A program made the position numbers and the translations under genes. The notes beneath the pieces were generated by a model. It saw only the letters and a program-made list of their open reading frames with translations. It had not been told where the DNA came from and made no database searches. From Leptogorgia sarmentosa (Eukaryota), in assembly GCA_964658305.1 (NCBI GenBank), contig OZ210885.1:19778001-19842000 (forward strand): DNA of 64,000 nt. The letters run 5' to 3'. Every line of letters starts with the position of its first letter. Positions within the stretch are counted from its first letter, which is position 1. Shown in pieces: positions 1 through 64,000 of the stretch.

Positions 1-411
1 TGAGGTCATAAGATAGACGAACCATTCATATATCGCAACCGTTGATGCAACAAGGTTGTCAAATTAGCAGGCAATGTTTTTCTATGTTTACAGTTTCCTA
101 GGTAACGAATCATGAAACGCTAACTTTAGCGTTCTTAAGCATTATTGATTTAAAAAGCAAGAGCTTCTCTTGTTTTTTATAAAGTTTTATTTAAGACAAA
201 ATATTTGCATACATGTGCGTTCCCGCCAATTACACGCAAGTCTGCCTATCTTATTTCATATGCAATTCTTTGGCTACTCCGCGACACGTGCCAATCCACA
301 TGACTATAATTGTTAAATATATTATATAATTTAAAGTTTCTTATACCACTGCAGTGGCACTCATCAGATATATTCTTTCTGTAAATTGGTTGTTTTCTAG
401 TTTATTGATTA

Positions 412-524
412 AATGGGGACGTTTTGACCAGGGCAATTGGCGACGTTTTGACCTGTACATGTGGGGACGTTTTGACCAGTGTAAGTGGGAACGTTTTGAC
501 TTGGGGACGTTTTGACCGGACACC
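412..524. repeat. Five GG(G)ACGTTTTGAC units ending ...CCGGACACC; probable subterminal repeat array/terminus of a DNA transposon
   Basis: GACGTTTTGAC core recurs at ~17-28 bp spacing and ends at 524, exactly where a hAT coding remnant begins. Confidence 0.55.
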
Positions 525-668
525 GCTCAGGGTCGACCGAGTTCTCTTTGTAGGATTTCAATTCACAAAGACATTTTAAAACTCAAAGAAGATGCCAATG
601 TGCTGCATGAGGAGGTTGTGAAAAAGTTTGTTGAAAAACCCAGAAGACTTGCCTTCCTCTACAAATAG
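525..668 (+). pseudogene. hAT transposase extreme C-terminal remnant (dimerisation domain)
   Basis: Manual translation AQGRPSSLCRISIHKDILKLKEDANVLHEEVVKKFVEKPRRLAFLYK* matches the hAT C-terminal pattern RLxxL..ISIH...F...PRRL.F. Confidence 0.65.
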
Positions 669-1330
669 ATTTAACACATTTGTGCTATCTATTTAATTTC
701 CTCTACTAATATATTTCTTATTGCTTTTCTTATTGCTTTTTTTTTTCTTATTAAATTTCAAATATATATTCTCTATAGTACTATTTGGGGAGATATCGAC
801 TTCACTTTGAACAGTGTGTGGTGACCCCACAGAATAGTATTTTCTTTCCATAGTTAAAAAAATTGTCTAATTCTCTATAGTTGTATTTGGGGAGATACCC
901 ACTTCACTTCTGTGAGTGGTGACCCCATAGAATAGTATTCTCTTTCCATAGTTAAAGTGCTACTGAATCGAAATTTTGGGGATGCGTTTTTTTACATAAT
1001 CGAATAGTTCAATCTTTCCTGATCAATATGGTATATTTTTTATAATAATTGAAGAACGGGAACACAGATAATTTTCGCTTCAAAGTTGGGCTATGCATGC
1101 GAATTTTTTCTCTTGAAATATGATGCCGGCGTGACGTAATTAAAAGGACGGAAGTCGATGTATGAGCAAGCTTTGCTATATATTTTGTTAGTGTTTTCGT
1201 GTATGTTCATGAATAAACATGAGTTTATCGAGCAGAGAAAGCAAATGGAGTTTGAATAACGAGAACTCTGATGCATATGGATTGGTTGTGAATTCCCTTG
1301 TGAATCCGTATGAAAACGAGCCGCTCGCAA

Positions 1331-2201
1331 AGCCCTATTGGACTTTCCTTTGAATGATGTTGTAGGTATTTTAGATCTGCTGTATAGGTATGATCATGTA
1401 TTGTGGGTATTAGGCTTTAGTCCTTTTTGTTATATAGTCTAGGTGTTTAAAATGTCCAGTCCGTGTTGTAGTGTGTCTTAAATGGCCAAAACACGATATT
1501 CACGCAGCGTCTATATTATAAGACTGTCCTACGAGGTGCTTTTTAGGAAGACACGCATATAGCACAGATATATACATATAAGTTCATACATTCCACGTGC
1601 ACACAATTAAAAACGTGAAAAATAAAGCTACAATTAATGTATTAAAAAGTAAAAGGAGCATGAGAGGAAGGTATTGTGGATATGGTTGTCTAAGTCAAGT
1701 GTGAAATATCTATGTATGTATGTATGTTGAGGCCATCATATAATTCAAAGAGTCTAGGATTACTAGACCTTACTTTTGAAGTATATCGGCGAGAGTTATT
1801 TGAGTATAGATACAATCATCCGTGGATAAGTTTTGTATAGTAATGTCACCTTTTACACTTTTTAATACATTAATTCTAGCTTTATTTTTCACGTTTTTAA
1901 TTGTGTGCACGTGGAATGTATAAACTTATATGTATATGTGTGTATCTGTGCTATATGCGTGTCTTCCTAAAAAGCACCTCGTAGGACAGTCTTATAATAT
2001 AGACCCTGCGCGAATATTGTGTTTTGGCCATTTACAACATACGACGACACACTACAACACGGACTGGACAGTCTAAACACTTAGATTCCTAGACTATCTA
2101 ACAAAAAGGACTAAAGCGTAGTACTCAAAATACATGATCATAGCTATACAGCAGATCTACAATACCTACAACAACATTCAAAGGAAAGTCCAATAGGACT
2201 C
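1331..2201. repeat. Long inverted repeat / MITE with ~325-350 bp arms
   Basis: 1331-1656 (CCTATTGGACTTTCCTTTGAATG...TAAAAGG) is the near reverse complement of 1849-2201; no clear TSD. Confidence 0.8.
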
Positions 2202-2242
2202 TTTGATTATCAGTTCAACAATGAACGGTCCATATTGTGAGT

Positions 2243-2640
2243 TTACAGTTTGTCTTATATTAATACGTTGAGGATGTTGCAGCCCTCTTCGAGAGTTTTA
2301 TGACGCTAAATGTGGTTCACCTACGTGCGCAGCTTGGTTTTCCTAATTTGCCCAATTTGCGTAAAGCAAAGTTAAAACTATAGACCCAAAAGTTAAGTTG
2401 GAAAATGACAAACAGTTTGTCTTATAGTATTTGCGTGGGGATTAAGACTGCGCAAAATATGTTGAGGATGCTGCAGCCCTCTGTTTGAGAGTTTTATCTA
2501 CATTCGAGAACGTTAAAGACGTATAAGTGACGCTAAATGTGGTTCACCTACGTGCGCGGCTTGATTTTCCTAATTTGCACAATTTGCGTAAAGTAAAGTT
2601 AAAACTATAGACCCAAAAGTTAAGTTAGAAAATGACAATT
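2243..2640 (+). repeat. Imperfect tandem duplication (~170/230-bp units)
   Basis: ACAGTTTGTCTTATA...GACGCTAAATGTGGTTCACCTACGTGCGC...GAAAATGACAA present twice. Confidence 0.8.
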
Positions 2641-3774
2641 TTGTATATATTTATATAGGCTTGTAGCTATCAAATTCAACTTCCGTCCTTTAAATGATGT
2701 CACACGTCCAAGGTCAATTTCGCATCGAAACACGCAAAAATGCCAACTTTGAGCGCAATTTTCGATACCTTCTCGTCGACGGAATACAATATGTGATATA
2801 CCAAAATGATCAGCGAAACGGGGAGAAACGGATTATGTAAAAAAACGCATACCCAAAATTTCGATTCAGTAGCACTTTAAAACAATTCTCTATTGTAGTA
2901 TTTGGGGAGATACCCACTTCACTTCTGTGAGTGGTGACCCCAAGACCTTATAGCTGGTTTAACAACTGTGGTTTCACATGGTCATGAATAATTGAGCTGA
3001 CGGGTGTGTTCCTCAAACATAATCACGAAAAAACACAAAAAATGTCTGCAGCCTCCGACAGTCCATGTCGGATTCGCTGGTAATGCACGTGCCCGTGATA
3101 AATGTCACAGTTTGCACTTGCCAGTGGCTCCTAGGCATGCTGATGAGCTCTAACATTGAGCAAAACAGTCAAATGTTGCTGAAAAGTCATTATAAATCAC
3201 TGTATTTTTGTAATTGTAACAAATATTTATCCTTCTATAAGCTCAACTGTCACTGCTCAAATCGCATTTCCGAGCTTCTAAGTTTTAAAATACCGCCAGA
3301 CACCCCTAAACGTCTCACGCCTACGGCGCTCAACAAGCAGCACCAAACATTTCAAGCTGGCTACGCCACTGTCTGTAGGCTAATGTGTGAATTCCATTGT
3401 GCAGTATAGTATGTTTGTCATCACCAGCGGATAATGTTTTCATTTGTAGTTTTGCAATGTTTAGCAGATCTTTTTGTTGTCCTTCTTGTATTTTGTCGCA
3501 AAACGCGCGCTCGCCAGTCCGCAGGCGCACCACACACGGATTGGCGTGATATAAGCGCGTTCCCCTGCCCATGTTTTATTGCGCCCTGGTTTTATACACC
3601 TCCCAACCCCTCATGGTTTCATTATTTTGCAATGCAGGACTCCACTGAAAAACACTTAGGTGATGTGGGTTCCTGTCTAAATATAATAATAATGATTATA
3701 GAGATTTTATGATCAAGGGCAAGAAATTATTGTTATGGGAGATTTTTGTTGTGAGACGAATAACAAGGCAGAGA

Positions 3775-3833
3775 AAAAGTAAGAACAAAAATTGCAAAGC
3801 ATTCGTTCTATTATAATGGCCGTATTATTTATA
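3775..3833 (+). mobile_element. LINE (CR1/L2-group) ORF2 C-terminal remnant, left half of Helentron target site
   Basis: Reads KVRTKIAKHSFYYNGRIIY(N), resembling the L2/CR1 C-terminal motif; continues after 15901. Confidence 0.55.
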
Positions 3834-5624
3834 ACTAGGGATCCAAGGATAGTGCAAAGTTTCAAAAGATAGACATCACGTTACATGGCTTATAGTTGCA
3901 TAATTGCTGTTCATAAATGCGGGCTTAGTCATAAAATTGGCGAAATTCAATTATACAGCAGCTATAGCTATTATTCAAAGTCAGTTTAAGACTAATTGAA
4001 AGGAACAACGGCAATGTCCACAATTATGGATAGGCTAAATATATTTTGTTTAATCATAGTACTTCGAGAAAACAAAATAGTTATTTGAATTACTTGAATT
4101 CTTTATTTCCCCTTTTCAGTATTTGTCATTTACACCATCGTATAAACATAATAAAGCATACATGAATCATTTTCTGCCACATGATGTCATATGACATAAT
4201 ATAGAAATAATACAAGATTGGTACATGTGTAATATGTCTGAATGACGTAGCTAGTTTGGACTATAAGAATCACTTCGCTCTTTTCATATCAGAAAGTGAA
4301 GCCTCAAACCTCATATAGACACAAATCAATAATTAATCGAGATTGTTTCAAACAGTGCTTCCTTGTAATTTGCGTTGATTTCACAACGGCTTAAACTCAG
4401 TGTTTCTTATCTTTTCTTCTGAAATTCATATTATCTATAGGTTGACCATGGTTGCATGTATGACAGTTTTCTTGACTGCATAATTTCTTTGTTGTTCAAT
4501 CCAAGTATAGTCCATAGCCTATGCGATATTGTCATCGTGTATGCATATCGTTCAATTCGCATCACGCATTGTTTTATCTGGATAAAAATACAAATTTAGT
4601 ACTTAGTCTTAGTACTTAATTATATTATTTTTACTTAGCAGATCTGTACGGATTAATATTCTCATGTTAGTCGTATAATTATAATTTATAGCAAATGAGT
4701 TAGTCTTCAATATTACTGGTTTACTGTACTATCCATGAATTGGTAGTAGTAGTCCTGCGTTTATATACAGTATAGTTGAACAGCGACCTTCCAATGCTTC
4801 TTGATCTTCTTGGTTTGCCCAGTTGGGAACATTAGATCGATCTAGTATATATTATAATTATTATACAATACCTTATTAGTTTATTTTTGTTCATTCTTCT
4901 TAGTCAAACAGATTCTTAACGATGGTGATGATAATAGACTGAAATAGTTTAAATAATCAAATTAGTATGGAAAGAATTACTGTATGTACAATACACGAAG
5001 TCTAGGGGAACAGTAAGTTGCGAAAGGGACAATTATTGAATTAAGTAGCTATTGCAAAATTCAGAAAAGAAAACAACATTTACCGAAAACTCACCTTTTG
5101 AAAGCCTTGAAGCCACCACGGGGGAAACCTTCTTCTCCCCTAGTAAGTAGGGACATTGACCCCTCCAAAATAGGGTCGGAGGAAAACATGTTCTAGTCAG
5201 CATTCACTTGATTGATTATTAGTGCTATAATTGTGCTTAAATTGTTTTTATCTGTTCTGATATATGTTGCAAAATGTTCTAAAAATGTTCTGATAGTTCT
5301 GATGTATGTTCTGAAATGTTCTGATATCGGTTCTGTAAATTTTTATCTTTGTTCTGAAGATATTTTCTTTATCATCACTGCATGGTCATCTGTAAATTTA
5401 TATTAATTCTTTTCATCTTTTGATATAGTTTTAGATGAATGGTTTTATAATTCCAACCTCACAAGCTACACTCTTTACCTGGCCTTGGGTTACAGACACA
5501 GATAAAGAGCCTGGCTTGCAATGTTGTGTAATAAGCGAGATTGTATACCTGCATGTGCTTGTAACCCCTGCAAGGGCAGGTAAAGAGTCAGGTTTGCGAT
5601 ATTGGAATTAAAACAGTTAATATA

Positions 5625-6239
5625 TCATATCAGGGATACAAATATAGGCTTATGGTCACTAAAGTACGATTCTAAAGCACCACTATTTTGTATTCGTTCA
5701 GGGATATTGGTGTAGATGTGATCAATTTGTGTTTTATAGTCAGTTGTTACTTGCTTAATAAGTTGTACATATTGTTTTTCTTCAATTAAATATTTGCAAA
5801 GTGTCTTTTTATCAGACGCGTTTTCAAATAGGTTAACATTAAAATCACCAAGAATGATAACAGGGGTAATAGCATCATTTATAAAAGTAGAATGCAAGTG
5901 TCTTAAAGCATTAATCAAACTTGAAATATTTACTTTCGATTTAGAGCGATAAATTCCTACAATGTGCAAATTAATTACTGGTTGATTTATTTGGACTAAT
6001 GTTATTTCTTCATGATTGTGATTGCACCTTATAGGTTCTGAGATTAGCTGAATATTATCTTTTACGTAAATAGCCGTTCCGTACGGTGTTCTTGTACCAT
6101 GTGACATAAAATCATTTCGGAAAAGTTGAAAGCCTGGCATCTCATACAACTCATTGTTGTCATTACTACATAGAGCAGTTTCTACAAAAATATTGATATC
6201 AGCTGCTTTTAACATTGTAATCACTCGCAACATCAGCAA
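5625..6239 (-). pseudogene. Helentron C-terminal AP-like endonuclease domain (frameshifted from RepHel at ~6205)
   Basis: QNVRSLHLH (end of the upstream ORF), IFVET, GIYRS, ILGDFNV, IDHIYTN and YFSDHKP EEP-family motifs. Confidence 0.9.
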
Positions 6240-9200
6240 CGTGAAGATGTAATGATCTCACATTCTGGAATAGTATCTTAAATGTTTCGGTTGTATCTTT
6301 ATAAAGAAATGGAATATGACTGGTAAGTGAAGCATTTTGTCGTAGTCTTGTCATTTCCTCTTGTACTTTCTTGCTCACAGCTATTTTATTTTCGTTCAGA
6401 TTAAGAACATGTAATCCTGAAATGCTTCTAAGCCTGCTAAGTGCAACGTAATGCATGTGTTCTCGTTTAGAAGATGGAAGGTCCACAACGGCCTCGTTTA
6501 ATGTATCTCCTTGACAACGGTGAATAGTTTTGGCTGCAGATGGTCTTAAAGGAAACTGTCTGCGAAGAACTTGCACTTGAAGTCTTCTGAACTGTCTAGT
6601 GATCTCTAAAATTGGAACCCAACTTTTTTCTACACTTTGGTTATAAAGATGAGAGTATTCTCTGCGATAATCGTTTCCAATGTATTGTTCTTGAAATAAA
6701 ACCCAGATAATACTTGGTCTTGATGAACCTAGTACTCGGTAATCAACTTTTTTAATTATACACTCAGCACCATTAGTCATACCATCTACAACTGATACGT
6801 TTGTCGTAAGATCATATTTGGCTTCCTTCAGTATTTTACAAACTGAGTACAAGCCCATTGTTTTAGAAGGGTCATTAGGGATTTGCTTTTTAACTCTTTC
6901 TTTTAAGTCGTCAGATAAATCTCCAAGGACAATATCAATTGCTTTAACCTCGACCTTCTCGTTTACAGATTTATTAAATATGCTATGATTATGTTGATCT
7001 ACTGCCATGTTAGTACTAAATAAATGGGTTGAAGTCATTGGATAATCAGGATGTTCTGGACTAAGTTTCAAAATTCTTTCTTTTAAAACTTCAATGTCAG
7101 ATTCAGTATGTTTACCTTCTCTTATTCTATTTAAAATTTGAGCGAAGTCTTTGTCTCCTCTTTGTCTCATAACCTCTGTTAATTCAAACATTTGAAAATA
7201 TTGTTGCCAGAGATTTGTTGCTAATGTAGCATAACCATCCTTTGAGTTCTCAAATATCCAATTATCAAATACGGGTTTCAGTTGAAGTAAGTCGCCAACA
7301 GTAATTATACTCAGACCGCCAAATGGCTCTTTTGTGCCCATAATCTGTTGCAATCTTTGGTCTAAAAAATTAAACATACCACTGCCTACCATAGAGATCT
7401 CGTCAATAAAAATAACTTGCAGTCTCTCTAACTGAGATCTTATAGTATTTAATCTGTCTCTATCAAGTGTGCAATAGTTAAATCCTCTGTTAGCAGGAAT
7501 TTTAAAGGCGGAATGAAGTGTATTTCCTCTTATATTAAACGCAGCTTTTCCTGTGGGTGCTACTTTAATAACACTGAGATCGTCTGGATCATTTTCTAGT
7601 TGAACATTTAAATATCTAATAAGTGCTTCATACAAAGCATTTGTAACTGTACTTTTACCCACACCAGCACCTCCGCTTAAAAACAATCTTAATGGCATTT
7701 TACCAGTTTTTACAGAATTCAATACATGGTAAAAAAATTCCTTTTGCTCAATATTAAGTGATTGGACGAGCTTTCCAAAATCATCATCTTTTAGTCGTTT
7801 TACAACTAGTTCTTCGTTATCATTTGTTCGTGGGTATATACCAATGTCATTTATCAAGTCGTATTCGGTGTGTTGCTTATTTTTGCCAGGATCAAAACAT
7901 CCAAATAATTCACTTGCTTTTGTGCCAATTTCTTTATCTTGTTCATCTCTATATTGTGCGTTAGGAGCAACAATATTACAAAGATCCTCACTTTCAATAT
8001 CTTGTACTGCCTGGTCAAGAACTTCTGAATTATTCCCGCACCGCTTTCTGTTTTGTTCAATCAGATCTTTAACATCTTCAAGTCGATCCTGGTAGGTTTG
8101 GAAATCCTTGAGAAGATCTTTCTTTTCATTTCTCCAAGGAGTGTAAAGCATAATTTGTTCTCTGCAATAATTTTCCGGATCTTTGTTCTTATTGAATCTA
8201 ACTGACCGTATTATCCTTGGTTTTTGCCTTTTCGTGAGTATTATTCCTCCTTTCATTTGATATTCATCACCTTCGTGCAACGTTTCGTCATTTTCAGAGA
8301 CATCATCATCTACATTATCACTGAAATCAATTTCCAAAAGACAATCATCTGATAAAACTGTCGAATCAACATTTGGTTTAGCTGTTTTTTGCTGATCACT
8401 CTGACTTTTACAATTAAACCATGCAACAAAATCTGCCAAACACAAATGTTCCAATTGCTTTGGTCTTCTCTGATATCTTTTAATAACATTGTCTAACTCA
8501 ATATCAACGGAATGATCTGGTAGTTCCTTAAGTTTATCCATACCTTTAACTAAGAATGTTCTTTCATCTGGATCTGACGTATTAATAAATTGGAATTCTC
8601 TAGATGATCTTCTCAAAGGCATTTGCAGAACTAAATGCACAGCCTCTTGTGCACTTATTTCAACAGCATTAAGAAACTTATTACCAATATGTCTTACTTT
8701 GTTTACAATATTTTTATTGCCCTCCTTTGCTTCGTCACAAGCTTTACGAAGTAACTTGCTCATTCCTCTTTGACCTTTAGTAATATAGGAAAGGATATAA
8801 ACAGCACAAGCATAGGGATCTAGTACGAATTGAATATCCATGTTAGCTCGCCAAGCTCTGAGTAAATTTGGATTGTAACAGTTAATTCTAATCTCAGCTG
8901 GCGATCGTTTCAATAAGAGAGTATTATGTTTAAGCGAAAGCCTTATAGCCTCTAGATACTGCTTTTCTGATAAATCGAGCTTTCCAAGAAATTCATCAAA
9001 GGTCATCGTTTCATCAGCCATGATAGAGTCTAATAATGAACAGATTCGCCCTAAATCTTTTTTTAATTTGTCTGCCATATTTTCTTCAAGACTAATCTCT
9101 GACAAAGGTTCTAAAATCATAGTTCTTGGCATTGGCGGTAATGGAAAATTAAATCTGCAAGCATTATGTCCCTTTTTCTTGCATGATTTTGAGTGTTTAT

Positions 9201-9984
9201 GTCTTTGTAAGTTTACGAGTTCAGCCAATTCATCTGAATCAGCACTACATGAAACATAACTATCTACAAACGTTGCAATGTCATAGTCAGAATCTTTTCC
9301 ATACTCAGGAGCGCTTTTGATCCAGAATAATCCATGGATATGTGGTGAACCTCGTTGTTGGAATTCAACACGATAGAAAAAATCAACAACTTCTCCAATT
9401 GGATTATTTGAACTTTTGATAAAGCCATGAATAAATAATTGTACCATGTGTTCAAAATTTCGTGCACATGTGACTGGGTCTTTCTGTATCAATTCCGATT
9501 TTTTCTGCCAAGTCATTTCCTTGATTTCATCGTCCGTATAATCCTTATTGTCAATAAGACGGCCAAGAATTTTGATCAAGTGAATCCATCTTGTTTCAGC
9601 AGCTGAGAATGAACAGAACCAGGTTGGATTACCAAGCTGACGAATCATTCCAAATAAATCTTTCTTGCATCTTTCAAAGTATGGAGGTGAACCGCGTAAA
9701 TTCCTGAAAACTCTGAAGCCTTCATCTAAATTAATTAACTTATTAACTGAACTTTCTGACTTCAAGTCTCCAGCTGTGTAAGTTTTACCTTTCGTTTTAC
9801 ATTTACGCAATGATAAACTTGCGCTACCTTGAATTTGCTTGATTTGTAGTTTCTTTAATTTGTAAAATATATTTGGCACTGACTGTGCAACCCTTCTATC
9901 TCTGTTTCGCAATTCCCATTTACAAATTGTACTATAATGGGACAGGCACCAATCTTTCATTATTATCAGCTCGACGTTCGCCAC
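6199..9984 (-). pseudogene. Helentron Rep (HUH/Y2) + Pif1-family SF1B helicase
   Basis: Rep motifs FFYRVEFQQRGSPHIHGLFW and YACAVYILSYITK; helicase motifs GGAGVGKS, APTGKAA, IDEISMV, GDLLQLKPV, LTEVMRQ, TIHRCQGDT, YVALSR; joined to upstream frames by frameshifts. Confidence 0.95.
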
Positions 9985-10282
9985 AATAAATAGTGGGAAA
10001 AGACAAAAACTCAGAATCTTTATCTATAAATATACCAAGAGGTCTGTTTCCTTCACCTGGTGCAAAACTGATTATTTTATCACCGTGCTGAGAAATGTCA
10101 GGTTCTTGTAATAATGTGTCCATAACACCTGATGGTCGTTCAGTTGCTTCACACCACTCATCGTCAGTATCATTATCAATGCCTATGGAGTCATTACAAG
10201 CTTGACTTTCGATTTTTTCTTGTACTAACATTATTTGGCAATTCATTTTTCTTGTCAACAAATTCTGACCACTCTTTCTCAT
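9932..10282 (-). pseudogene. Helentron polyprotein middle segment (pre-Rep)
   Basis: ISFAPGEGNRPLGIFIDKDSEFLSFPTIYCG is the conserved segment preceding the Helitron Rep domain; an extra base at ~9940 separates it from HYSTICKWELR. Confidence 0.85.
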
Positions 10283-11960
10283 TATTAACTGGGTTTGTTA
10301 CATAATTATCTGACACTTATATTCAAAAACGAAGGAATACATCACTGGTGTGAACTAAATATTGGGCTGCTTTTAAAACTTTGCTTGGTCTTACATTCTG
10401 AAATTGATAGTGGTGTTTGTAACTCAACCGTCGCTTTAATTTAATTGGAATAGTTTCCGACTCATTAATTGGTCTTGGTAAGATGCTAACAGTTGAATTC
10501 ACATCGGAAGGTACGTTAACTACGTTGCCATGAATGCTCAATTGACCTCCACTAGGCAATTCTCGTACCTGCATAAAAGGTATTCTTGGTGAAATTAATC
10601 TTTCTTCAAGAGGTGTTAAATTCTTCAAAGCATCAGGCTTCTCAGGGAAAGTCATTTTATTTGCCTTTGCACAACTTGGAAGTTTTCCAACTTTCAGGTT
10701 TGAGTCACATGTGCCACATATCCATTCAGTGTCATCAATGCTTTTAAGACCAGTGAGACATAAACTAAGAATTTTTCTTGAACACGATTTATACGATGAA
10801 GCATTGCATTTAGTGACAGATGATCTATACCATAACTGGTCACAACACGTACAAATGTATTCTGGACCAACACTTATATTCTTATGAAATAATTCAATGG
10901 CTTTTGTTATGTTAATTGGTGGTATTCTCTTTGCAGAATTATCAGTTGAATTGCTTTTCCATCTCTTGTGGTTATATATCTCAGTTTCGTTTTCAATATT
11001 AGATAGCTTTCTTTTTAAATTAATATATTTTCTTTTTTGAGTGTCTTTAACTTTTTCTGAATACTTTTGCTTGTAGATTTTATTTGATATTTTTGACGAT
11101 TGTTGAACTTTTTCAGGATTTGATTGTCTGTATGTTGCATTTGCTTTTTTAATAGATTCTTTAATGCTTTTAGGATTTGATTGTCTGTATGTTGCAACAG
11201 ATTCTTTACATTTTTCGGGCTTTGATTGTCTGTATTTTGCGGTAGCTTTTTGTGACGAGATCTTAAGATTTTCAGGATTTAAAATTTTGTACTTTTTATT
11301 GTATGTCTTTTTTCGTTTATTTTCCCTACTTTTGAATTCGTTATCCATTCTCCTATTCTTCATATATTCCCTCATATAGTTCTTTCTATTTTGCAATTTG
11401 ACAGATCGTTTAGACTGTGTCTGTGTTCCATCAAATTGCGAATTTACTAATTTCGCTTTTTGGTGTTCATTTGTTGTCTGCATCAGCGACTGCATGTAAC
11501 TATTTCTTTGTTCAGAAAGAGATTGCGGAGATGATGACACATAATGCATTTCATCAAGATGTCCGATATAAATATGCCTTATATTTACTCCAGGCTCATT
11601 AGCGTGTATAGAAGTCACAACGGTCGTCTCGGTGAAATTTGCTGCAGTTTCCGTTATGTGAATTATTAAATTATTTGAATTGGCAACTGCTTGTATAATA
11701 ATATGGTCTGCCCATGTTCCTAGCTTGGCCATGTTTTGTAAATATTGCAACCATGAATTCTCAGTATTATATTCTATAAAATATTCTGGGCGGTTAATTA
11801 AATGCTGAATTGCAAGTGCTCTTATTTGGGGATGACGATCTTCTGTTCTGTAAAGCTGGTGACTTACACTACGAAAGAAACAATTACCATCACCGACGAT
11901 GTTTACTGGATTCAGACCTATTCGATCTAGTCTTGTGGTCAACACTGACATAAAATTAGC

Positions 11961-11987
11961 AGGTCCTGGATTCAATTCTATATCACC
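11961..11987 (-). other. 2A-like (StopGo/ribosome-skipping) motif GDIELNPG|P
   Basis: In frame (aa 266-274 of the 819-aa ORF); exact match to D-[VI]-E-x-N-P-G-P, preceded by hydrophobic SLFVCG. Confidence 0.8.
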
Positions 11988-12493
11988 ACACACGAATAAG
12001 GAGTATACGTCAGATGTCTTTAGTCTTTGTATATTACATTTACTAGTGCTCACGACTTTAGATCGATTTGATTTAAACAACTTGTATTTTCTTATCCTAT
12101 ATCTGTTGATATTGGGATGACGATAATCATTTCGAGATGAAAGTGATATTGAGATTGTATATGTGTTGGTATTATTCAGTTTCAAGTGGCGTTCACAATT
12201 TTTTGCATTCTCATATGTACATGCGTTGAAAATATTCTTTTGGCTTCCGTGATCATGAATGCCAAGGTCACTGACTTCATTAAGTTTAATAACCTCACAA
12301 GTGTTAGGCAGTTTATCATATAACGTTATCAAAGGTTCTTCATAAATTATCAATAGTTGCTCGTAAGTTATGATAGGTATAAATGCAGTTTCACATAAAT
12401 CACGATATTGCACCTTTGTGCCGGACCCGTGAAATCGGTCCGTGTCGATGTCGTGTTGGACATCTACGCGCCTTTTAACATCCGACATGTTGG

Positions 12494-12720
12494 CCTGGCG
12501 AGTCAAGGGCTTGTCGATAACAAAGTTGCTATCTCCTTGCCTTTTGTTTCGATTTATACATGAAACACCCTGGCAAGTCAAGGGCCTGTCGATAACAAAG
12601 TTGCTATCTCCTTGCCTTTTGTTTCGATTCATACATGAAACACCCTGGCAAGTCAAGGGCTTGTCGATAACAAAGTTTCCTTGTCTTTCGTTTCGATTTA
12701 TACATGGGACACCCTGGTAA
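12494..12720 (-). repeat. 75-bp coding tandem repeat (about 3 units of TCQGVSCxNRNKRQGDSNFVIDxPL)
   Basis: CCTGGCAAGTCAAGGGC recurs at 75-bp spacing (12569, 12644). Confidence 0.9.
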
Positions 12721-13497
12721 GTAATGGGATTTCCGCTCCTTTTAGATATATTGTCCATATAGTAAAAAGCCATTGTGACCAACTCCGTTTAAAATGTACT
12801 GCTAAATATATTTGCGTACATATTATTATGATGCAAAATCATGGCTATAAATAGTTTAATATATGCAAAATGTAGGACTAAAAATAGTGAACAATGCACA
12901 TACCTATTAAAAGCAGTGCCAAGAAAATTAGAACATGAGTTTGGTATTAACGGCTTTTTCAGATTGTACAGTGGCTCTGGTGATATGAATTTTAATAGTA
13001 CAGTCTGAAAAGTTGTACTAAAGAGTGGTGTCAATCGTGTTTTAATTTAAAGAAATTTAAAATAACATCGCTCAAACGGTGACTGTGTGTTTTAATATAA
13101 TTTTCGCAAGATGACGAATTCGAAACCGTTTTTATTTTCTCACAATTTCGCATTACTCATGTAAGTGCATGGACATTTTTGTTTTCCTATACAGTTCAAC
13201 CCCTATACTGTGGTTCAACTTTGTCAAATGGTCAAATTGATCATAAGCCAGCTTTCTCAAACGACTATTAATAAACATTACAACCTGCACGTGCTACATA
13301 AATAACATCACAGTTCATAAATGGCAACATGACATAAACAATCGTAACAGCCAATCAAAGCAGTTTGTCGTCACGCGTATAATTGTTTACATTGCAATCA
13401 CCATCACCTGATTGCAATTTTCACACGTCATTAGCACATGTAGTCATTGTCTGCTGGAGGGGAATTTTGTACTGCGGTTTTATACAATAACAAGAAA

Positions 13498-14664
13498 ATG
13501 AAAAAACGTGAGAAATCTCAGAAACAGACGGGAAAACGTCAACAAGACAAGGAAACGGCTAGCTCGAAAGTTGCGGTTGTCGTTGGGGCAGATCAATCTA
13601 GCACAAATATTCCACAGCATGAAAGCGAGCCCTCTCGTTCTTTGGTGGGATATGTGCACAAGTTAAGTCTGCCAAAAAGAAATAGACAAGATACAATGAA
13701 CTATTCAACATTCGTATTTCAAAGCGAGAAGACTACTCGGAAGTGCCTGTGCTTTTCCTCAGCTAAACGACGTCTCTTGCATGAAAAAGAGTCCAATAGA
13801 GCAGCAGTAAAGCTTAGCGGCTATACCTTCACAGGTGCTGACAGCAAACTAGTGGTAAACGATGTGACTACGGTTTCCACAGCAAATCCAGCAGAATATT
13901 CATTCCAATACTCAGCCGAATTAGATGCTAAAAGTGATCAAGTGATTTCCTTGAAGTAGGTCTTAAGTGACGAGTCCGCAGATATGGATGTTGTAAATGT
14001 GTCCGTCAAAGTTGTTGCAGTCGAGCCGGCGCAGGTAGTTGGAAAAGACAAGTGGAAACTTGCCAATGCCCTTATCAGTGATCCTACAGAAACGATTGTG
14101 CTTGAACTGTGGGAAAATCATACGGAAGCCGTAGAGATTTCGAAGACTTACATCATGCGAAATGTCCGCGTTCGCCTTCGCAGTGGAGTGAAAAAGCTTG
14201 GAACAACCAAGGACACTATAATTGAAGAAACACGAAGCGAATTAGAGAAGGTCCACTATGAAACCGAGGATGGGAAAAGCAGAGCTGAGTCACTTACACA
14301 AAGTAAAACAATAATGGTCGACAGAATTGAATATGTGCAAAAATTCGAGACATTTAAGAAATGTGCCAACTGCAAAATGAAGATCATTCATGTATCTGCT
14401 AAACCTACTACATTCTGTGACAAATGTGAGGGAACTATGAGGAGTACCGATTGTGACGAGGGCTTCTGGGCAAAGATTGTGGTTAAACTCGATGGAAAAA
14501 ATCTTGCGCTTACAGTATACGAGGAAATTCTTAAACCGTTTCTGGAAGGAAACCAGCCAAATATTGACACGTTGACCCAACGTCTACTCCTGAACACTGG
14601 TAAATTCACAATAACTTATAACTCGGATACTAACATTGTTAGTGCGATGGCGTGTTGCTTGTAA
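13498..14664 (+). pseudogene. Helentron-borne RPA70-like ssDNA-binding protein (OB folds + C4 Zn finger), one premature stop
   Basis: ORFs 13447..13959 and 13984..14664 are in frame across a single TAG (13957-13959); VNVSVKVV...ALISDPTETIVLELWE OB-fold pattern; CANC-x13-CDKC finger; AATAAA at ~14998; lies inside the Helentron termini. Confidence 0.8.
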
Positions 14665-15901
14665 GATTGCGAGACATTTGCACTCAAGTACTGCAGGTTG
14701 TTGACATTATTTTTAATATACCTATAATTTAAAAGCGAAGACTTTGCTCGCTGGAGGTATTGCTATTTATGTTCATGCATGCATCAGCATGCGCGTGTTA
14801 TTAGTGCATCATTGTGTTATGTTACAGTATAGCTATGTTGTGTTGATATGGTATTTGCATACATAAAATTATACGTCGAGCAAGTTTTATTTTGTAATTT
14901 TTACTTTGATTTTTGAAAAGTTGGCATGTTTTAGTTCAAATTGCTTGTTTATATTACATAGTATGTATGAGTTTATAAGAACATAAACATTTGTATTAAA
15001 TAAAACTTTTATATTACAACGGTATTTACAGTGTTTTTACTTTACTTCGATTTTGAAGTGCTCCTAGTGTAACTCGCGGACTTCTTACACTGCATTGGAT
15101 CATGATAAACAGACATTAATTTATGCCCAAACACACCGAATACGACGCGCCAACGCGGCACGATTTTTCGAAATCTGTTTTGAAGCGAAACCAGACGACT
15201 CAAAATGTGCTATCGTTCAGTAATTTTAAAAAATATCATATTAGGATCAAATTTACTTGCTTTTGAAAACTGGAATAGGTTACTGTAATAGGCATTAGCC
15301 ATAGTGAAACAGCCCGGCACTTTACGAGAGATCTCCTTGTCGACATCGATTTATTAAGCGAAACTCGAGTCTGCAAAGCCTTGCGCGCCAACGTTTATCC
15401 CACAATATCGTTATAACTGTAGTACGACTATAAACGTGTTTTGTATTTCTAAATGTTCTATGTAAGACACGCTAAATGTACTATGTAAGACACACGCCCA
15501 TTGTCATCGCCATATTTTCACATTTAAAAATATTGTAAACTTTCACGCAGGAATAGCGCATGCGCATTTAGACCATTTCTCACGAAAAATCGAGCTGCAG
15601 GGGGGCAGTCGTTTAGAATGCATCGAAATACCCGTTTGAGAAATAAAAAATATCACAATAAAATCGATAGTTGCATGATTACATTTTGCTTAACATTTTA
15701 AAAAGCAACAGAATTACATGTAAAGAAGTCATAACTTGTGTAGTTAGTTAAAAAGTGAAACCAGAATTGTTTTTATATCGATCCGGTAAGGAAAAGCAGC
15801 AATCACAAACCCCCCCCCCGTAAAGTTTACACTATGATGTATGTATGACTCGTGTAAATTTCGCCCCTCATCACAATAGTGCAAAGTTAAACTTTGCACT
15901 A

Positions 15902-16113
15902 ATAAACTTAGTTCTGTTAATTAAGAACATTTGTAGTGAACATTCAGTACTATATATTGAACAGTATTTTTATTTAGATTATATATTATATAACTGTAAT
16001 TGACTAGTTTTGTGTTGTGTATGTAAATACTTTTAATCTATCTAGGGCTCCCATCTATAAGTAATTTTTATTACTGACTACCCTATTTAAATAAAGGTTT
16101 TATCTATCTATAT
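15902..16113 (+). mobile_element. LINE 3' UTR/tail, right half of Helentron target site
   Basis: Joining 3833 to 15902 restores ...IIYNKLSSVN*; ends AATAAAGGTTTTATCTATCTA, a microsatellite-type tail. Confidence 0.5.
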
Positions 16114-16229
16114 ATTTAAACCATTTGATACGGTTTCCTGATAGTTCCAATATGGATGTAGGTATGTTGGACATTCTCATCTTTTCCCCCACCATCCGTC
16201 TGAAATAATCTAAACACAGAACACTCAAA

Positions 16230-17731
16230 GTTGTGTTCAGGGTTTCTTCTTGAATCTGAGATACTCACATAGGACTAACATTAAGACTTAAGAGAACTTT
16301 GTGTACAGCCACATCCAGAAGGCCATCTGCACCGACAACACGACCAAAGAAGGGTATAGATTCAAATCTAATTTAGCATTTCTCCCTGTTGAACTTCAGG
16401 CCACTTTTATGGGCTAGCTGCATGACTGCATTCTCATCATGATCGCTATAGTCGTTATTGTAGCTATGATGTCACCAGTGATTCCAGTCAAACCACTGAA
16501 GGTTTTGTCGACCTTGGAAGATATTTTGTGCACATACCAACCCAACTGGCAAGCAAAGAAATCTATATCTTCCATAGGGTGAGTCAAAGGTTGTGTAGAG
16601 TGAGCTTTGCTGGTCCCATTTAATGTTCCAGAGAACATCGACCAGGGTTGGGATAAAGGGGTTTAATTGCATCCAAACACAGCCATTACTCTTTGTTACA
16701 CAAATCAATGAGTTCACCCAATCTGTGTGCTGTTTCACCTTGGCAATAATTCCATGTTCAGTCACGGAATCAAGTTCCTTCTTTAGCAGTTCTCTCAAGG
16801 CTTCTGAAAACCTCTGCTTGGTGGGTGTACCACAGGGAGTACTGATGGATCCAGGGTGATGTTGAACTCTCCCTGGAAACATCCAATTCCTTAAACAGTC
16901 GTCATAATGCTTGATAAGGCTCTCTTTTGTGAATGGATTACTTGAAGATGGTGGTTTTTGGCATTACATACTAGGGTTGGATGCAACTTCTTGTACGTAT
17001 CTACAGAAATTACATTAACTTTTGCACCGGTATCCACTTTGCACCATAAAGGTTTGGCACCTTGGGGTGAATTCACCTGTACTTGGACGAGTGCTTGAGT
17101 GTGTTGACTTGACATCTGATTAATCGATGGATGGCATCAATATGCTTGTGCTTATGTCTTGACTTATCTTGACCTTTAAGTCTGCTGTCTTTATTTCAGG
17201 GACTTCGAATAACACACTTTTTTTCCAATTATTCTGCTTTCCACATGCTTTGCAAGTTGTGCCATATGCAGGACATAAAGGTCTATCTGAAAAATCATGC
17301 TCAGTACCACAGTTCCAACAAATACAAACGTATGAATTCCAAGATTTTATAAATTGCCTTCCAGAATGTTTCAAAGCATCTATACAAGTTGAACTTATAA
17401 ATAATTTTCATTCGGCTATTAAGTAACTTCCTCAGTTCTGACAATTTCTAAGGCACGATCTAAGGATAACGTTTTATCATATTCCAAAAATTTTTACTGT
17501 GTATGTTTTCTCTTTTAGCGGACCATTGGAGTACAACTGACATTGGGCTCTAAAGTTCTTGAATGTTTGGGGGGGGGGGTGCATCAGGCAAATCTCAGTC
17601 AATGCTTGGTATTAGCAAACCAGGAAGATCTGCAAACTAATTTAGAACAGATTTAGCAACAATACACCGGCCTGGTGTGCTTTAACTTTGTCACTAAATC
17701 AAGACTAGTATTCCAAATGACCCTGACACCA
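16230..17731 (-). mobile_element. Decayed Ty3/Gypsy LTR retrotransposon (PBS, gag, protease, RT)
   Basis: ACA|TGGTGTCAG LTR/PBS junction at 17723-17734; double knuckle CWNCG...H...CPAYGTTCKACGK; KVDTGAKVNVIS protease; TDWVNSL and TTFDSPYGRYRFLCLPVG RT motifs; many frameshifts. Confidence 0.85.
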
Positions 17732-17819
17732 TGTTGTATGTTGGGTTCGATTTATAAATGGGGAAATGAGGCACAATTCACACAAAAAAAAGTACACAAA
17801 TATATATATATATATAATA

Positions 17820-18205
17820 ATAAATACAATTTTTCAATTGAATAAGTTGCAACTTTAAGTTTCATGCAACAAGCAATCATTAGGCAACATAATGTACGGT
17901 TAAGTTGTTACGTTTTACTATACTCACAATGTTTGTTGACGCGTGTTCGTTTGAATTGTCCCGTGTGGAATCTATGCGCATGCATGCATTTTGTGAAAAT
18001 TTCTGTACGCTTATTTAAATTAGTTCTAGAATTATAACTACGAAGTATTTGCAATTTCTCTTCTAAACATAAATTACATCTATTTCCACCGGCTTTGATT
18101 GAATTTGCTCTGGATGAGATGGACCACTTAATATTAAATTGTTTTCCATTTTGTTTTAATTTCCAAACATATTTAGAAAGTTCAGTTTCATTCTTGTATA
18201 ATGAA
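17820..18205 (-). mobile_element. Penelope-like element 3' fragment (GIY-YIG C-terminus + pLTR)
   Basis: Minus-strand translation KNETELSKYVWKLKQNGKQFNIKWSISSRANSIKAGGNRCNLCLEEK; hammerhead-like motif downstream. Confidence 0.8.
17845..17889 (-). ncRNA. Degenerate minimal type I hammerhead ribozyme
   Basis: GUUGC-CUAAUGA-UUGC(UUGUU)GCAU-GAAA-CU(UAA)AG-UU-GCAAC: helices I-III form; core is CUAAUGA rather than CUGAUGA. Confidence 0.7.
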
Positions 18206-18281
18206 ATCTAGAAACCACAAGAAATCATTCAATGATATTAAATACGAGAATGAAACTGAACTTTCTAAATATGTTTTTAAT

Positions 18282-18432
18282 AAGAAATTAAAAGGTGTGT
18301 CATTACGAATGACTTAAAGTATGAAGATTATAAGAAATGCCTGATGGAATATCGAATTGAGAAGCCTAAAAGAAATGTTATTCACAGAAGAAAGCATGAA
18401 TTGTACACAGAGGAGGTGAATAAAATAGCAAA
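18282..18432 (+). mobile_element. Polinton/Maverick protein-primed PolB C-terminal fragment
   Basis: KKLKGV.../ITNDLKYEDYKKCLMEY...NVIHRRKHELYTEEVNKIA resembles the pPolB KxKGV...HEDYKxCL...YTxxVNKxAL region. Confidence 0.65.
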
Positions 18433-18469
18433 ACTTGTATTAATAATTATTAAATATGGCTTCTTAGAA

Positions 18470-18592
18470 ATACAAGTGCTCCACCACCTTTCGCATCTCT
18501 AACCTTTCTAAAAATATTAAAATCTGGTATTTCACATTCACTGTCCAAGATTTCTTCACTAGCCCATGTTTCAGTTAGTGCTATTATATGGA
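18470..18592 (-). mobile_element. LINE AP-endonuclease fragment
   Basis: IHIIALTETWASEEILDSECEIPDFNIFRKVRDAKGGG. Confidence 0.7.
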
Positions 18593-18869
18593 TTTTTTAT
18601 TTTAAAAAGATTGGTGAATTACAGAATATGGTAAAGGATTACCATATTCTGTAATTCACAGATCTTTTGAACAAGGCTTTGGATGTGGTTGGTTTCTTTT
18701 AAAACTTTTCAAGCAAGAGGGGGCATACAGGCGTGAGAACACTGAATTGCCATCGATACGGTTGACTTTGTGTTAATGGCGGTCCCCATCTCTCACTTCA
18801 ATTTAACTTTAGCAGTAGATATATCCAAACTGATACTAATTTTCACAGGGTCAGCTAACATGTTTCAGA

Positions 18870-19500
18870 TTGAGTAGGAATGTATGGATAAGAAAGAGTG
18901 TTGTCTTATGTGAACATAGACGTTTGATATTGAAAGGCTGACATATCATAATTCTCTGCAATCAGAGGTATTACAGCAACTACATTATGCTCACCAGGGT
19001 GCCGAGAAGTGCAAGTTAAGAGGCAAAGGATTAGTCTTCTGGGTAAATATTAATCGAGATATTGAAGACATGGTCCATTGCTTAATCTGTCAAACACCAT
19101 CAGAATTTGAACACTAAGGAATCCCTGGTGTCAAATGAGGTCCCTCCACGAGCTTGGCATGCCTTGGGCTCAGATATCTTTCATTGGAACAATGCTGATT
19201 ATCAACTTGTCACAGACTGATTATCAACTTGTCACATTCCCTGTTGTTCACAAACTACCAAATCTCCAATCCTCAACTGTTGTTGCCCATCTCATTTTGA
19301 GGAACACGGTACTCCAAGCAAGATGATTTCTGACGATGACACACAGTGTACCTGATCTAACTTTAAACAATTTAGTTGTGCATATGATTTTACACACATT
19401 ACATCAAGTCCTTTGTATCCTCAGTTGAATGGTCTCAAAGAGAGGGCAGTACAGACGGTGAAACAATTGTTGCAGAAATGCAAGGGATTTAACCTTGATC
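18870..19500 (+). mobile_element. Gypsy integrase fragment (decayed)
   Basis: LHYAHQGAEKCKLRGKGLVFWVNINRDIEDMV (HHCC region); [26 protein letters not shown] (core). Confidence 0.8.
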
Positions 19501-19501
19501 C

Positions 19502-19610
19502 TGTGGCAATGATCTCTCACTTTTCTGTTACTGTCTACAAAATTATCTTTTCCACAGATATGACAAACTGTAGATGAGTTAAATGTTTCTATACCCTCTC
19601 CTGTAAGAAT
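19502..19610 (-). mobile_element. Polinton PolB N-terminal fragment
   Basis: [21 protein letters not shown] matches the CHIC...VRDHCH motif of Polinton PolB proteins. Confidence 0.65.
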
Positions 19611-19659
19611 GCTTTTTGATTCTTTTATCAAATCATGTACTTCTCTAGTTATTGGTGAG

Positions 19660-19780
19660 CAATTCTTTTTGACTGCCTGTGTACAACGCCGGTAGGACTT
19701 GGTGGTCTTCTGATACAAGAAGGAAAACTTGTTAGCTATGTAAGCCGTAGTCTTAGCAAAGTTGAAGCAAGATATTCCTG
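19660..19780 (+). mobile_element. Gypsy RNase H N-terminal fragment
   Basis: PVGLGGLLIQEGKLVSYVSRSLSKVEARYS. Confidence 0.7.
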
Positions 19781-20654
19781 ATTTAACGCAGGAGTCTCAA
19801 CAAGGAAGCATTCACACAATTTCTGTTCCAAGACGTTAGCAAGTGGTTCATGGATTCACATGCATCTGCTGTAAAACTTGCCTTTATTAAACACCATAAA
19901 CCTTTGCTGAGAATAAACTCAATTCCACTGTCATATATAAACGTACCAACTGCTCCATAGAATGGTCACTCAACATGGAAGTTACCCAGCCTTATCAACA
20001 CACTTGCAAATCATATGTTACCACCCCTTATTCCTGACTCGTTTCATTCCTAACATCATTGCTTGTGGCCGATCTGGATATACGATCCATATAATGTTGA
20101 TGTGGCAAAGAGTCATCGATGTATTTGCTCATAAAATCCCCAAGCAATGGAGTGTTGCAGTCCATCAGTTTCACAAACCAATGCAGATCCTTCAGACACT
20201 TCACCGAAGTTTTGAGATGTACTTGTGCATGCTGTACTAAATGTCGAATTAGCAGTACATGCGGCGACGAGAGCAGTGAATTTGGCTGAGTGGAGTGATT
20301 CCTTGAATGAAAACTAGCAATTGGATTTGAACTCCTGTGGTAATCATCGTGCAAACCATTCTTATATGTATGACCTACTAGTAGCGTGCAATGGTATCTT
20401 TTCCGCAAAGAGTTTCCACACTTGCATCATTGTTATCCCAAATACAGGTCGTTGATAAGTTTTGATCCAGGTGAATACCATCTGGTGTGTGCCGCTCCTC
20501 CACAGCGACTGAATAGGCGAATTCAGTTTCAAGACCTTTGGCCTCACTACAGTACTGACCACGGGAAAGTTAACAGTCCCGTGCGGGACGGGATTTATTA
20601 AAATTTAATCCCGCAGGAAAGATTTTTCTCTGATCTCTGATGATTCCATGTTTC

Positions 20655-20745
20655 TCTGTGGTGTCTTTGTTGGAAGACGTGATAGGGTATCGGCTAAATT
20701 CTGCACTCCTGGTCGATATATGACATCAAAATCGTACTCTTGTAG
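20655..20745 (-). mobile_element. Gypsy RNase H C-terminal fragment
   Basis: LQEYDFDVIYRPGVQNLADTLSRLP. Confidence 0.8.
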
Positions 20746-22223
20746 AGGTGTAAAAATGAACAACTTGTTCAAGGTTGATAACAGCATTGAACAACATTGT
20801 TCGGAACGAGCTGGAACAATGTTTTGCTGCCCACATTGAACAATGTTGTCAACAATACTGTTTAGTATTGATTCAGACATATTCAGAATATGTTTTCCTC
20901 TGGTTTGAAATCGCCTTCTGATTTTTTACCACGAACGTCAAAATATTTTAGAAGAAATCATCTTCTTGCTGGTTCCGAGCATAAAAAAAACTGGATTCTC
21001 GACCCGTTGTCGATGTACAGCGACATATTATCATCTGTAAACTTATCGGGGAAGGTAAGTTTCGATTATTTAATATTTGAACTATCTGTACAATCATTAC
21101 TACTTTAACAGTAAGTACTACATCCAGACACGTAGAGACACAGTGACAAGTGTCGCTCTTTTAGATCTGTTAAATGTACAGCAATCAATGCATTAAAACT
21201 TGTAATTGAGAATATCAATATTATTTAACTATTTAATGTCATATGTCAATGCAATATAGTGACTGGCCTTTCTTGACCTGAGTAAACTGACACAAATATA
21301 GTGTTTTAAAACTACTATACTTGTTTATAATATATGCAATATATATTATTACAGGCCTGTTGTTTTGGCCTCTGGGATATTTACAAGCACCTTTCTCCTG
21401 GTTGTAGGATAGTTACATTTCTAAATGCAGCATGTACAGCAGTTCTGCTATTCCTTTAATAAATATTAAATTTTGTGATGTTACTTTATCCTATACCCTA
21501 AGCAATCTACTTTTCTACAAAAATTACAGTGTATAGTTGGTTGTCAATATCCCCCAATTTACTATTTGTGATATCATGTAACTGATTTTATAGTACCTTA
21601 AATAAGTGCATATATAATGTCTGGAAGACTGGTCGATCAAAGATGAAATGGTTGAGTGTATATCATGCAATGTTGAAGTATTTCATCGATTCTCCAAGGT
21701 ATAACTTATTTAAAAGATAGTAATTATGATCTGTGCCATGAACATACGTGAAGCTATCTTTTGTCACTGTTTCCCTTTCAATCCGTATGGTGTTCTCAGC
21801 TTGTCCAAAGGAGCAATTTCCATTTTCACAGTCGTGAACAAGACATACTTTGTCGACAACATACACGTGTTGAGGAGATTATAAAGTCTTCCTGTGTTTT
21901 TTCCACCTTTGGGCATTGGAAACTCCACACTAATGGTTGCTCCTCTACATCCAAGCAAAACTTGACTTTTGTTATTTGTACCAAGCTGTCAGATGAATTA
22001 ACAACATTGATTCCTTGTTTGAAAATTCCAAGTTCATGCTAATTAAACAGAAGATAAACATTTGTTAGTTTTGTTTTTTATTGAACACAGTTCAATGTAA
22101 ATTTGGAAAATATGGATATGGCCAGGATTTAAAAAATTTAAATGAATACCTGGTGTTGTGAGTTCAAATATACAATGGGCCTTCCTGAATTTACCAATGT
22201 CTGGTTTTCACTGACAACAGCTT

Positions 22224-22462
22224 CAGTCGTTTCAGCAACTGTCAGTTCGCCAAGATCTCACGTCGATTTTTCTTACTCTCTCAAATTGTTTTTAGTGGCT
22301 AGGGTTGGAATGCTACGGTTAGAATGTTACCGTAGGGTTAGGGTCAGATTTATGGTTTGGGACTGGTTTATTTTGTGAAAATTATGTGCCAAATGAAAAC
22401 GAATCAACCCAACACATTGGCAAACTGACAGTTGGGGAAACGACTCTTTGGTGAAACGACTG
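22224..22462. mobile_element. Small MITE with internal TTAGGG-like motifs
   Basis: CAGTCGTTTC...GAAACGACTG inverted ends; absent from the paralogous segment at ~51890. Confidence 0.65.
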
Positions 22463-22677
22463 CAATCTTCCTGAAGTCCTGCAGATTGGATCGTTTCAAG
22501 TGGTAAACATTCGGTGAGGACTTGGCTGTCGTAACAGGCTTCTCATACTTTCCCTATAACAAAATGGAGAACGTCTTCTTTTTCTCTATTCATATATAAA
22601 CTAGTTACAACTATATTGTATAATGATATGTTATCAAAAATAATCTCGGTTCGAGCTCTTGAAGATAGAGTGAGTAA

Positions 22678-25600
22678 CAGGCCTGAAAATAATTTTTCCA
22701 AGGGCACCTGACAAAGTGTCAGGCCCCAATTACTTGGTGCCTGACACTGTGTATCTTGTGCCTGACATAAAATTCCAGCCAATAAATTGATATATACTGT
22801 TTCATCACGATTATTATCACAATCATGCTGAATTATGTTAATGTTAAAAATACACCTTAATGAGCATTGGTATCATAGTAATCATACATACAGTATAATT
22901 CATATTAAGTGTACACTTCATAATCATTTGAATGTTTTGTTCACTATGCCAACTAAAATAACAGTAAAACTCAAATTACTAGAAACCATAAAAATCTTCA
23001 GAAGAATGTGAATCATCAGAAACCCTATTGTCATTATTGTCAATGTCATTAGCTACTACAGTACTACAGGCAACTTGTACTGGGACTTTGGGGCAGCATG
23101 TATGCCATGTTGCTGTTGGAATTGGATCACACTAGAGTCACTACTACAGCTAACAGCTTGAGTCTGTGATATCTTCAACAGAAGATTCCTCATCTGAGGT
23201 ACCGCTACTTGTACTGCTAGTGCTAGTAGCATCAACTGAAGAGAATAGATTAGTGTAATTTTCCTCATCGTGGTATTTCTTTGGCTTCTGTTTTCTTTGT
23301 TTGTACTTCTTCCTTTTAGTTTGGTTAGGTCTCCTAACTTTGCTGTTACTCCACAGTTTAACTACAGGAGTTACATCAAAAGAGCCAAGTATTGGACCTT
23401 CTTCTTTGATTCTGAGCAAGTTAGTTAGTCTTTTTTCACTCAGAGAACATCTTAAATCAGTTTTTGTTCGCTGCATGTTTGAAAACATGCGTTCCAGTTT
23501 GGCATTCGACACTGGAATAGAAAATAGCAATTCAACCAAGGTAAGAATGTTCTTCCATTTTGTTAGTGCATAGGAAGACTGGAAAAGAAACCTCCATGTT
23601 TTCCTGTAGTTGTGCTTGTTTGGCTGTAGGTAATTGATACTATAGGTAAACAAGTCATGCCATTCAGCAACAAGTTCTGTACACAAACACTCAACACCAG
23701 CATTACCCAAGACTCCCTGAAAATGCTCAAACAATCTGCTGATTTCAGTATCAAATGTTCCTTCATTAAATTTGGGGCAGGGGCTTTCCACTTCATCTTC
23801 TTCATTATCTTCTTGTGGTAGAGAAGCTTTTGCCATCCATGACTCAGTATTTAAAACAAGGGCAATGTCCTGTAAGGTAGAACTTCCTGAATCATCCAAT
23901 CGTGTAGAAATACAAGCACATATGGATTCAGTTATTTTGTTTTTGTTTGCTTTTAGCAATTCCAGTTCCCTTTCAAACTGGATAGAACTGAATTGAATGC
24001 CTTGGTATGTGTGTGTTCCATCAGCGCTGTTAACTTTGCTCAAGAGATGCTTGGTGGCAGGAAGATCTTCTAAGCTCAGCTTGCTGTACAGTTGAATTTT
24101 ATACTTGGTTCTATTCAGAGCACCGGTAGCACCCACAATATCTATGTCATCTTCTTGGAATATCTTTGATAACTCTGCAGCAGGGGTTAACACGTCAATA
24201 AAAAATGCAATGTACAATACCATTTTACTGGTTTTCCACTTTCTTAAATGCCCAATAAGTTTAGCATTGCCTTCCTCTTGGGCCAGATTTTCCAAATGCA
24301 TCAGATAAATTCCAAATTTATCAAGTACTAATCTTAATGCTGCTAGCTTGAATGAAATCCAACGTGTTCCATTTGCTCGTTTTGGTTTCAAGGATCCTTC
24401 AACAAAGTCAAATGTATTTTTCAGTTGTTCATGAAGAGCTTTAAGCTCATGTAGTTTCTTGGGAGACTTGCGATAAAGAGAATACAGGCGTGTAAGCATT
24501 TTCTCAACCTGCTTGAAAAATGTTGGCTGGAGTGCATCCTTTAGGGCAAGTTCCAATCTATGAGCCACACACCATTGGAAAATTAACCAGGGTGACTTTT
24601 CTTGCAACAAAGCCTTTACACCATTTTTGTCACCACTGTTTACAGAAGCTCCATCAGCACCAAACCCAACGAGCTTAGAATAAAGTACATTCTTAGAGAT
24701 TCCCAAAGAAGCAAAACTGGATTCAATAGCTGACTGAATACCAGCAGCATTGGCCTTCTTCACATCTTTCAGAGAAAGAAATGCCAGTTTGAGTCCAACT
24801 TTTTCTCCAATTGTTTTTGGATCAAAATAGAGTACATAGACAAGCTCCTTTTCTGTAACACTGCGGTCAGTGGAACCGTCTGTTAGTACACTGTAAAACT
24901 TTGCTTCTTTCAGATCGTTTGCCAGTTTATTTGCTAGGTATTCTCCGTGGTAATCGATAAACTCTGTACATTCAATACGGTTTATATACGCATCACCAAT
25001 GTCAACACCATGGTGTTTTTCTAGAGTAACTAGTTCTTCATACATAGTGAATGGAAGTTCCTTTTTTGCCACGAAATACGCAAGTTCGAATTTCTTTTTC
25101 ATCTGCTCTTGCTTTAATTGTGACATTTTGGCAAATCCTTCGACAACAGTTGGTTGTTTGTGTTCAGGCATTAGTTTCTTCGGCATCTGTAATGACTCTC
25201 CTGTACCAGTGCGAAGCTCGTTAGCATGTAATCGGAAAGCCCGAATGTGACAATTTGTATTTGCGTGATCTTTTGCATTCGATAACTTGAAGTTTTGTGA
25301 TCCAATTACCCAGGCATTTGAGAAATCCTTCATAACGCTTAGCTGCTGCTTATACTTTTGGCACAGCTTACAGTACAGCTTTACCACGTGCCCCTGCTGG
25401 CTAGCGTCGTAGTGAAGCCAAATACTTGCATTGTCTTTGGCAAGATCTTCGTTGATCCATCGCTCAACCGTTGTTACTCTCAATACGCGTTTCTTCTTAC
25501 TTGTGGAATCCTGCTTTAGAAGTTCCTCGTTGTTTACACGGGAATTTGTAGCGGAAGGACTATGAGATTCGCTGCAATTTACGGAATCACAAGCTTTTTG

Positions 25601-26033
25601 AAAAAAGTCAGTGATGCGTGAAGCCATATTTTGTCAAATTCCAATGCCGGCGTGGTCGTGCGATCACCAACCGCGCGACCGAACATCAGACTGGGAGTCT
25701 GGGGGATACTCAGGTCTCCTGTAAATGATGTAAAGTTTTCGGACGAAGATGGCCAATTCATGAACGTCAAACTGAATTGGATTTCAACTTGGAAACTCGT
25801 CACAAAGGTGGTCAAGATAGCGGCAGTAGCTTGCTGTATTATTCAGCAACTATATTTAGACATGTATCTCTGACTTCGTTTTAGTAAAATGTATATTTAT
25901 TGATGCGAATACAGTTTGTAAAGTATCAGCAAACAGTGCCGGACAAACTGTCCGGCAAAAAAGCAATTGTGCCTGACAGTTGCCCTTTTTGCACCAGACA
26001 ATGTCCGTGTCCGGCCGCTTATTTTCAGGCCTG
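22678..26033 (-). mobile_element. Intact autonomous hAT transposon
   Basis: Perfect 15-bp TIR CAGGCCTGAAAATAA; perfect 8-bp TSD GTGAGTAA (22670-22677, 26034-26041). Confidence 0.95.
23150..25627 (-). CDS. hAT transposase, 825 aa (ZNF862-like subgroup)
   Basis: Uninterrupted ORF with LYCKLC...H...CH finger, TDGSTD, GADGASVN, WCVAHRLEL, GTRW, PVSNAKLERMFS. Confidence 0.93.
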   Translation of the reverse strand: MASRITDFFQKACDSVNCSESHSPSATNSRVNNEELLKQDSTSKKKRVLRVTTVERWINEDLAKDNASIWLHYDASQQGHVVKLYCKLCQKYKQQLSVMKDFSNAWVIGSQNFKLSNAKDHANTNCHIRAFRLHANELRTGTGESLQMPKKLMPEHKQPTVVEGFAKMSQLKQEQMKKKFELAYFVAKKELPFTMYEELVTLEKHHGVDIGDAYINRIECTEFIDYHGEYLANKLANDLKEAKFYSVLTDGSTDRSVTEKELVYVLYFDPKTIGEKVGLKLAFLSLKDVKKANAAGIQSAIESSFASLGISKNVLYSKLVGFGADGASVNSGDKNGVKALLQEKSPWLIFQWCVAHRLELALKDALQPTFFKQVEKMLTRLYSLYRKSPKKLHELKALHEQLKNTFDFVEGSLKPKRANGTRWISFKLAALRLVLDKFGIYLMHLENLAQEEGNAKLIGHLRKWKTSKMVLYIAFFIDVLTPAAELSKIFQEDDIDIVGATGALNRTKYKIQLYSKLSLEDLPATKHLLSKVNSADGTHTYQGIQFSSIQFERELELLKANKNKITESICACISTRLDDSGSSTLQDIALVLNTESWMAKASLPQEDNEEDEVESPCPKFNEGTFDTEISRLFEHFQGVLGNAGVECLCTELVAEWHDLFTYSINYLQPNKHNYRKTWRFLFQSSYALTKWKNILTLVELLFSIPVSNAKLERMFSNMQRTKTDLRCSLSEKRLTNLLRIKEEGPILGSFDVTPVVKLWSNSKVRRPNQTKRKKYKQRKQKPKKYHDEENYTNLFSSVDATSTSSTSSGTSDEESSVEDITDSSC

Positions 26034-26244
26034 GTGAGTAATGAGTACGAAATGATGCAATAAGTTTTTACCCTGGGCTGTTGTTTACTTTACTTACTTT
26101 TCTAAGACATCCAACTTGGTATATATCTTTGTTCTCTAGGCTTTTCTTCATTGGGATATTACTGAGAAAATGTTCAATCTTTGGTTTCTGTGCCAATCTG
26201 ATGATATTTTCTGATGTATGCAAGCAATGTGAGAAACAATCAAA

Positions 26245-26410
26245 GTTTCAGATATGCAGCATATAGGCAGTATGTCTCATGGTAACACAGAAGACTGGGA
26301 AGGGGAAACAGGAGAGTTGTTCCAAGTTGCTGTTATAGCTATTCGCAGGTGTTATCCTTCACCCAATGGTGTTTACACAGGATATAGGCCTGCACGACTT
26401 TAGATTTACA
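26245..26410 (+). pseudogene. Kolobok accessory-protein fragment (P2X7 C-terminal-like Cys-rich domain)
   Basis: FRYAAYRQYVSW*HRRLGRGNRRVVPSC/AIRRCYPSPNGVYTGY; convergent with Kolobok transposase pieces. Confidence 0.75.
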
Positions 26411-26832
26411 CGGTGTATTTTATGTTCTACTTGTCAATAGTTATTAGACATCTTTTTTAATGCTTATTTTGCATGATTAGAACTCCAGGATGACAAAATT
26501 TATTACAACATTTACACAGCACTACAACAATTTGAAATTGAATTTTTCAATAAATGTAGAATTTGGAAATGAGAAAAGTAAAAATTTTAATTCAGCCCAG
26601 TCAGCCAAGATTTTCATGAAAAAGATGTTTTATAACTCGTTGTACATGTAATAGCAGTACATTCTAGATTCTTGCCAGGGGCGGATCAAGCTTGCGCTGG
26701 GCCCCTGGCACAAAGGTCACTGGGGCCCTTGGCTGATCCCCCCCCCCCGAAAAAGACTATGCATAGAAAGATATCAGAAAAATTTTATAACCAAAATAGT
26801 ACTATTTACAAACAACGTTTCTGCCAAATATT

Positions 26833-29130
26833 TTACAAAAAAGGAACTTTTCTAGCCTTTGCAGAGGCAAAATCATTTGCCAGCTTTGAGAAGTCAAGCG
26901 AACGTAAACTGTCTGATTCCATACTCATCAGTGATAGACCACTTAAGCGTGTTTGTCCCATCGTGCTAAGCGAAACGCTCTTTACGCGTTTTAGTTTCGA
27001 GAACGAGCGCTCCCCTGTGCAATTACTGACCATCATGGTGAGATAGATCCTCAACGCAATTTCCACATTTGTGAAGGTTTCACTTAATTCATTATTTTTG
27101 AGATTGAGGAACATCAATAGTTCAATGGACCTCTTCTCGTCTTCCTTTTGCTTGACTCTCATCTTCCTAACAATTGAACCAGGCTGCAACGGCTCGAAGA
27201 AGTAATACACAAACTGGACTAGTTCATTGGGGAAGGTTTCTTCTAAATCGTCTGGATAGGCTTCAACAAGCTTTCGGGCACAAGCCTTCACATCCTCGTC
27301 GCAAATACTGCTAAGCTGCGAAAAGAAGCCAAATCTCTCAGAAACGGTCTTGTAGCCAACGATTCTTTGTTTCAAAGCAGCACAGACGTGGTCAATAATC
27401 GCGAAAAACACTTCCATGCGAAATTTGATGCCGCCTTGCAGAATTGTATCCTCCGCTGCACCTTCGTCACCCTGGAAGATTCGTCGATTTCGTTTACGGG
27501 TACGTCTTGAAGCATCTGTGTACTCACTATGGCCGCACATTTCTACGGCTTTCTTCTCATAATCGTTGAATTTCTCCCGTAGTTGCTGTACGAATAGCAA
27601 AAGCGAATCCAGCAAATTTACAGCACAATTCAAGTATAAACCGGCTTTCTGCAGTGAACAACTTGTTTTCTGGAACTGTTGTAGTATGTCGTTCCACAAT
27701 TGAAGTAAAATTGCAGTTTCAAGTTTTTCAAGATGGTTGAGAAGACCGGTCACCTTGTTTCTTGTTTCTTGTTTCTGCGGATTGTTCCGAGTCAGCTGCA
27801 ATTTCTTCCAAGGCATTTTTGTTCTGCTCGTAGCCATTCCTCAGTGCTTTCACCGCATCACCTTGCGCGGACCAGCGTGTCTCCAACAAAGATTTGTCAA
27901 CAGGCAGTCCCTCGAGATGCTTCTTTAGAATTGCCCAGCGATGAGTGGATGCTGAAACGAAGTTGTAGAGACTCTGAATCAGGTTGTACATTTCACTGGC
28001 CAACAAACAAGCTTCTGTAGCGTGTTTCCCAACCAAATTGAGCGAATGAGCAGAACAAGGAACATATTTGGCATATGGTGAACATGTTCGAATAACAACG
28101 AATTGTCGTACGATTGTCCACGGCACAGTTCAATAGAAATGCCCTGCTCAGCCAGAAACTTCAGCAAGTGATTGGCGATTTGGACTATGCATTGGTAGAA
28201 ACGTAGGAAAACGCTCAACAGGACCAGTGGATGTAACGTATCGGACTGTTACTGTTAGTTGATCCATGTGCGTTACATCCGGGGTTGAATCAACAGATAC
28301 GGAATAGTGGATAGATGATTTGACTTCTTCTACAATGGTGGAAAGAACTTGTTTGCGCATGAGTTCTATAAGCTCTTCACAAATAGATGAAGACAAATAG
28401 GAGGCATGTCCTTTGCCTTGGTTGCCGTGCATTTGAATGTGCTGGGCCAGAAAGGGGTCATATTCAGCCAGAAGCTCAACAATCCCTAAGTAATTGCCAT
28501 TGTGTACTGAGCCAACCAGCTCGTCTTTACCGCGAAAGGCTAGACCATGCTTGCACAAAAACGTAACAATGCTAATCAGTCGATTTAGCAAATCTCGACC
28601 ATAAGGCACTTCATCCTCGTCTTGTTTAACCAATGCTGCATCAACGGTGGCCCCTCGCAACTTCCGTGTGCGCAGGGAAATCATAGCTTCGCGATGGCCT
28701 GCACTGTTTTCATGATGGGAGATCTGTTCACCCGCATGTTTCCAGTCATTGTATCCAGTGACAAACTGAGAGCTGAATTTCTGAGGCATTACTTTGCATG
28801 CAAAACAGTATATCCGTCCGGTTATCTTCGAGCACAACCATTTGCGGTCAATTTTCTCACCTGTGCGAGGAATTTTCGTGAAATATGAAAGCTGACAGTA
28901 GCGATCAATCTTTTCGCTTACCGAGATTGTCAATGTGTCAACAGTCATCCCTTCCACGTGCAATCCAGAAGCTACGCATATCATCGGGTAGTTCATCGGG
29001 CCAAGCACCAAGATCGTTTGGGAAATTGTTCCAGTGACAGCCAGATGCTAACGATGCTTGTTCTTTCGACTCTTTGTTATCCTTAGCCTCATTCCGAATT
29101 TCTTCGGTTGCGGTTTCACTGACAGTGACA
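26833..29130 (-). pseudogene. hAT transposase (ZMYM1-like subgroup), multiple frameshifts
   Basis: IYCFAC, GLAFRG, VDSTPDVTHMDQL, GQSYDN, PCSAHSLNL, ETRW and SNCTGERSFSKLK spread across four frames. Confidence 0.9.
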
Positions 29131-29787
29131 TCTTTATCAACAGCCGTCTTGCCCTCAACGTCGACGGCTATGGAGCTTTCACCAATGCAACCGAAATTGT
29201 ATTTCTGCTAAGACCTGAGGCAAAACATATCAGTTTAGCCTCGGGGGGGAGAACTGCTGGAGAACAGTTCTCGCTATGGTGCAATTACATGCAATCCATG
29301 CCACCTACGCGTCCGACAGCTCAGATTACATTTAACACGTTTTGATATGACAGCTAGGAAGCCAGACAAGTGTAAGTTAAAATGTCATAAACAACCTGAT
29401 TAGAACAACAGTTGCGTTTGTGACACCACAGGGTGACACAAAATATGAATATGATTGTAGTGCAGTAACCAAGAGTCTGTATTAATTCCAAGCTGCCTGT
29501 TACTTTTAACTGGTTACTTTGCCAAAGTTTTAAAAAAGGATAAAAAGCTAGCTGTTATCACAACCAATAACAGTAAAAATAGAAGCTTGTTTACACCGAC
29601 AAAAGAGAAAAATCTCAGGACAAATTGCTAGAGTAATTATAGGGCCTACAATCACGCACTGATAAATACATCCTACTGGGGCCCATGCTGGTGTGACGGG
29701 TCCGAGTTTAGTCAACAATCTTTACCCTTATATACCCACGTATACCGTATTATACCGAGAAATAAAATCAAACAAAGTTTAAGTTGA

Positions 29788-29980
29788 TAGCCTGTGTAGG
29801 CCGTAGCAGCGTAGCCGCCGCTATTATTTTGGGCTAAATATACAAAAGGGCACGGGGCACGGGGCCCCGCCAGCATCACAAACCGTATTTGTTGTTCGTG
29901 CGCAAGGCATACTTGCTGCACTTGCACGTCTATATATTTAACACATACTCATAGTGGAGCTGGGGCTGCTACACAGGCTA
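29788..29980. mobile_element. MITE with TAGCCTGTGTAG termini (Academ-like ends)
   Basis: TAGCCTGTGTAG ... CTACACAGGCTA inverted termini; TSD not clear. Confidence 0.55.
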
Positions 29981-30174
29981 ATAGATCAATGACCTGCGAC
30001 CGTCACTACACTAAAAAAATTGGCTTTGGGAAGTGCGGGGCCCCTCAAAGCGCGGGGCCCCTGGCACCTGCCCATACTGCCCCCCCCTTGATCCGGCACT
30101 GATTCTTGCTAATATTGACAAATCAGCACAAACCTGTAATGATATTTATATTTTATGATCTTGAAACAATTTAA

Positions 30175-33100
30175 GAGGGCTTGTCAGTAAATATCAAACA
30201 AGACTGGCCAACCTTCAAATATCATTTTTGCCCATAATTCCAGGAATTATAGGCCTAAGTATCCCAAGAATTGCTGTGTAGTTAATTTGATGAAACATTG
30301 CTTTTTAGAGAAGAAATTCGCATTTCTTCGACGACAGTTGGCAATGCTATTTTTAGCCCCTACAATTTACTGCACTTTAGCTGCTTCAACACAAGAAAAT
30401 ACTGATTCTATGCACTTAAAACTACCTCAATCTACTAGTACAATTCTCACTCGACAGAAATGGGTTATCATGGCCTAAAGAAGTGATCAGCAAGCTTAAG
30501 CTGGCCAAACGTTATTTTAAGGAAGATTACAAGGTTACTGTTAATTCTTTACGGATTTTTACTAATCAAGTACAGTACATCTAGCATTACGCCGAGAATG
30601 TATATTTCAGTTAAGTGTTGTAAATCTATCCATCAGATCGATATTTTATAGGTTCATGTAACATGGAGCTCAAGAGTGCCTGATCACTGCAGACCCTATG
30701 CTTTGAGCCAGGGTAATGACAAAGCCTATTCAAGCACATGCGATCACCAGCGTGATCTAGATTGTGACAGATGCAACCTCTTCCCAACTGCTGTAGGAGA
30801 AATTGAGTCTGTGTTGGACAAAGCGATTCTCATACGAGAGTAGTAGAGCAATCAAAGAAAAATGTTGATGCATGGAAAAAACATTTGTTACGATCTGTCA
30901 ATCAGGATGAAGGCCGCATCGATATGCTAAATATATGCTAAATATCTTAGAAGAAGACAAATCAATGCAGATGCTAACCCTTGTCCATATTTTCCAGAAG
31001 AGTAACCAAGACAGCTTTTTTGTTTTTGCAGTGATTGATGATGTTATCCAGCAGCTGAAGCAGGTGATGCCACAATTAAAATCTGTAAAGTTCACACAAG
31101 GCAACGATGGGTGCTATCACAGCGGAATTACTATACTTGGAGTACGAGAACTTGGCATAAAACACAATGTCGACATTCGGATGGATTTTTCCGATCCACA
31201 AGTGGGTAAAGGTTCATGTGATCACAAAGCCGCCAACAGTGAAGAATCACTTGCGATCTTACCGCAGCTCTGGCAATGGTATATCAAATGCAGCTCGGAT
31301 GAAAACCGCGATAGAATCAGTAGGTGGCGTCCGTAGTGTGAGAGCTGTACTTTGTGGTCCCTTAACGATTCCTGATGCAGGTCCTTTCGGAAGATGGGAG
31401 GGTGTGAGCTTTATCAATGATATTGAGTTCAAGGATGAGCATATGAAGGTCTGGAGAGCATACGGTGTCGGAGTAGGTAAAGAAATACCATACAGAAAGC
31501 AGACCCTGACAATGTCTCTAAGTCAATGAGATGGATCATCTCTATTTAAATCTGACGAGTATCTGACATCCAAACAGATTGCAAGTTTTTTTTCTCGTTT
31601 GTTGTCCAAGAAATCTGTTCCAGAAGTTAATAGTACAAGTGATAATGATGATGAGGACGACAATGATAATGACTTATCGTCAGTGAAGGAGTATCACTGG
31701 ATTCGAGATGATATTTTAAATGAGATTTCCCTTAACCATCCAATTATCTACGACTCATACAACATTTGTGAAATGGCAGCAACCTCCAAGCTCCCCAAAT
31801 TTTCAATAGCAATGCTGCAAGTAATATGTAGATATTTTGAACTAGATAAATCTAGACTGCAGCAGAAAAGAAAGAAGCCATATGTAGATAGGTTAGTGAA
31901 CTTAGTCCAATCATGTACGTGCAATTCACCAATTTAAGCCTTAAACTTTGGCCCTCAAAAATTGTTTAGTACAATACTACAGAAAACCCAATATAAGTAT
32001 TTGTATAGTAATTGTATGATAATGTTTTTGAAGAAATTTAGAAAGTAAAGCTCCTTCTTAACCAATCTGTTGTTGTGCGATCTGAGAGATTTTCAGGGGA
32101 ATGAATGAAATAGCTATTGAATGAAAATTTTCACAAAAGGAAATTGAAGAAAGTTAAAGAGGAAGTTGCGTTGCAAAGATTGGTTTGTTGTTTATTTTAA
32201 TATTTACGGTATTTATTTAGTATATTAGATTCATTTAAGGCCGCCGCACACGAGCGCACTTGTCGCGCCCACTTGTTATTCATAACAAGTTGGATCGACA
32301 TAATACCCTGGTGTGTGGGCAACATTTAACGGCATTTTCGTCATTGGTGACATGTAAACCAAATATCAAACACAACCAAATATCAAATGTGTTTGATATT
32401 TTTCGTCATTCGTGACAAAAAAATTCTCGTGTGTGGCCAACAAGCGGCAAGTGAGCCTGAACTGGAAGATCTGCGCATGCATGTATTATGCACAATTAAA
32501 AACAACATGGCGGATGAGAACATAAACATTGATGAAAATCACGATTCCGAAGACGATTCCGAAGACGAAAAAGCTTTACTTTTAGTCCTTCTGCTGCGAA
32601 GACGTCGGAGGCATTTAGGGACAGCCCATCGTCTTCGCAGCAGAAGGAGTAAAAGTAAAGCTTTTTCGTGTTTAGAATCATCTTCGGAATCGTGATTTTC
32701 ATCAATGTTTATGTTTTCATCCGCCATGTTGTTTTAATTGTGCATAATACACCCATGCGGAGATCTTCCAGTTCATGCTCACTTGCCGCTTGTTGGCCGC
32801 ACACGAGAATTTTTTTGTCACAAATGACGAAAAATATCAAACACGTTTGATATTTGGTTTACATGTCACGAATGACGAAAATGCCGTAAATGTTGCCCGC
32901 ACACGAGGGTATTTTGTCGATCCAACTTGTCACAAATAACAAGTGGGCTCGTGTGCAGCGGCCTTTACATTTTCGTTTTTTCATGCAACTGCTGAATCAT
33001 ATGAATAATTTCAGTTAAAATCAGTGCTTGTCAATCAGAAAACACACTAACCTGATATGGATAGGATATACTGTTTCAAAACTGTTGACAGGCCAGGAGT

Positions 33101-33829
33101 ATTTATGAGATGTTTTGTATAAGAAAGTCACTGTTTAAATGCTACTTTGGAGTACTTTCAGAAATAAACATGTAAGTACTTTGTTCTTAATAGTACTGAT
33201 TTGATTTAAATGTTACAAATATCAATCGAGACTCTTTTGTTTATACGATAAACACATGGATTTTGTCTCGTGTAAAGTGATGGCATGTGTCAAGGGTGAG
33301 CAATATGAACCAACTTTGGGAAGCAATAGCGTAACACACAGTCATTTGCCCAAAGTAATCTTTATATCAATCGAAAGAACATTATTTAGACTTGAGATTA
33401 GCAACGTTTCAAGGCATTCAAAACTTAAGCACATTCACAATATGAATTTATGTAAAACATACTTTTATCAACTTGTTTTACCTGTCTTGCGAATAAGATT
33501 AATTTCAGAGGTCAGAATTGCTCTATTGACTCAAGTCGCACAATCTGTTGAGTGAGAATTGTACTAGTAGACTGAGGTAGTTTTAAGTGCATAGAATCAG
33601 TATTTTCTTGGGTTGAAGCCGCTAAAGTGCAGTAAATTGTAGGGGCTAAAAATACAGCATTTCCAACCATCTTCGAAGAAATGCGAATTTCTTCTCTAAA
33701 AAGCAATGTTTGATCAAATTATCTACATAGCAATTCTTGGGGTACTTAGGCCTATGATTCCTGGAAATACGAGCTAAAACGATATTTGAAGGTTGGCCGG
33801 ACTTGTTTGATATTTACTGACAAGCCCTC
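30175..33829 (+). mobile_element. Sola3-type DNA transposon, internally deleted
   Basis: TTAA TSD (30171-30174, 33830-33833), GAG...CTC termini, ~285-bp TIRs; transposase remnants QGNDGCYHS and DFSDPQVGKGSCDHKA at 30650-31937. Confidence 0.85.
32238..32964. mobile_element. Palindromic PIF/Harbinger-type MITE
   Basis: TTA TSD; AGGCCGCCGCACACGAG...CTCGTGTGCAGCGGCCT; arms reverse-complementary over nearly the whole length. Confidence 0.85.
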
Positions 33830-34004
33830 TTAAACTTTAATAAACATCTTTGGCACTGTTTATCAAGTAGCTTCTTGATTCACTTGGTCGGCTGTTTAGT
33901 TCTATATCAGAGCTCATGAGCATGCCTAGGAAACACGGACAATATTTTGATCTATGTCAATGAATCCAACATGGACAGCCTGACCCAAAAGTGGGGTGTC
34001 GGGG

Positions 34005-34180
34005 TTTAGAATCAGAGTTTTCCTTCCCCTAAATAGACTGCCTACCAGGGCTTACGAGCTCCATCTACCCGGAGTGATTCTGGCTTATTAAAACCTTGAT
34101 TGGTGGATTTCAACAAGTGTTTGTACTGCAGGGGGATGAACAGCTCCCAGAGACAGAACAGATCCCAGTGGGATCTTCAC
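34005..34180 (+). mobile_element. Possible RTE-type LINE 5'-end remnant
   Basis: TCAGAGTTTTCCTTCCCCTA...CTGCCTACCAGGGCTTACGAGCTCCATCTACCCG resembles RTE 5'-UTR sequences as recalled; unverified. Confidence 0.35.
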
Positions 34181-35521
34181 ACGGCACTCCAATTCTTTAA
34201 TTGATAATTCCCGCAGAACTTATCCTCTTCTTAAACACTTTCAACATCAGCTGTGGGATATATGTGTAGGATTTTGGTTCCAGAACATGAACATGGCACC
34301 ATTGCTGGGTTCGTTTACTGAACTTCAGTCCAAACCCAAGAAAGAGTTTAGCTGTAATATAAATTTTACCAAATAATTTAGATGTAATTGACATGCAATT
34401 GAATTGCAGAAATGATGTACAATCACAGTGTAAAACATTACTTTGGTTGACCATCAGCCGTAGTTGCATAAAAAATGCCTGCCAATGCATGCCAAAATAA
34501 TTTACCCTTTGCCGTAAAATACATTAATGATTAATTACATTATTATATCAAGCGCACACTATATGGCATAAAAGGCCCTATATAACACAAAAAGGGCACA
34601 AATCTAATCGAAAAAAAGGGCACATTTTCTCGTTTTCAAAAATTTCTGTGGCCCTTGGTGCTGCCAATTGGTTTCTGGCACGATATACTGGAAATCTGCA
34701 GTAAAGAGGATTGTCATTACAACCAGCAAACCCTATATTACAGTTAGGTTGAACAAATTAGCTGACTACCTGGCAGTCTTCTTTCAGTAAAATCACCTGA
34801 CATGAGACATACCAGTATTGAAATATCAATTTGGCATGTCTCAGAAGAACATATATGCTTAAGTATGTACTTACAAGTAGGCATGGCGATTTGGAGCATA
34901 CATGAGAATGATATTATGAAAAGACTCCAGAATGGGCCACTATGTCTATGAATTCAGAAAATGAAACAGTCATTAGATGGCAGTCAGCATAAAAAAGGTG
35001 TTGAGTAAATAAATTGAAACTTGAAAGTTGTCTTTTGACATGCTGTGAACAATCACAAAAATTTCAACAAAGGCTAAGATTTGAAGTGAGGGTATGAAAT
35101 ATAATATGAAATGTCATATTCATGGTATAAACAAAATTATGTAACTGTTCTAAACAGTTGAGTAATTATGACTATTTAAAATACCTCTTCTGTCAAGGGA
35201 TCATGTGAAAATTTCCCTGCATTTACACCTTCCTCCAACACCCATTTCATGCTCTTTAACAACATGATGCAAGATGCCTACCCATTTATCCGACGACGTG
35301 AGGCCCAGGCGATGGAGTTCATAACCGAAAGGGACTGGGTTGAGAATGTGCCCCGTCCAATGTCACATTGACTGAATTTCTACATTGTGCAGTTCGTGAA
35401 CTTCATAGAATGACCACTGTTGTTTAAGAATTTTCGCACGAAATGTACTGTGTTCAGGAAATAAGAAAACAGAAAAGCAAATTCTTTATAGACATTACAA
35501 ATACACGTTTTGCAATCTCCA

Positions 35522-36585
35522 ATGAATTCCTTCAGGGAAGATTGAAACATTCTACTACTAGCTCATAGTGAAAATGTAATAAATGACGAAGATCTCGTGC
35601 TCTTGTATGACTTGAACACTTCAAAAAACATCAATTTGCCTTACTGGTCTTACAAAGAGTTTGACCTTGATACCTTGCGCGACAACGAATGCAGGTCAGA
35701 ATTTAGATTTTTAGAAAACAACAATTACCATCTGTCAGAAATTTTGCAAATTCCAAATCAAGTGAGGTGTACAACAGGATCATGGTTGATGGGATAGAGG
35801 CTTTGTGCATTTTCCTTAAAAGATTTGCCTACCTATGCAGATATGCAGATATCCTGCCAAGGTTTGCCAAGCCTGTACCACAGCTCTGTATGATCTCAAA
35901 CGAAATAACGAATTTCATTTATGAAACCCAACACTATCAGAGCTTTGATCAACTCTGGTTGTCTCCAGAAAATCTTCAAAACTACGCTGATGTAATTCAT
36001 GCTAAGGGAGCTCCTCTAAACAATTGTTGAGGTTTTATTGATGGGACGGTGCAACCAGTTTCAAGACCTGGAAACAATCAAGGCACAATCTACAACGGAC
36101 ACAAACGAGTCCATGCCATAAAATTTCAATCAGTCGTTGCTCCAAACGGCCTAATTGCAAATTTATATGGCCCTGTTGTTGGCAAGAGGCATGATAGTGG
36201 TATGTTGGCCGAGTCTGGTCTGGTTGGTGATTTGCAACAATATTCCTTTTGTCCTGATGGTCAACCATTATGTGTATATGGGGATCCAGCTTACCCTATA
36301 AGTGCACACATGCAATGCTCACTTCCTGGTCTTGAATGAACCTGTATACAGGAAGAGTATAATGCTGCTATCAGTAGAGTGGGTGTTCGGTGATATTGCC
36401 AATTATTTTGTTAACCAAACGACATGTTTGTCGATTTTAAAAAGAAATTAAAAATTGGTCTCAGTGCCATGAGGAAAATGTATCGGTTTGTGCATTGCTT
36501 ACAAATGCCAGAACATGCTTTACAAGTCACTTACATCATCCTTTTTTGGATTGGACCCACCAGAAGTAGAAGTTTACTTTCAATA
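35522..36585 (+). pseudogene. PIF/Harbinger-superfamily (DDE_Tnp_4) transposase pseudogene
   Basis: GFIDGTVQPVSRP...YNGHKRVHAIKFQSVVAPNGLIANLYGPVVGKRHDSGML...YGDPAYP; stops and frameshifts. Confidence 0.85.
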
Positions 36586-36699
36586 AAAATAGTATGATTT
36601 TACAGTTAACATGATTTTTCAGTTAAAATGTATTAACATAGTTACATAGTAAGTACAACACGTAAACAAAAATATGTTATGAACATTCGGCTTAAGATA

Positions 36700-37250
36700 A
36701 ATGCCACTTCTATTACTTGCAGTCTTGTCTAATTTTTGACATGTTTTACATGTCGTTGAAGTTCAGCTTGTGCTTGCATTTGGGATTGCATGGATTGCTG
36801 AACATCAGTGAATGATTTCAAAAGTTCACTTTTCTGTTTTCTCATTGCCATCTGTTCTTCAAATTGTTTTGCTTGTTTTTCCTTTTTTAATTGGAGTTCT
36901 TCCTTCTTAAACTCCATATCCATTTGTGCTTTCTCTTGAAGGTACACAAGGGTAGCTGAGCCTGACCGCTCAGTCTTTTGGGCTTAGGATTTACATCATC
37001 CTCTTCACTATTTTCTGCTTTTCTCTTTCTGGTTTCTGAAAATCTTTCCAATGATTGTAGTCTCATTTCCTCAGCAGTTTTCTTGTCTTTTCCGAGCTTT
37101 CGATTTTTCTCACCATCTTCCTCACCATGTAAAATTTCAATTTCCAGTTCCCTTTCAATTATGTCTTGCAACTTGCAAATCGAATTGCAACTTACCAGGG
37201 ACGAAAGGAGCACCGAGCTCGAAAGAAAGATATAAGTGGAAATTGATTAA
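36700..37250 (-). pseudogene. Convergent coiled-coil accessory ORF of the same Harbinger-type element (C-terminal part)
   Basis: KDKKTAEEMRLQSLERFSETRKRK / YLQEKAQMDMEFKKEELQLKKE; tail-to-tail with the transposase. Confidence 0.6.
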
Positions 37251-39471
37251 ATAGAATTTATTTTATTATTATTTCTCATCACCATAAATGACAAAAATTT
37301 TTCACATATTATAAATAATCTTACCTCTTCTTTTTCGAGCTTGTTGCCTCCTTGTCGTTGCTACTGCTTGTCATCTAGAAAGTAGACATAACAATTTTGA
37401 ATTCACTGACAAGTCCATGTGCTTCAAAACAACTACGTTCACAAATCCAAATAAAATACAGATTTTCACAAATCAATTGTAAATATTCTGTCTACATATG
37501 AGGAAAATGGTTGTATGAAGCACGATATGCATAAATATTTGTAAATTAAATGTATTTTACATATTTATTTACCTTTAGTTTGAAGCATCCACCAGACAAC
37601 GTCAAAATGTCAAATCAGCAGTTGTCAACGAGAACATGATGGCAGGTGTGAATGAGTCCACAAAAACGCAAGCGCATTTCAAATTTATTACGTCACTCAA
37701 CCACGAACGCCATCCTCTGGAACTCAGGTCGTCGTTGCGTAAAGTCCCTAATACACAATCAGTTATAGTAGGTATTTTAATTATATATGCAGAATTGTTC
37801 TTTCTTGCCTTAAGAGTTTTCACTTCATTACCACAGGTTTTGAGTAGTACAAGAAATGATTTCTCACAGACTGTGCTCACAGCATTAAATCTTCATTGCC
37901 CTTTGCTTTTGCTGCCTACATACAACAATGTAAAAATGTGTGACAACAGTCACAACACTGTTTGCAATAGAGCAGCAAATTTGATTGCAAATACAGCATT
38001 GACTTTCTTGGCCAAGCTTTTGCCCCATACCATACATCATTCTGGTGCACAACATTCTGGTACTTTCTTCTCTTTTTATATTATAGAAAAGAATCTAATT
38101 ATCTGATGCATGTTGTCAATAGATGAGATATGATTTTCTTAATCCCATTACCTGATAAGAGAACAATTTTAAATACAACATCAGCATTCAAGGTTGGGCA
38201 ATGGTGCTTGGGTATTACAAGTACGTAACTGAGTTAAAAACCTTACATGGTTAATATTTATACACTTACTCATTAATGCTGCAATTTCAATGTGACCATC
38301 AGTGACAACCTCTTTTACATCCATCTGTGATGTGGGCAACATATCCAATCTCCGTTCAAACCCAACTCTCTCCATATTGTTGCTCTTCCCTGCAGCCTCC
38401 CTTACATCCACAACGTTCATTTGTAGGATGGTCTTATCCCCAATGTCTGCCAGGCTATAGGGTGCAGTACTGTGCTGAGTGTCCAGGTGAGTCGTTCCTA
38501 CCATCACCACTCAACACAACTGATTTTCTTTGTCTATTCTCCCAAATGTTCTGTTTATGTTGTTCCCAGAACTCATTTCGAGCAGGGATGATGTATAACT
38601 GCTGATATTAATTGAAGAGAGTATATGAAATATACTGCAAATTACGGAAGTTAAACATCAACCCCACCTTGGTGTATGAGTTCCCAGACAACAGTAAAAC
38701 AGAAGCAAGAGTTACTGCAACGAATGTTTCGACCTCATTTTTTTTTGCCTGAAATAAATATTCAGGTTGAAAGATGAAATTTGGTGTATAGATGACTTTT
38801 GTACGTTGAGTGCTAAGTCACTAAATTTCGCCTCCCAACTTCGATACCAGATGTGAACAAAACAGCCGCCATCTTGTCACCTTGTGACGTCACAAGTGTA
38901 ACACATTTAGCGTGTTTTGTTGTTTTAGTTTTGTGTTTCTTGCGCTTTTTTGGCCGGAAAAAAATTCTTTTGAAACAAAACTTGAACATAGGCATTTGAA
39001 GACAATATATTTTGCTCATGTCGAGTAACGAGTCTGGTGGGGGCCCGCAATTGTGTGAAAGGTCAAGTAAAACTGCGTGAGCCGGTGTCGGATGGCTCGT
39101 TAGTTCATGTCACATCGCACTGCTTTGCCTATGACGACGAACCTATGGATTTTTGCCAGCAACTATTGAACGAAGAAGCGACGGTAGAATAACTCTGGAA
39201 CAGTGATAAGTGAAGGTTCAAGACTGTTTAGACTTTAGCTTAATTAAAATAGCCGACGTAGGTTGAATGTATATTTTATTGCTTTTATTTAATATTCATC
39301 TGTAATGATATATTGTTAATTTTGACATCAATATATTGATATCAGTATAATTATTATCCGATATTATACAAATCATAGAATATATTAATTACGATGAATG
39401 TCAAAGTTGAAAATTTTAAGAAGTTTTTAATTATACACATTGAGAAGTGTATGATAAATATATTGATAATA

Positions 39472-40523
39472 CACGGTGGGAATCTCACAGACTTGCTGCA
39501 ACTTGAGCAAAGAAACTCGGTGGACTCGACACTGAGTTAGTTTCCTCGTAATTTGCTGTTTTAACAAGTCCCATGTGGATTGATGTGATCCAAGCTGTTC
39601 TGGGTTGTTATCAACTTGCTGCATTTTTGAAAATATCAGGCTGCAGCGGTCTGTTTATCACAATTTGTAACAGACTTGTTAATTTCATCAGACTTGCTGC
39701 AGGACGTAAACGACAAGCCTGTTGCTGCTTGTTTACTACAGCATTGCTGCAAACTGAACAGGTGGGAAATTTGTCGGCACTGACCAACAAATCGCGGGCA
39801 CATTCTGTTTACATTACATTTGAAAATTTGTGAAAATAGCTTGACTTTGAACTGTATTTTTGTAAAAATCGCCTGTGGCCTCAATTTCAAATATAGCTAA
39901 ATGAAAACAAACACTTCTTTGGCATTTAGTGATACCAAACCTATCAACAGGAAAATAGGGCCTTGAACAGGCCCGGGGTTTGTATTTTAGCCTTCGGTAG
40001 AAGTGAAATCTCACGCCTCATCACAAGTTATTTTGCTCCGCTGTGATTTGTGCTCTGTCGCTGATATTTTAACCTTTACGACATAAATATTGTCATCCTC
40101 ATTACGATACGAACATTTCACAGAAAATTCTAATTATTGCAGATTAACTTGTGACTGTAAACAGTAGGTAGAAGTATGCCATTCAGAATCGACACAAGAT
40201 TTGTTTTGATTGTTTGTAAAATGTACATTTCTTCTTCCCGCAAAATACACGCACGTCTCGTGGGGATTTCCCGCGCATGCTCAGTCAATTTTCCCACCTG
40301 TTTGCAAACTGTTAACGACAAGCCTGTTGCGACTTGTTCACAACAGCATTGCAGAAAGCTGCGTTCATCAACTTGCTGCGGGCATCTTGTTGCGACAGAT
40401 AGGTAGCATCAGATGTGTCGCGACTTGACGAAATCATCAGGGCTGACACAACCTGTTGACAGCTTGTGTCGGCCAGGTAAATTCATCAAGTTGCGGCAAG
40501 TCTGTGAGATTTCTGGCCATGTG
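39472..40523. mobile_element. Non-autonomous CAC..GTG (EnSpm-like) element
   Basis: AATCTCACAGACTTGCTGCAACTTG near left end versus CAAGTTGCGGCAAGTCTGTGAGATT near right end; internal ACTTGTT/CAAG repeats. Confidence 0.65.
39757..40302. mobile_element. Non-autonomous element with 9-bp TSD (MULE-like), short copy
   Basis: TIR AACAGGTGGGAAA; TSD TGCAAACTG (39748-39756, 40303-40311); reverse-complement match to 59766-61058. Confidence 0.88.
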
Positions 40524-41164
40524 GCCCTGGGGACCAAATGATATTAATGCGTTTTTTACTTTGAAAATTTATGTAATATGACGTGTTTCTGAGGAATGTG
40601 CATGTTAAATTTCAATTCATTTTCATAACTTCATACTGAAGGTAGATTTTTCAATTTACAATATATTGTAATGCACTTCATAGAAATTACAACTATGAAC
40701 AGCTCGGGTATGTTATCCGAAATTATCGCTGTGTTTTTGCTCTTTCGATGTGGAAATAATACAAGACAATTACCACGGAAATGCATGTGAACTTTAAGAT
40801 CTATTTTGTCATTAACTATTCTATAGGAATTTTTTATTTTCATATATTAAAACACTGATATTTCAAACAACATATAGACAATAAATTTTGATAATTTTAC
40901 TCACAATTTGAAGGGTAGAGGAACAGCACCCCTACCTAAACATTAAATAAAGGATATAAATTACCCACAAGTTCATGGTAAAAATTTCATTGGTGTAAAA
41001 ACTACCCCATGCTTTGGGGTACATTAGTGGATATCTAATATTTTCAAAATGGTGGAAAATATGATGCAATGCGTATTATATTTATCACTGCACTTTTTTT
41101 CAGATAAAAGAGTCTCCCCCACTGAGCTATACTTACTTATATGGAGATTGGTCTCTCATAAAAT

Positions 41165-43700
41165 CAGAGGCGTCGCTAGGCCTGTATAAGTGAGTGGGTG
41201 TAACGTGACATTTTGCCGAGTGCATAAGCACTTTTTTGCTGACTCACGAAATATTGAACAGCATACGACATGTACGTGAAATGTGGTACATGAATGGAAG
41301 TAATTGACCTACATTACCCCTCGGACACAGCTAATATTTTTTGACACATGTTACTGAATAGTATAGCTTGCAACTATAAATATAGCAAGTGTTACTTGAC
41401 TGTACAGCCTTACAACGAAATTTACAACGGAGAATAACCTGTATTAAGCACTCAACATTTGTATATATTTAAATTCTGGGTGAGTGAAACATTTTACTTA
41501 GCCAAACATTCAGTTATGAAAATAAGATCACTCTTGGCAATAACTGCAATTTATGAATCTGAATGGTTGAAGAATTTTTTACTATACGTCAATGTTTGCG
41601 CATGTTTGCCTTTACTAAACTGTAACGTTATTTTTCTATAGTACTAATCATTCAACGCCTTGGTTTCGAAGCCCAAATTTTCAAAACGTCTTCAATGTCC
41701 AATGAATCAGTTAAGTGCTTTTCGCAGTTTAAAATCATCAAGTTATCCAACCGCTTGTCAGCCATTGTCGATCGATAAACTCCCTTCACAAATTTAAGGT
41801 GACTAAAAGTTTCATGGTCCTTTGCAACAGAAATAGGCGCTGTCAACACAAGCTTGTATAATTTCCACGTTAAAGGTAGGATAGCTCGATGATCATAGAC
41901 AAAATGGATAACTCTGTCTCCACTCGCCAGTTCGTCCTGACTTGGCACTTTGGTGTTGGACAAAATGTTGGCGAAAACTTCTAACTCGGCTGCTAATACT
42001 TCGCAATCGACATTACTTGGGATCATTTCTGCTACGGCCTTTATGTCTGTTGGTAATGCTTGTTGCAATGAAAGCTGCAATAGACGTGATAATGGCGCAA
42101 TGATGTCGAGTGTTGGCTGGATCTTCTCTTTAAATTCCGTTATCAAAACATCCAAAACGCACTTAAACTCTTTCCGAAAGAACTGATATAGATCAAGGAT
42201 GGCTGTTGTTTCAGGATGTTCGTCTAAACGCCTAGGCGGACGACGCGTTCTGTGATGTTTTGCGAAATCTGCTTCAGCATAGATTCCAAGCTTTTTCGAG
42301 TATTCTGTCGCAGCCGTTATCTGGGATGTCATTGCCGTCTCGTCCCCTTTAATTCTTTCCAAGGAGATTATCGTGGCTTTTGTCATCTCTAAAGCTTCAA
42401 TGATATTCAATTCTTCTCGCTGAAGTGCATCACTGAGAAACTTCGTTTTCAACAAGATATTTTTCATGAACATCAGACTTGCTATAAAGTCGAAACTCTT
42501 GACTTTTTTTAGGAGGCCGGATGCTGTCGCTTTTACTTTCATTTCCACTGTAGAATTATTTACATCTTCTAAACTGCTCAAAACAGCTTCTAGAGATGCC
42601 CACACAGCTCTGATTGACTCAGATCGCGCGGTCCATCTTGTTTTTGAAAGATTTCTGAGCTGAAGGCTGTTTTCGATGGGTCCAAAGTGGTGTGACAACA
42701 CGGCGTGACGTTTCGTACTTCCGGAAAAGAAGACGTACAAATCTTGCAAGATGTTGAAAAGTTCTTGTATTACTGGACTGCTGTTACAAGCATGCTCTAC
42801 TACAGTATTAGTTCTGTGAGCTTGACATGTGATGTATGGAATCTTTCTCTGCAGTTTCCTTTCTATCTCAGCTTGTGCCCCATGACAGTGACCAGACATA
42901 TTAGAAGCAAAGTTATATGACTGAAAAACCAAGCAGGAAGTTGCCAAACCATTTTCTTCTAGTGACTCGATTATGTCATTTGCTTGTCCAATACCAGTTT
43001 TCTCAGTGGTTTCTCTAATCTCGAGTAGACGTTCTTTAAGAGCGCATGTAGAGCTATCTTCTTTTACATACCTCACTGCAACCGCAAAGCGATCTTTCTT
43101 AGACGTGTCCAGAGTTGTGTCAGCCATAACAGAAAACATTTTCGAGTCTTTTACATCTTGCCGAACTTTAGATCGAACACAGCTTCCCAAGATTGCAATC
43201 ATTTCATTTTGTGATTCTGCGCTCAAATACGTAACGTGATATGGTCGCAAGCGAGCCTCACTCAGCCATTTCTTAAGACTTGGGCAATGCCTTGACACAA
43301 GCTGGACAATCTGGTAGAAGTTGCCATCCTTTTCACCATGTTCATGGGTAGATGATCCTCGGAAAGGTAAACCCTGACGACCAAGTGTTCTTGCAACGTC
43401 CAACAAAATACACGCTGCCCCTTCATTTGCCAGACTGTCTTCTTTCTCTTGAATGGCATTCACACGCTTTTCTCTGTCGAGTAGCATATCTACGTTAGAA
43501 GAATCTCGATTAAAGGAATAAAAGCTGCTAGTGCTGATTTGTGTGCTTTCGAACTGAAGTGTTTAGCAAGTTTACCGGTTTTTCCTCTGCTGCTTGACCC
43601 ACAACTAGTCATCTTGATCTTGGCATTGCTTCTTGACTGGAATTTCCTCGTTTCGTGGAAAAACTGGTAGTTTAGGCTGATGTGGTCCAAGTTTCATAAT
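41165..43700 (-). mobile_element. 5'-truncated hAT transposon
   Basis: CAGAGGCGTCGCTAGG terminus at 41165; transposase ORF inside; other terminus not found. Confidence 0.75.
41652..43487 (-). pseudogene. hAT transposase (ZMYM1-like), 611-aa open frame but probably inactive
   Basis: GLPFRG, MADTTLD, TCQAHRTN, KTRW; QSYN in place of QSYD and KDHETFS in place of ERxFS; N-terminus missing. Confidence 0.85.
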
Positions 43701-44649
43701 AAACTTTCTATCCAGGGGCGAATCTAGGGGCGGTCAAACAGGTCACCAGACCTACGTAAAAATTGCCAAGCTATTAATTATTCAAATTTCAAACATAAAT
43801 CTGAACAATCCAGTTTAATATTTCGCGCAGCTGCATAGCTCACTGTCTTCCAGTAACAAATGCAGTTCACCTGCAGGCTTCCTAATTCTTAATTCTTAGT
43901 CCAGTTAATATATTTCATGCAGCGTGAGAGCCTGCTGTCTTGAAAATCTTGCCACGGTCAAACTGCGATCTTATGCGTGAATTTTGACCCATCAGCTGAT
44001 GAAATGCGGGCATTTGATTGGTTGGATGCGATTTTGACCCTTATTTATCAATTTAGGACCTGTTTGGGGAAATTTAGGCCTTGCACTAGCCTTTTGATTG
44101 GTTAGTTCAAATGAATTCTTAAAGCTTGTTGGCTACGTTTTTCTGACCCTTCTTGACGGTCACTGCGTGTGGTATTTGGGTCATAATAATATGAATAATA
44201 ATCACGCTGATTTCGGCCTTTCTGATCGGCTTCTCGATTATAAAGTTGAATTTGTAGGTTCTATCAGAACTCAGAAGTGTTCATAAAAAGTATTTCTGTC
44301 GCACAATGGCTGGAAATATCTTGCAATTGTTCGATATCGTTCCGTCCGCATTCGGACGAAATGACGATCTTTCAGATCGCGTCAGTGCTTCGCATAAGAG
44401 TTCGATCGAAGAGCTTTTGTCTGCTATAAAGTATAAACAGCAGAATACGCCATCGGTCGTAATTTTGGAGCGGAGACATGTATTCCGAAGGGTATTCGAG
44501 GAAAGAAAAGTGCATTGCTATAATATATTTTTGTTTAATATTTGTCATAATATGAATATGCTTGCATTACAAGTGTTTGTCGCCAGATCTGTCATGTTAG
44601 AATTTGCATATTTGTATTAATATCTTGCGTTCGATGCTTCGGTCAAAGG

Positions 44650-46600
44650 TATATGTGTTTATAACAATAATAACAAGGATTACCGGACTACCTGTATCAT
44701 GGTAGTTGTTCTTTAGTATCCTTGTCTGCAATTTCCACTCGTTGCAAATGAGGGTAAGATGTTGCCATTGTTTCGAAATGAGGGTTGGGAATTGTTAAAA
44801 GTTCCGTCTTATTCACCTTCGTCAGTTTCACATCCATTTTGAATTTGTCGTCAAAGGACGATATCTCCGCCTCATATACCTCTAATTTGGTAAAATGCGT
44901 CCCCAACAAAGTTTCAACTTTCCTGGTCATGCTCTGGCTTGGTTTCTTGTTCAACATACCTGCAACCTTTGACACGTATGAGCTATTTGCCCCGCTATCA
45001 ATAAGAGCCCGCGTCAGTACCCCATTCACTTTCACCAGGAGTGTTGGGAATACCCCTTCACCCTCTCTATTTGCAGCCAACGCCACTTTGTTTCCTGGTG
45101 CACTCGGTTTGTCACATATAGACGTATGATGTCTCCTCAAACACTTTTGACAGGACTTCTTACTTTGACAGTGAGCCGCTTGATGACAGCCCATCGCACA
45201 ATTGAAGCACAACTTCTTTTTTGCCAAAACTTGCCTTCGATCAGCCACTGTTGTGAACTTGGTGCATTCCGTAGCTTTGTGCTCGTTGCTCTCACAATAC
45301 ACACACCCTCTCGGTCTCTCGCCTCGGTTAGTCATGAGTACTCTGTCTCGCCGTCTCCTGTTTTGCTCTTCGTCTCGACTAAGGTCTGCTGGATTTCTTC
45401 GGATCCACAGCCGCAAAGCTTCAGCTAACTGTTCCAGGTTCCAATTCTCCCACTCATTGTCTGATCTCACCAAATCACCGCGAACTGCTGGTAACTTGTC
45501 AATGGTCATAGTGATTAGTCCCTTTACTTCCTCCAATTTTTTAAGTGACTGCAGCGAGCGGACACAGTATGTTAACTTGTCACTAAACTCTGCTATTCAT
45601 TTCGGATCCGCTGATGAGACGTGTGGCAGATTCAGGATTTCTTTTACATACGCCTTCACGATCTCTGACTCTTTTCCATATTTCTCGCTCAGTATCGCTC
45701 TCGCCCGATTATAACCTTCCGTCGTGAATGGCAACGAGTCCACTTCACGTCTCACTTCATCCCCTAAAAGCTCTTTCAGGTAGGAAAATTTAGCGATGCT
45801 TGCCAATCCCGATTTTTCTGTTGATTCCGTAAACTGCCCCCAAAACCTCTGCCAATCCATAAAATCTCTGTTAAATTTCGATATAACCAACTTGGGTAGT
45901 TTTGCTTCCACTTGTGATGAGCCCGCTTCCTTAGATGTTTTTCCCTCTGCCAACTTTTCCCTGTGTTCTACTTCAAGTTTTAATTTCGATTCGTGCAGTT
46001 TGATTTTGAATCTCATTTTCTCTTCGAGAGCCTGTTGCTCCATTTCCATTTTACAGTTGTGCAGCCAGCTTTCCAAGTATTTGATATTCTCGTCCGCTTG
46101 CGTTAAATTCTGTTCGATTTTGTCATTCCATGTTGCGATTCTTGTTTCCTCTTCACCTTCCGTAATTTTCCCTAACTCGACCTCGCGTCGCGATTTTTCA
46201 ACCTCTTTCGATAGCTCTTTCAGTGATTCTATCTGTCGATTTGCAGCAGAGCTCTTTCCAGACTCAAGCACGGTGCCTGTTCTCCCGCAAGTCATGAGTA
46301 ATTGCTTCAGTTTAACGCTTAAATCGGCCATCCTGTCATTAGTTTCAACCGCCATCTCTTTAAGCCAACAACACCACACGATACTATATTCGATATATTT
46401 CTCGCAAAATCTCGTCGGAGGTGCCACATTTCACAAATTGTCCGCCCCCCTAGACATGTATTTGTGAAAGAAGTCTCCGCTTGAGTAAATAAACCAAATA
46501 CTTTTAATAACTTTAACAATTCAACAACAATCACTAATAATACGTCCCTGATCTCGTTCTCCCTCGTGTTTTTATCTCTCCCTTACCCCCCACGACGAAT
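44650..46600 (-). mobile_element. BEL/Pao LTR retrotransposon 5' part (partial LTR, PBS, gag, protease)
   Basis: TGGCACCTCCGACG PBS-like at ~46412-46425; KLPKLVISKF...WQRFWGQF (DUF1759-like); three knuckles CVYC..H..C, CFNC..H..C, CQKC..HHTSIC; ALIDSGANSSY protease. Confidence 0.88.
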
Positions 46601-46619
46601 TGCATAAATTAACTATCCT

Positions 46620-47511
46620 CAAATGTCAACCGATTCCCCACAGTTTTGCACAGAATATCTTAAGCGTCTGTGAGCAAGTTGCATCTACTTTACAGAAGCC
46701 TTCGATAACAGCACAAACAACTGTCACTTGCATCAAAGCCTTAAAGAGAAATTTACAATGTCAACAAGATGACTTACATTTGTTTTACGACCAAGTAGTC
46801 ACTTCGTGACAAACTTTTAAGAACATTGACTTTGTGGACGATCCGAAACTGTCAAGACCGAAGCAAATTCCGCGACGATTTCAGCACGGAGATGGTGACC
46901 ATCATCATTTCCAATCTCCAAAAGAATTCCACCGTGCCCAAACTTTTGAAACAATTGACGCATGTATGACCGCACTACAGGAAGGTTTCGACCAGGAAAT
47001 CTACTCAGTATTGGTAAACATCGAAACCGTGCTCATTAATGCGGCTAATGGCCGTACATTTGAGTTGAATGACGCAGTTAAACGCCTTTACAAAGATGAC
47101 CTCGATTTTGATCAGCTGAATGGAGAATTGACGCTTCTTGAAGGAATTATATCCCAGCGATTTCCAGAGGTTAAGACGGTAACATCAATTGACACGATTA
47201 CATCAGTGTTCTCAACCGAAGAAACAGACTCCTCACAATATTCACAGATCATCATTGCAATGTCCAACGTTGTCCGGCTTCTGTAGATTTCCCTCCTTGC
47301 TCCAATGAGCGCAGCCTCTGAAGAACGATCTTTTTCAAGTCAGCGTGTCGTCAAAACGTATCTTAGGAGCACGATGACGGCGACACGCTATAACAATCTT
47401 ATTGTTATGCATGTAAACAAGACCAGGACTGATAAACTGGACTTAAATTCGATTGCTAAGGAATTTGTTTTGAAAAACGAACGTCGAGTAAGATTTTTTG
47501 GGAAGTTTTAA
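46620..47511 (+). pseudogene. hAT transposase C-terminal half with internal stops
   Basis: PKLSRPKQIPRRF...; PMSAASEERSFSSQRVVKTYLRSTMTATRYNNL...RVRFFGKF*. Confidence 0.85.
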
Positions 47512-49739
47512 TAAAATCACATTACATAATAAAATTGTTCATCTAATCATCTTCGTTAATAAAATACACAACAATGGTAACTCTGAGTAGAGACAACACC
47601 TTTGATTCAATCATTTTAGTTTAGCACTTTGCATCTACAAATATGCAGAAAGGAGTGAAATAAGATAAAGTTTATATAGAGTAAGCTGTGAAAAATGGGA
47701 TTTCAAGCACTGGAATTCATGAGCAAAAAAAATACAACAGATATCAAAATAATGAACAGGTCAGAATCTGGGACAATGGAATTGTACTGGGGCAAGTAGG
47801 GTTAATTAAATGTTTGCGCTGAGAAATGGAAAACAACACTCTTTAATATATTGGGGTTTAATTCTGAAAGGTGTTGACAGGCATTTTTGTTTTCTATTCA
47901 ACACAAACACTTGCAGTATAAAACACAGTCTTATTGTCTATTTTCAGTTCAGAACTCTTCTTGAGCAAAAGACCAATTAATTTCCTCATTCGCCTCTGCC
48001 AACACATATGAAAACGAAATTAATATTTTAAAACCTTCACACACAGCTATCACAATCTCTTTATTGGAATTACCAAATATTTCTTATTTTAACACAGAAA
48101 ATGTATAAATACGTATTGACAGAGTGGGGACATACCATTTCTTTCCGTAGTCATTTCGTCGTTTTTTGACATCTATAAAGGATAAAGAAGCAAACCATAT
48201 ATAAAATACATCTTATTATATGTTTATTAAGTTATGAACTCGTACATAAAAAGACGCGTAACTGCTGTAAAATATCTTTATGTAAAATATAATTCATTTA
48301 AATATGTCATATAAACTTGTTTTGCAATGCAAGTGTTTTTAAAAAAAGAGAGTGAAACAATGCGTGAAATTTGATTGGGTGGACGAGGTAACACAATAGT
48401 TACACTAACATGAAGTACGGTATGTACTAATTATCAACTATGAACAATTTTTAATACAAGGATAACTGTTACTTCCCACTGAGATTAAAATTTATAGCTC
48501 TGTGGTGCATGCTGTATACTCTTGAAAGCGAAGTAGTAGGTGCATACTTTCAATCAGTAAAAAGCATATACTTATTGTATTTGATCATGTTAAGACTTTT
48601 GATGGACAATAATGGTATTACAGCATTTTACCTTATACAGTCGTTGCACCAGCCTCACCAATGTTCGATCTGTAACTTGGTTCCACTGGGTCATAACGTG
48701 CTTTGATACATGTAAAATACTGGTTAACTTTGAATATATCTAGAGAATAAAAGTAAAATGTAAACGTTAACTCTCGTCTAATCCCTCAACACTTTAGTGC
48801 TCTGTCAGTCGCAATTTGAAAATAAACTGAACAGAATCACCACCATGATAGTAGTCGAAAGCAAAGCTAGCTGCACAAGGGCAGCCCATTTTCGTTCATA
48901 ATGAACACTTGTGTATACCTAGTAAGGAAAACCATGAAAATATAGAAATTAAATTGGAAAAAGAAATGTATACATATATTGGTTCTAATTGCTCATACAA
49001 TGAATAGTGTACTATTGATTTATACAATGAATAAAGTCATCCCCTAACTCAAAAACTTTGGACCTCTATTTGGAGTTCATTATAAGTAAATAAAGAAAAC
49101 GGCTTAATTAATTAGATAAAGCAGAAGTTATAATTGAGTCTTTTGCAATTACTATATACTCAATTAGTTGCGACGTGTTATAAAATAATTTTACGACACA
49201 GTACTAATGTACATATTGCATGAGGCAAGGCGTAGGCGCTTTCTTTGAAACACAAATGAGCTGTTGACATTCATTTGAATAAATATTCCAATGAACGCAA
49301 GCGTTTGATCTTTCACAATTTGGTGGAAGTAAGAACATCCACTAAAACTGTCATTTTCTATCGATCAATCGATGTGACGATCCAAGTACCATGAAAGTTG
49401 CTCCAGATATTCATGTCATAATAGACGGACATGCTGTGAACACCTTTGTCCGCTCATAAAATGCGTAGCACAATGATTGGTAGATTCTGGAGCTCTCTTT
49501 TGGACTCCTTAGAATCCGTAATAGGTATCATAACGGTGGATTGTATGGTTCACGGCGGAGCTCGCTCTTGAATTCTTTTCGTGTATCCATGAATTGAAAA
49601 TGAGGGTACTTTTTCCCTTCTCTTGACATGATAGCATGTATAGCTACGGTCCATAATGGCAATACGTATCGTAATGGTATAGCATCACAATGGTGGATTG
49701 TGTGGATCACAGCGGAGCTCTCTTGAGGATCACAGAGGA

Positions 49740-50070
49740 TTTTTTGGGTATAGAAATTCTTTTTCCTGGTTTTAATCTCTACCTGGACCCTTCGTCTGTA
49801 TTGGCGCCACAATTGCGTGTTGCTAGTGTGAAAAGCACGTTGGCGTTCTTTGATAAGTTGCTTTATGTGCCCAGCAATCCTTGGTTTGTCCGTGGGATGA
49901 AATTTGATTGTGTTCACTGGGAAAAAATGATCGAATACAGTGTTCAAATCATTGGTAAAAGATGATGCTAACTCATCCGACGATGGATTGAGTCCGAGTT
50001 CACTAAACCATTTATTCCTGGTTGACCATAAACCAAAACCATTCAAACCTGACTGAGGATACCAACGCAC
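49740..50070 (-). mobile_element. LINE (L2/CR1-group) EN-RT linker fragment
   Basis: DHFFPVNTIKFHPTDKPRIAGHIKQLIKERQRAF...WRQYRRRVQVEIKTRKKNFY. Confidence 0.75.
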
Positions 50071-50563
50071 AGTCCGCTTTGTACACATATTATTATTATC
50101 CTTAAAGTACAGTCCGACGCACAGTCCGCTTTGTACACGTATTATTATTATCCTTATAGTATCCAGTCTATAATAGTACTTATCAGTGGTACAAAATCTG
50201 AACATCACTGGAATACGGGACATGTCGCGACACTGGGGCGGATCCTGGATTTTCCATACCTCAGTCAAAATATTTTCGACACATTCCCGTGGGGGGGGGG
50301 GGGGGAGGGCAAGTAATCAATGGTTTGTCCATGAGATGAAATTTGATTGTGTTCACTGGGAAAAAATGATCGAATACAGTGTTCAAATCATTGATAAAAG
50401 ATGACGCTAACTCATCCGACGATGGATTGAGTCCGAGTTCAGTGTGAACATCACTGGAATACGGGACATGTCGCATATGTCAAGAGACACAGGGGCGGAT
50501 CCAGGATTTTTCGTAGCTTAGTCAAAATTTTTTCGACACATTCCCATGGGGAGGGGGGGGGGC
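49880..50563 (+). repeat. Local duplication of the LINE/hAT-terminus junction
   Basis: 49880-50002 is similar to 50320-50441, and 50199-50305 to 50445-50563. Confidence 0.8.
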
Positions 50564-53113
50564 AAAAAATAGTGGCAAATGTAATGTGCAAAATTTGGAC
50601 TGGTTGGCAGCCTAGATGTCTATGTTCTAACTCCACATCTATGTTCCAATCAGAAACGCTAGTCAGAATGATGTAATAGATATGGATAAAGAGATCAAAT
50701 TGCAATGACACATCACACCAGGCCACGTGTGATAGAACAACAAATTACTCGGGCAAATAAAGCATAACATATAAAATCATATTATAAATATATTCTAAAT
50801 AACACAACACTCCTACTGTAGTGTTAATACTTGTGTATTTGTATAGTGTATCACTTACTTAATTAGCATTCAGCATGGATAAGAACAAGCGAGTGCAAAA
50901 TTATGCAAATTTAATGCTTGACTACCTAATAGTAATATATCAAGTCACACCAGCTGCTGCAAGCAAGATGCGTAACGTGAAATGTATAAACGCTATTTAG
51001 TATTTACTAACAGGAGCAAGACATAAACTAGCATTATAATAAACAAGTAATACTAATATCTTGACCTTATAGCAGTTCAGAACTTGTCTTTCCCTTCTTG
51101 AGCAGGTTTGGGGATGAACGATTCAGCACTATAGTTTCGCCTGAGGCACATGTTTGGGTTGTTTATATAATCGCGCTCAACAACTCTTTGACCGATGGAC
51201 CTCTTCTCGCTTCAACCTCGCGTTTTAAATCATCATACACATTTTGAGGGTAGACTTAGTCGTTTTGCTGAAACGCCGAGCGTACACTCTCAAAAATATC
51301 AAGACATTGTGAAATACTCGCTGTATTCTCTCCTTTTCGTTCAAGGCTCACAGTATCGAAAAAGCTCTAATACAAGACCAGCTCTCTGAACGTCTGATCG
51401 GTCATGATCGATCAAGAAATTACAACCAATGGGAATGATGATACTCTTTTGAATTAGTCGATTGAGTGGCTTGTATGAGCTCTAACACACCTCCAACATG
51501 CCCCTAGACCGACCAGACCAACCTCTAGATCAATCAAAACCGGGGTCGCCATGGAGAACTACGAAATGGCCAATTGCGCGAATATGACATGTGAGCGATC
51601 AAAACTCATGCGCTAGGCCGCTGTTCACTTATACTGACACAAGATAAAAGATTACATGCGTAAAAATAAACAACTTTTTCAGGGTTGATAACAGCATTGA
51701 ACAACATTGTTCGTTGATAATCATTTGTTAGTTTTGTTTTCGATAGAACACAGTTCAATGTAAATTTGGAAAAGATGGATATGTCTCAGGATTTAAAAAT
51801 TTGAAATGAATACCTGGTCCTGTGAGTTCAAATATACAATGGGCACTCCTGAATTGACCAATGTGTAGTTTTCACTGACAACAGCTTCAAAAACGATGCA
51901 TAGCTCATTTACATTGTCCTGAAGTCCTGCGGATTGGATCGTTTCAAGTGATAAACAGTCGGTAAGGACTTGCTTCTTCAGTGTACCAGGCTTCTCATAC
52001 TTTCCCTATAACAAAATGGAGAATGTCTTCTTTTCCTCTGTTCATATATAAACTACGTATGTAGTTACAAATATAATGTATAATGATATGTTTACTTTAC
52101 TTACTTTTCTAAGACATCCAACTTGATATATATCTTTGTCCTGTAGGCTTTCCTTCATTGGGATATTATTGAGAAAGTGTTGAATCTTTGGTTCTTATGC
52201 CAATCTGATGATATTTTCTGATGCATGCAAGCTAAAAGTGTATTTCAATAATTACGGTATGTTATTATTGTCTCATTTAATAAAAAGTAAAACAGACATT
52301 CAATTTTACAACTCTCTGTAGTCAATTCACTAGTAAGCAACAGCATGTTTCCTGTTGTCATAAATGTTGTTGTTATTAATTAAGTTAAAATTAGATTTAT
52401 TATCTAGAAACCTGTGATCTTCGCCCCATTTTCCACCACTTAGAATAAAACGGAGTTTTCCAATTTTGCAAATTTTGTGCAAATGTCCAAGCTTGATGCG
52501 TGTTTGTTGCTATTTACATTAAGCCCTCTGATCACTGAGTTAAATGCCTCAAACCTTGAGTTGTTAAAAATAGATGTGTCATGTTGTGTTGTGTTATGTA
52601 ATGTTAAGTCAGAACTTTACAAATGATATAAATGTCCAATGACTAATGGTACTGTTACACTGCATGTTCCTAAAAATTACTTACATATAGTATGTGCAAC
52701 ATACCGTTCTGTGCAAAATCCATTCGCTGGTTCAAGATTGATTATTAGCAGTTACTAACTGCTTTGCTGGTTGTGTATGCCTCTTGTCAAACAAGCTTCC
52801 GTATCCAAGGCAGAATATCTATATTGAAGGTTATAAAGGATTCCTTTTAGAATTTTATTGTAGAAAACAAGTTACCCCAAATTACAAGTCTGTAATTTAA
52901 TATATTGAATGACGTTACAAAGATGCATGTTTGAAAACATCAATATAATGATTACAAATACTGTGCAAAGATATAGCAATAAGGGGTCGTTCAGAATGAG
53001 TGCCCGGGGACCGGGCACGGTAAAACAGGATGTTCAGACCGGTTCCCAAAGCCTAGTATAATATTTGGCGGGAAATAGTTTCTTTTGTGCGCGAAAAACC
53101 GTAAAGCATAAAA

Positions 53114-54376
53114 ATGTGCATGCAATGGGTTTTTCTCTCACAATTTTGTGTTTTTTCTGGATTCATATTCTTGTTAAAGTTTTATTATGGATCTGAGAGG
53201 TCACCTGGTGTACAACAAGAATGTTTAAATCAACTGATGATGATGTGCATTGCACATAACAACAATATATTCAGGTTGATTGCAATGAGAAATTCATACG
53301 AAAGGACAGTATGGTCATTTTCAAGGATACAGGGAATTGTAGAGAATGAATACAGGCATTTTAACGATAGAAAATGGCTTGAAAGTTATAGAGTTCCCAA
53401 GACAATCTTCACTCAGCTTTGTACCTTTTTCAACAGTTTATGTGGTAAAACCACGCAAATGCGAAGACCTGTACCTGTACAAGTCATCACTGCAATGGTT
53501 TTAAAAAGACTAGGTAAAGGTTTAGACTATCGAGAGATTGGTGATAAGTTCAGAGTTGGTGCATCAACTGCCAATGAGAAAGTAAACGATGCTATGCTAT
53601 TTCTTATAAAAAATAAACTACACACAATCAGTCGACTTCAAGAGCGTAGGAATTTGGCTGCAATTATTGGTGGCTTTCTAGAGAAATGGAATTTATCACA
53701 ATGTTTGGGTGCTATTGATGGCACACACATTCCAATTAAAGCACCAGAACATTGTCATACTGATTATTTTAATAGAAAGTGCTTTCATTCAATAATAGTG
53801 CACGCTGTGTGTGATAGTGAGTGTCATTTCACTGATGTTTTTGCTGGATGGCCAGGGAGGGCACATGATGCAAGAGTATTCAATGTATTAAAAATTGGTG
53901 GAATGGTAACAAATGGAACGTTGGTACCAGAAGAACAACAATTGTCAAAAATCATTAATGGGAAAGTAATAGAACCATTTCTTATTGGTGACCCAGCCTA
54001 TCCCCTCTCTAAACACCTTATGAAGGACTATCCAGGTTCTAATCTATCACCTGAAAAAGAGTATTTTAACTACAGATTAAACAGGGCACATATCCAAATT
54101 GAAAGAGCTTTCGAAAAACTAAATGGCAGATGGAGATGCCTTTTTAAACAATTAGAGTGCACTCTAGAAAATGCTGCCCACCATGTAATTGCTTCATGCA
54201 TATTACACAATATATGTGAGGAGGGAGATGCTGAATATTTGGAAGAATGGGACATTGTCACTGGTAATGAGTTAGATGGAAATTTCCCATTCCTGAATCA
54301 AGGCGAACAGACAATAGCAGGACAAGAAGCAGAGGAAACACGGCGATTACTCACTGAATATGTTTTACACAATTAG
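53114..54376 (+). CDS. Harbinger DDE transposase (HARBI1-like), open 420-aa frame; start uncertain
   Basis: CLGAIDGTHI, DYFNRKCFHS, GWPGRAHDARVF, IGDPAYPL, IERAF..L.GRWRCL, CILHNIC. Confidence 0.9.
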   Translation: MCMQWVFLSQFCVFSGFIFLLKFYYGSERSPGVQQECLNQLMMMCIAHNNNIFRLIAMRNSYERTVWSFSRIQGIVENEYRHFNDRKWLESYRVPKTIFTQLCTFFNSLCGKTTQMRRPVPVQVITAMVLKRLGKGLDYREIGDKFRVGASTANEKVNDAMLFLIKNKLHTISRLQERRNLAAIIGGFLEKWNLSQCLGAIDGTHIPIKAPEHCHTDYFNRKCFHSIIVHAVCDSECHFTDVFAGWPGRAHDARVFNVLKIGGMVTNGTLVPEEQQLSKIINGKVIEPFLIGDPAYPLSKHLMKDYPGSNLSPEKEYFNYRLNRAHIQIERAFEKLNGRWRCLFKQLECTLENAAHHVIASCILHNICEEGDAEYLEEWDIVTGNELDGNFPFLNQGEQTIAGQEAEETRRLLTEYVLHN

Positions 54377-55144
54377 CAACTGATTTACAGAACAAACCTA
54401 ACTTTGTCAGCATTACTGACATGTAATCAAAAACAACTCTACTACTTAATAAAAACTGTTTTACAATTTAAAACTGTTTTGATAACAATCAACTGTAATC
54501 ATGACCTTGAATAAAGATAACATTTCCATGGTGTACATGAAGGTAAAGAAACATCATAACAACAACATTGTACATATACTTGTTCATAAAATACAGTCTT
54601 TGAGATTGTATGCACTTAATTCAATCTAAACAACTTTAAGATACTATAACAAAATAGCTAGTATAAAAGTTTTTACTAGTGGGTACAGTAATTGCTAATT
54701 TAGTTGTTATTTTTTTCTGAACATGCAACTGTATCATGTGAAGCTCCAAGTGTTTCACTATGATTTATCCCAAAGAATGCAGGTGGTTGAAATGGTTGTT
54801 GTGAATGTGGGAAATACTGATGAGGATTATTTTGATGCATTTGGGATATCCCAATCATGGTTTGAGATAACATACTGAACATCTGACCAAATAATTCTCT
54901 GTCTTCCTTCCTTTCTTGCAATCAAATTGGTTATGTTTCCCATCTGTTCATTTGACTTTTCGATTACATCAAAGACGTGCTTTCTTGCTGCGAGATGCTT
55001 TTACAATTTTTTTCTCTCGTTTTTGTGGGTTACTAGCACTGGCAGATTCCTCGTTCTCTGACATATCTAATGCTGCATCAACATCATCACACTGCTCTAT
55101 TTGCTGTGTTCCACTTTCAAACAACTGTTCTTCAGGAGGATTAT

Positions 55145-56397
55145 CCACCCTTTACGCGATCTGTCGACGGGGGGTAACACGTGTGCGCGCGCAAAAAATT
55201 TCGGACAAACAAATCAGCGAGGTATAGATTTATATAGTACTTGTCCGAATTCTTGATGGTTAAAAGGTGCGCTTGGGGCACTTTTGTAAAGGCGATACTC
55301 GCTATCCTGAAAGATTGAAAACAGAAGATGGCAAAATAATAAAATTCCATAGTTTTCCATCCGCAAAAACGTTTAAAGAACGAAGGGAAATATGGATTCG
55401 GGCATGCTGTCGTGGTGATGTTTTCGAATGTAAGAAGGACAGCTATATTTGTATAGTCTTCACTTTCTCGGCCAACAAGGACCAGGGAAGGAGAATCCAA
55501 ACCCGTTCAAGTTCCAGCAAAGCAAATAAAGAAAAGGTAGCTATATTGTCATGTAAATAAACGATATTTGAAATTCGACCGTTCGAAAATTGAATGCCTG
55601 TTTAAACACTGTATTTACTATAGATTGTGAGATTGAGCAGAAAGAGAAAATCGCCATCCAAACGAAGCAAACAAACACGCAAACGAATCCGCGAAACAAA
55701 TTAAAATTCAGCTGCAGATGCGCTTTGGATGTTAATGAGTTGCCCTGCTGAAACGGTGTCAAATGAAGAAGGCTATTTTGAATCAGAGCCTGCCTGTTCT
55801 ACTGAGAATTGTTCTACAACAGCTCTACAACATGTTAGCAAGAAAACTCAGGTTAAAACATATTTGTATTCACTGTCAGTGACTGGTGAATTGCGTGTAT
55901 AATTATTTGTTGTTGTGTGCCTTAAATAGACAGCCATTGAGATGTGTCATCCGAGTCCTTACCCAGATTTGTTGCTGTCAAATAAGGGGAATATGAGAAG
56001 GTCTTCGTTTGTAGAAACTGTTATGGATCCTAACCACGGGCCAAACAGAAACATGTTTATTTTACCGCATGCAACAATCCCCTTCCTCCGTAACCTATAC
56101 AAGACTGCTACCGCATGAAATATACGGCAACAATGTGGTTCCTACTACCTATACCAAAAATATATAATAACGACTAGGAGTACTCATGATTTGGAAATAA
56201 AATATTATTAACCTTTTTCTTACCGACGCTATTGTAGTTGTTTGAATTTTACGTGTTTTACCCTGTGAAATAAATTTATTAACCAGCGCACTCCCTCTTA
56301 TCAATATAATTTTACATTATATGACCCGCTTGTTTGTCCGAAATTTTTTTTGCGCGCACACGTGTTACCCCCCGTCGACAGATCGCGTAAAGGGTGG
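55145..56397 (+). mobile_element. ISL2EU-like element, internally deleted, with THAP remnant
   Basis: AT TSD; ~65-bp TIR CCACCCTTTACGCGATCTGTCGACGGGGGGTAACACGTG; MVKRCAWG/CKGDTRYPERL...FHSFP...WIRAC...YIC THAP-like remnant at 55256-55470. Confidence 0.82.
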
Positions 56398-56741
56398 ATT
56401 CACTGGTCGAGGACCTGTTATTAATTATAAACAAAAGAACTTTTTTGGTCATTGGTGCATAAAATGCTTTGTCTGTTGAAAAGAAATTAATTTAATATTT
56501 AGTGATCATCAACAATGGAAACATTGTCAATGAATTACGACATGTGAAAACCAAGCTTTGTGCCATTTCTGAGAATTTGACTTTAAAATGTTTACTCTGA
56601 ATTTGTGTTTTATTAACTACTATTAATTAAATGATCTATACAAACTGTGCCAAACTTTGCACAATACATCACAAACTCTAGATTGGTTGTGACATTTTCG
56701 AACTTTACTGAACTTTCAAATTGATCGACCCAACCTTTTCT

Positions 56742-56950
56742 GGGAAGAAATTATTTCGCTAACACCTCAGAATGATATTTCGTCAAAAATTCTTTCTTCA
56801 ATATTGGTTTAGAAACAAACTTGGAGTAGGGTTAGGTAAAGGTTAGGTCAAGGATTTGGATTAGGGTTTACATAGGGTTAGAATTTGTGTTTGGAATAGG
56901 GTTAGTTAGTTACGTTTTGTCACTCCGAGGCCAGCGAAATAACCTTTCCC
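56742..56950. mobile_element. Small MITE with GGTTAGG repeats in the Harbinger intron
   Basis: GGGAAGAAATTATTTCGCT ... AGCGAAATAACCTTTCCC inverted ends; several GGGTTAG motifs. Confidence 0.5.
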
Positions 56951-59765
56951 TTTTCTGTCCTAAAGTTATCATGCAAACATGTATAGAAAATGAGCAGCAT
57001 TTGGCATTAAATTTATTTAAGTTTTATTTGAACAATTATTCATCAATATTTACCTAGAATCCTATCCAATTGATCCCAAACTTTTAAAGCAGTTTTTTCT
57101 ACACTTGATAGAGCACTCGAAAAGTACGGCCTCTCAGATCGAGACTGTTTCATACGATCTTTTAACTTGCTGTAACCACTTCTCAATTTCTTAATTTTCA
57201 TTTCTATTTGGGACGTTGTTCTGTCGATATTTGAGTGCTCTTTTAGTATCCTGCTAATTTCATCGTAAACAACCTTGTTAGTTGCCATTCCATCGATAGC
57301 TTCTTCAATTATTTGTTCTCCATACGCATCCAATAATGATTTTGTTTCTGCTTCTGTCCATCTGCTCCCTGAACAAGCCGCCATGTTGTTCATGTTGGGC
57401 ACGGTGCCGTTGTTGGGTACTACCCCTTGAGGTAGTGCCCGTTTTCGGGCACCATGCCCGAATTCTTTTGCGAGTACCGCGATCACACTGGTGCTCAAAC
57501 AAGTGCCGTACCCAGGCACTAGTGCCGGGCACTCAGTCTGAACGACCCCTAATATAATACCTCGCTGAGCAACTCCCAAACCAGCAGGACATCCTCTGAA
57601 ACAATGCCTTGCAGTATGAAAACTGCAAGTTGGATCCACAGTTTGAAGTCTCTTCCAACATAGGATCCACAGTTTCTGGTAATGTTTCCTCGTATCGTAG
57701 CCGGAAATGCAGCCATGTCAGTTGATAATATCTTAGCGTGTACCTGATCCTTCTTTTGCTGTGATAGGGACTGGATAGTTGCAGACAGCAAGTATTTCAC
57801 AGGTCCAAGAAGTATGGTATGTAAGATTTCAACTGGTGTTTTACTATAATGTGATATAAAAATAGAAATTAGATATTAAAAAACTATCAGTTAATAAGTT
57901 TCATTTAGTGTCCGTTCTTATAGCTCTTGTCTAACAGTTGGATATTACTACATTTTTTTCCCTTACTGTTGCCCACTGAAACATGATAGCTCATCGAATG
58001 CACCACCTTTCTCCGTTATACCATACTCTTTTTGCAGTTCTTTCTTTCGTTGTTCAAAACTAATATGGTGAATAGTAGCCTTTAGTGTAATTCATTGTTA
58101 ACATCCAAGTCATTCACATTGAAATGTAAGAACATGAAGCGGTACCTCAGTACGCACAACTCTAACTTACTTGCATTCTTCAATCTCCCGAAGTTTTTCC
58201 CTGACAAAGTCATCTTCTCATTTCCATGATCACATGTTGCCTGGGAGAATAACGTTGTACGATACGTAATTTAGTTTTAAATGAATCTCATTACTAGTTA
58301 TAGCCTTGGTGGAATACCGTGTGTAACTTATAACAATACAGTAATTCCATATTCAGACCATGTCTGCCCACTCGCGTTACACCCAAGTGATGTTCGAATT
58401 CCGATGCTCGTGGGTTGTCTGCTAGTACACTCAATACCGGGCACCTAACCAAAACAGTTTTGTCAATGCTGGCATCGTAGATCATCTTTCCATCTTCAAA
58501 TCCTGCAATGTACATGTTTTGAAGGTAGTTATTACAATTTTATTGTCAGGATGTTATTGGTCTTATTTAGGTTTAAGTTCTTTTCTGCCATTGTCATTCA
58601 CCAATCATATCCATGGCTTCAAGTCTGCCTGCACATTACAGTAGCACAACAATTAATTTCTATTATTTATGCACCTTTAAGGTCTCCAGCGATGGATTTT
58701 CCTAGTGGAACGGACGGTACAACATTTGCTGCGGCAAGAGAAAATGAATGTTCTCGACTTTTCTGATTTCTTTTCGTGGTAGGCCTGCTAAACTCATGGA
58801 GAAATTTTCCAAGCGATTCCACTTTTTCGTCGTGTTTCCACTGGTTTCGTCACTGAATACAAGGAAAGGAACTGTAATGCTTGGTTTACCTTAACCCAGT
58901 ACCTTCGCCCCATGATCCTTCAGTAGTTGCCTGCGTTCCTGTGAATAAACATTTCTGAAGATCTTTGTAAGTTCATGATGATAATGGTGGACACCTTATA
59001 TGTCAAATCTGCTCTGAAATTTCCAAAACTTGTCCATTTTCGTATCTGTGTTGTACTTGGCAGGGTAAAATATTGATCCTCTCTATGATACTGGATACTG
59101 GTATACAATCTGTCTCATCTGGGCAAATACAATATCGGTTGTATCCTTCTTTATTCAAGTACTGAATCTCGGCCATGACTGCTGTGTCGTTATTACCTTG
59201 TACCTGAAAACACCATCACTTGGTTGCAATCGAGCTCACAGTATCAAATAGAGTGATACGCGCAACAAAATCGCTGCCCGGTAGCATACGAAAGTAATGG
59301 AATTCAAATGAATGTTATTTAAATTATTCACAAAAATGTATCAAAAAGTTGGTGAATAAATTTTTGCACTTTTATTGTGGTCTGGAAATACTGTACCTTA
59401 GCATAAAATTTGGAAATTTTTCCTGTGTATATACGTCCGTTGGAGGAAAAATTTCGTTGACGATTTCGTTGAGGAAGTATGTCATTCCTGTCACTTTGAA
59501 AGTCATCGTTTTGAAGCCATTTTTTGCCCTGTAATAAGTTATAAATGGAGTAAAAATTTTACACCTAAATATTATGTATTTAATTGTGACAATCGTCAAG
59601 GGATAAAATGAGAACTGGGATTTGCTTATTTTTGGCTGGGAAAATGGAAGAAAAGGAGATCTGACCTGGTTCATTTCAGCGAATATTGCAATTGCAACAT
59701 TTTGAGACTTGACAGAAATATTCTTGATAATATATGAATACATGTTTGCCATTCTAATTATGGTC

Positions 59766-61058
59766 AACAGGTGGGAAAATTGACTGAGCATGCGCGGGAA
59801 ATCCCCACGAGACGTGCGTGTATTTTGCGGGAAGAAGAAATGTACATTTCACGAACAATCAAAACAAATCTTGTGTCGATTCTGAATTGCATACTTCTAC
59901 CTACTGTTTACAGTCACAAGTTAATCTGCAATAATTAGAATTTTCTGTGCAATGTTCGTATCCTAACGAGGATGACAATATTTATGTCGTAAAGGTTTAA
60001 ATATCAGCGACAGAGCACAAATCACGGCGGAGCAAAATAACTTGTGATGAGGCGTGAGATTTCACTTCTACCGAAGGCTAAAATACAAACCCCGGGCCTG
60101 TTCAAGGCCCTATTTTGATGCTTACAAGTAAAGTATCACAAAAAAATACATGAAGTGGAGAGTATTTTTGAAAAGTTTCATCGTGAGGCCACCGCCAGTT
60201 TTTGAAATATCTTCATTTCATTGCCGGTTATCATTATAATTACACTGAAGCCTGACTTGAATAAACACAAAATTTTGAATCTCATCAAATACAAAAATAT
60301 TTCATTTCTAACCAAATTATGCTCACGAAATCTAAATTAAAAGCTATATTTTTAAACTAGACCTTTCTCGAAGCAGATTTGATGATGTAAACTAACTTTT
60401 GGGTCTTTGATTCTTGGCCAGAATTTGACCACAACATGCGTGAAGCAAGTGGGTCTCAAACACTTAACTAAAGCATCATGAGGCCCTATTTTCCTGTTGA
60501 TAGGTTTGGTACCACTAAACGCCAAAGAAGTGTTTCTTTTCATTTAGCTATATTTGAAATTGAGGCCACCGGCGATTTTTACAAAAATACAGTTCAAAGT
60601 CAAGCTATTTTCACAAATTTTCAAAATTCGTCAAATTTCGCGAGCTAGTACTTCGAGTATAAATCGCACAAGTTACACTAACAAACAAATTATGGGAAAT
60701 TTGAGAAATAAAAAGAATAATTTCAACTTTCATTTCATTCTCATATCACGTTTTCCTCGTTGATTACGGTTTCAAACAAGCCACATCTCGACATTTACGG
60801 TATTTGCCACTCAATTGCTCCTATTTTAACGTCGCCATATTTACTTCTTCCACACTCTCGATTGCAAAAAAAACCACCGCAAAACAAGGAATTCATGATC
60901 AGTTTTAAAAGATTAAGCACTAAGTTAGACATCATTTGAATAAAAAGCAAAAATTCGTCAGCTGAAACAGTCGTTTGCTAACTTTCTGCCATGTTTTGGA
61001 ATGTTAACACAATGTGCCCGCGATTTTTTGGTCAGCGCCGACAAATTTCCCATCTGTT
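59766..61058. mobile_element. Non-autonomous element with 9-bp TSD (MULE-like), long copy
   Basis: TIR AACAG(G/A)TGGGAAA; TSD ATTATGGTC (59757-59765, 61059-61067). Confidence 0.9.
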
Positions 61059-62179
61059 ATTATGGTCTGTATACATGTGAGCGTGGCAAAGATGTCTATA
61101 AAGTTGGCTGTTTTTTTCCAAGGGAGAGAGAAAGAGAGAGAGGCTTTTTTGGGGGGATGAAACAGTCTTAAATCGTGTCGAGATCAATTGAAGAGACGAA
61201 GAGAAAACTGAGTCGCTAAATCCTGGACTTCGACTGTTGTTAATTTAAGCTATATTTTACAACATTGATTCTGGACACAAAATGACGATTGGTTAATCAA
61301 AACAAATCAGAAAGTGTATTTTTTTCCAGAAAAAGGGCGCATTTTCATATTGAATATCGACTTGCTGACAACAACCTGTTCTTGATTGTCAACAGCATTG
61401 AACAATATTGTTCGCAACAGCCTGGAACAATATTGTTTGCCATAGCATTCAATTTGGTTTGCAATAGTGATAAATTCCAATAAAATTCATGATAGAAGGA
61501 TGTGCTGAATAAGTTACGAACATATATGTGATACCTTAGGTTTTGAAACATTATGTGCGTAACTGTACAGTAGAAAAAATATCTCGGATGGGAATGGGAA
61601 GTAACCCCTTGACATCTCTTCAGACGCGTCTTCGTCGGCACAGGAAACATCGCTTGATTCACTGAAATTGTCACCATCGGACTGGTCATTTTCGTCTGGG
61701 GATGCCCTCAAGTATTCATCTTCAAGCTCTGCAGTGTACACTGTATGCAGTCCAAATCTTTCGGCGGCGTCTGACACAAGTTTAACCAGAGCCTGCTCCT
61801 CTGGAACCAGCTCGATATTGTGTTCTGCGCTTGTTATTTCTTTGCCAAGATGACCTCTTGACAAGACATGGGTAGAATACCATCCCACGTTTTGAAACTT
61901 AAATTGCATAAATCGCAGTGATGTCGACAAGCTCTTTTTTTCATTTTTTTTTTAACACCAAGCCACGGGCCCACGACCAAGCTAGTCTTATTTCAAGTTA
62001 CCCACTTATAGACAATAATTGTGGATTTCCCCATCGACGATTTTGATTGGTCGTTAGTCAACTGTGTTTACAAATGCTTCGCTCTCATTGGTTAACATGT
62101 TTCCCTAACACTTTCATACTTTTTATGTATTTTTTTTGCTTGGGGCTTTTTTGAAAGTACAGACGAAGTTTTTTTGAAA

Positions 62180-63078
62180 ATGTCGAGTGGACGAACTGTT
62201 TGGGCTAACAAACCTGTAAGTATTTTTTCTAAAGTATTTTTGTTTTGTTGAATGTCTTTGTTGTGTTACATTATAGATATATTTTTTAATGCAGAAATAC
62301 CTGTACGGTCAGTACGGACGTCTTAAATGATGTTTTTGTCCTCGAGGCTTTAAACAGCCCACGGCCGAGGCAAAGGTCTGTTCATAGACGACTGGAATTA
62401 CCTCCCAACCCTTTCGAAGGTAAAGTTTTTTTTACATGTTTTTACCAAAAATATTTTACGCCAGCACCAATCAGTCCGTCGTACTCAGTATTTCAGTTTA
62501 CATACGTACGGCGGGTTTTTCTCAACACGAAATAAAAATTACACAAAATGGTTTGCAATATTTATTAAATTATGCAAAAAAAAATTGATAAAAATGGACA
62601 AGATGTTCCAATAGCACAAGGAAATTAAAACTATTACATGATATTTCAGACAAATATGAGGCTAATAACGAGACGAATGCTGACTTGTTGAAAGAAGTTC
62701 GTGAGTTGAAAAACCGTTTGAGCGAGGTGAACAAGAGGCAAATAGATATGGAGAAAACATTGATGAAAATAAATAAAAAGCTGGACATGAAACAGTTTGA
62801 CTTAGCCAAGTCAACACATGCTGTAAGTACACTTCATATCATAATAATTCAGAACAATTATTAAATAAACATTTAATGCAATGTCACATATTGTCAAATA
62901 AACACAATTTGTTGTAACACATTCTGACTAATAGCTAAATCATTATATGTCCACCTAGGACCAACTTCGCCAAGAGTTCTCCAGTCCACCATATGGACTT
63001 TCTGTGGATGAGCTTCTTGCCAAGGCAGAAGCATTCGAAAAGGCCAAATTTACCTACTGGCGAGCTGAGGAAAGGAGG
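62180..63078 (+). pseudogene. Spliced accessory gene of the CACTA-like element (coiled-coil protein), divergent from the transposase
   Basis: Candidate exons 62180-62215, 62295-62419, 62650-62822, 62959-63078 bounded by AG/GT; exons 2-4 join in phase without stops (NADLLKEVRELKNRLSEVNKRQIDMEKTL...AKFTYWRAEERR); exon 1-2 phase conflicts. Confidence 0.55.
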
Positions 63079-63444
63079 GTGAGCAGACATTTACCAGACA
63101 TTATTTCTACTTTCCAAATTATAATTAATATATTGTTTTTTACACCTTGCTTGCTGTTGATTTTTCCAGATCCTGGCAATAGGAACGTGGGCTGTTGTTG
63201 AACACTAATGCTGTATTTAATGATTTTTAAATGAGATACTTTCATTTTTCCACGATCGTACTACCCTCGCTTAAAATTCAAGTGGCAGGATGGCCGTTGG
63301 CACAGAATAACGACTTATTCTGTGGCCGTTGCGCGGAATATATAGCGATTCCATTGGTTGACACGACTGAATACTAATATCCAGTGACCTTTGTAATGAT
63401 ATTACCCATTTATCCATAAATTACCGTTTTAGTCCTTAACATTT

Positions 63445-63830
63445 TACACGTGCAATTAAAAATATTCAACAATGTTGTTCATGCTTGTTTAAACAGCGTC
63501 GAACAAGTTGTGCATGCATTAACATTGTCCATGGTTGACAGAACAGTGCTTTTTTATCTTGTTGAGAGAACAATCTTGAACAATATTGTTTCAACAGCAA
63601 TAAACATGGTTGTTTCAACATTCCAGTTTTTACCTGTTCCAACATTCCAGTTTTTACCTGTTCCAACAACCTTGAACAACAATTGTTGGTTTGTCAATAT
63701 TGAACAATGTTGTTCAAACAGCAGCAAATACTACTGATGATTCAACAATGCTGTTCATTGTTGATAGCCGGGTTGTTGCAATATTGTTCAGCCAACAATG
63801 TTGCAACAAGTTGTTCAATTTTTTGGCGTG
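63445..63830. repeat. Subterminal AACAA(T/C)NTTGTT repeat array of the CACTA-like element
   Basis: Many short direct and inverted AACAA..TTGTT units; same motifs at 20755-20875, 51665-51715 and 61365-61440. Confidence 0.75.
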
Positions 63831-64000
63831 TAATGTGCAACTGGACGAAATTTTAAACTGGACCGCATTTTCGCACTAGAATAATAGATGAGAACAAATG
63901 TCATAAACTGCATTTTTTATGTTAGTTGCGTGATCGCTTTGACTACCCCTGGATCTGCCCCTGAAGCGACAAACAAATTCAAGGGCTTTTAAGGACCTAG

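Follow-up and report, generated by a model that had tools for sequence, protein, structure and literature searches.

A conserved 2A/StopGo-like peptide at the border between leader and deubiquitinase in Helentron transposons

The locus described here raises the question of whether a recoding signal of the 2A/StopGo type could be used by a rolling-circle DNA transposon. On the minus strand of the window, i.e., the whole 64,000-nucleotide stretch of Leptogorgia sarmentosa DNA that was analysed, positions 12020-11961 encode a 2A/StopGo-like 20-mer (...LFVCG-DIELNPG/P), which lies in frame between a leader and an OTU-like protease. In the literature found, descriptions of 2A use are confined to viruses, retrotransposons and a handful of cellular genes. 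The original prediction was aware of no such feature in Helitrons, and our full-text searches likewise found no literature linking the two, while other supplements, subscription journals or Repbase reports could hold a prior note. The word "Helitron" is absent from the main text of PMC12338488, PMC12846837, PMC3708506, PMC13405545 and bioRxiv 2026.09.24.754024, as well as from the supplements of PMC12338488 and PMC13405545.

The motif and the element that carries it

The frame hosting the motif (minus strand, 12788..10323, 821 aa, P0001) reads ...LKTSDVYSLFVCGDIELNPGPANFMSV...IVGDGNC, with KTSDVYSLFVCG directly ahead of DIELNPG/P and 22 residues between the last Pro and GDGNC, so that its translation confirms the exact in-frame DxExNPGP proposed to lie 22 aa ahead of the OTU active site. 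D269 of the motif is encoded at 11984 and the last Pro at 11963-11961, which places the predicted skip point between 11964 and 11963. Counting all six reading frames of the window, D[VI]ExNPGP would be expected ~0.00003 times by chance. The peptide fits the 2A core D(V/I)ExNPG/P and has L at -12, V at -10 and C plus G before D, as in the helix and the (A/S/C)G of 2As; with one Leu at -19..-10 it falls short of the at least three that were linked to activity in PMC13405545, a trend and no strict rule. A contig with zero differences covers 11688-12541, indicating that the motif region exists as DNA in the form seen here, even if the run concerned is possibly the window's own source. Elsewhere in the window, NTNPGP occurs among stop codons in two copies of one repeat (~39980 on the minus and 60088 on the plus strand) and is not a 2A.

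The Pfam domains follow the order OTU, DUF6570, Helitron_like_N, PIF1 and APE (Table 1), and the OTU keeps its catalytic residues (Cys303 in GDGNC, residues 299-303, and His415 in HYVS). With HUH Rep, PIF1, C-terminal APE, DUF6570 and subterminal inverted repeats (subTIRs) all found, the proposed Helentron identity held, and in sequence the element matches the Helentron/HLE2 descriptions of PMC4067079 and PMC11417382. It is most like those elements of HLE2 subgroup b that bear an OTU or a Herpes_teg_N (VTD) domain (PMC4067079, PMC11417382, PMC9741609), sharing Rep, PIF1, C-terminal APE and DUF6570, the OTU upstream of Rep, an upstream RPA/Ssb-like gene, 13-nt subTIRs with a 5' inverted repeat and, possibly, a T-rich target. 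However, the accessible parts of these descriptions contain neither a leader protein nor a 2A, whereas here a conserved 2A parts a family-less leader from the deubiquitinase (DUB). The closest named relatives among the matches listed are from the coral Oculina patagonica.

Table 1. Coordinates of the features of the element within the window.
Feature	Position	Strand	Basis
Whole Helentron (HLE2) copy, ~12.07 kb, non-functional	3835..15903	-	13-nt subTIR pair and contig breakpoints; ends good to 2-3 nt
5' subterminal inverted repeat TAGTGCAAAGTTT	15889..15901	-	k-mer script; 4 matches at <=1 mismatch vs 0.34 expected
Short inverted repeat beside 5' subTIR, hairpin-forming, DINE-1-like	15877..15889	+	inverted copy of subTIR
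Divergent RPA/SSB-like OB-fold gene	13498..14664	+	Ssb-like_OB E=2e-4, under curated cut-off; ORFs
Leader, Met6-Gly275 of P0001, predicted upstream product	11964..12773	-	translation and alignment
2A/StopGo-like 20-mer KTSDVYSLFVCGDIELNPG/P	11961..12020	-	frame translation and anchored columns of relatives
OTU-like cysteine protease	11535..11936	-	Pfam OTU E=7e-13
DUF6570 (HLE2 marker), CxxC motifs ahead	10347..10688	-	Pfam E=4e-21
Frame break 1 (stop at 10325-10323)	10200..10330	-	translation and tblastn
Frame break 2	9930..9960	-	contigs and tblastn
Helitron_like_N / HUH Rep	9328..9915	-	Pfam E=1e-24; frame 10023..6199
PIF1 helicase core	7099..7758	-	Pfam E=4e-33; frame 10023..6199
Frame break 3, helicase/APE boundary	6199..6215	-	contigs and tblastn
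APE-type endonuclease	5625..6212	-	Pfam; frame 6257..5625
3' end: subTIR (3850-3862), then TCCTTGGATCCCTAG, then T-rich flank	3835..3862	-	subTIR and contigs

As in HLE2 elements, the subTIR is present at both ends (3850 and 15889) and has an inverted copy beside the 5' one (15877). The k-mer script recovered these ends, which were absent from the 25 longest pairs of a general inverted-repeat scan. The 5' end was placed from the subTIR only. The 3' end is set by contigs from 4/4 runs, which diverge from the window at 3827-3833 into unrelated flanks and lose their likeness to it at ~3833. This end is flanked by TT on the element strand, with the loose ends of other insertions mostly A-rich on the plus strand and no empty site seen, and a weak hairpin past the 3' subTIR lies 15 nt from the end, versus 38-60 in mite elements. 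Its 30-bp terminus (3833-3863) is common to very many other insertions in 4/4 runs, which suggests that non-autonomous (HINE-like) families are abundant. Contigs cover the 3' end very deeply, depth here not being equivalent to copy number. The subTIR of the window was found in 0/53 metagenome loci, which are only ~55% identical to it in Rep. Within the element, the RPA/SSB-like gene points away from the transposase; it encodes OB folds together with a Cys4 motif, and a stop at 13957-13959 breaks its frame. Just past the APE stop lies an inverted repeat (5445-5613) with 43-nt arms that are 79% complementary.

Comparison with three intact relatives by tblastn traced a single ancestral frame, which in the window is disrupted near 10320-10200, 9940 and 6210 into four frames, with the APE, which intact relatives carry as a fusion with the helicase, split off. 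While relatives have intact frames of 2300-2660 aa, the three breaks leave no intact RepHel frame here, and as its sequence reads the window copy is dead and makes no transposase. The proposal of a 2A within a Helentron ORF stands in so far as the motif is in frame, with a long leader before and an OTU after it, but it does not extend to a transposase from this copy.

The window also contains three hAT-type transposase genes (DUF4371 plus hAT dimerisation; 23150-25633, 26833-29047 and 41652-43562) and a MITE-like inverted repeat of ~350 bp with 88% identity (1331-2200). DDE_Tnp_4 and Myb/SANT ORFs stand face to face at 53105-57717, an arrangement as in PIF/Harbinger elements, and DUF1759 and aspartyl protease pieces at 44697-46430 are presumably the remnant of a BEL/Pao LTR retrotransposon.

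Conservation of the peptide among Helentrons

Relatives were searched for with residues 279-821, i.e., with a query that starts 3 residues past the motif and excludes it; 214 proteins passed, and the best 120 of these were analysed. The exact D[VI]ExNPGP is present in 34/120 and a one-residue variant in three more; together, these 37 represent every NPGP in 256,053 residues, in which 0.0005 exact motifs would be expected. Among the same best 120 of 214, the motif is found in 29 OTU rows with room upstream and missing from 8, the corresponding numbers for VTD rows being 8 and 26, so that 34/120 have room before the DUB yet no motif. In a Rep-region tree of 71 rows, which was quick, unrooted and has long branches, the motif is present in 23/23 full-leader rows of the window's clade (SH-aLRT 99). 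From this tree, 49 N-truncated or DUB-less rows were omitted, of which 11 belong to the clade of the window (P0033 being borderline), and P0054 had no Rep segment for it. Over the whole tree the motif label takes at least six changes, showing that gains or losses recurred.

In the anchored columns of the window's clade, D, N, P, G and P are each found in 23/23 rows and E in 22/23, with -12 being I/L/V and -10 being L/V/M in 23/23, while the top residue at +1..+24 reaches at most 52% anywhere and the flanks mostly stay below 50%. The last Pro is invariant in 38/38. The proposed check of conservation against flanking divergence was thus run and supports the motif, which is kept among Helentron relatives with divergent flanks. 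Positions -12/-10 correspond to L7/L9 of FMDV 2A, two sites at which mutations reduce StopGo, and the residues conserved here are those that touch the ribosome tunnel or alter activity in the FMDV peptide (PMC12846837). Across 9 DNA copies, the six invariant residues use 2-3 codons apiece, and hence the constraint acts on the peptide. An exact motif also occurs in 8/53 metagenome loci, including 5/7 loci with an OTU match, and the frame upstream of it stays open over 207-383 codons, both in the window and in the five motif-bearing OTU loci. Open upstream frames, synonymous variation and the leader core of relatives (see below) together indicate a peptide that is constrained as such, in frame between two regions predicted to be translated.

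The motif is missing from L041, P0169 and P0256, in which a leader core leads to an OTU, and also from L030 and P0033, and Asn occupies -12 in L012 and L046. In L041 (3900-4680), leader core and OTU share one open frame without a 2A, and the ESDISVESRP found in this locus may be a decayed motif.

Leaders and deubiquitinases around the motif

The N-terminal product had been expected to be variable, but it is not simply so, since relatives have a conserved basic core. Two main leader types precede the motif. The REPSRI leader is basic, 135-400 aa long and has the core R.REPSRI...K...M....R..IK..I...P.SS.L, found in 23/120 relatives (best 120 of 214) and 7 loci; the short leader has 46-125 aa and starts with M(G)I/V....Y/WR..IG. 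A first leader search with P0050 as query gave 7 matches only. A REPSRI core profile, built from 16 of the core-bearing sequences, matched 518 cluster representatives, and of the best 150 examined 114 stop too early; the motif (lenient pattern) is found in 15/22 with at least 90 residues past the core, plus 14 shorter ones. Where a domain was recognised after the motif in these best 150 of 518, it is a VTD in three and an OTU in the remainder. With the short-leader profile, 32/33 new proteins carry the motif, and the domain behind it is a VTD or an OTU. Capture of leader and 2A from LINEs was considered as well but gained no support, as 0 APE/RT domains were recognised past the 2A in the matches of either leader profile (word-based or top-150, non-exhaustive searches).

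Both leader types were seen before OTU and before VTD, giving all four combinations with the 2A at the seam; two unrelated leaders joined to either enzyme mark the 2A as a module border. The original prediction had placed the 2A before an OTU, which is true of the window, but in relatives either an OTU or a VTD follows. According to PMC9741609, the Helitron VTDs assayed to date act as deubiquitinases, and transposon OTUs still await activity tests. From the last Pro to the active-site Cys of the DUB, be it an OTU or a VTD, there are 27-52 residues in 36/37 motif rows, the exception being P0099 with 82; in P0090, outside that count, the OTU is 425 residues off. The REPSRI core was modelled as three helices (pLDDT 69), for which Foldseek gave no match in the PDB. 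The Atlas gave no usable match either, and Pfam assigned no family to the core in the proteins scanned, 12 of them with a leader and 3 being full-length relatives with the core.

The leader of the window itself has three repeats of 22-25 aa (66-75 bp) at 12494-12731 with C-x-N-R-x-x-R-Q-G units, and in other leader groups short repeats of another kind occupy roughly the same position. The REPSRI core is absent from the window copy in all six frames. The alignment has a gap in this leader near 12110-12130, and in a contig of a different organism a join made of undetermined letters falls at 12106-12109; we infer that the core was probably lost by an in-frame deletion in this copy.

Further arrangements were observed among the relatives. 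About 15 VTD Helentrons without a 2A (the P0093-P0123 clade) have an NLS-like MPRK...KAAEQRE ~50 aa before the DUB, where their proteins start, and hence have no long leader, and in P0127 a short leader and 2A precede Cys motifs and repeats of DUF5568, with no DUB.

Possible functions of the peptide

The 2As of the APE-type non-LTR retrotransposons L1Tc, Ingi, CR1, L2, Crack and Rex1 (PMC3708506) have the same hydrophobic-(S/C/A)G plus DxExNPGP near the N-terminus of a single long frame, and their mixed activity and proposed role in self-restraint count as a further likeness. They precede APE-RT in retroelements, whereas the Helentron 2A precedes a deubiquitinase in a DNA transposon, often behind a leader of 240-400 aa. 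With the L-rich upstream class of viral StopGo/2A peptides, e.g., FMDV 2A (PMC12846837), it shares the core octapeptide, the aliphatic -12/-10 and the (A/S/C)G before D, but it stands outside an RNA-virus polyprotein, has fewer leucines and is probably less efficient. A 2A-like peptide and a deubiquitinase within one mobile-element protein, as found here, are also known from ORF2p with Josephin or OTU DUBs, a pairing that the accessible text of PMC13405545 reports for retrotransposons only. That paper further cites a viral OTU that rescues 2A-linked stalling, which by analogy would suggest a reason why a DUB comes after the motif.

The motif by itself is insufficient for activity (Odon et al., PMC3708506). 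In PMC13405545, a 2026 preprint, 20-mers were assayed in HEK293T cells and assigned to SVM classes from Sort-Seq, with a class model of 86% accuracy on its own training set. Chosen search terms retrieved five library peptides that are identical to Helentron peptides at 18-19 of 20 positions, one of them matched by eye (L021). One, YFVSHRVISLSGDVEENPGP, was classed as skipping, two, NVYVPLLLRLSNDVEENPGP and NAYIPLLIRQANDVEENPGP, as fall-off, YNASERNILLSGDIELNPGP as non-skipping and YCVSKMKLLMSGDIELNPGP as non-skipping with reduced protein; the five score 2.2-3.1, with negative controls at ~3, and a library peptide sharing its last 12 residues with the window peptide scores 3.3-3.6. For one look-alike the source protein is visible; it comes from a coral and matches VTD/PIF1 in a further supplement row. 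One row lists a VTD/PIF1-labelled protein, probably a Helentron, under the name "ATP-dependent DNA helicase". Helentron-like peptides are present, unrecognised, in this library.

On this basis, we favour, with a probability of roughly 0.55, that the conserved 2A-type peptide at the leader/deubiquitinase border acts in intact relatives as a leaky StopGo, by which the leader would be released and transposase output lowered. Ribosomes would pause at NPG/P, where some would free the leader and continue into Pro-OTU-DUF6570-Rep-helicase-APE, and others would drop off or read through. More leader than transposase would then be produced, and the deubiquitinase would be placed at a free N-terminus. 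Three of the five look-alikes fall into classes that free the upstream chain (1 skipping, 2 fall-off), which counts for a leaky StopGo, and the single skipping assignment among the five counts against efficient skipping (PMC13405545); by analogy, the efficiency of the Helentron 2A is probably low.

A possible, though less likely, alternative is that the peptide serves as a stall or drop-off attenuator only, with reacting ribosomes terminating or being cleared by quality control and the transposase arising as a read-through leader fusion. In line with this, 3/5 look-alikes show fall-off or reduced protein, and among retrotransposon 2A-like peptides tested, 59% of those from ORF2p and 70% of those from ORF1p were reported to show reduction (PMC13405545). 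Yet the look-alike that matches P0020, P0026 and P0028 at 18/20 positions is in the skipping class, the last Pro is never replaced, and the window's clade is poor in Leu, which the reduction class is not.

It is improbable that the transposase begins at the downstream Met (MSVL), via leaky scanning, splicing or an internal start, with the 2A ending a separate upstream product or being a passenger. The original prediction had named such a start as a refutation, and the Met is indeed kept in 13/13 rows of the window's subclade (9/9) and its sister group (4), which counts against StopGo; gene calls for P0014 and P0017 also open at a Met within this linker, reflecting truncated calls. However, 16/37 motif-bearers have no Met between Pro and catalytic Cys, other clade members have N, S or I at that position, as would fit a residue with a structural role in the first helix of the OTU, and the leader frame is open with a conserved core.

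We consider it quite improbable that the motif represents a post-translational signal (e.g., a site cut by a host protease or by the element's own OTU/VTD) or a linker of structural value that resembles a 2A. The motif nearly always adjoins a cysteine protease domain, and PMC4067079 proposes that the OTU might cleave subunits, but the conserved positions are the ribosome-tunnel contacts of 2A, the identical motif precedes two unrelated proteases at a variable distance from the active site, and the VTDs tested to date cleave ubiquitin (PMC9741609). Nothing in the data pointed to cleavage of the polyprotein by the OTU, which the original prediction had raised as an option. Finally, a functionless relic of a non-LTR retrotransposon is highly improbable, since despite the abundance of LLLSG-type 2As in marine-invertebrate APE-type LINEs (PMC3708506) and the LINE-type APE domain of Helentrons, the motif is invariant across Rep regions just 50-70% identical, with variable flanks, and the recognised downstream domains in both leader-profile match sets are all OTU/VTD with no donor found, a conservation pattern by which this reading appears largely refuted.

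Beyond the leaky StopGo itself, we tentatively propose a wider scheme for coral Helentrons, which we regard as rather doubtful. Here, the 2A would free an ORF1-like basic leader of a new family in excess, the DUB, emerging directly behind the pause, would strip ubiquitin drawn by stalling or host defence, and the 2A would form the junction at which leaders (REPSRI or the short MG..YR..IG type) and DUBs (OTU or VTD) are swapped. If true, this would add a functional 2A-DUB pairing to StopGo recoding in a DNA transposon.

Taken as 2A/StopGo, with skipping itself judged by analogy, the peptide would extend this type of recoding to rolling-circle DNA transposons, i.e., a known recoding signal in a new setting. 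Many Helentron "single ORFs" may consequently yield two products, one of them conserved without a match in Pfam or the PDB. The relatives supply dozens of natural 2A variants with known phylogeny, and it is now testable why Helentrons have deubiquitinases and whether cellular 2A-like peptides split or limit proteins.
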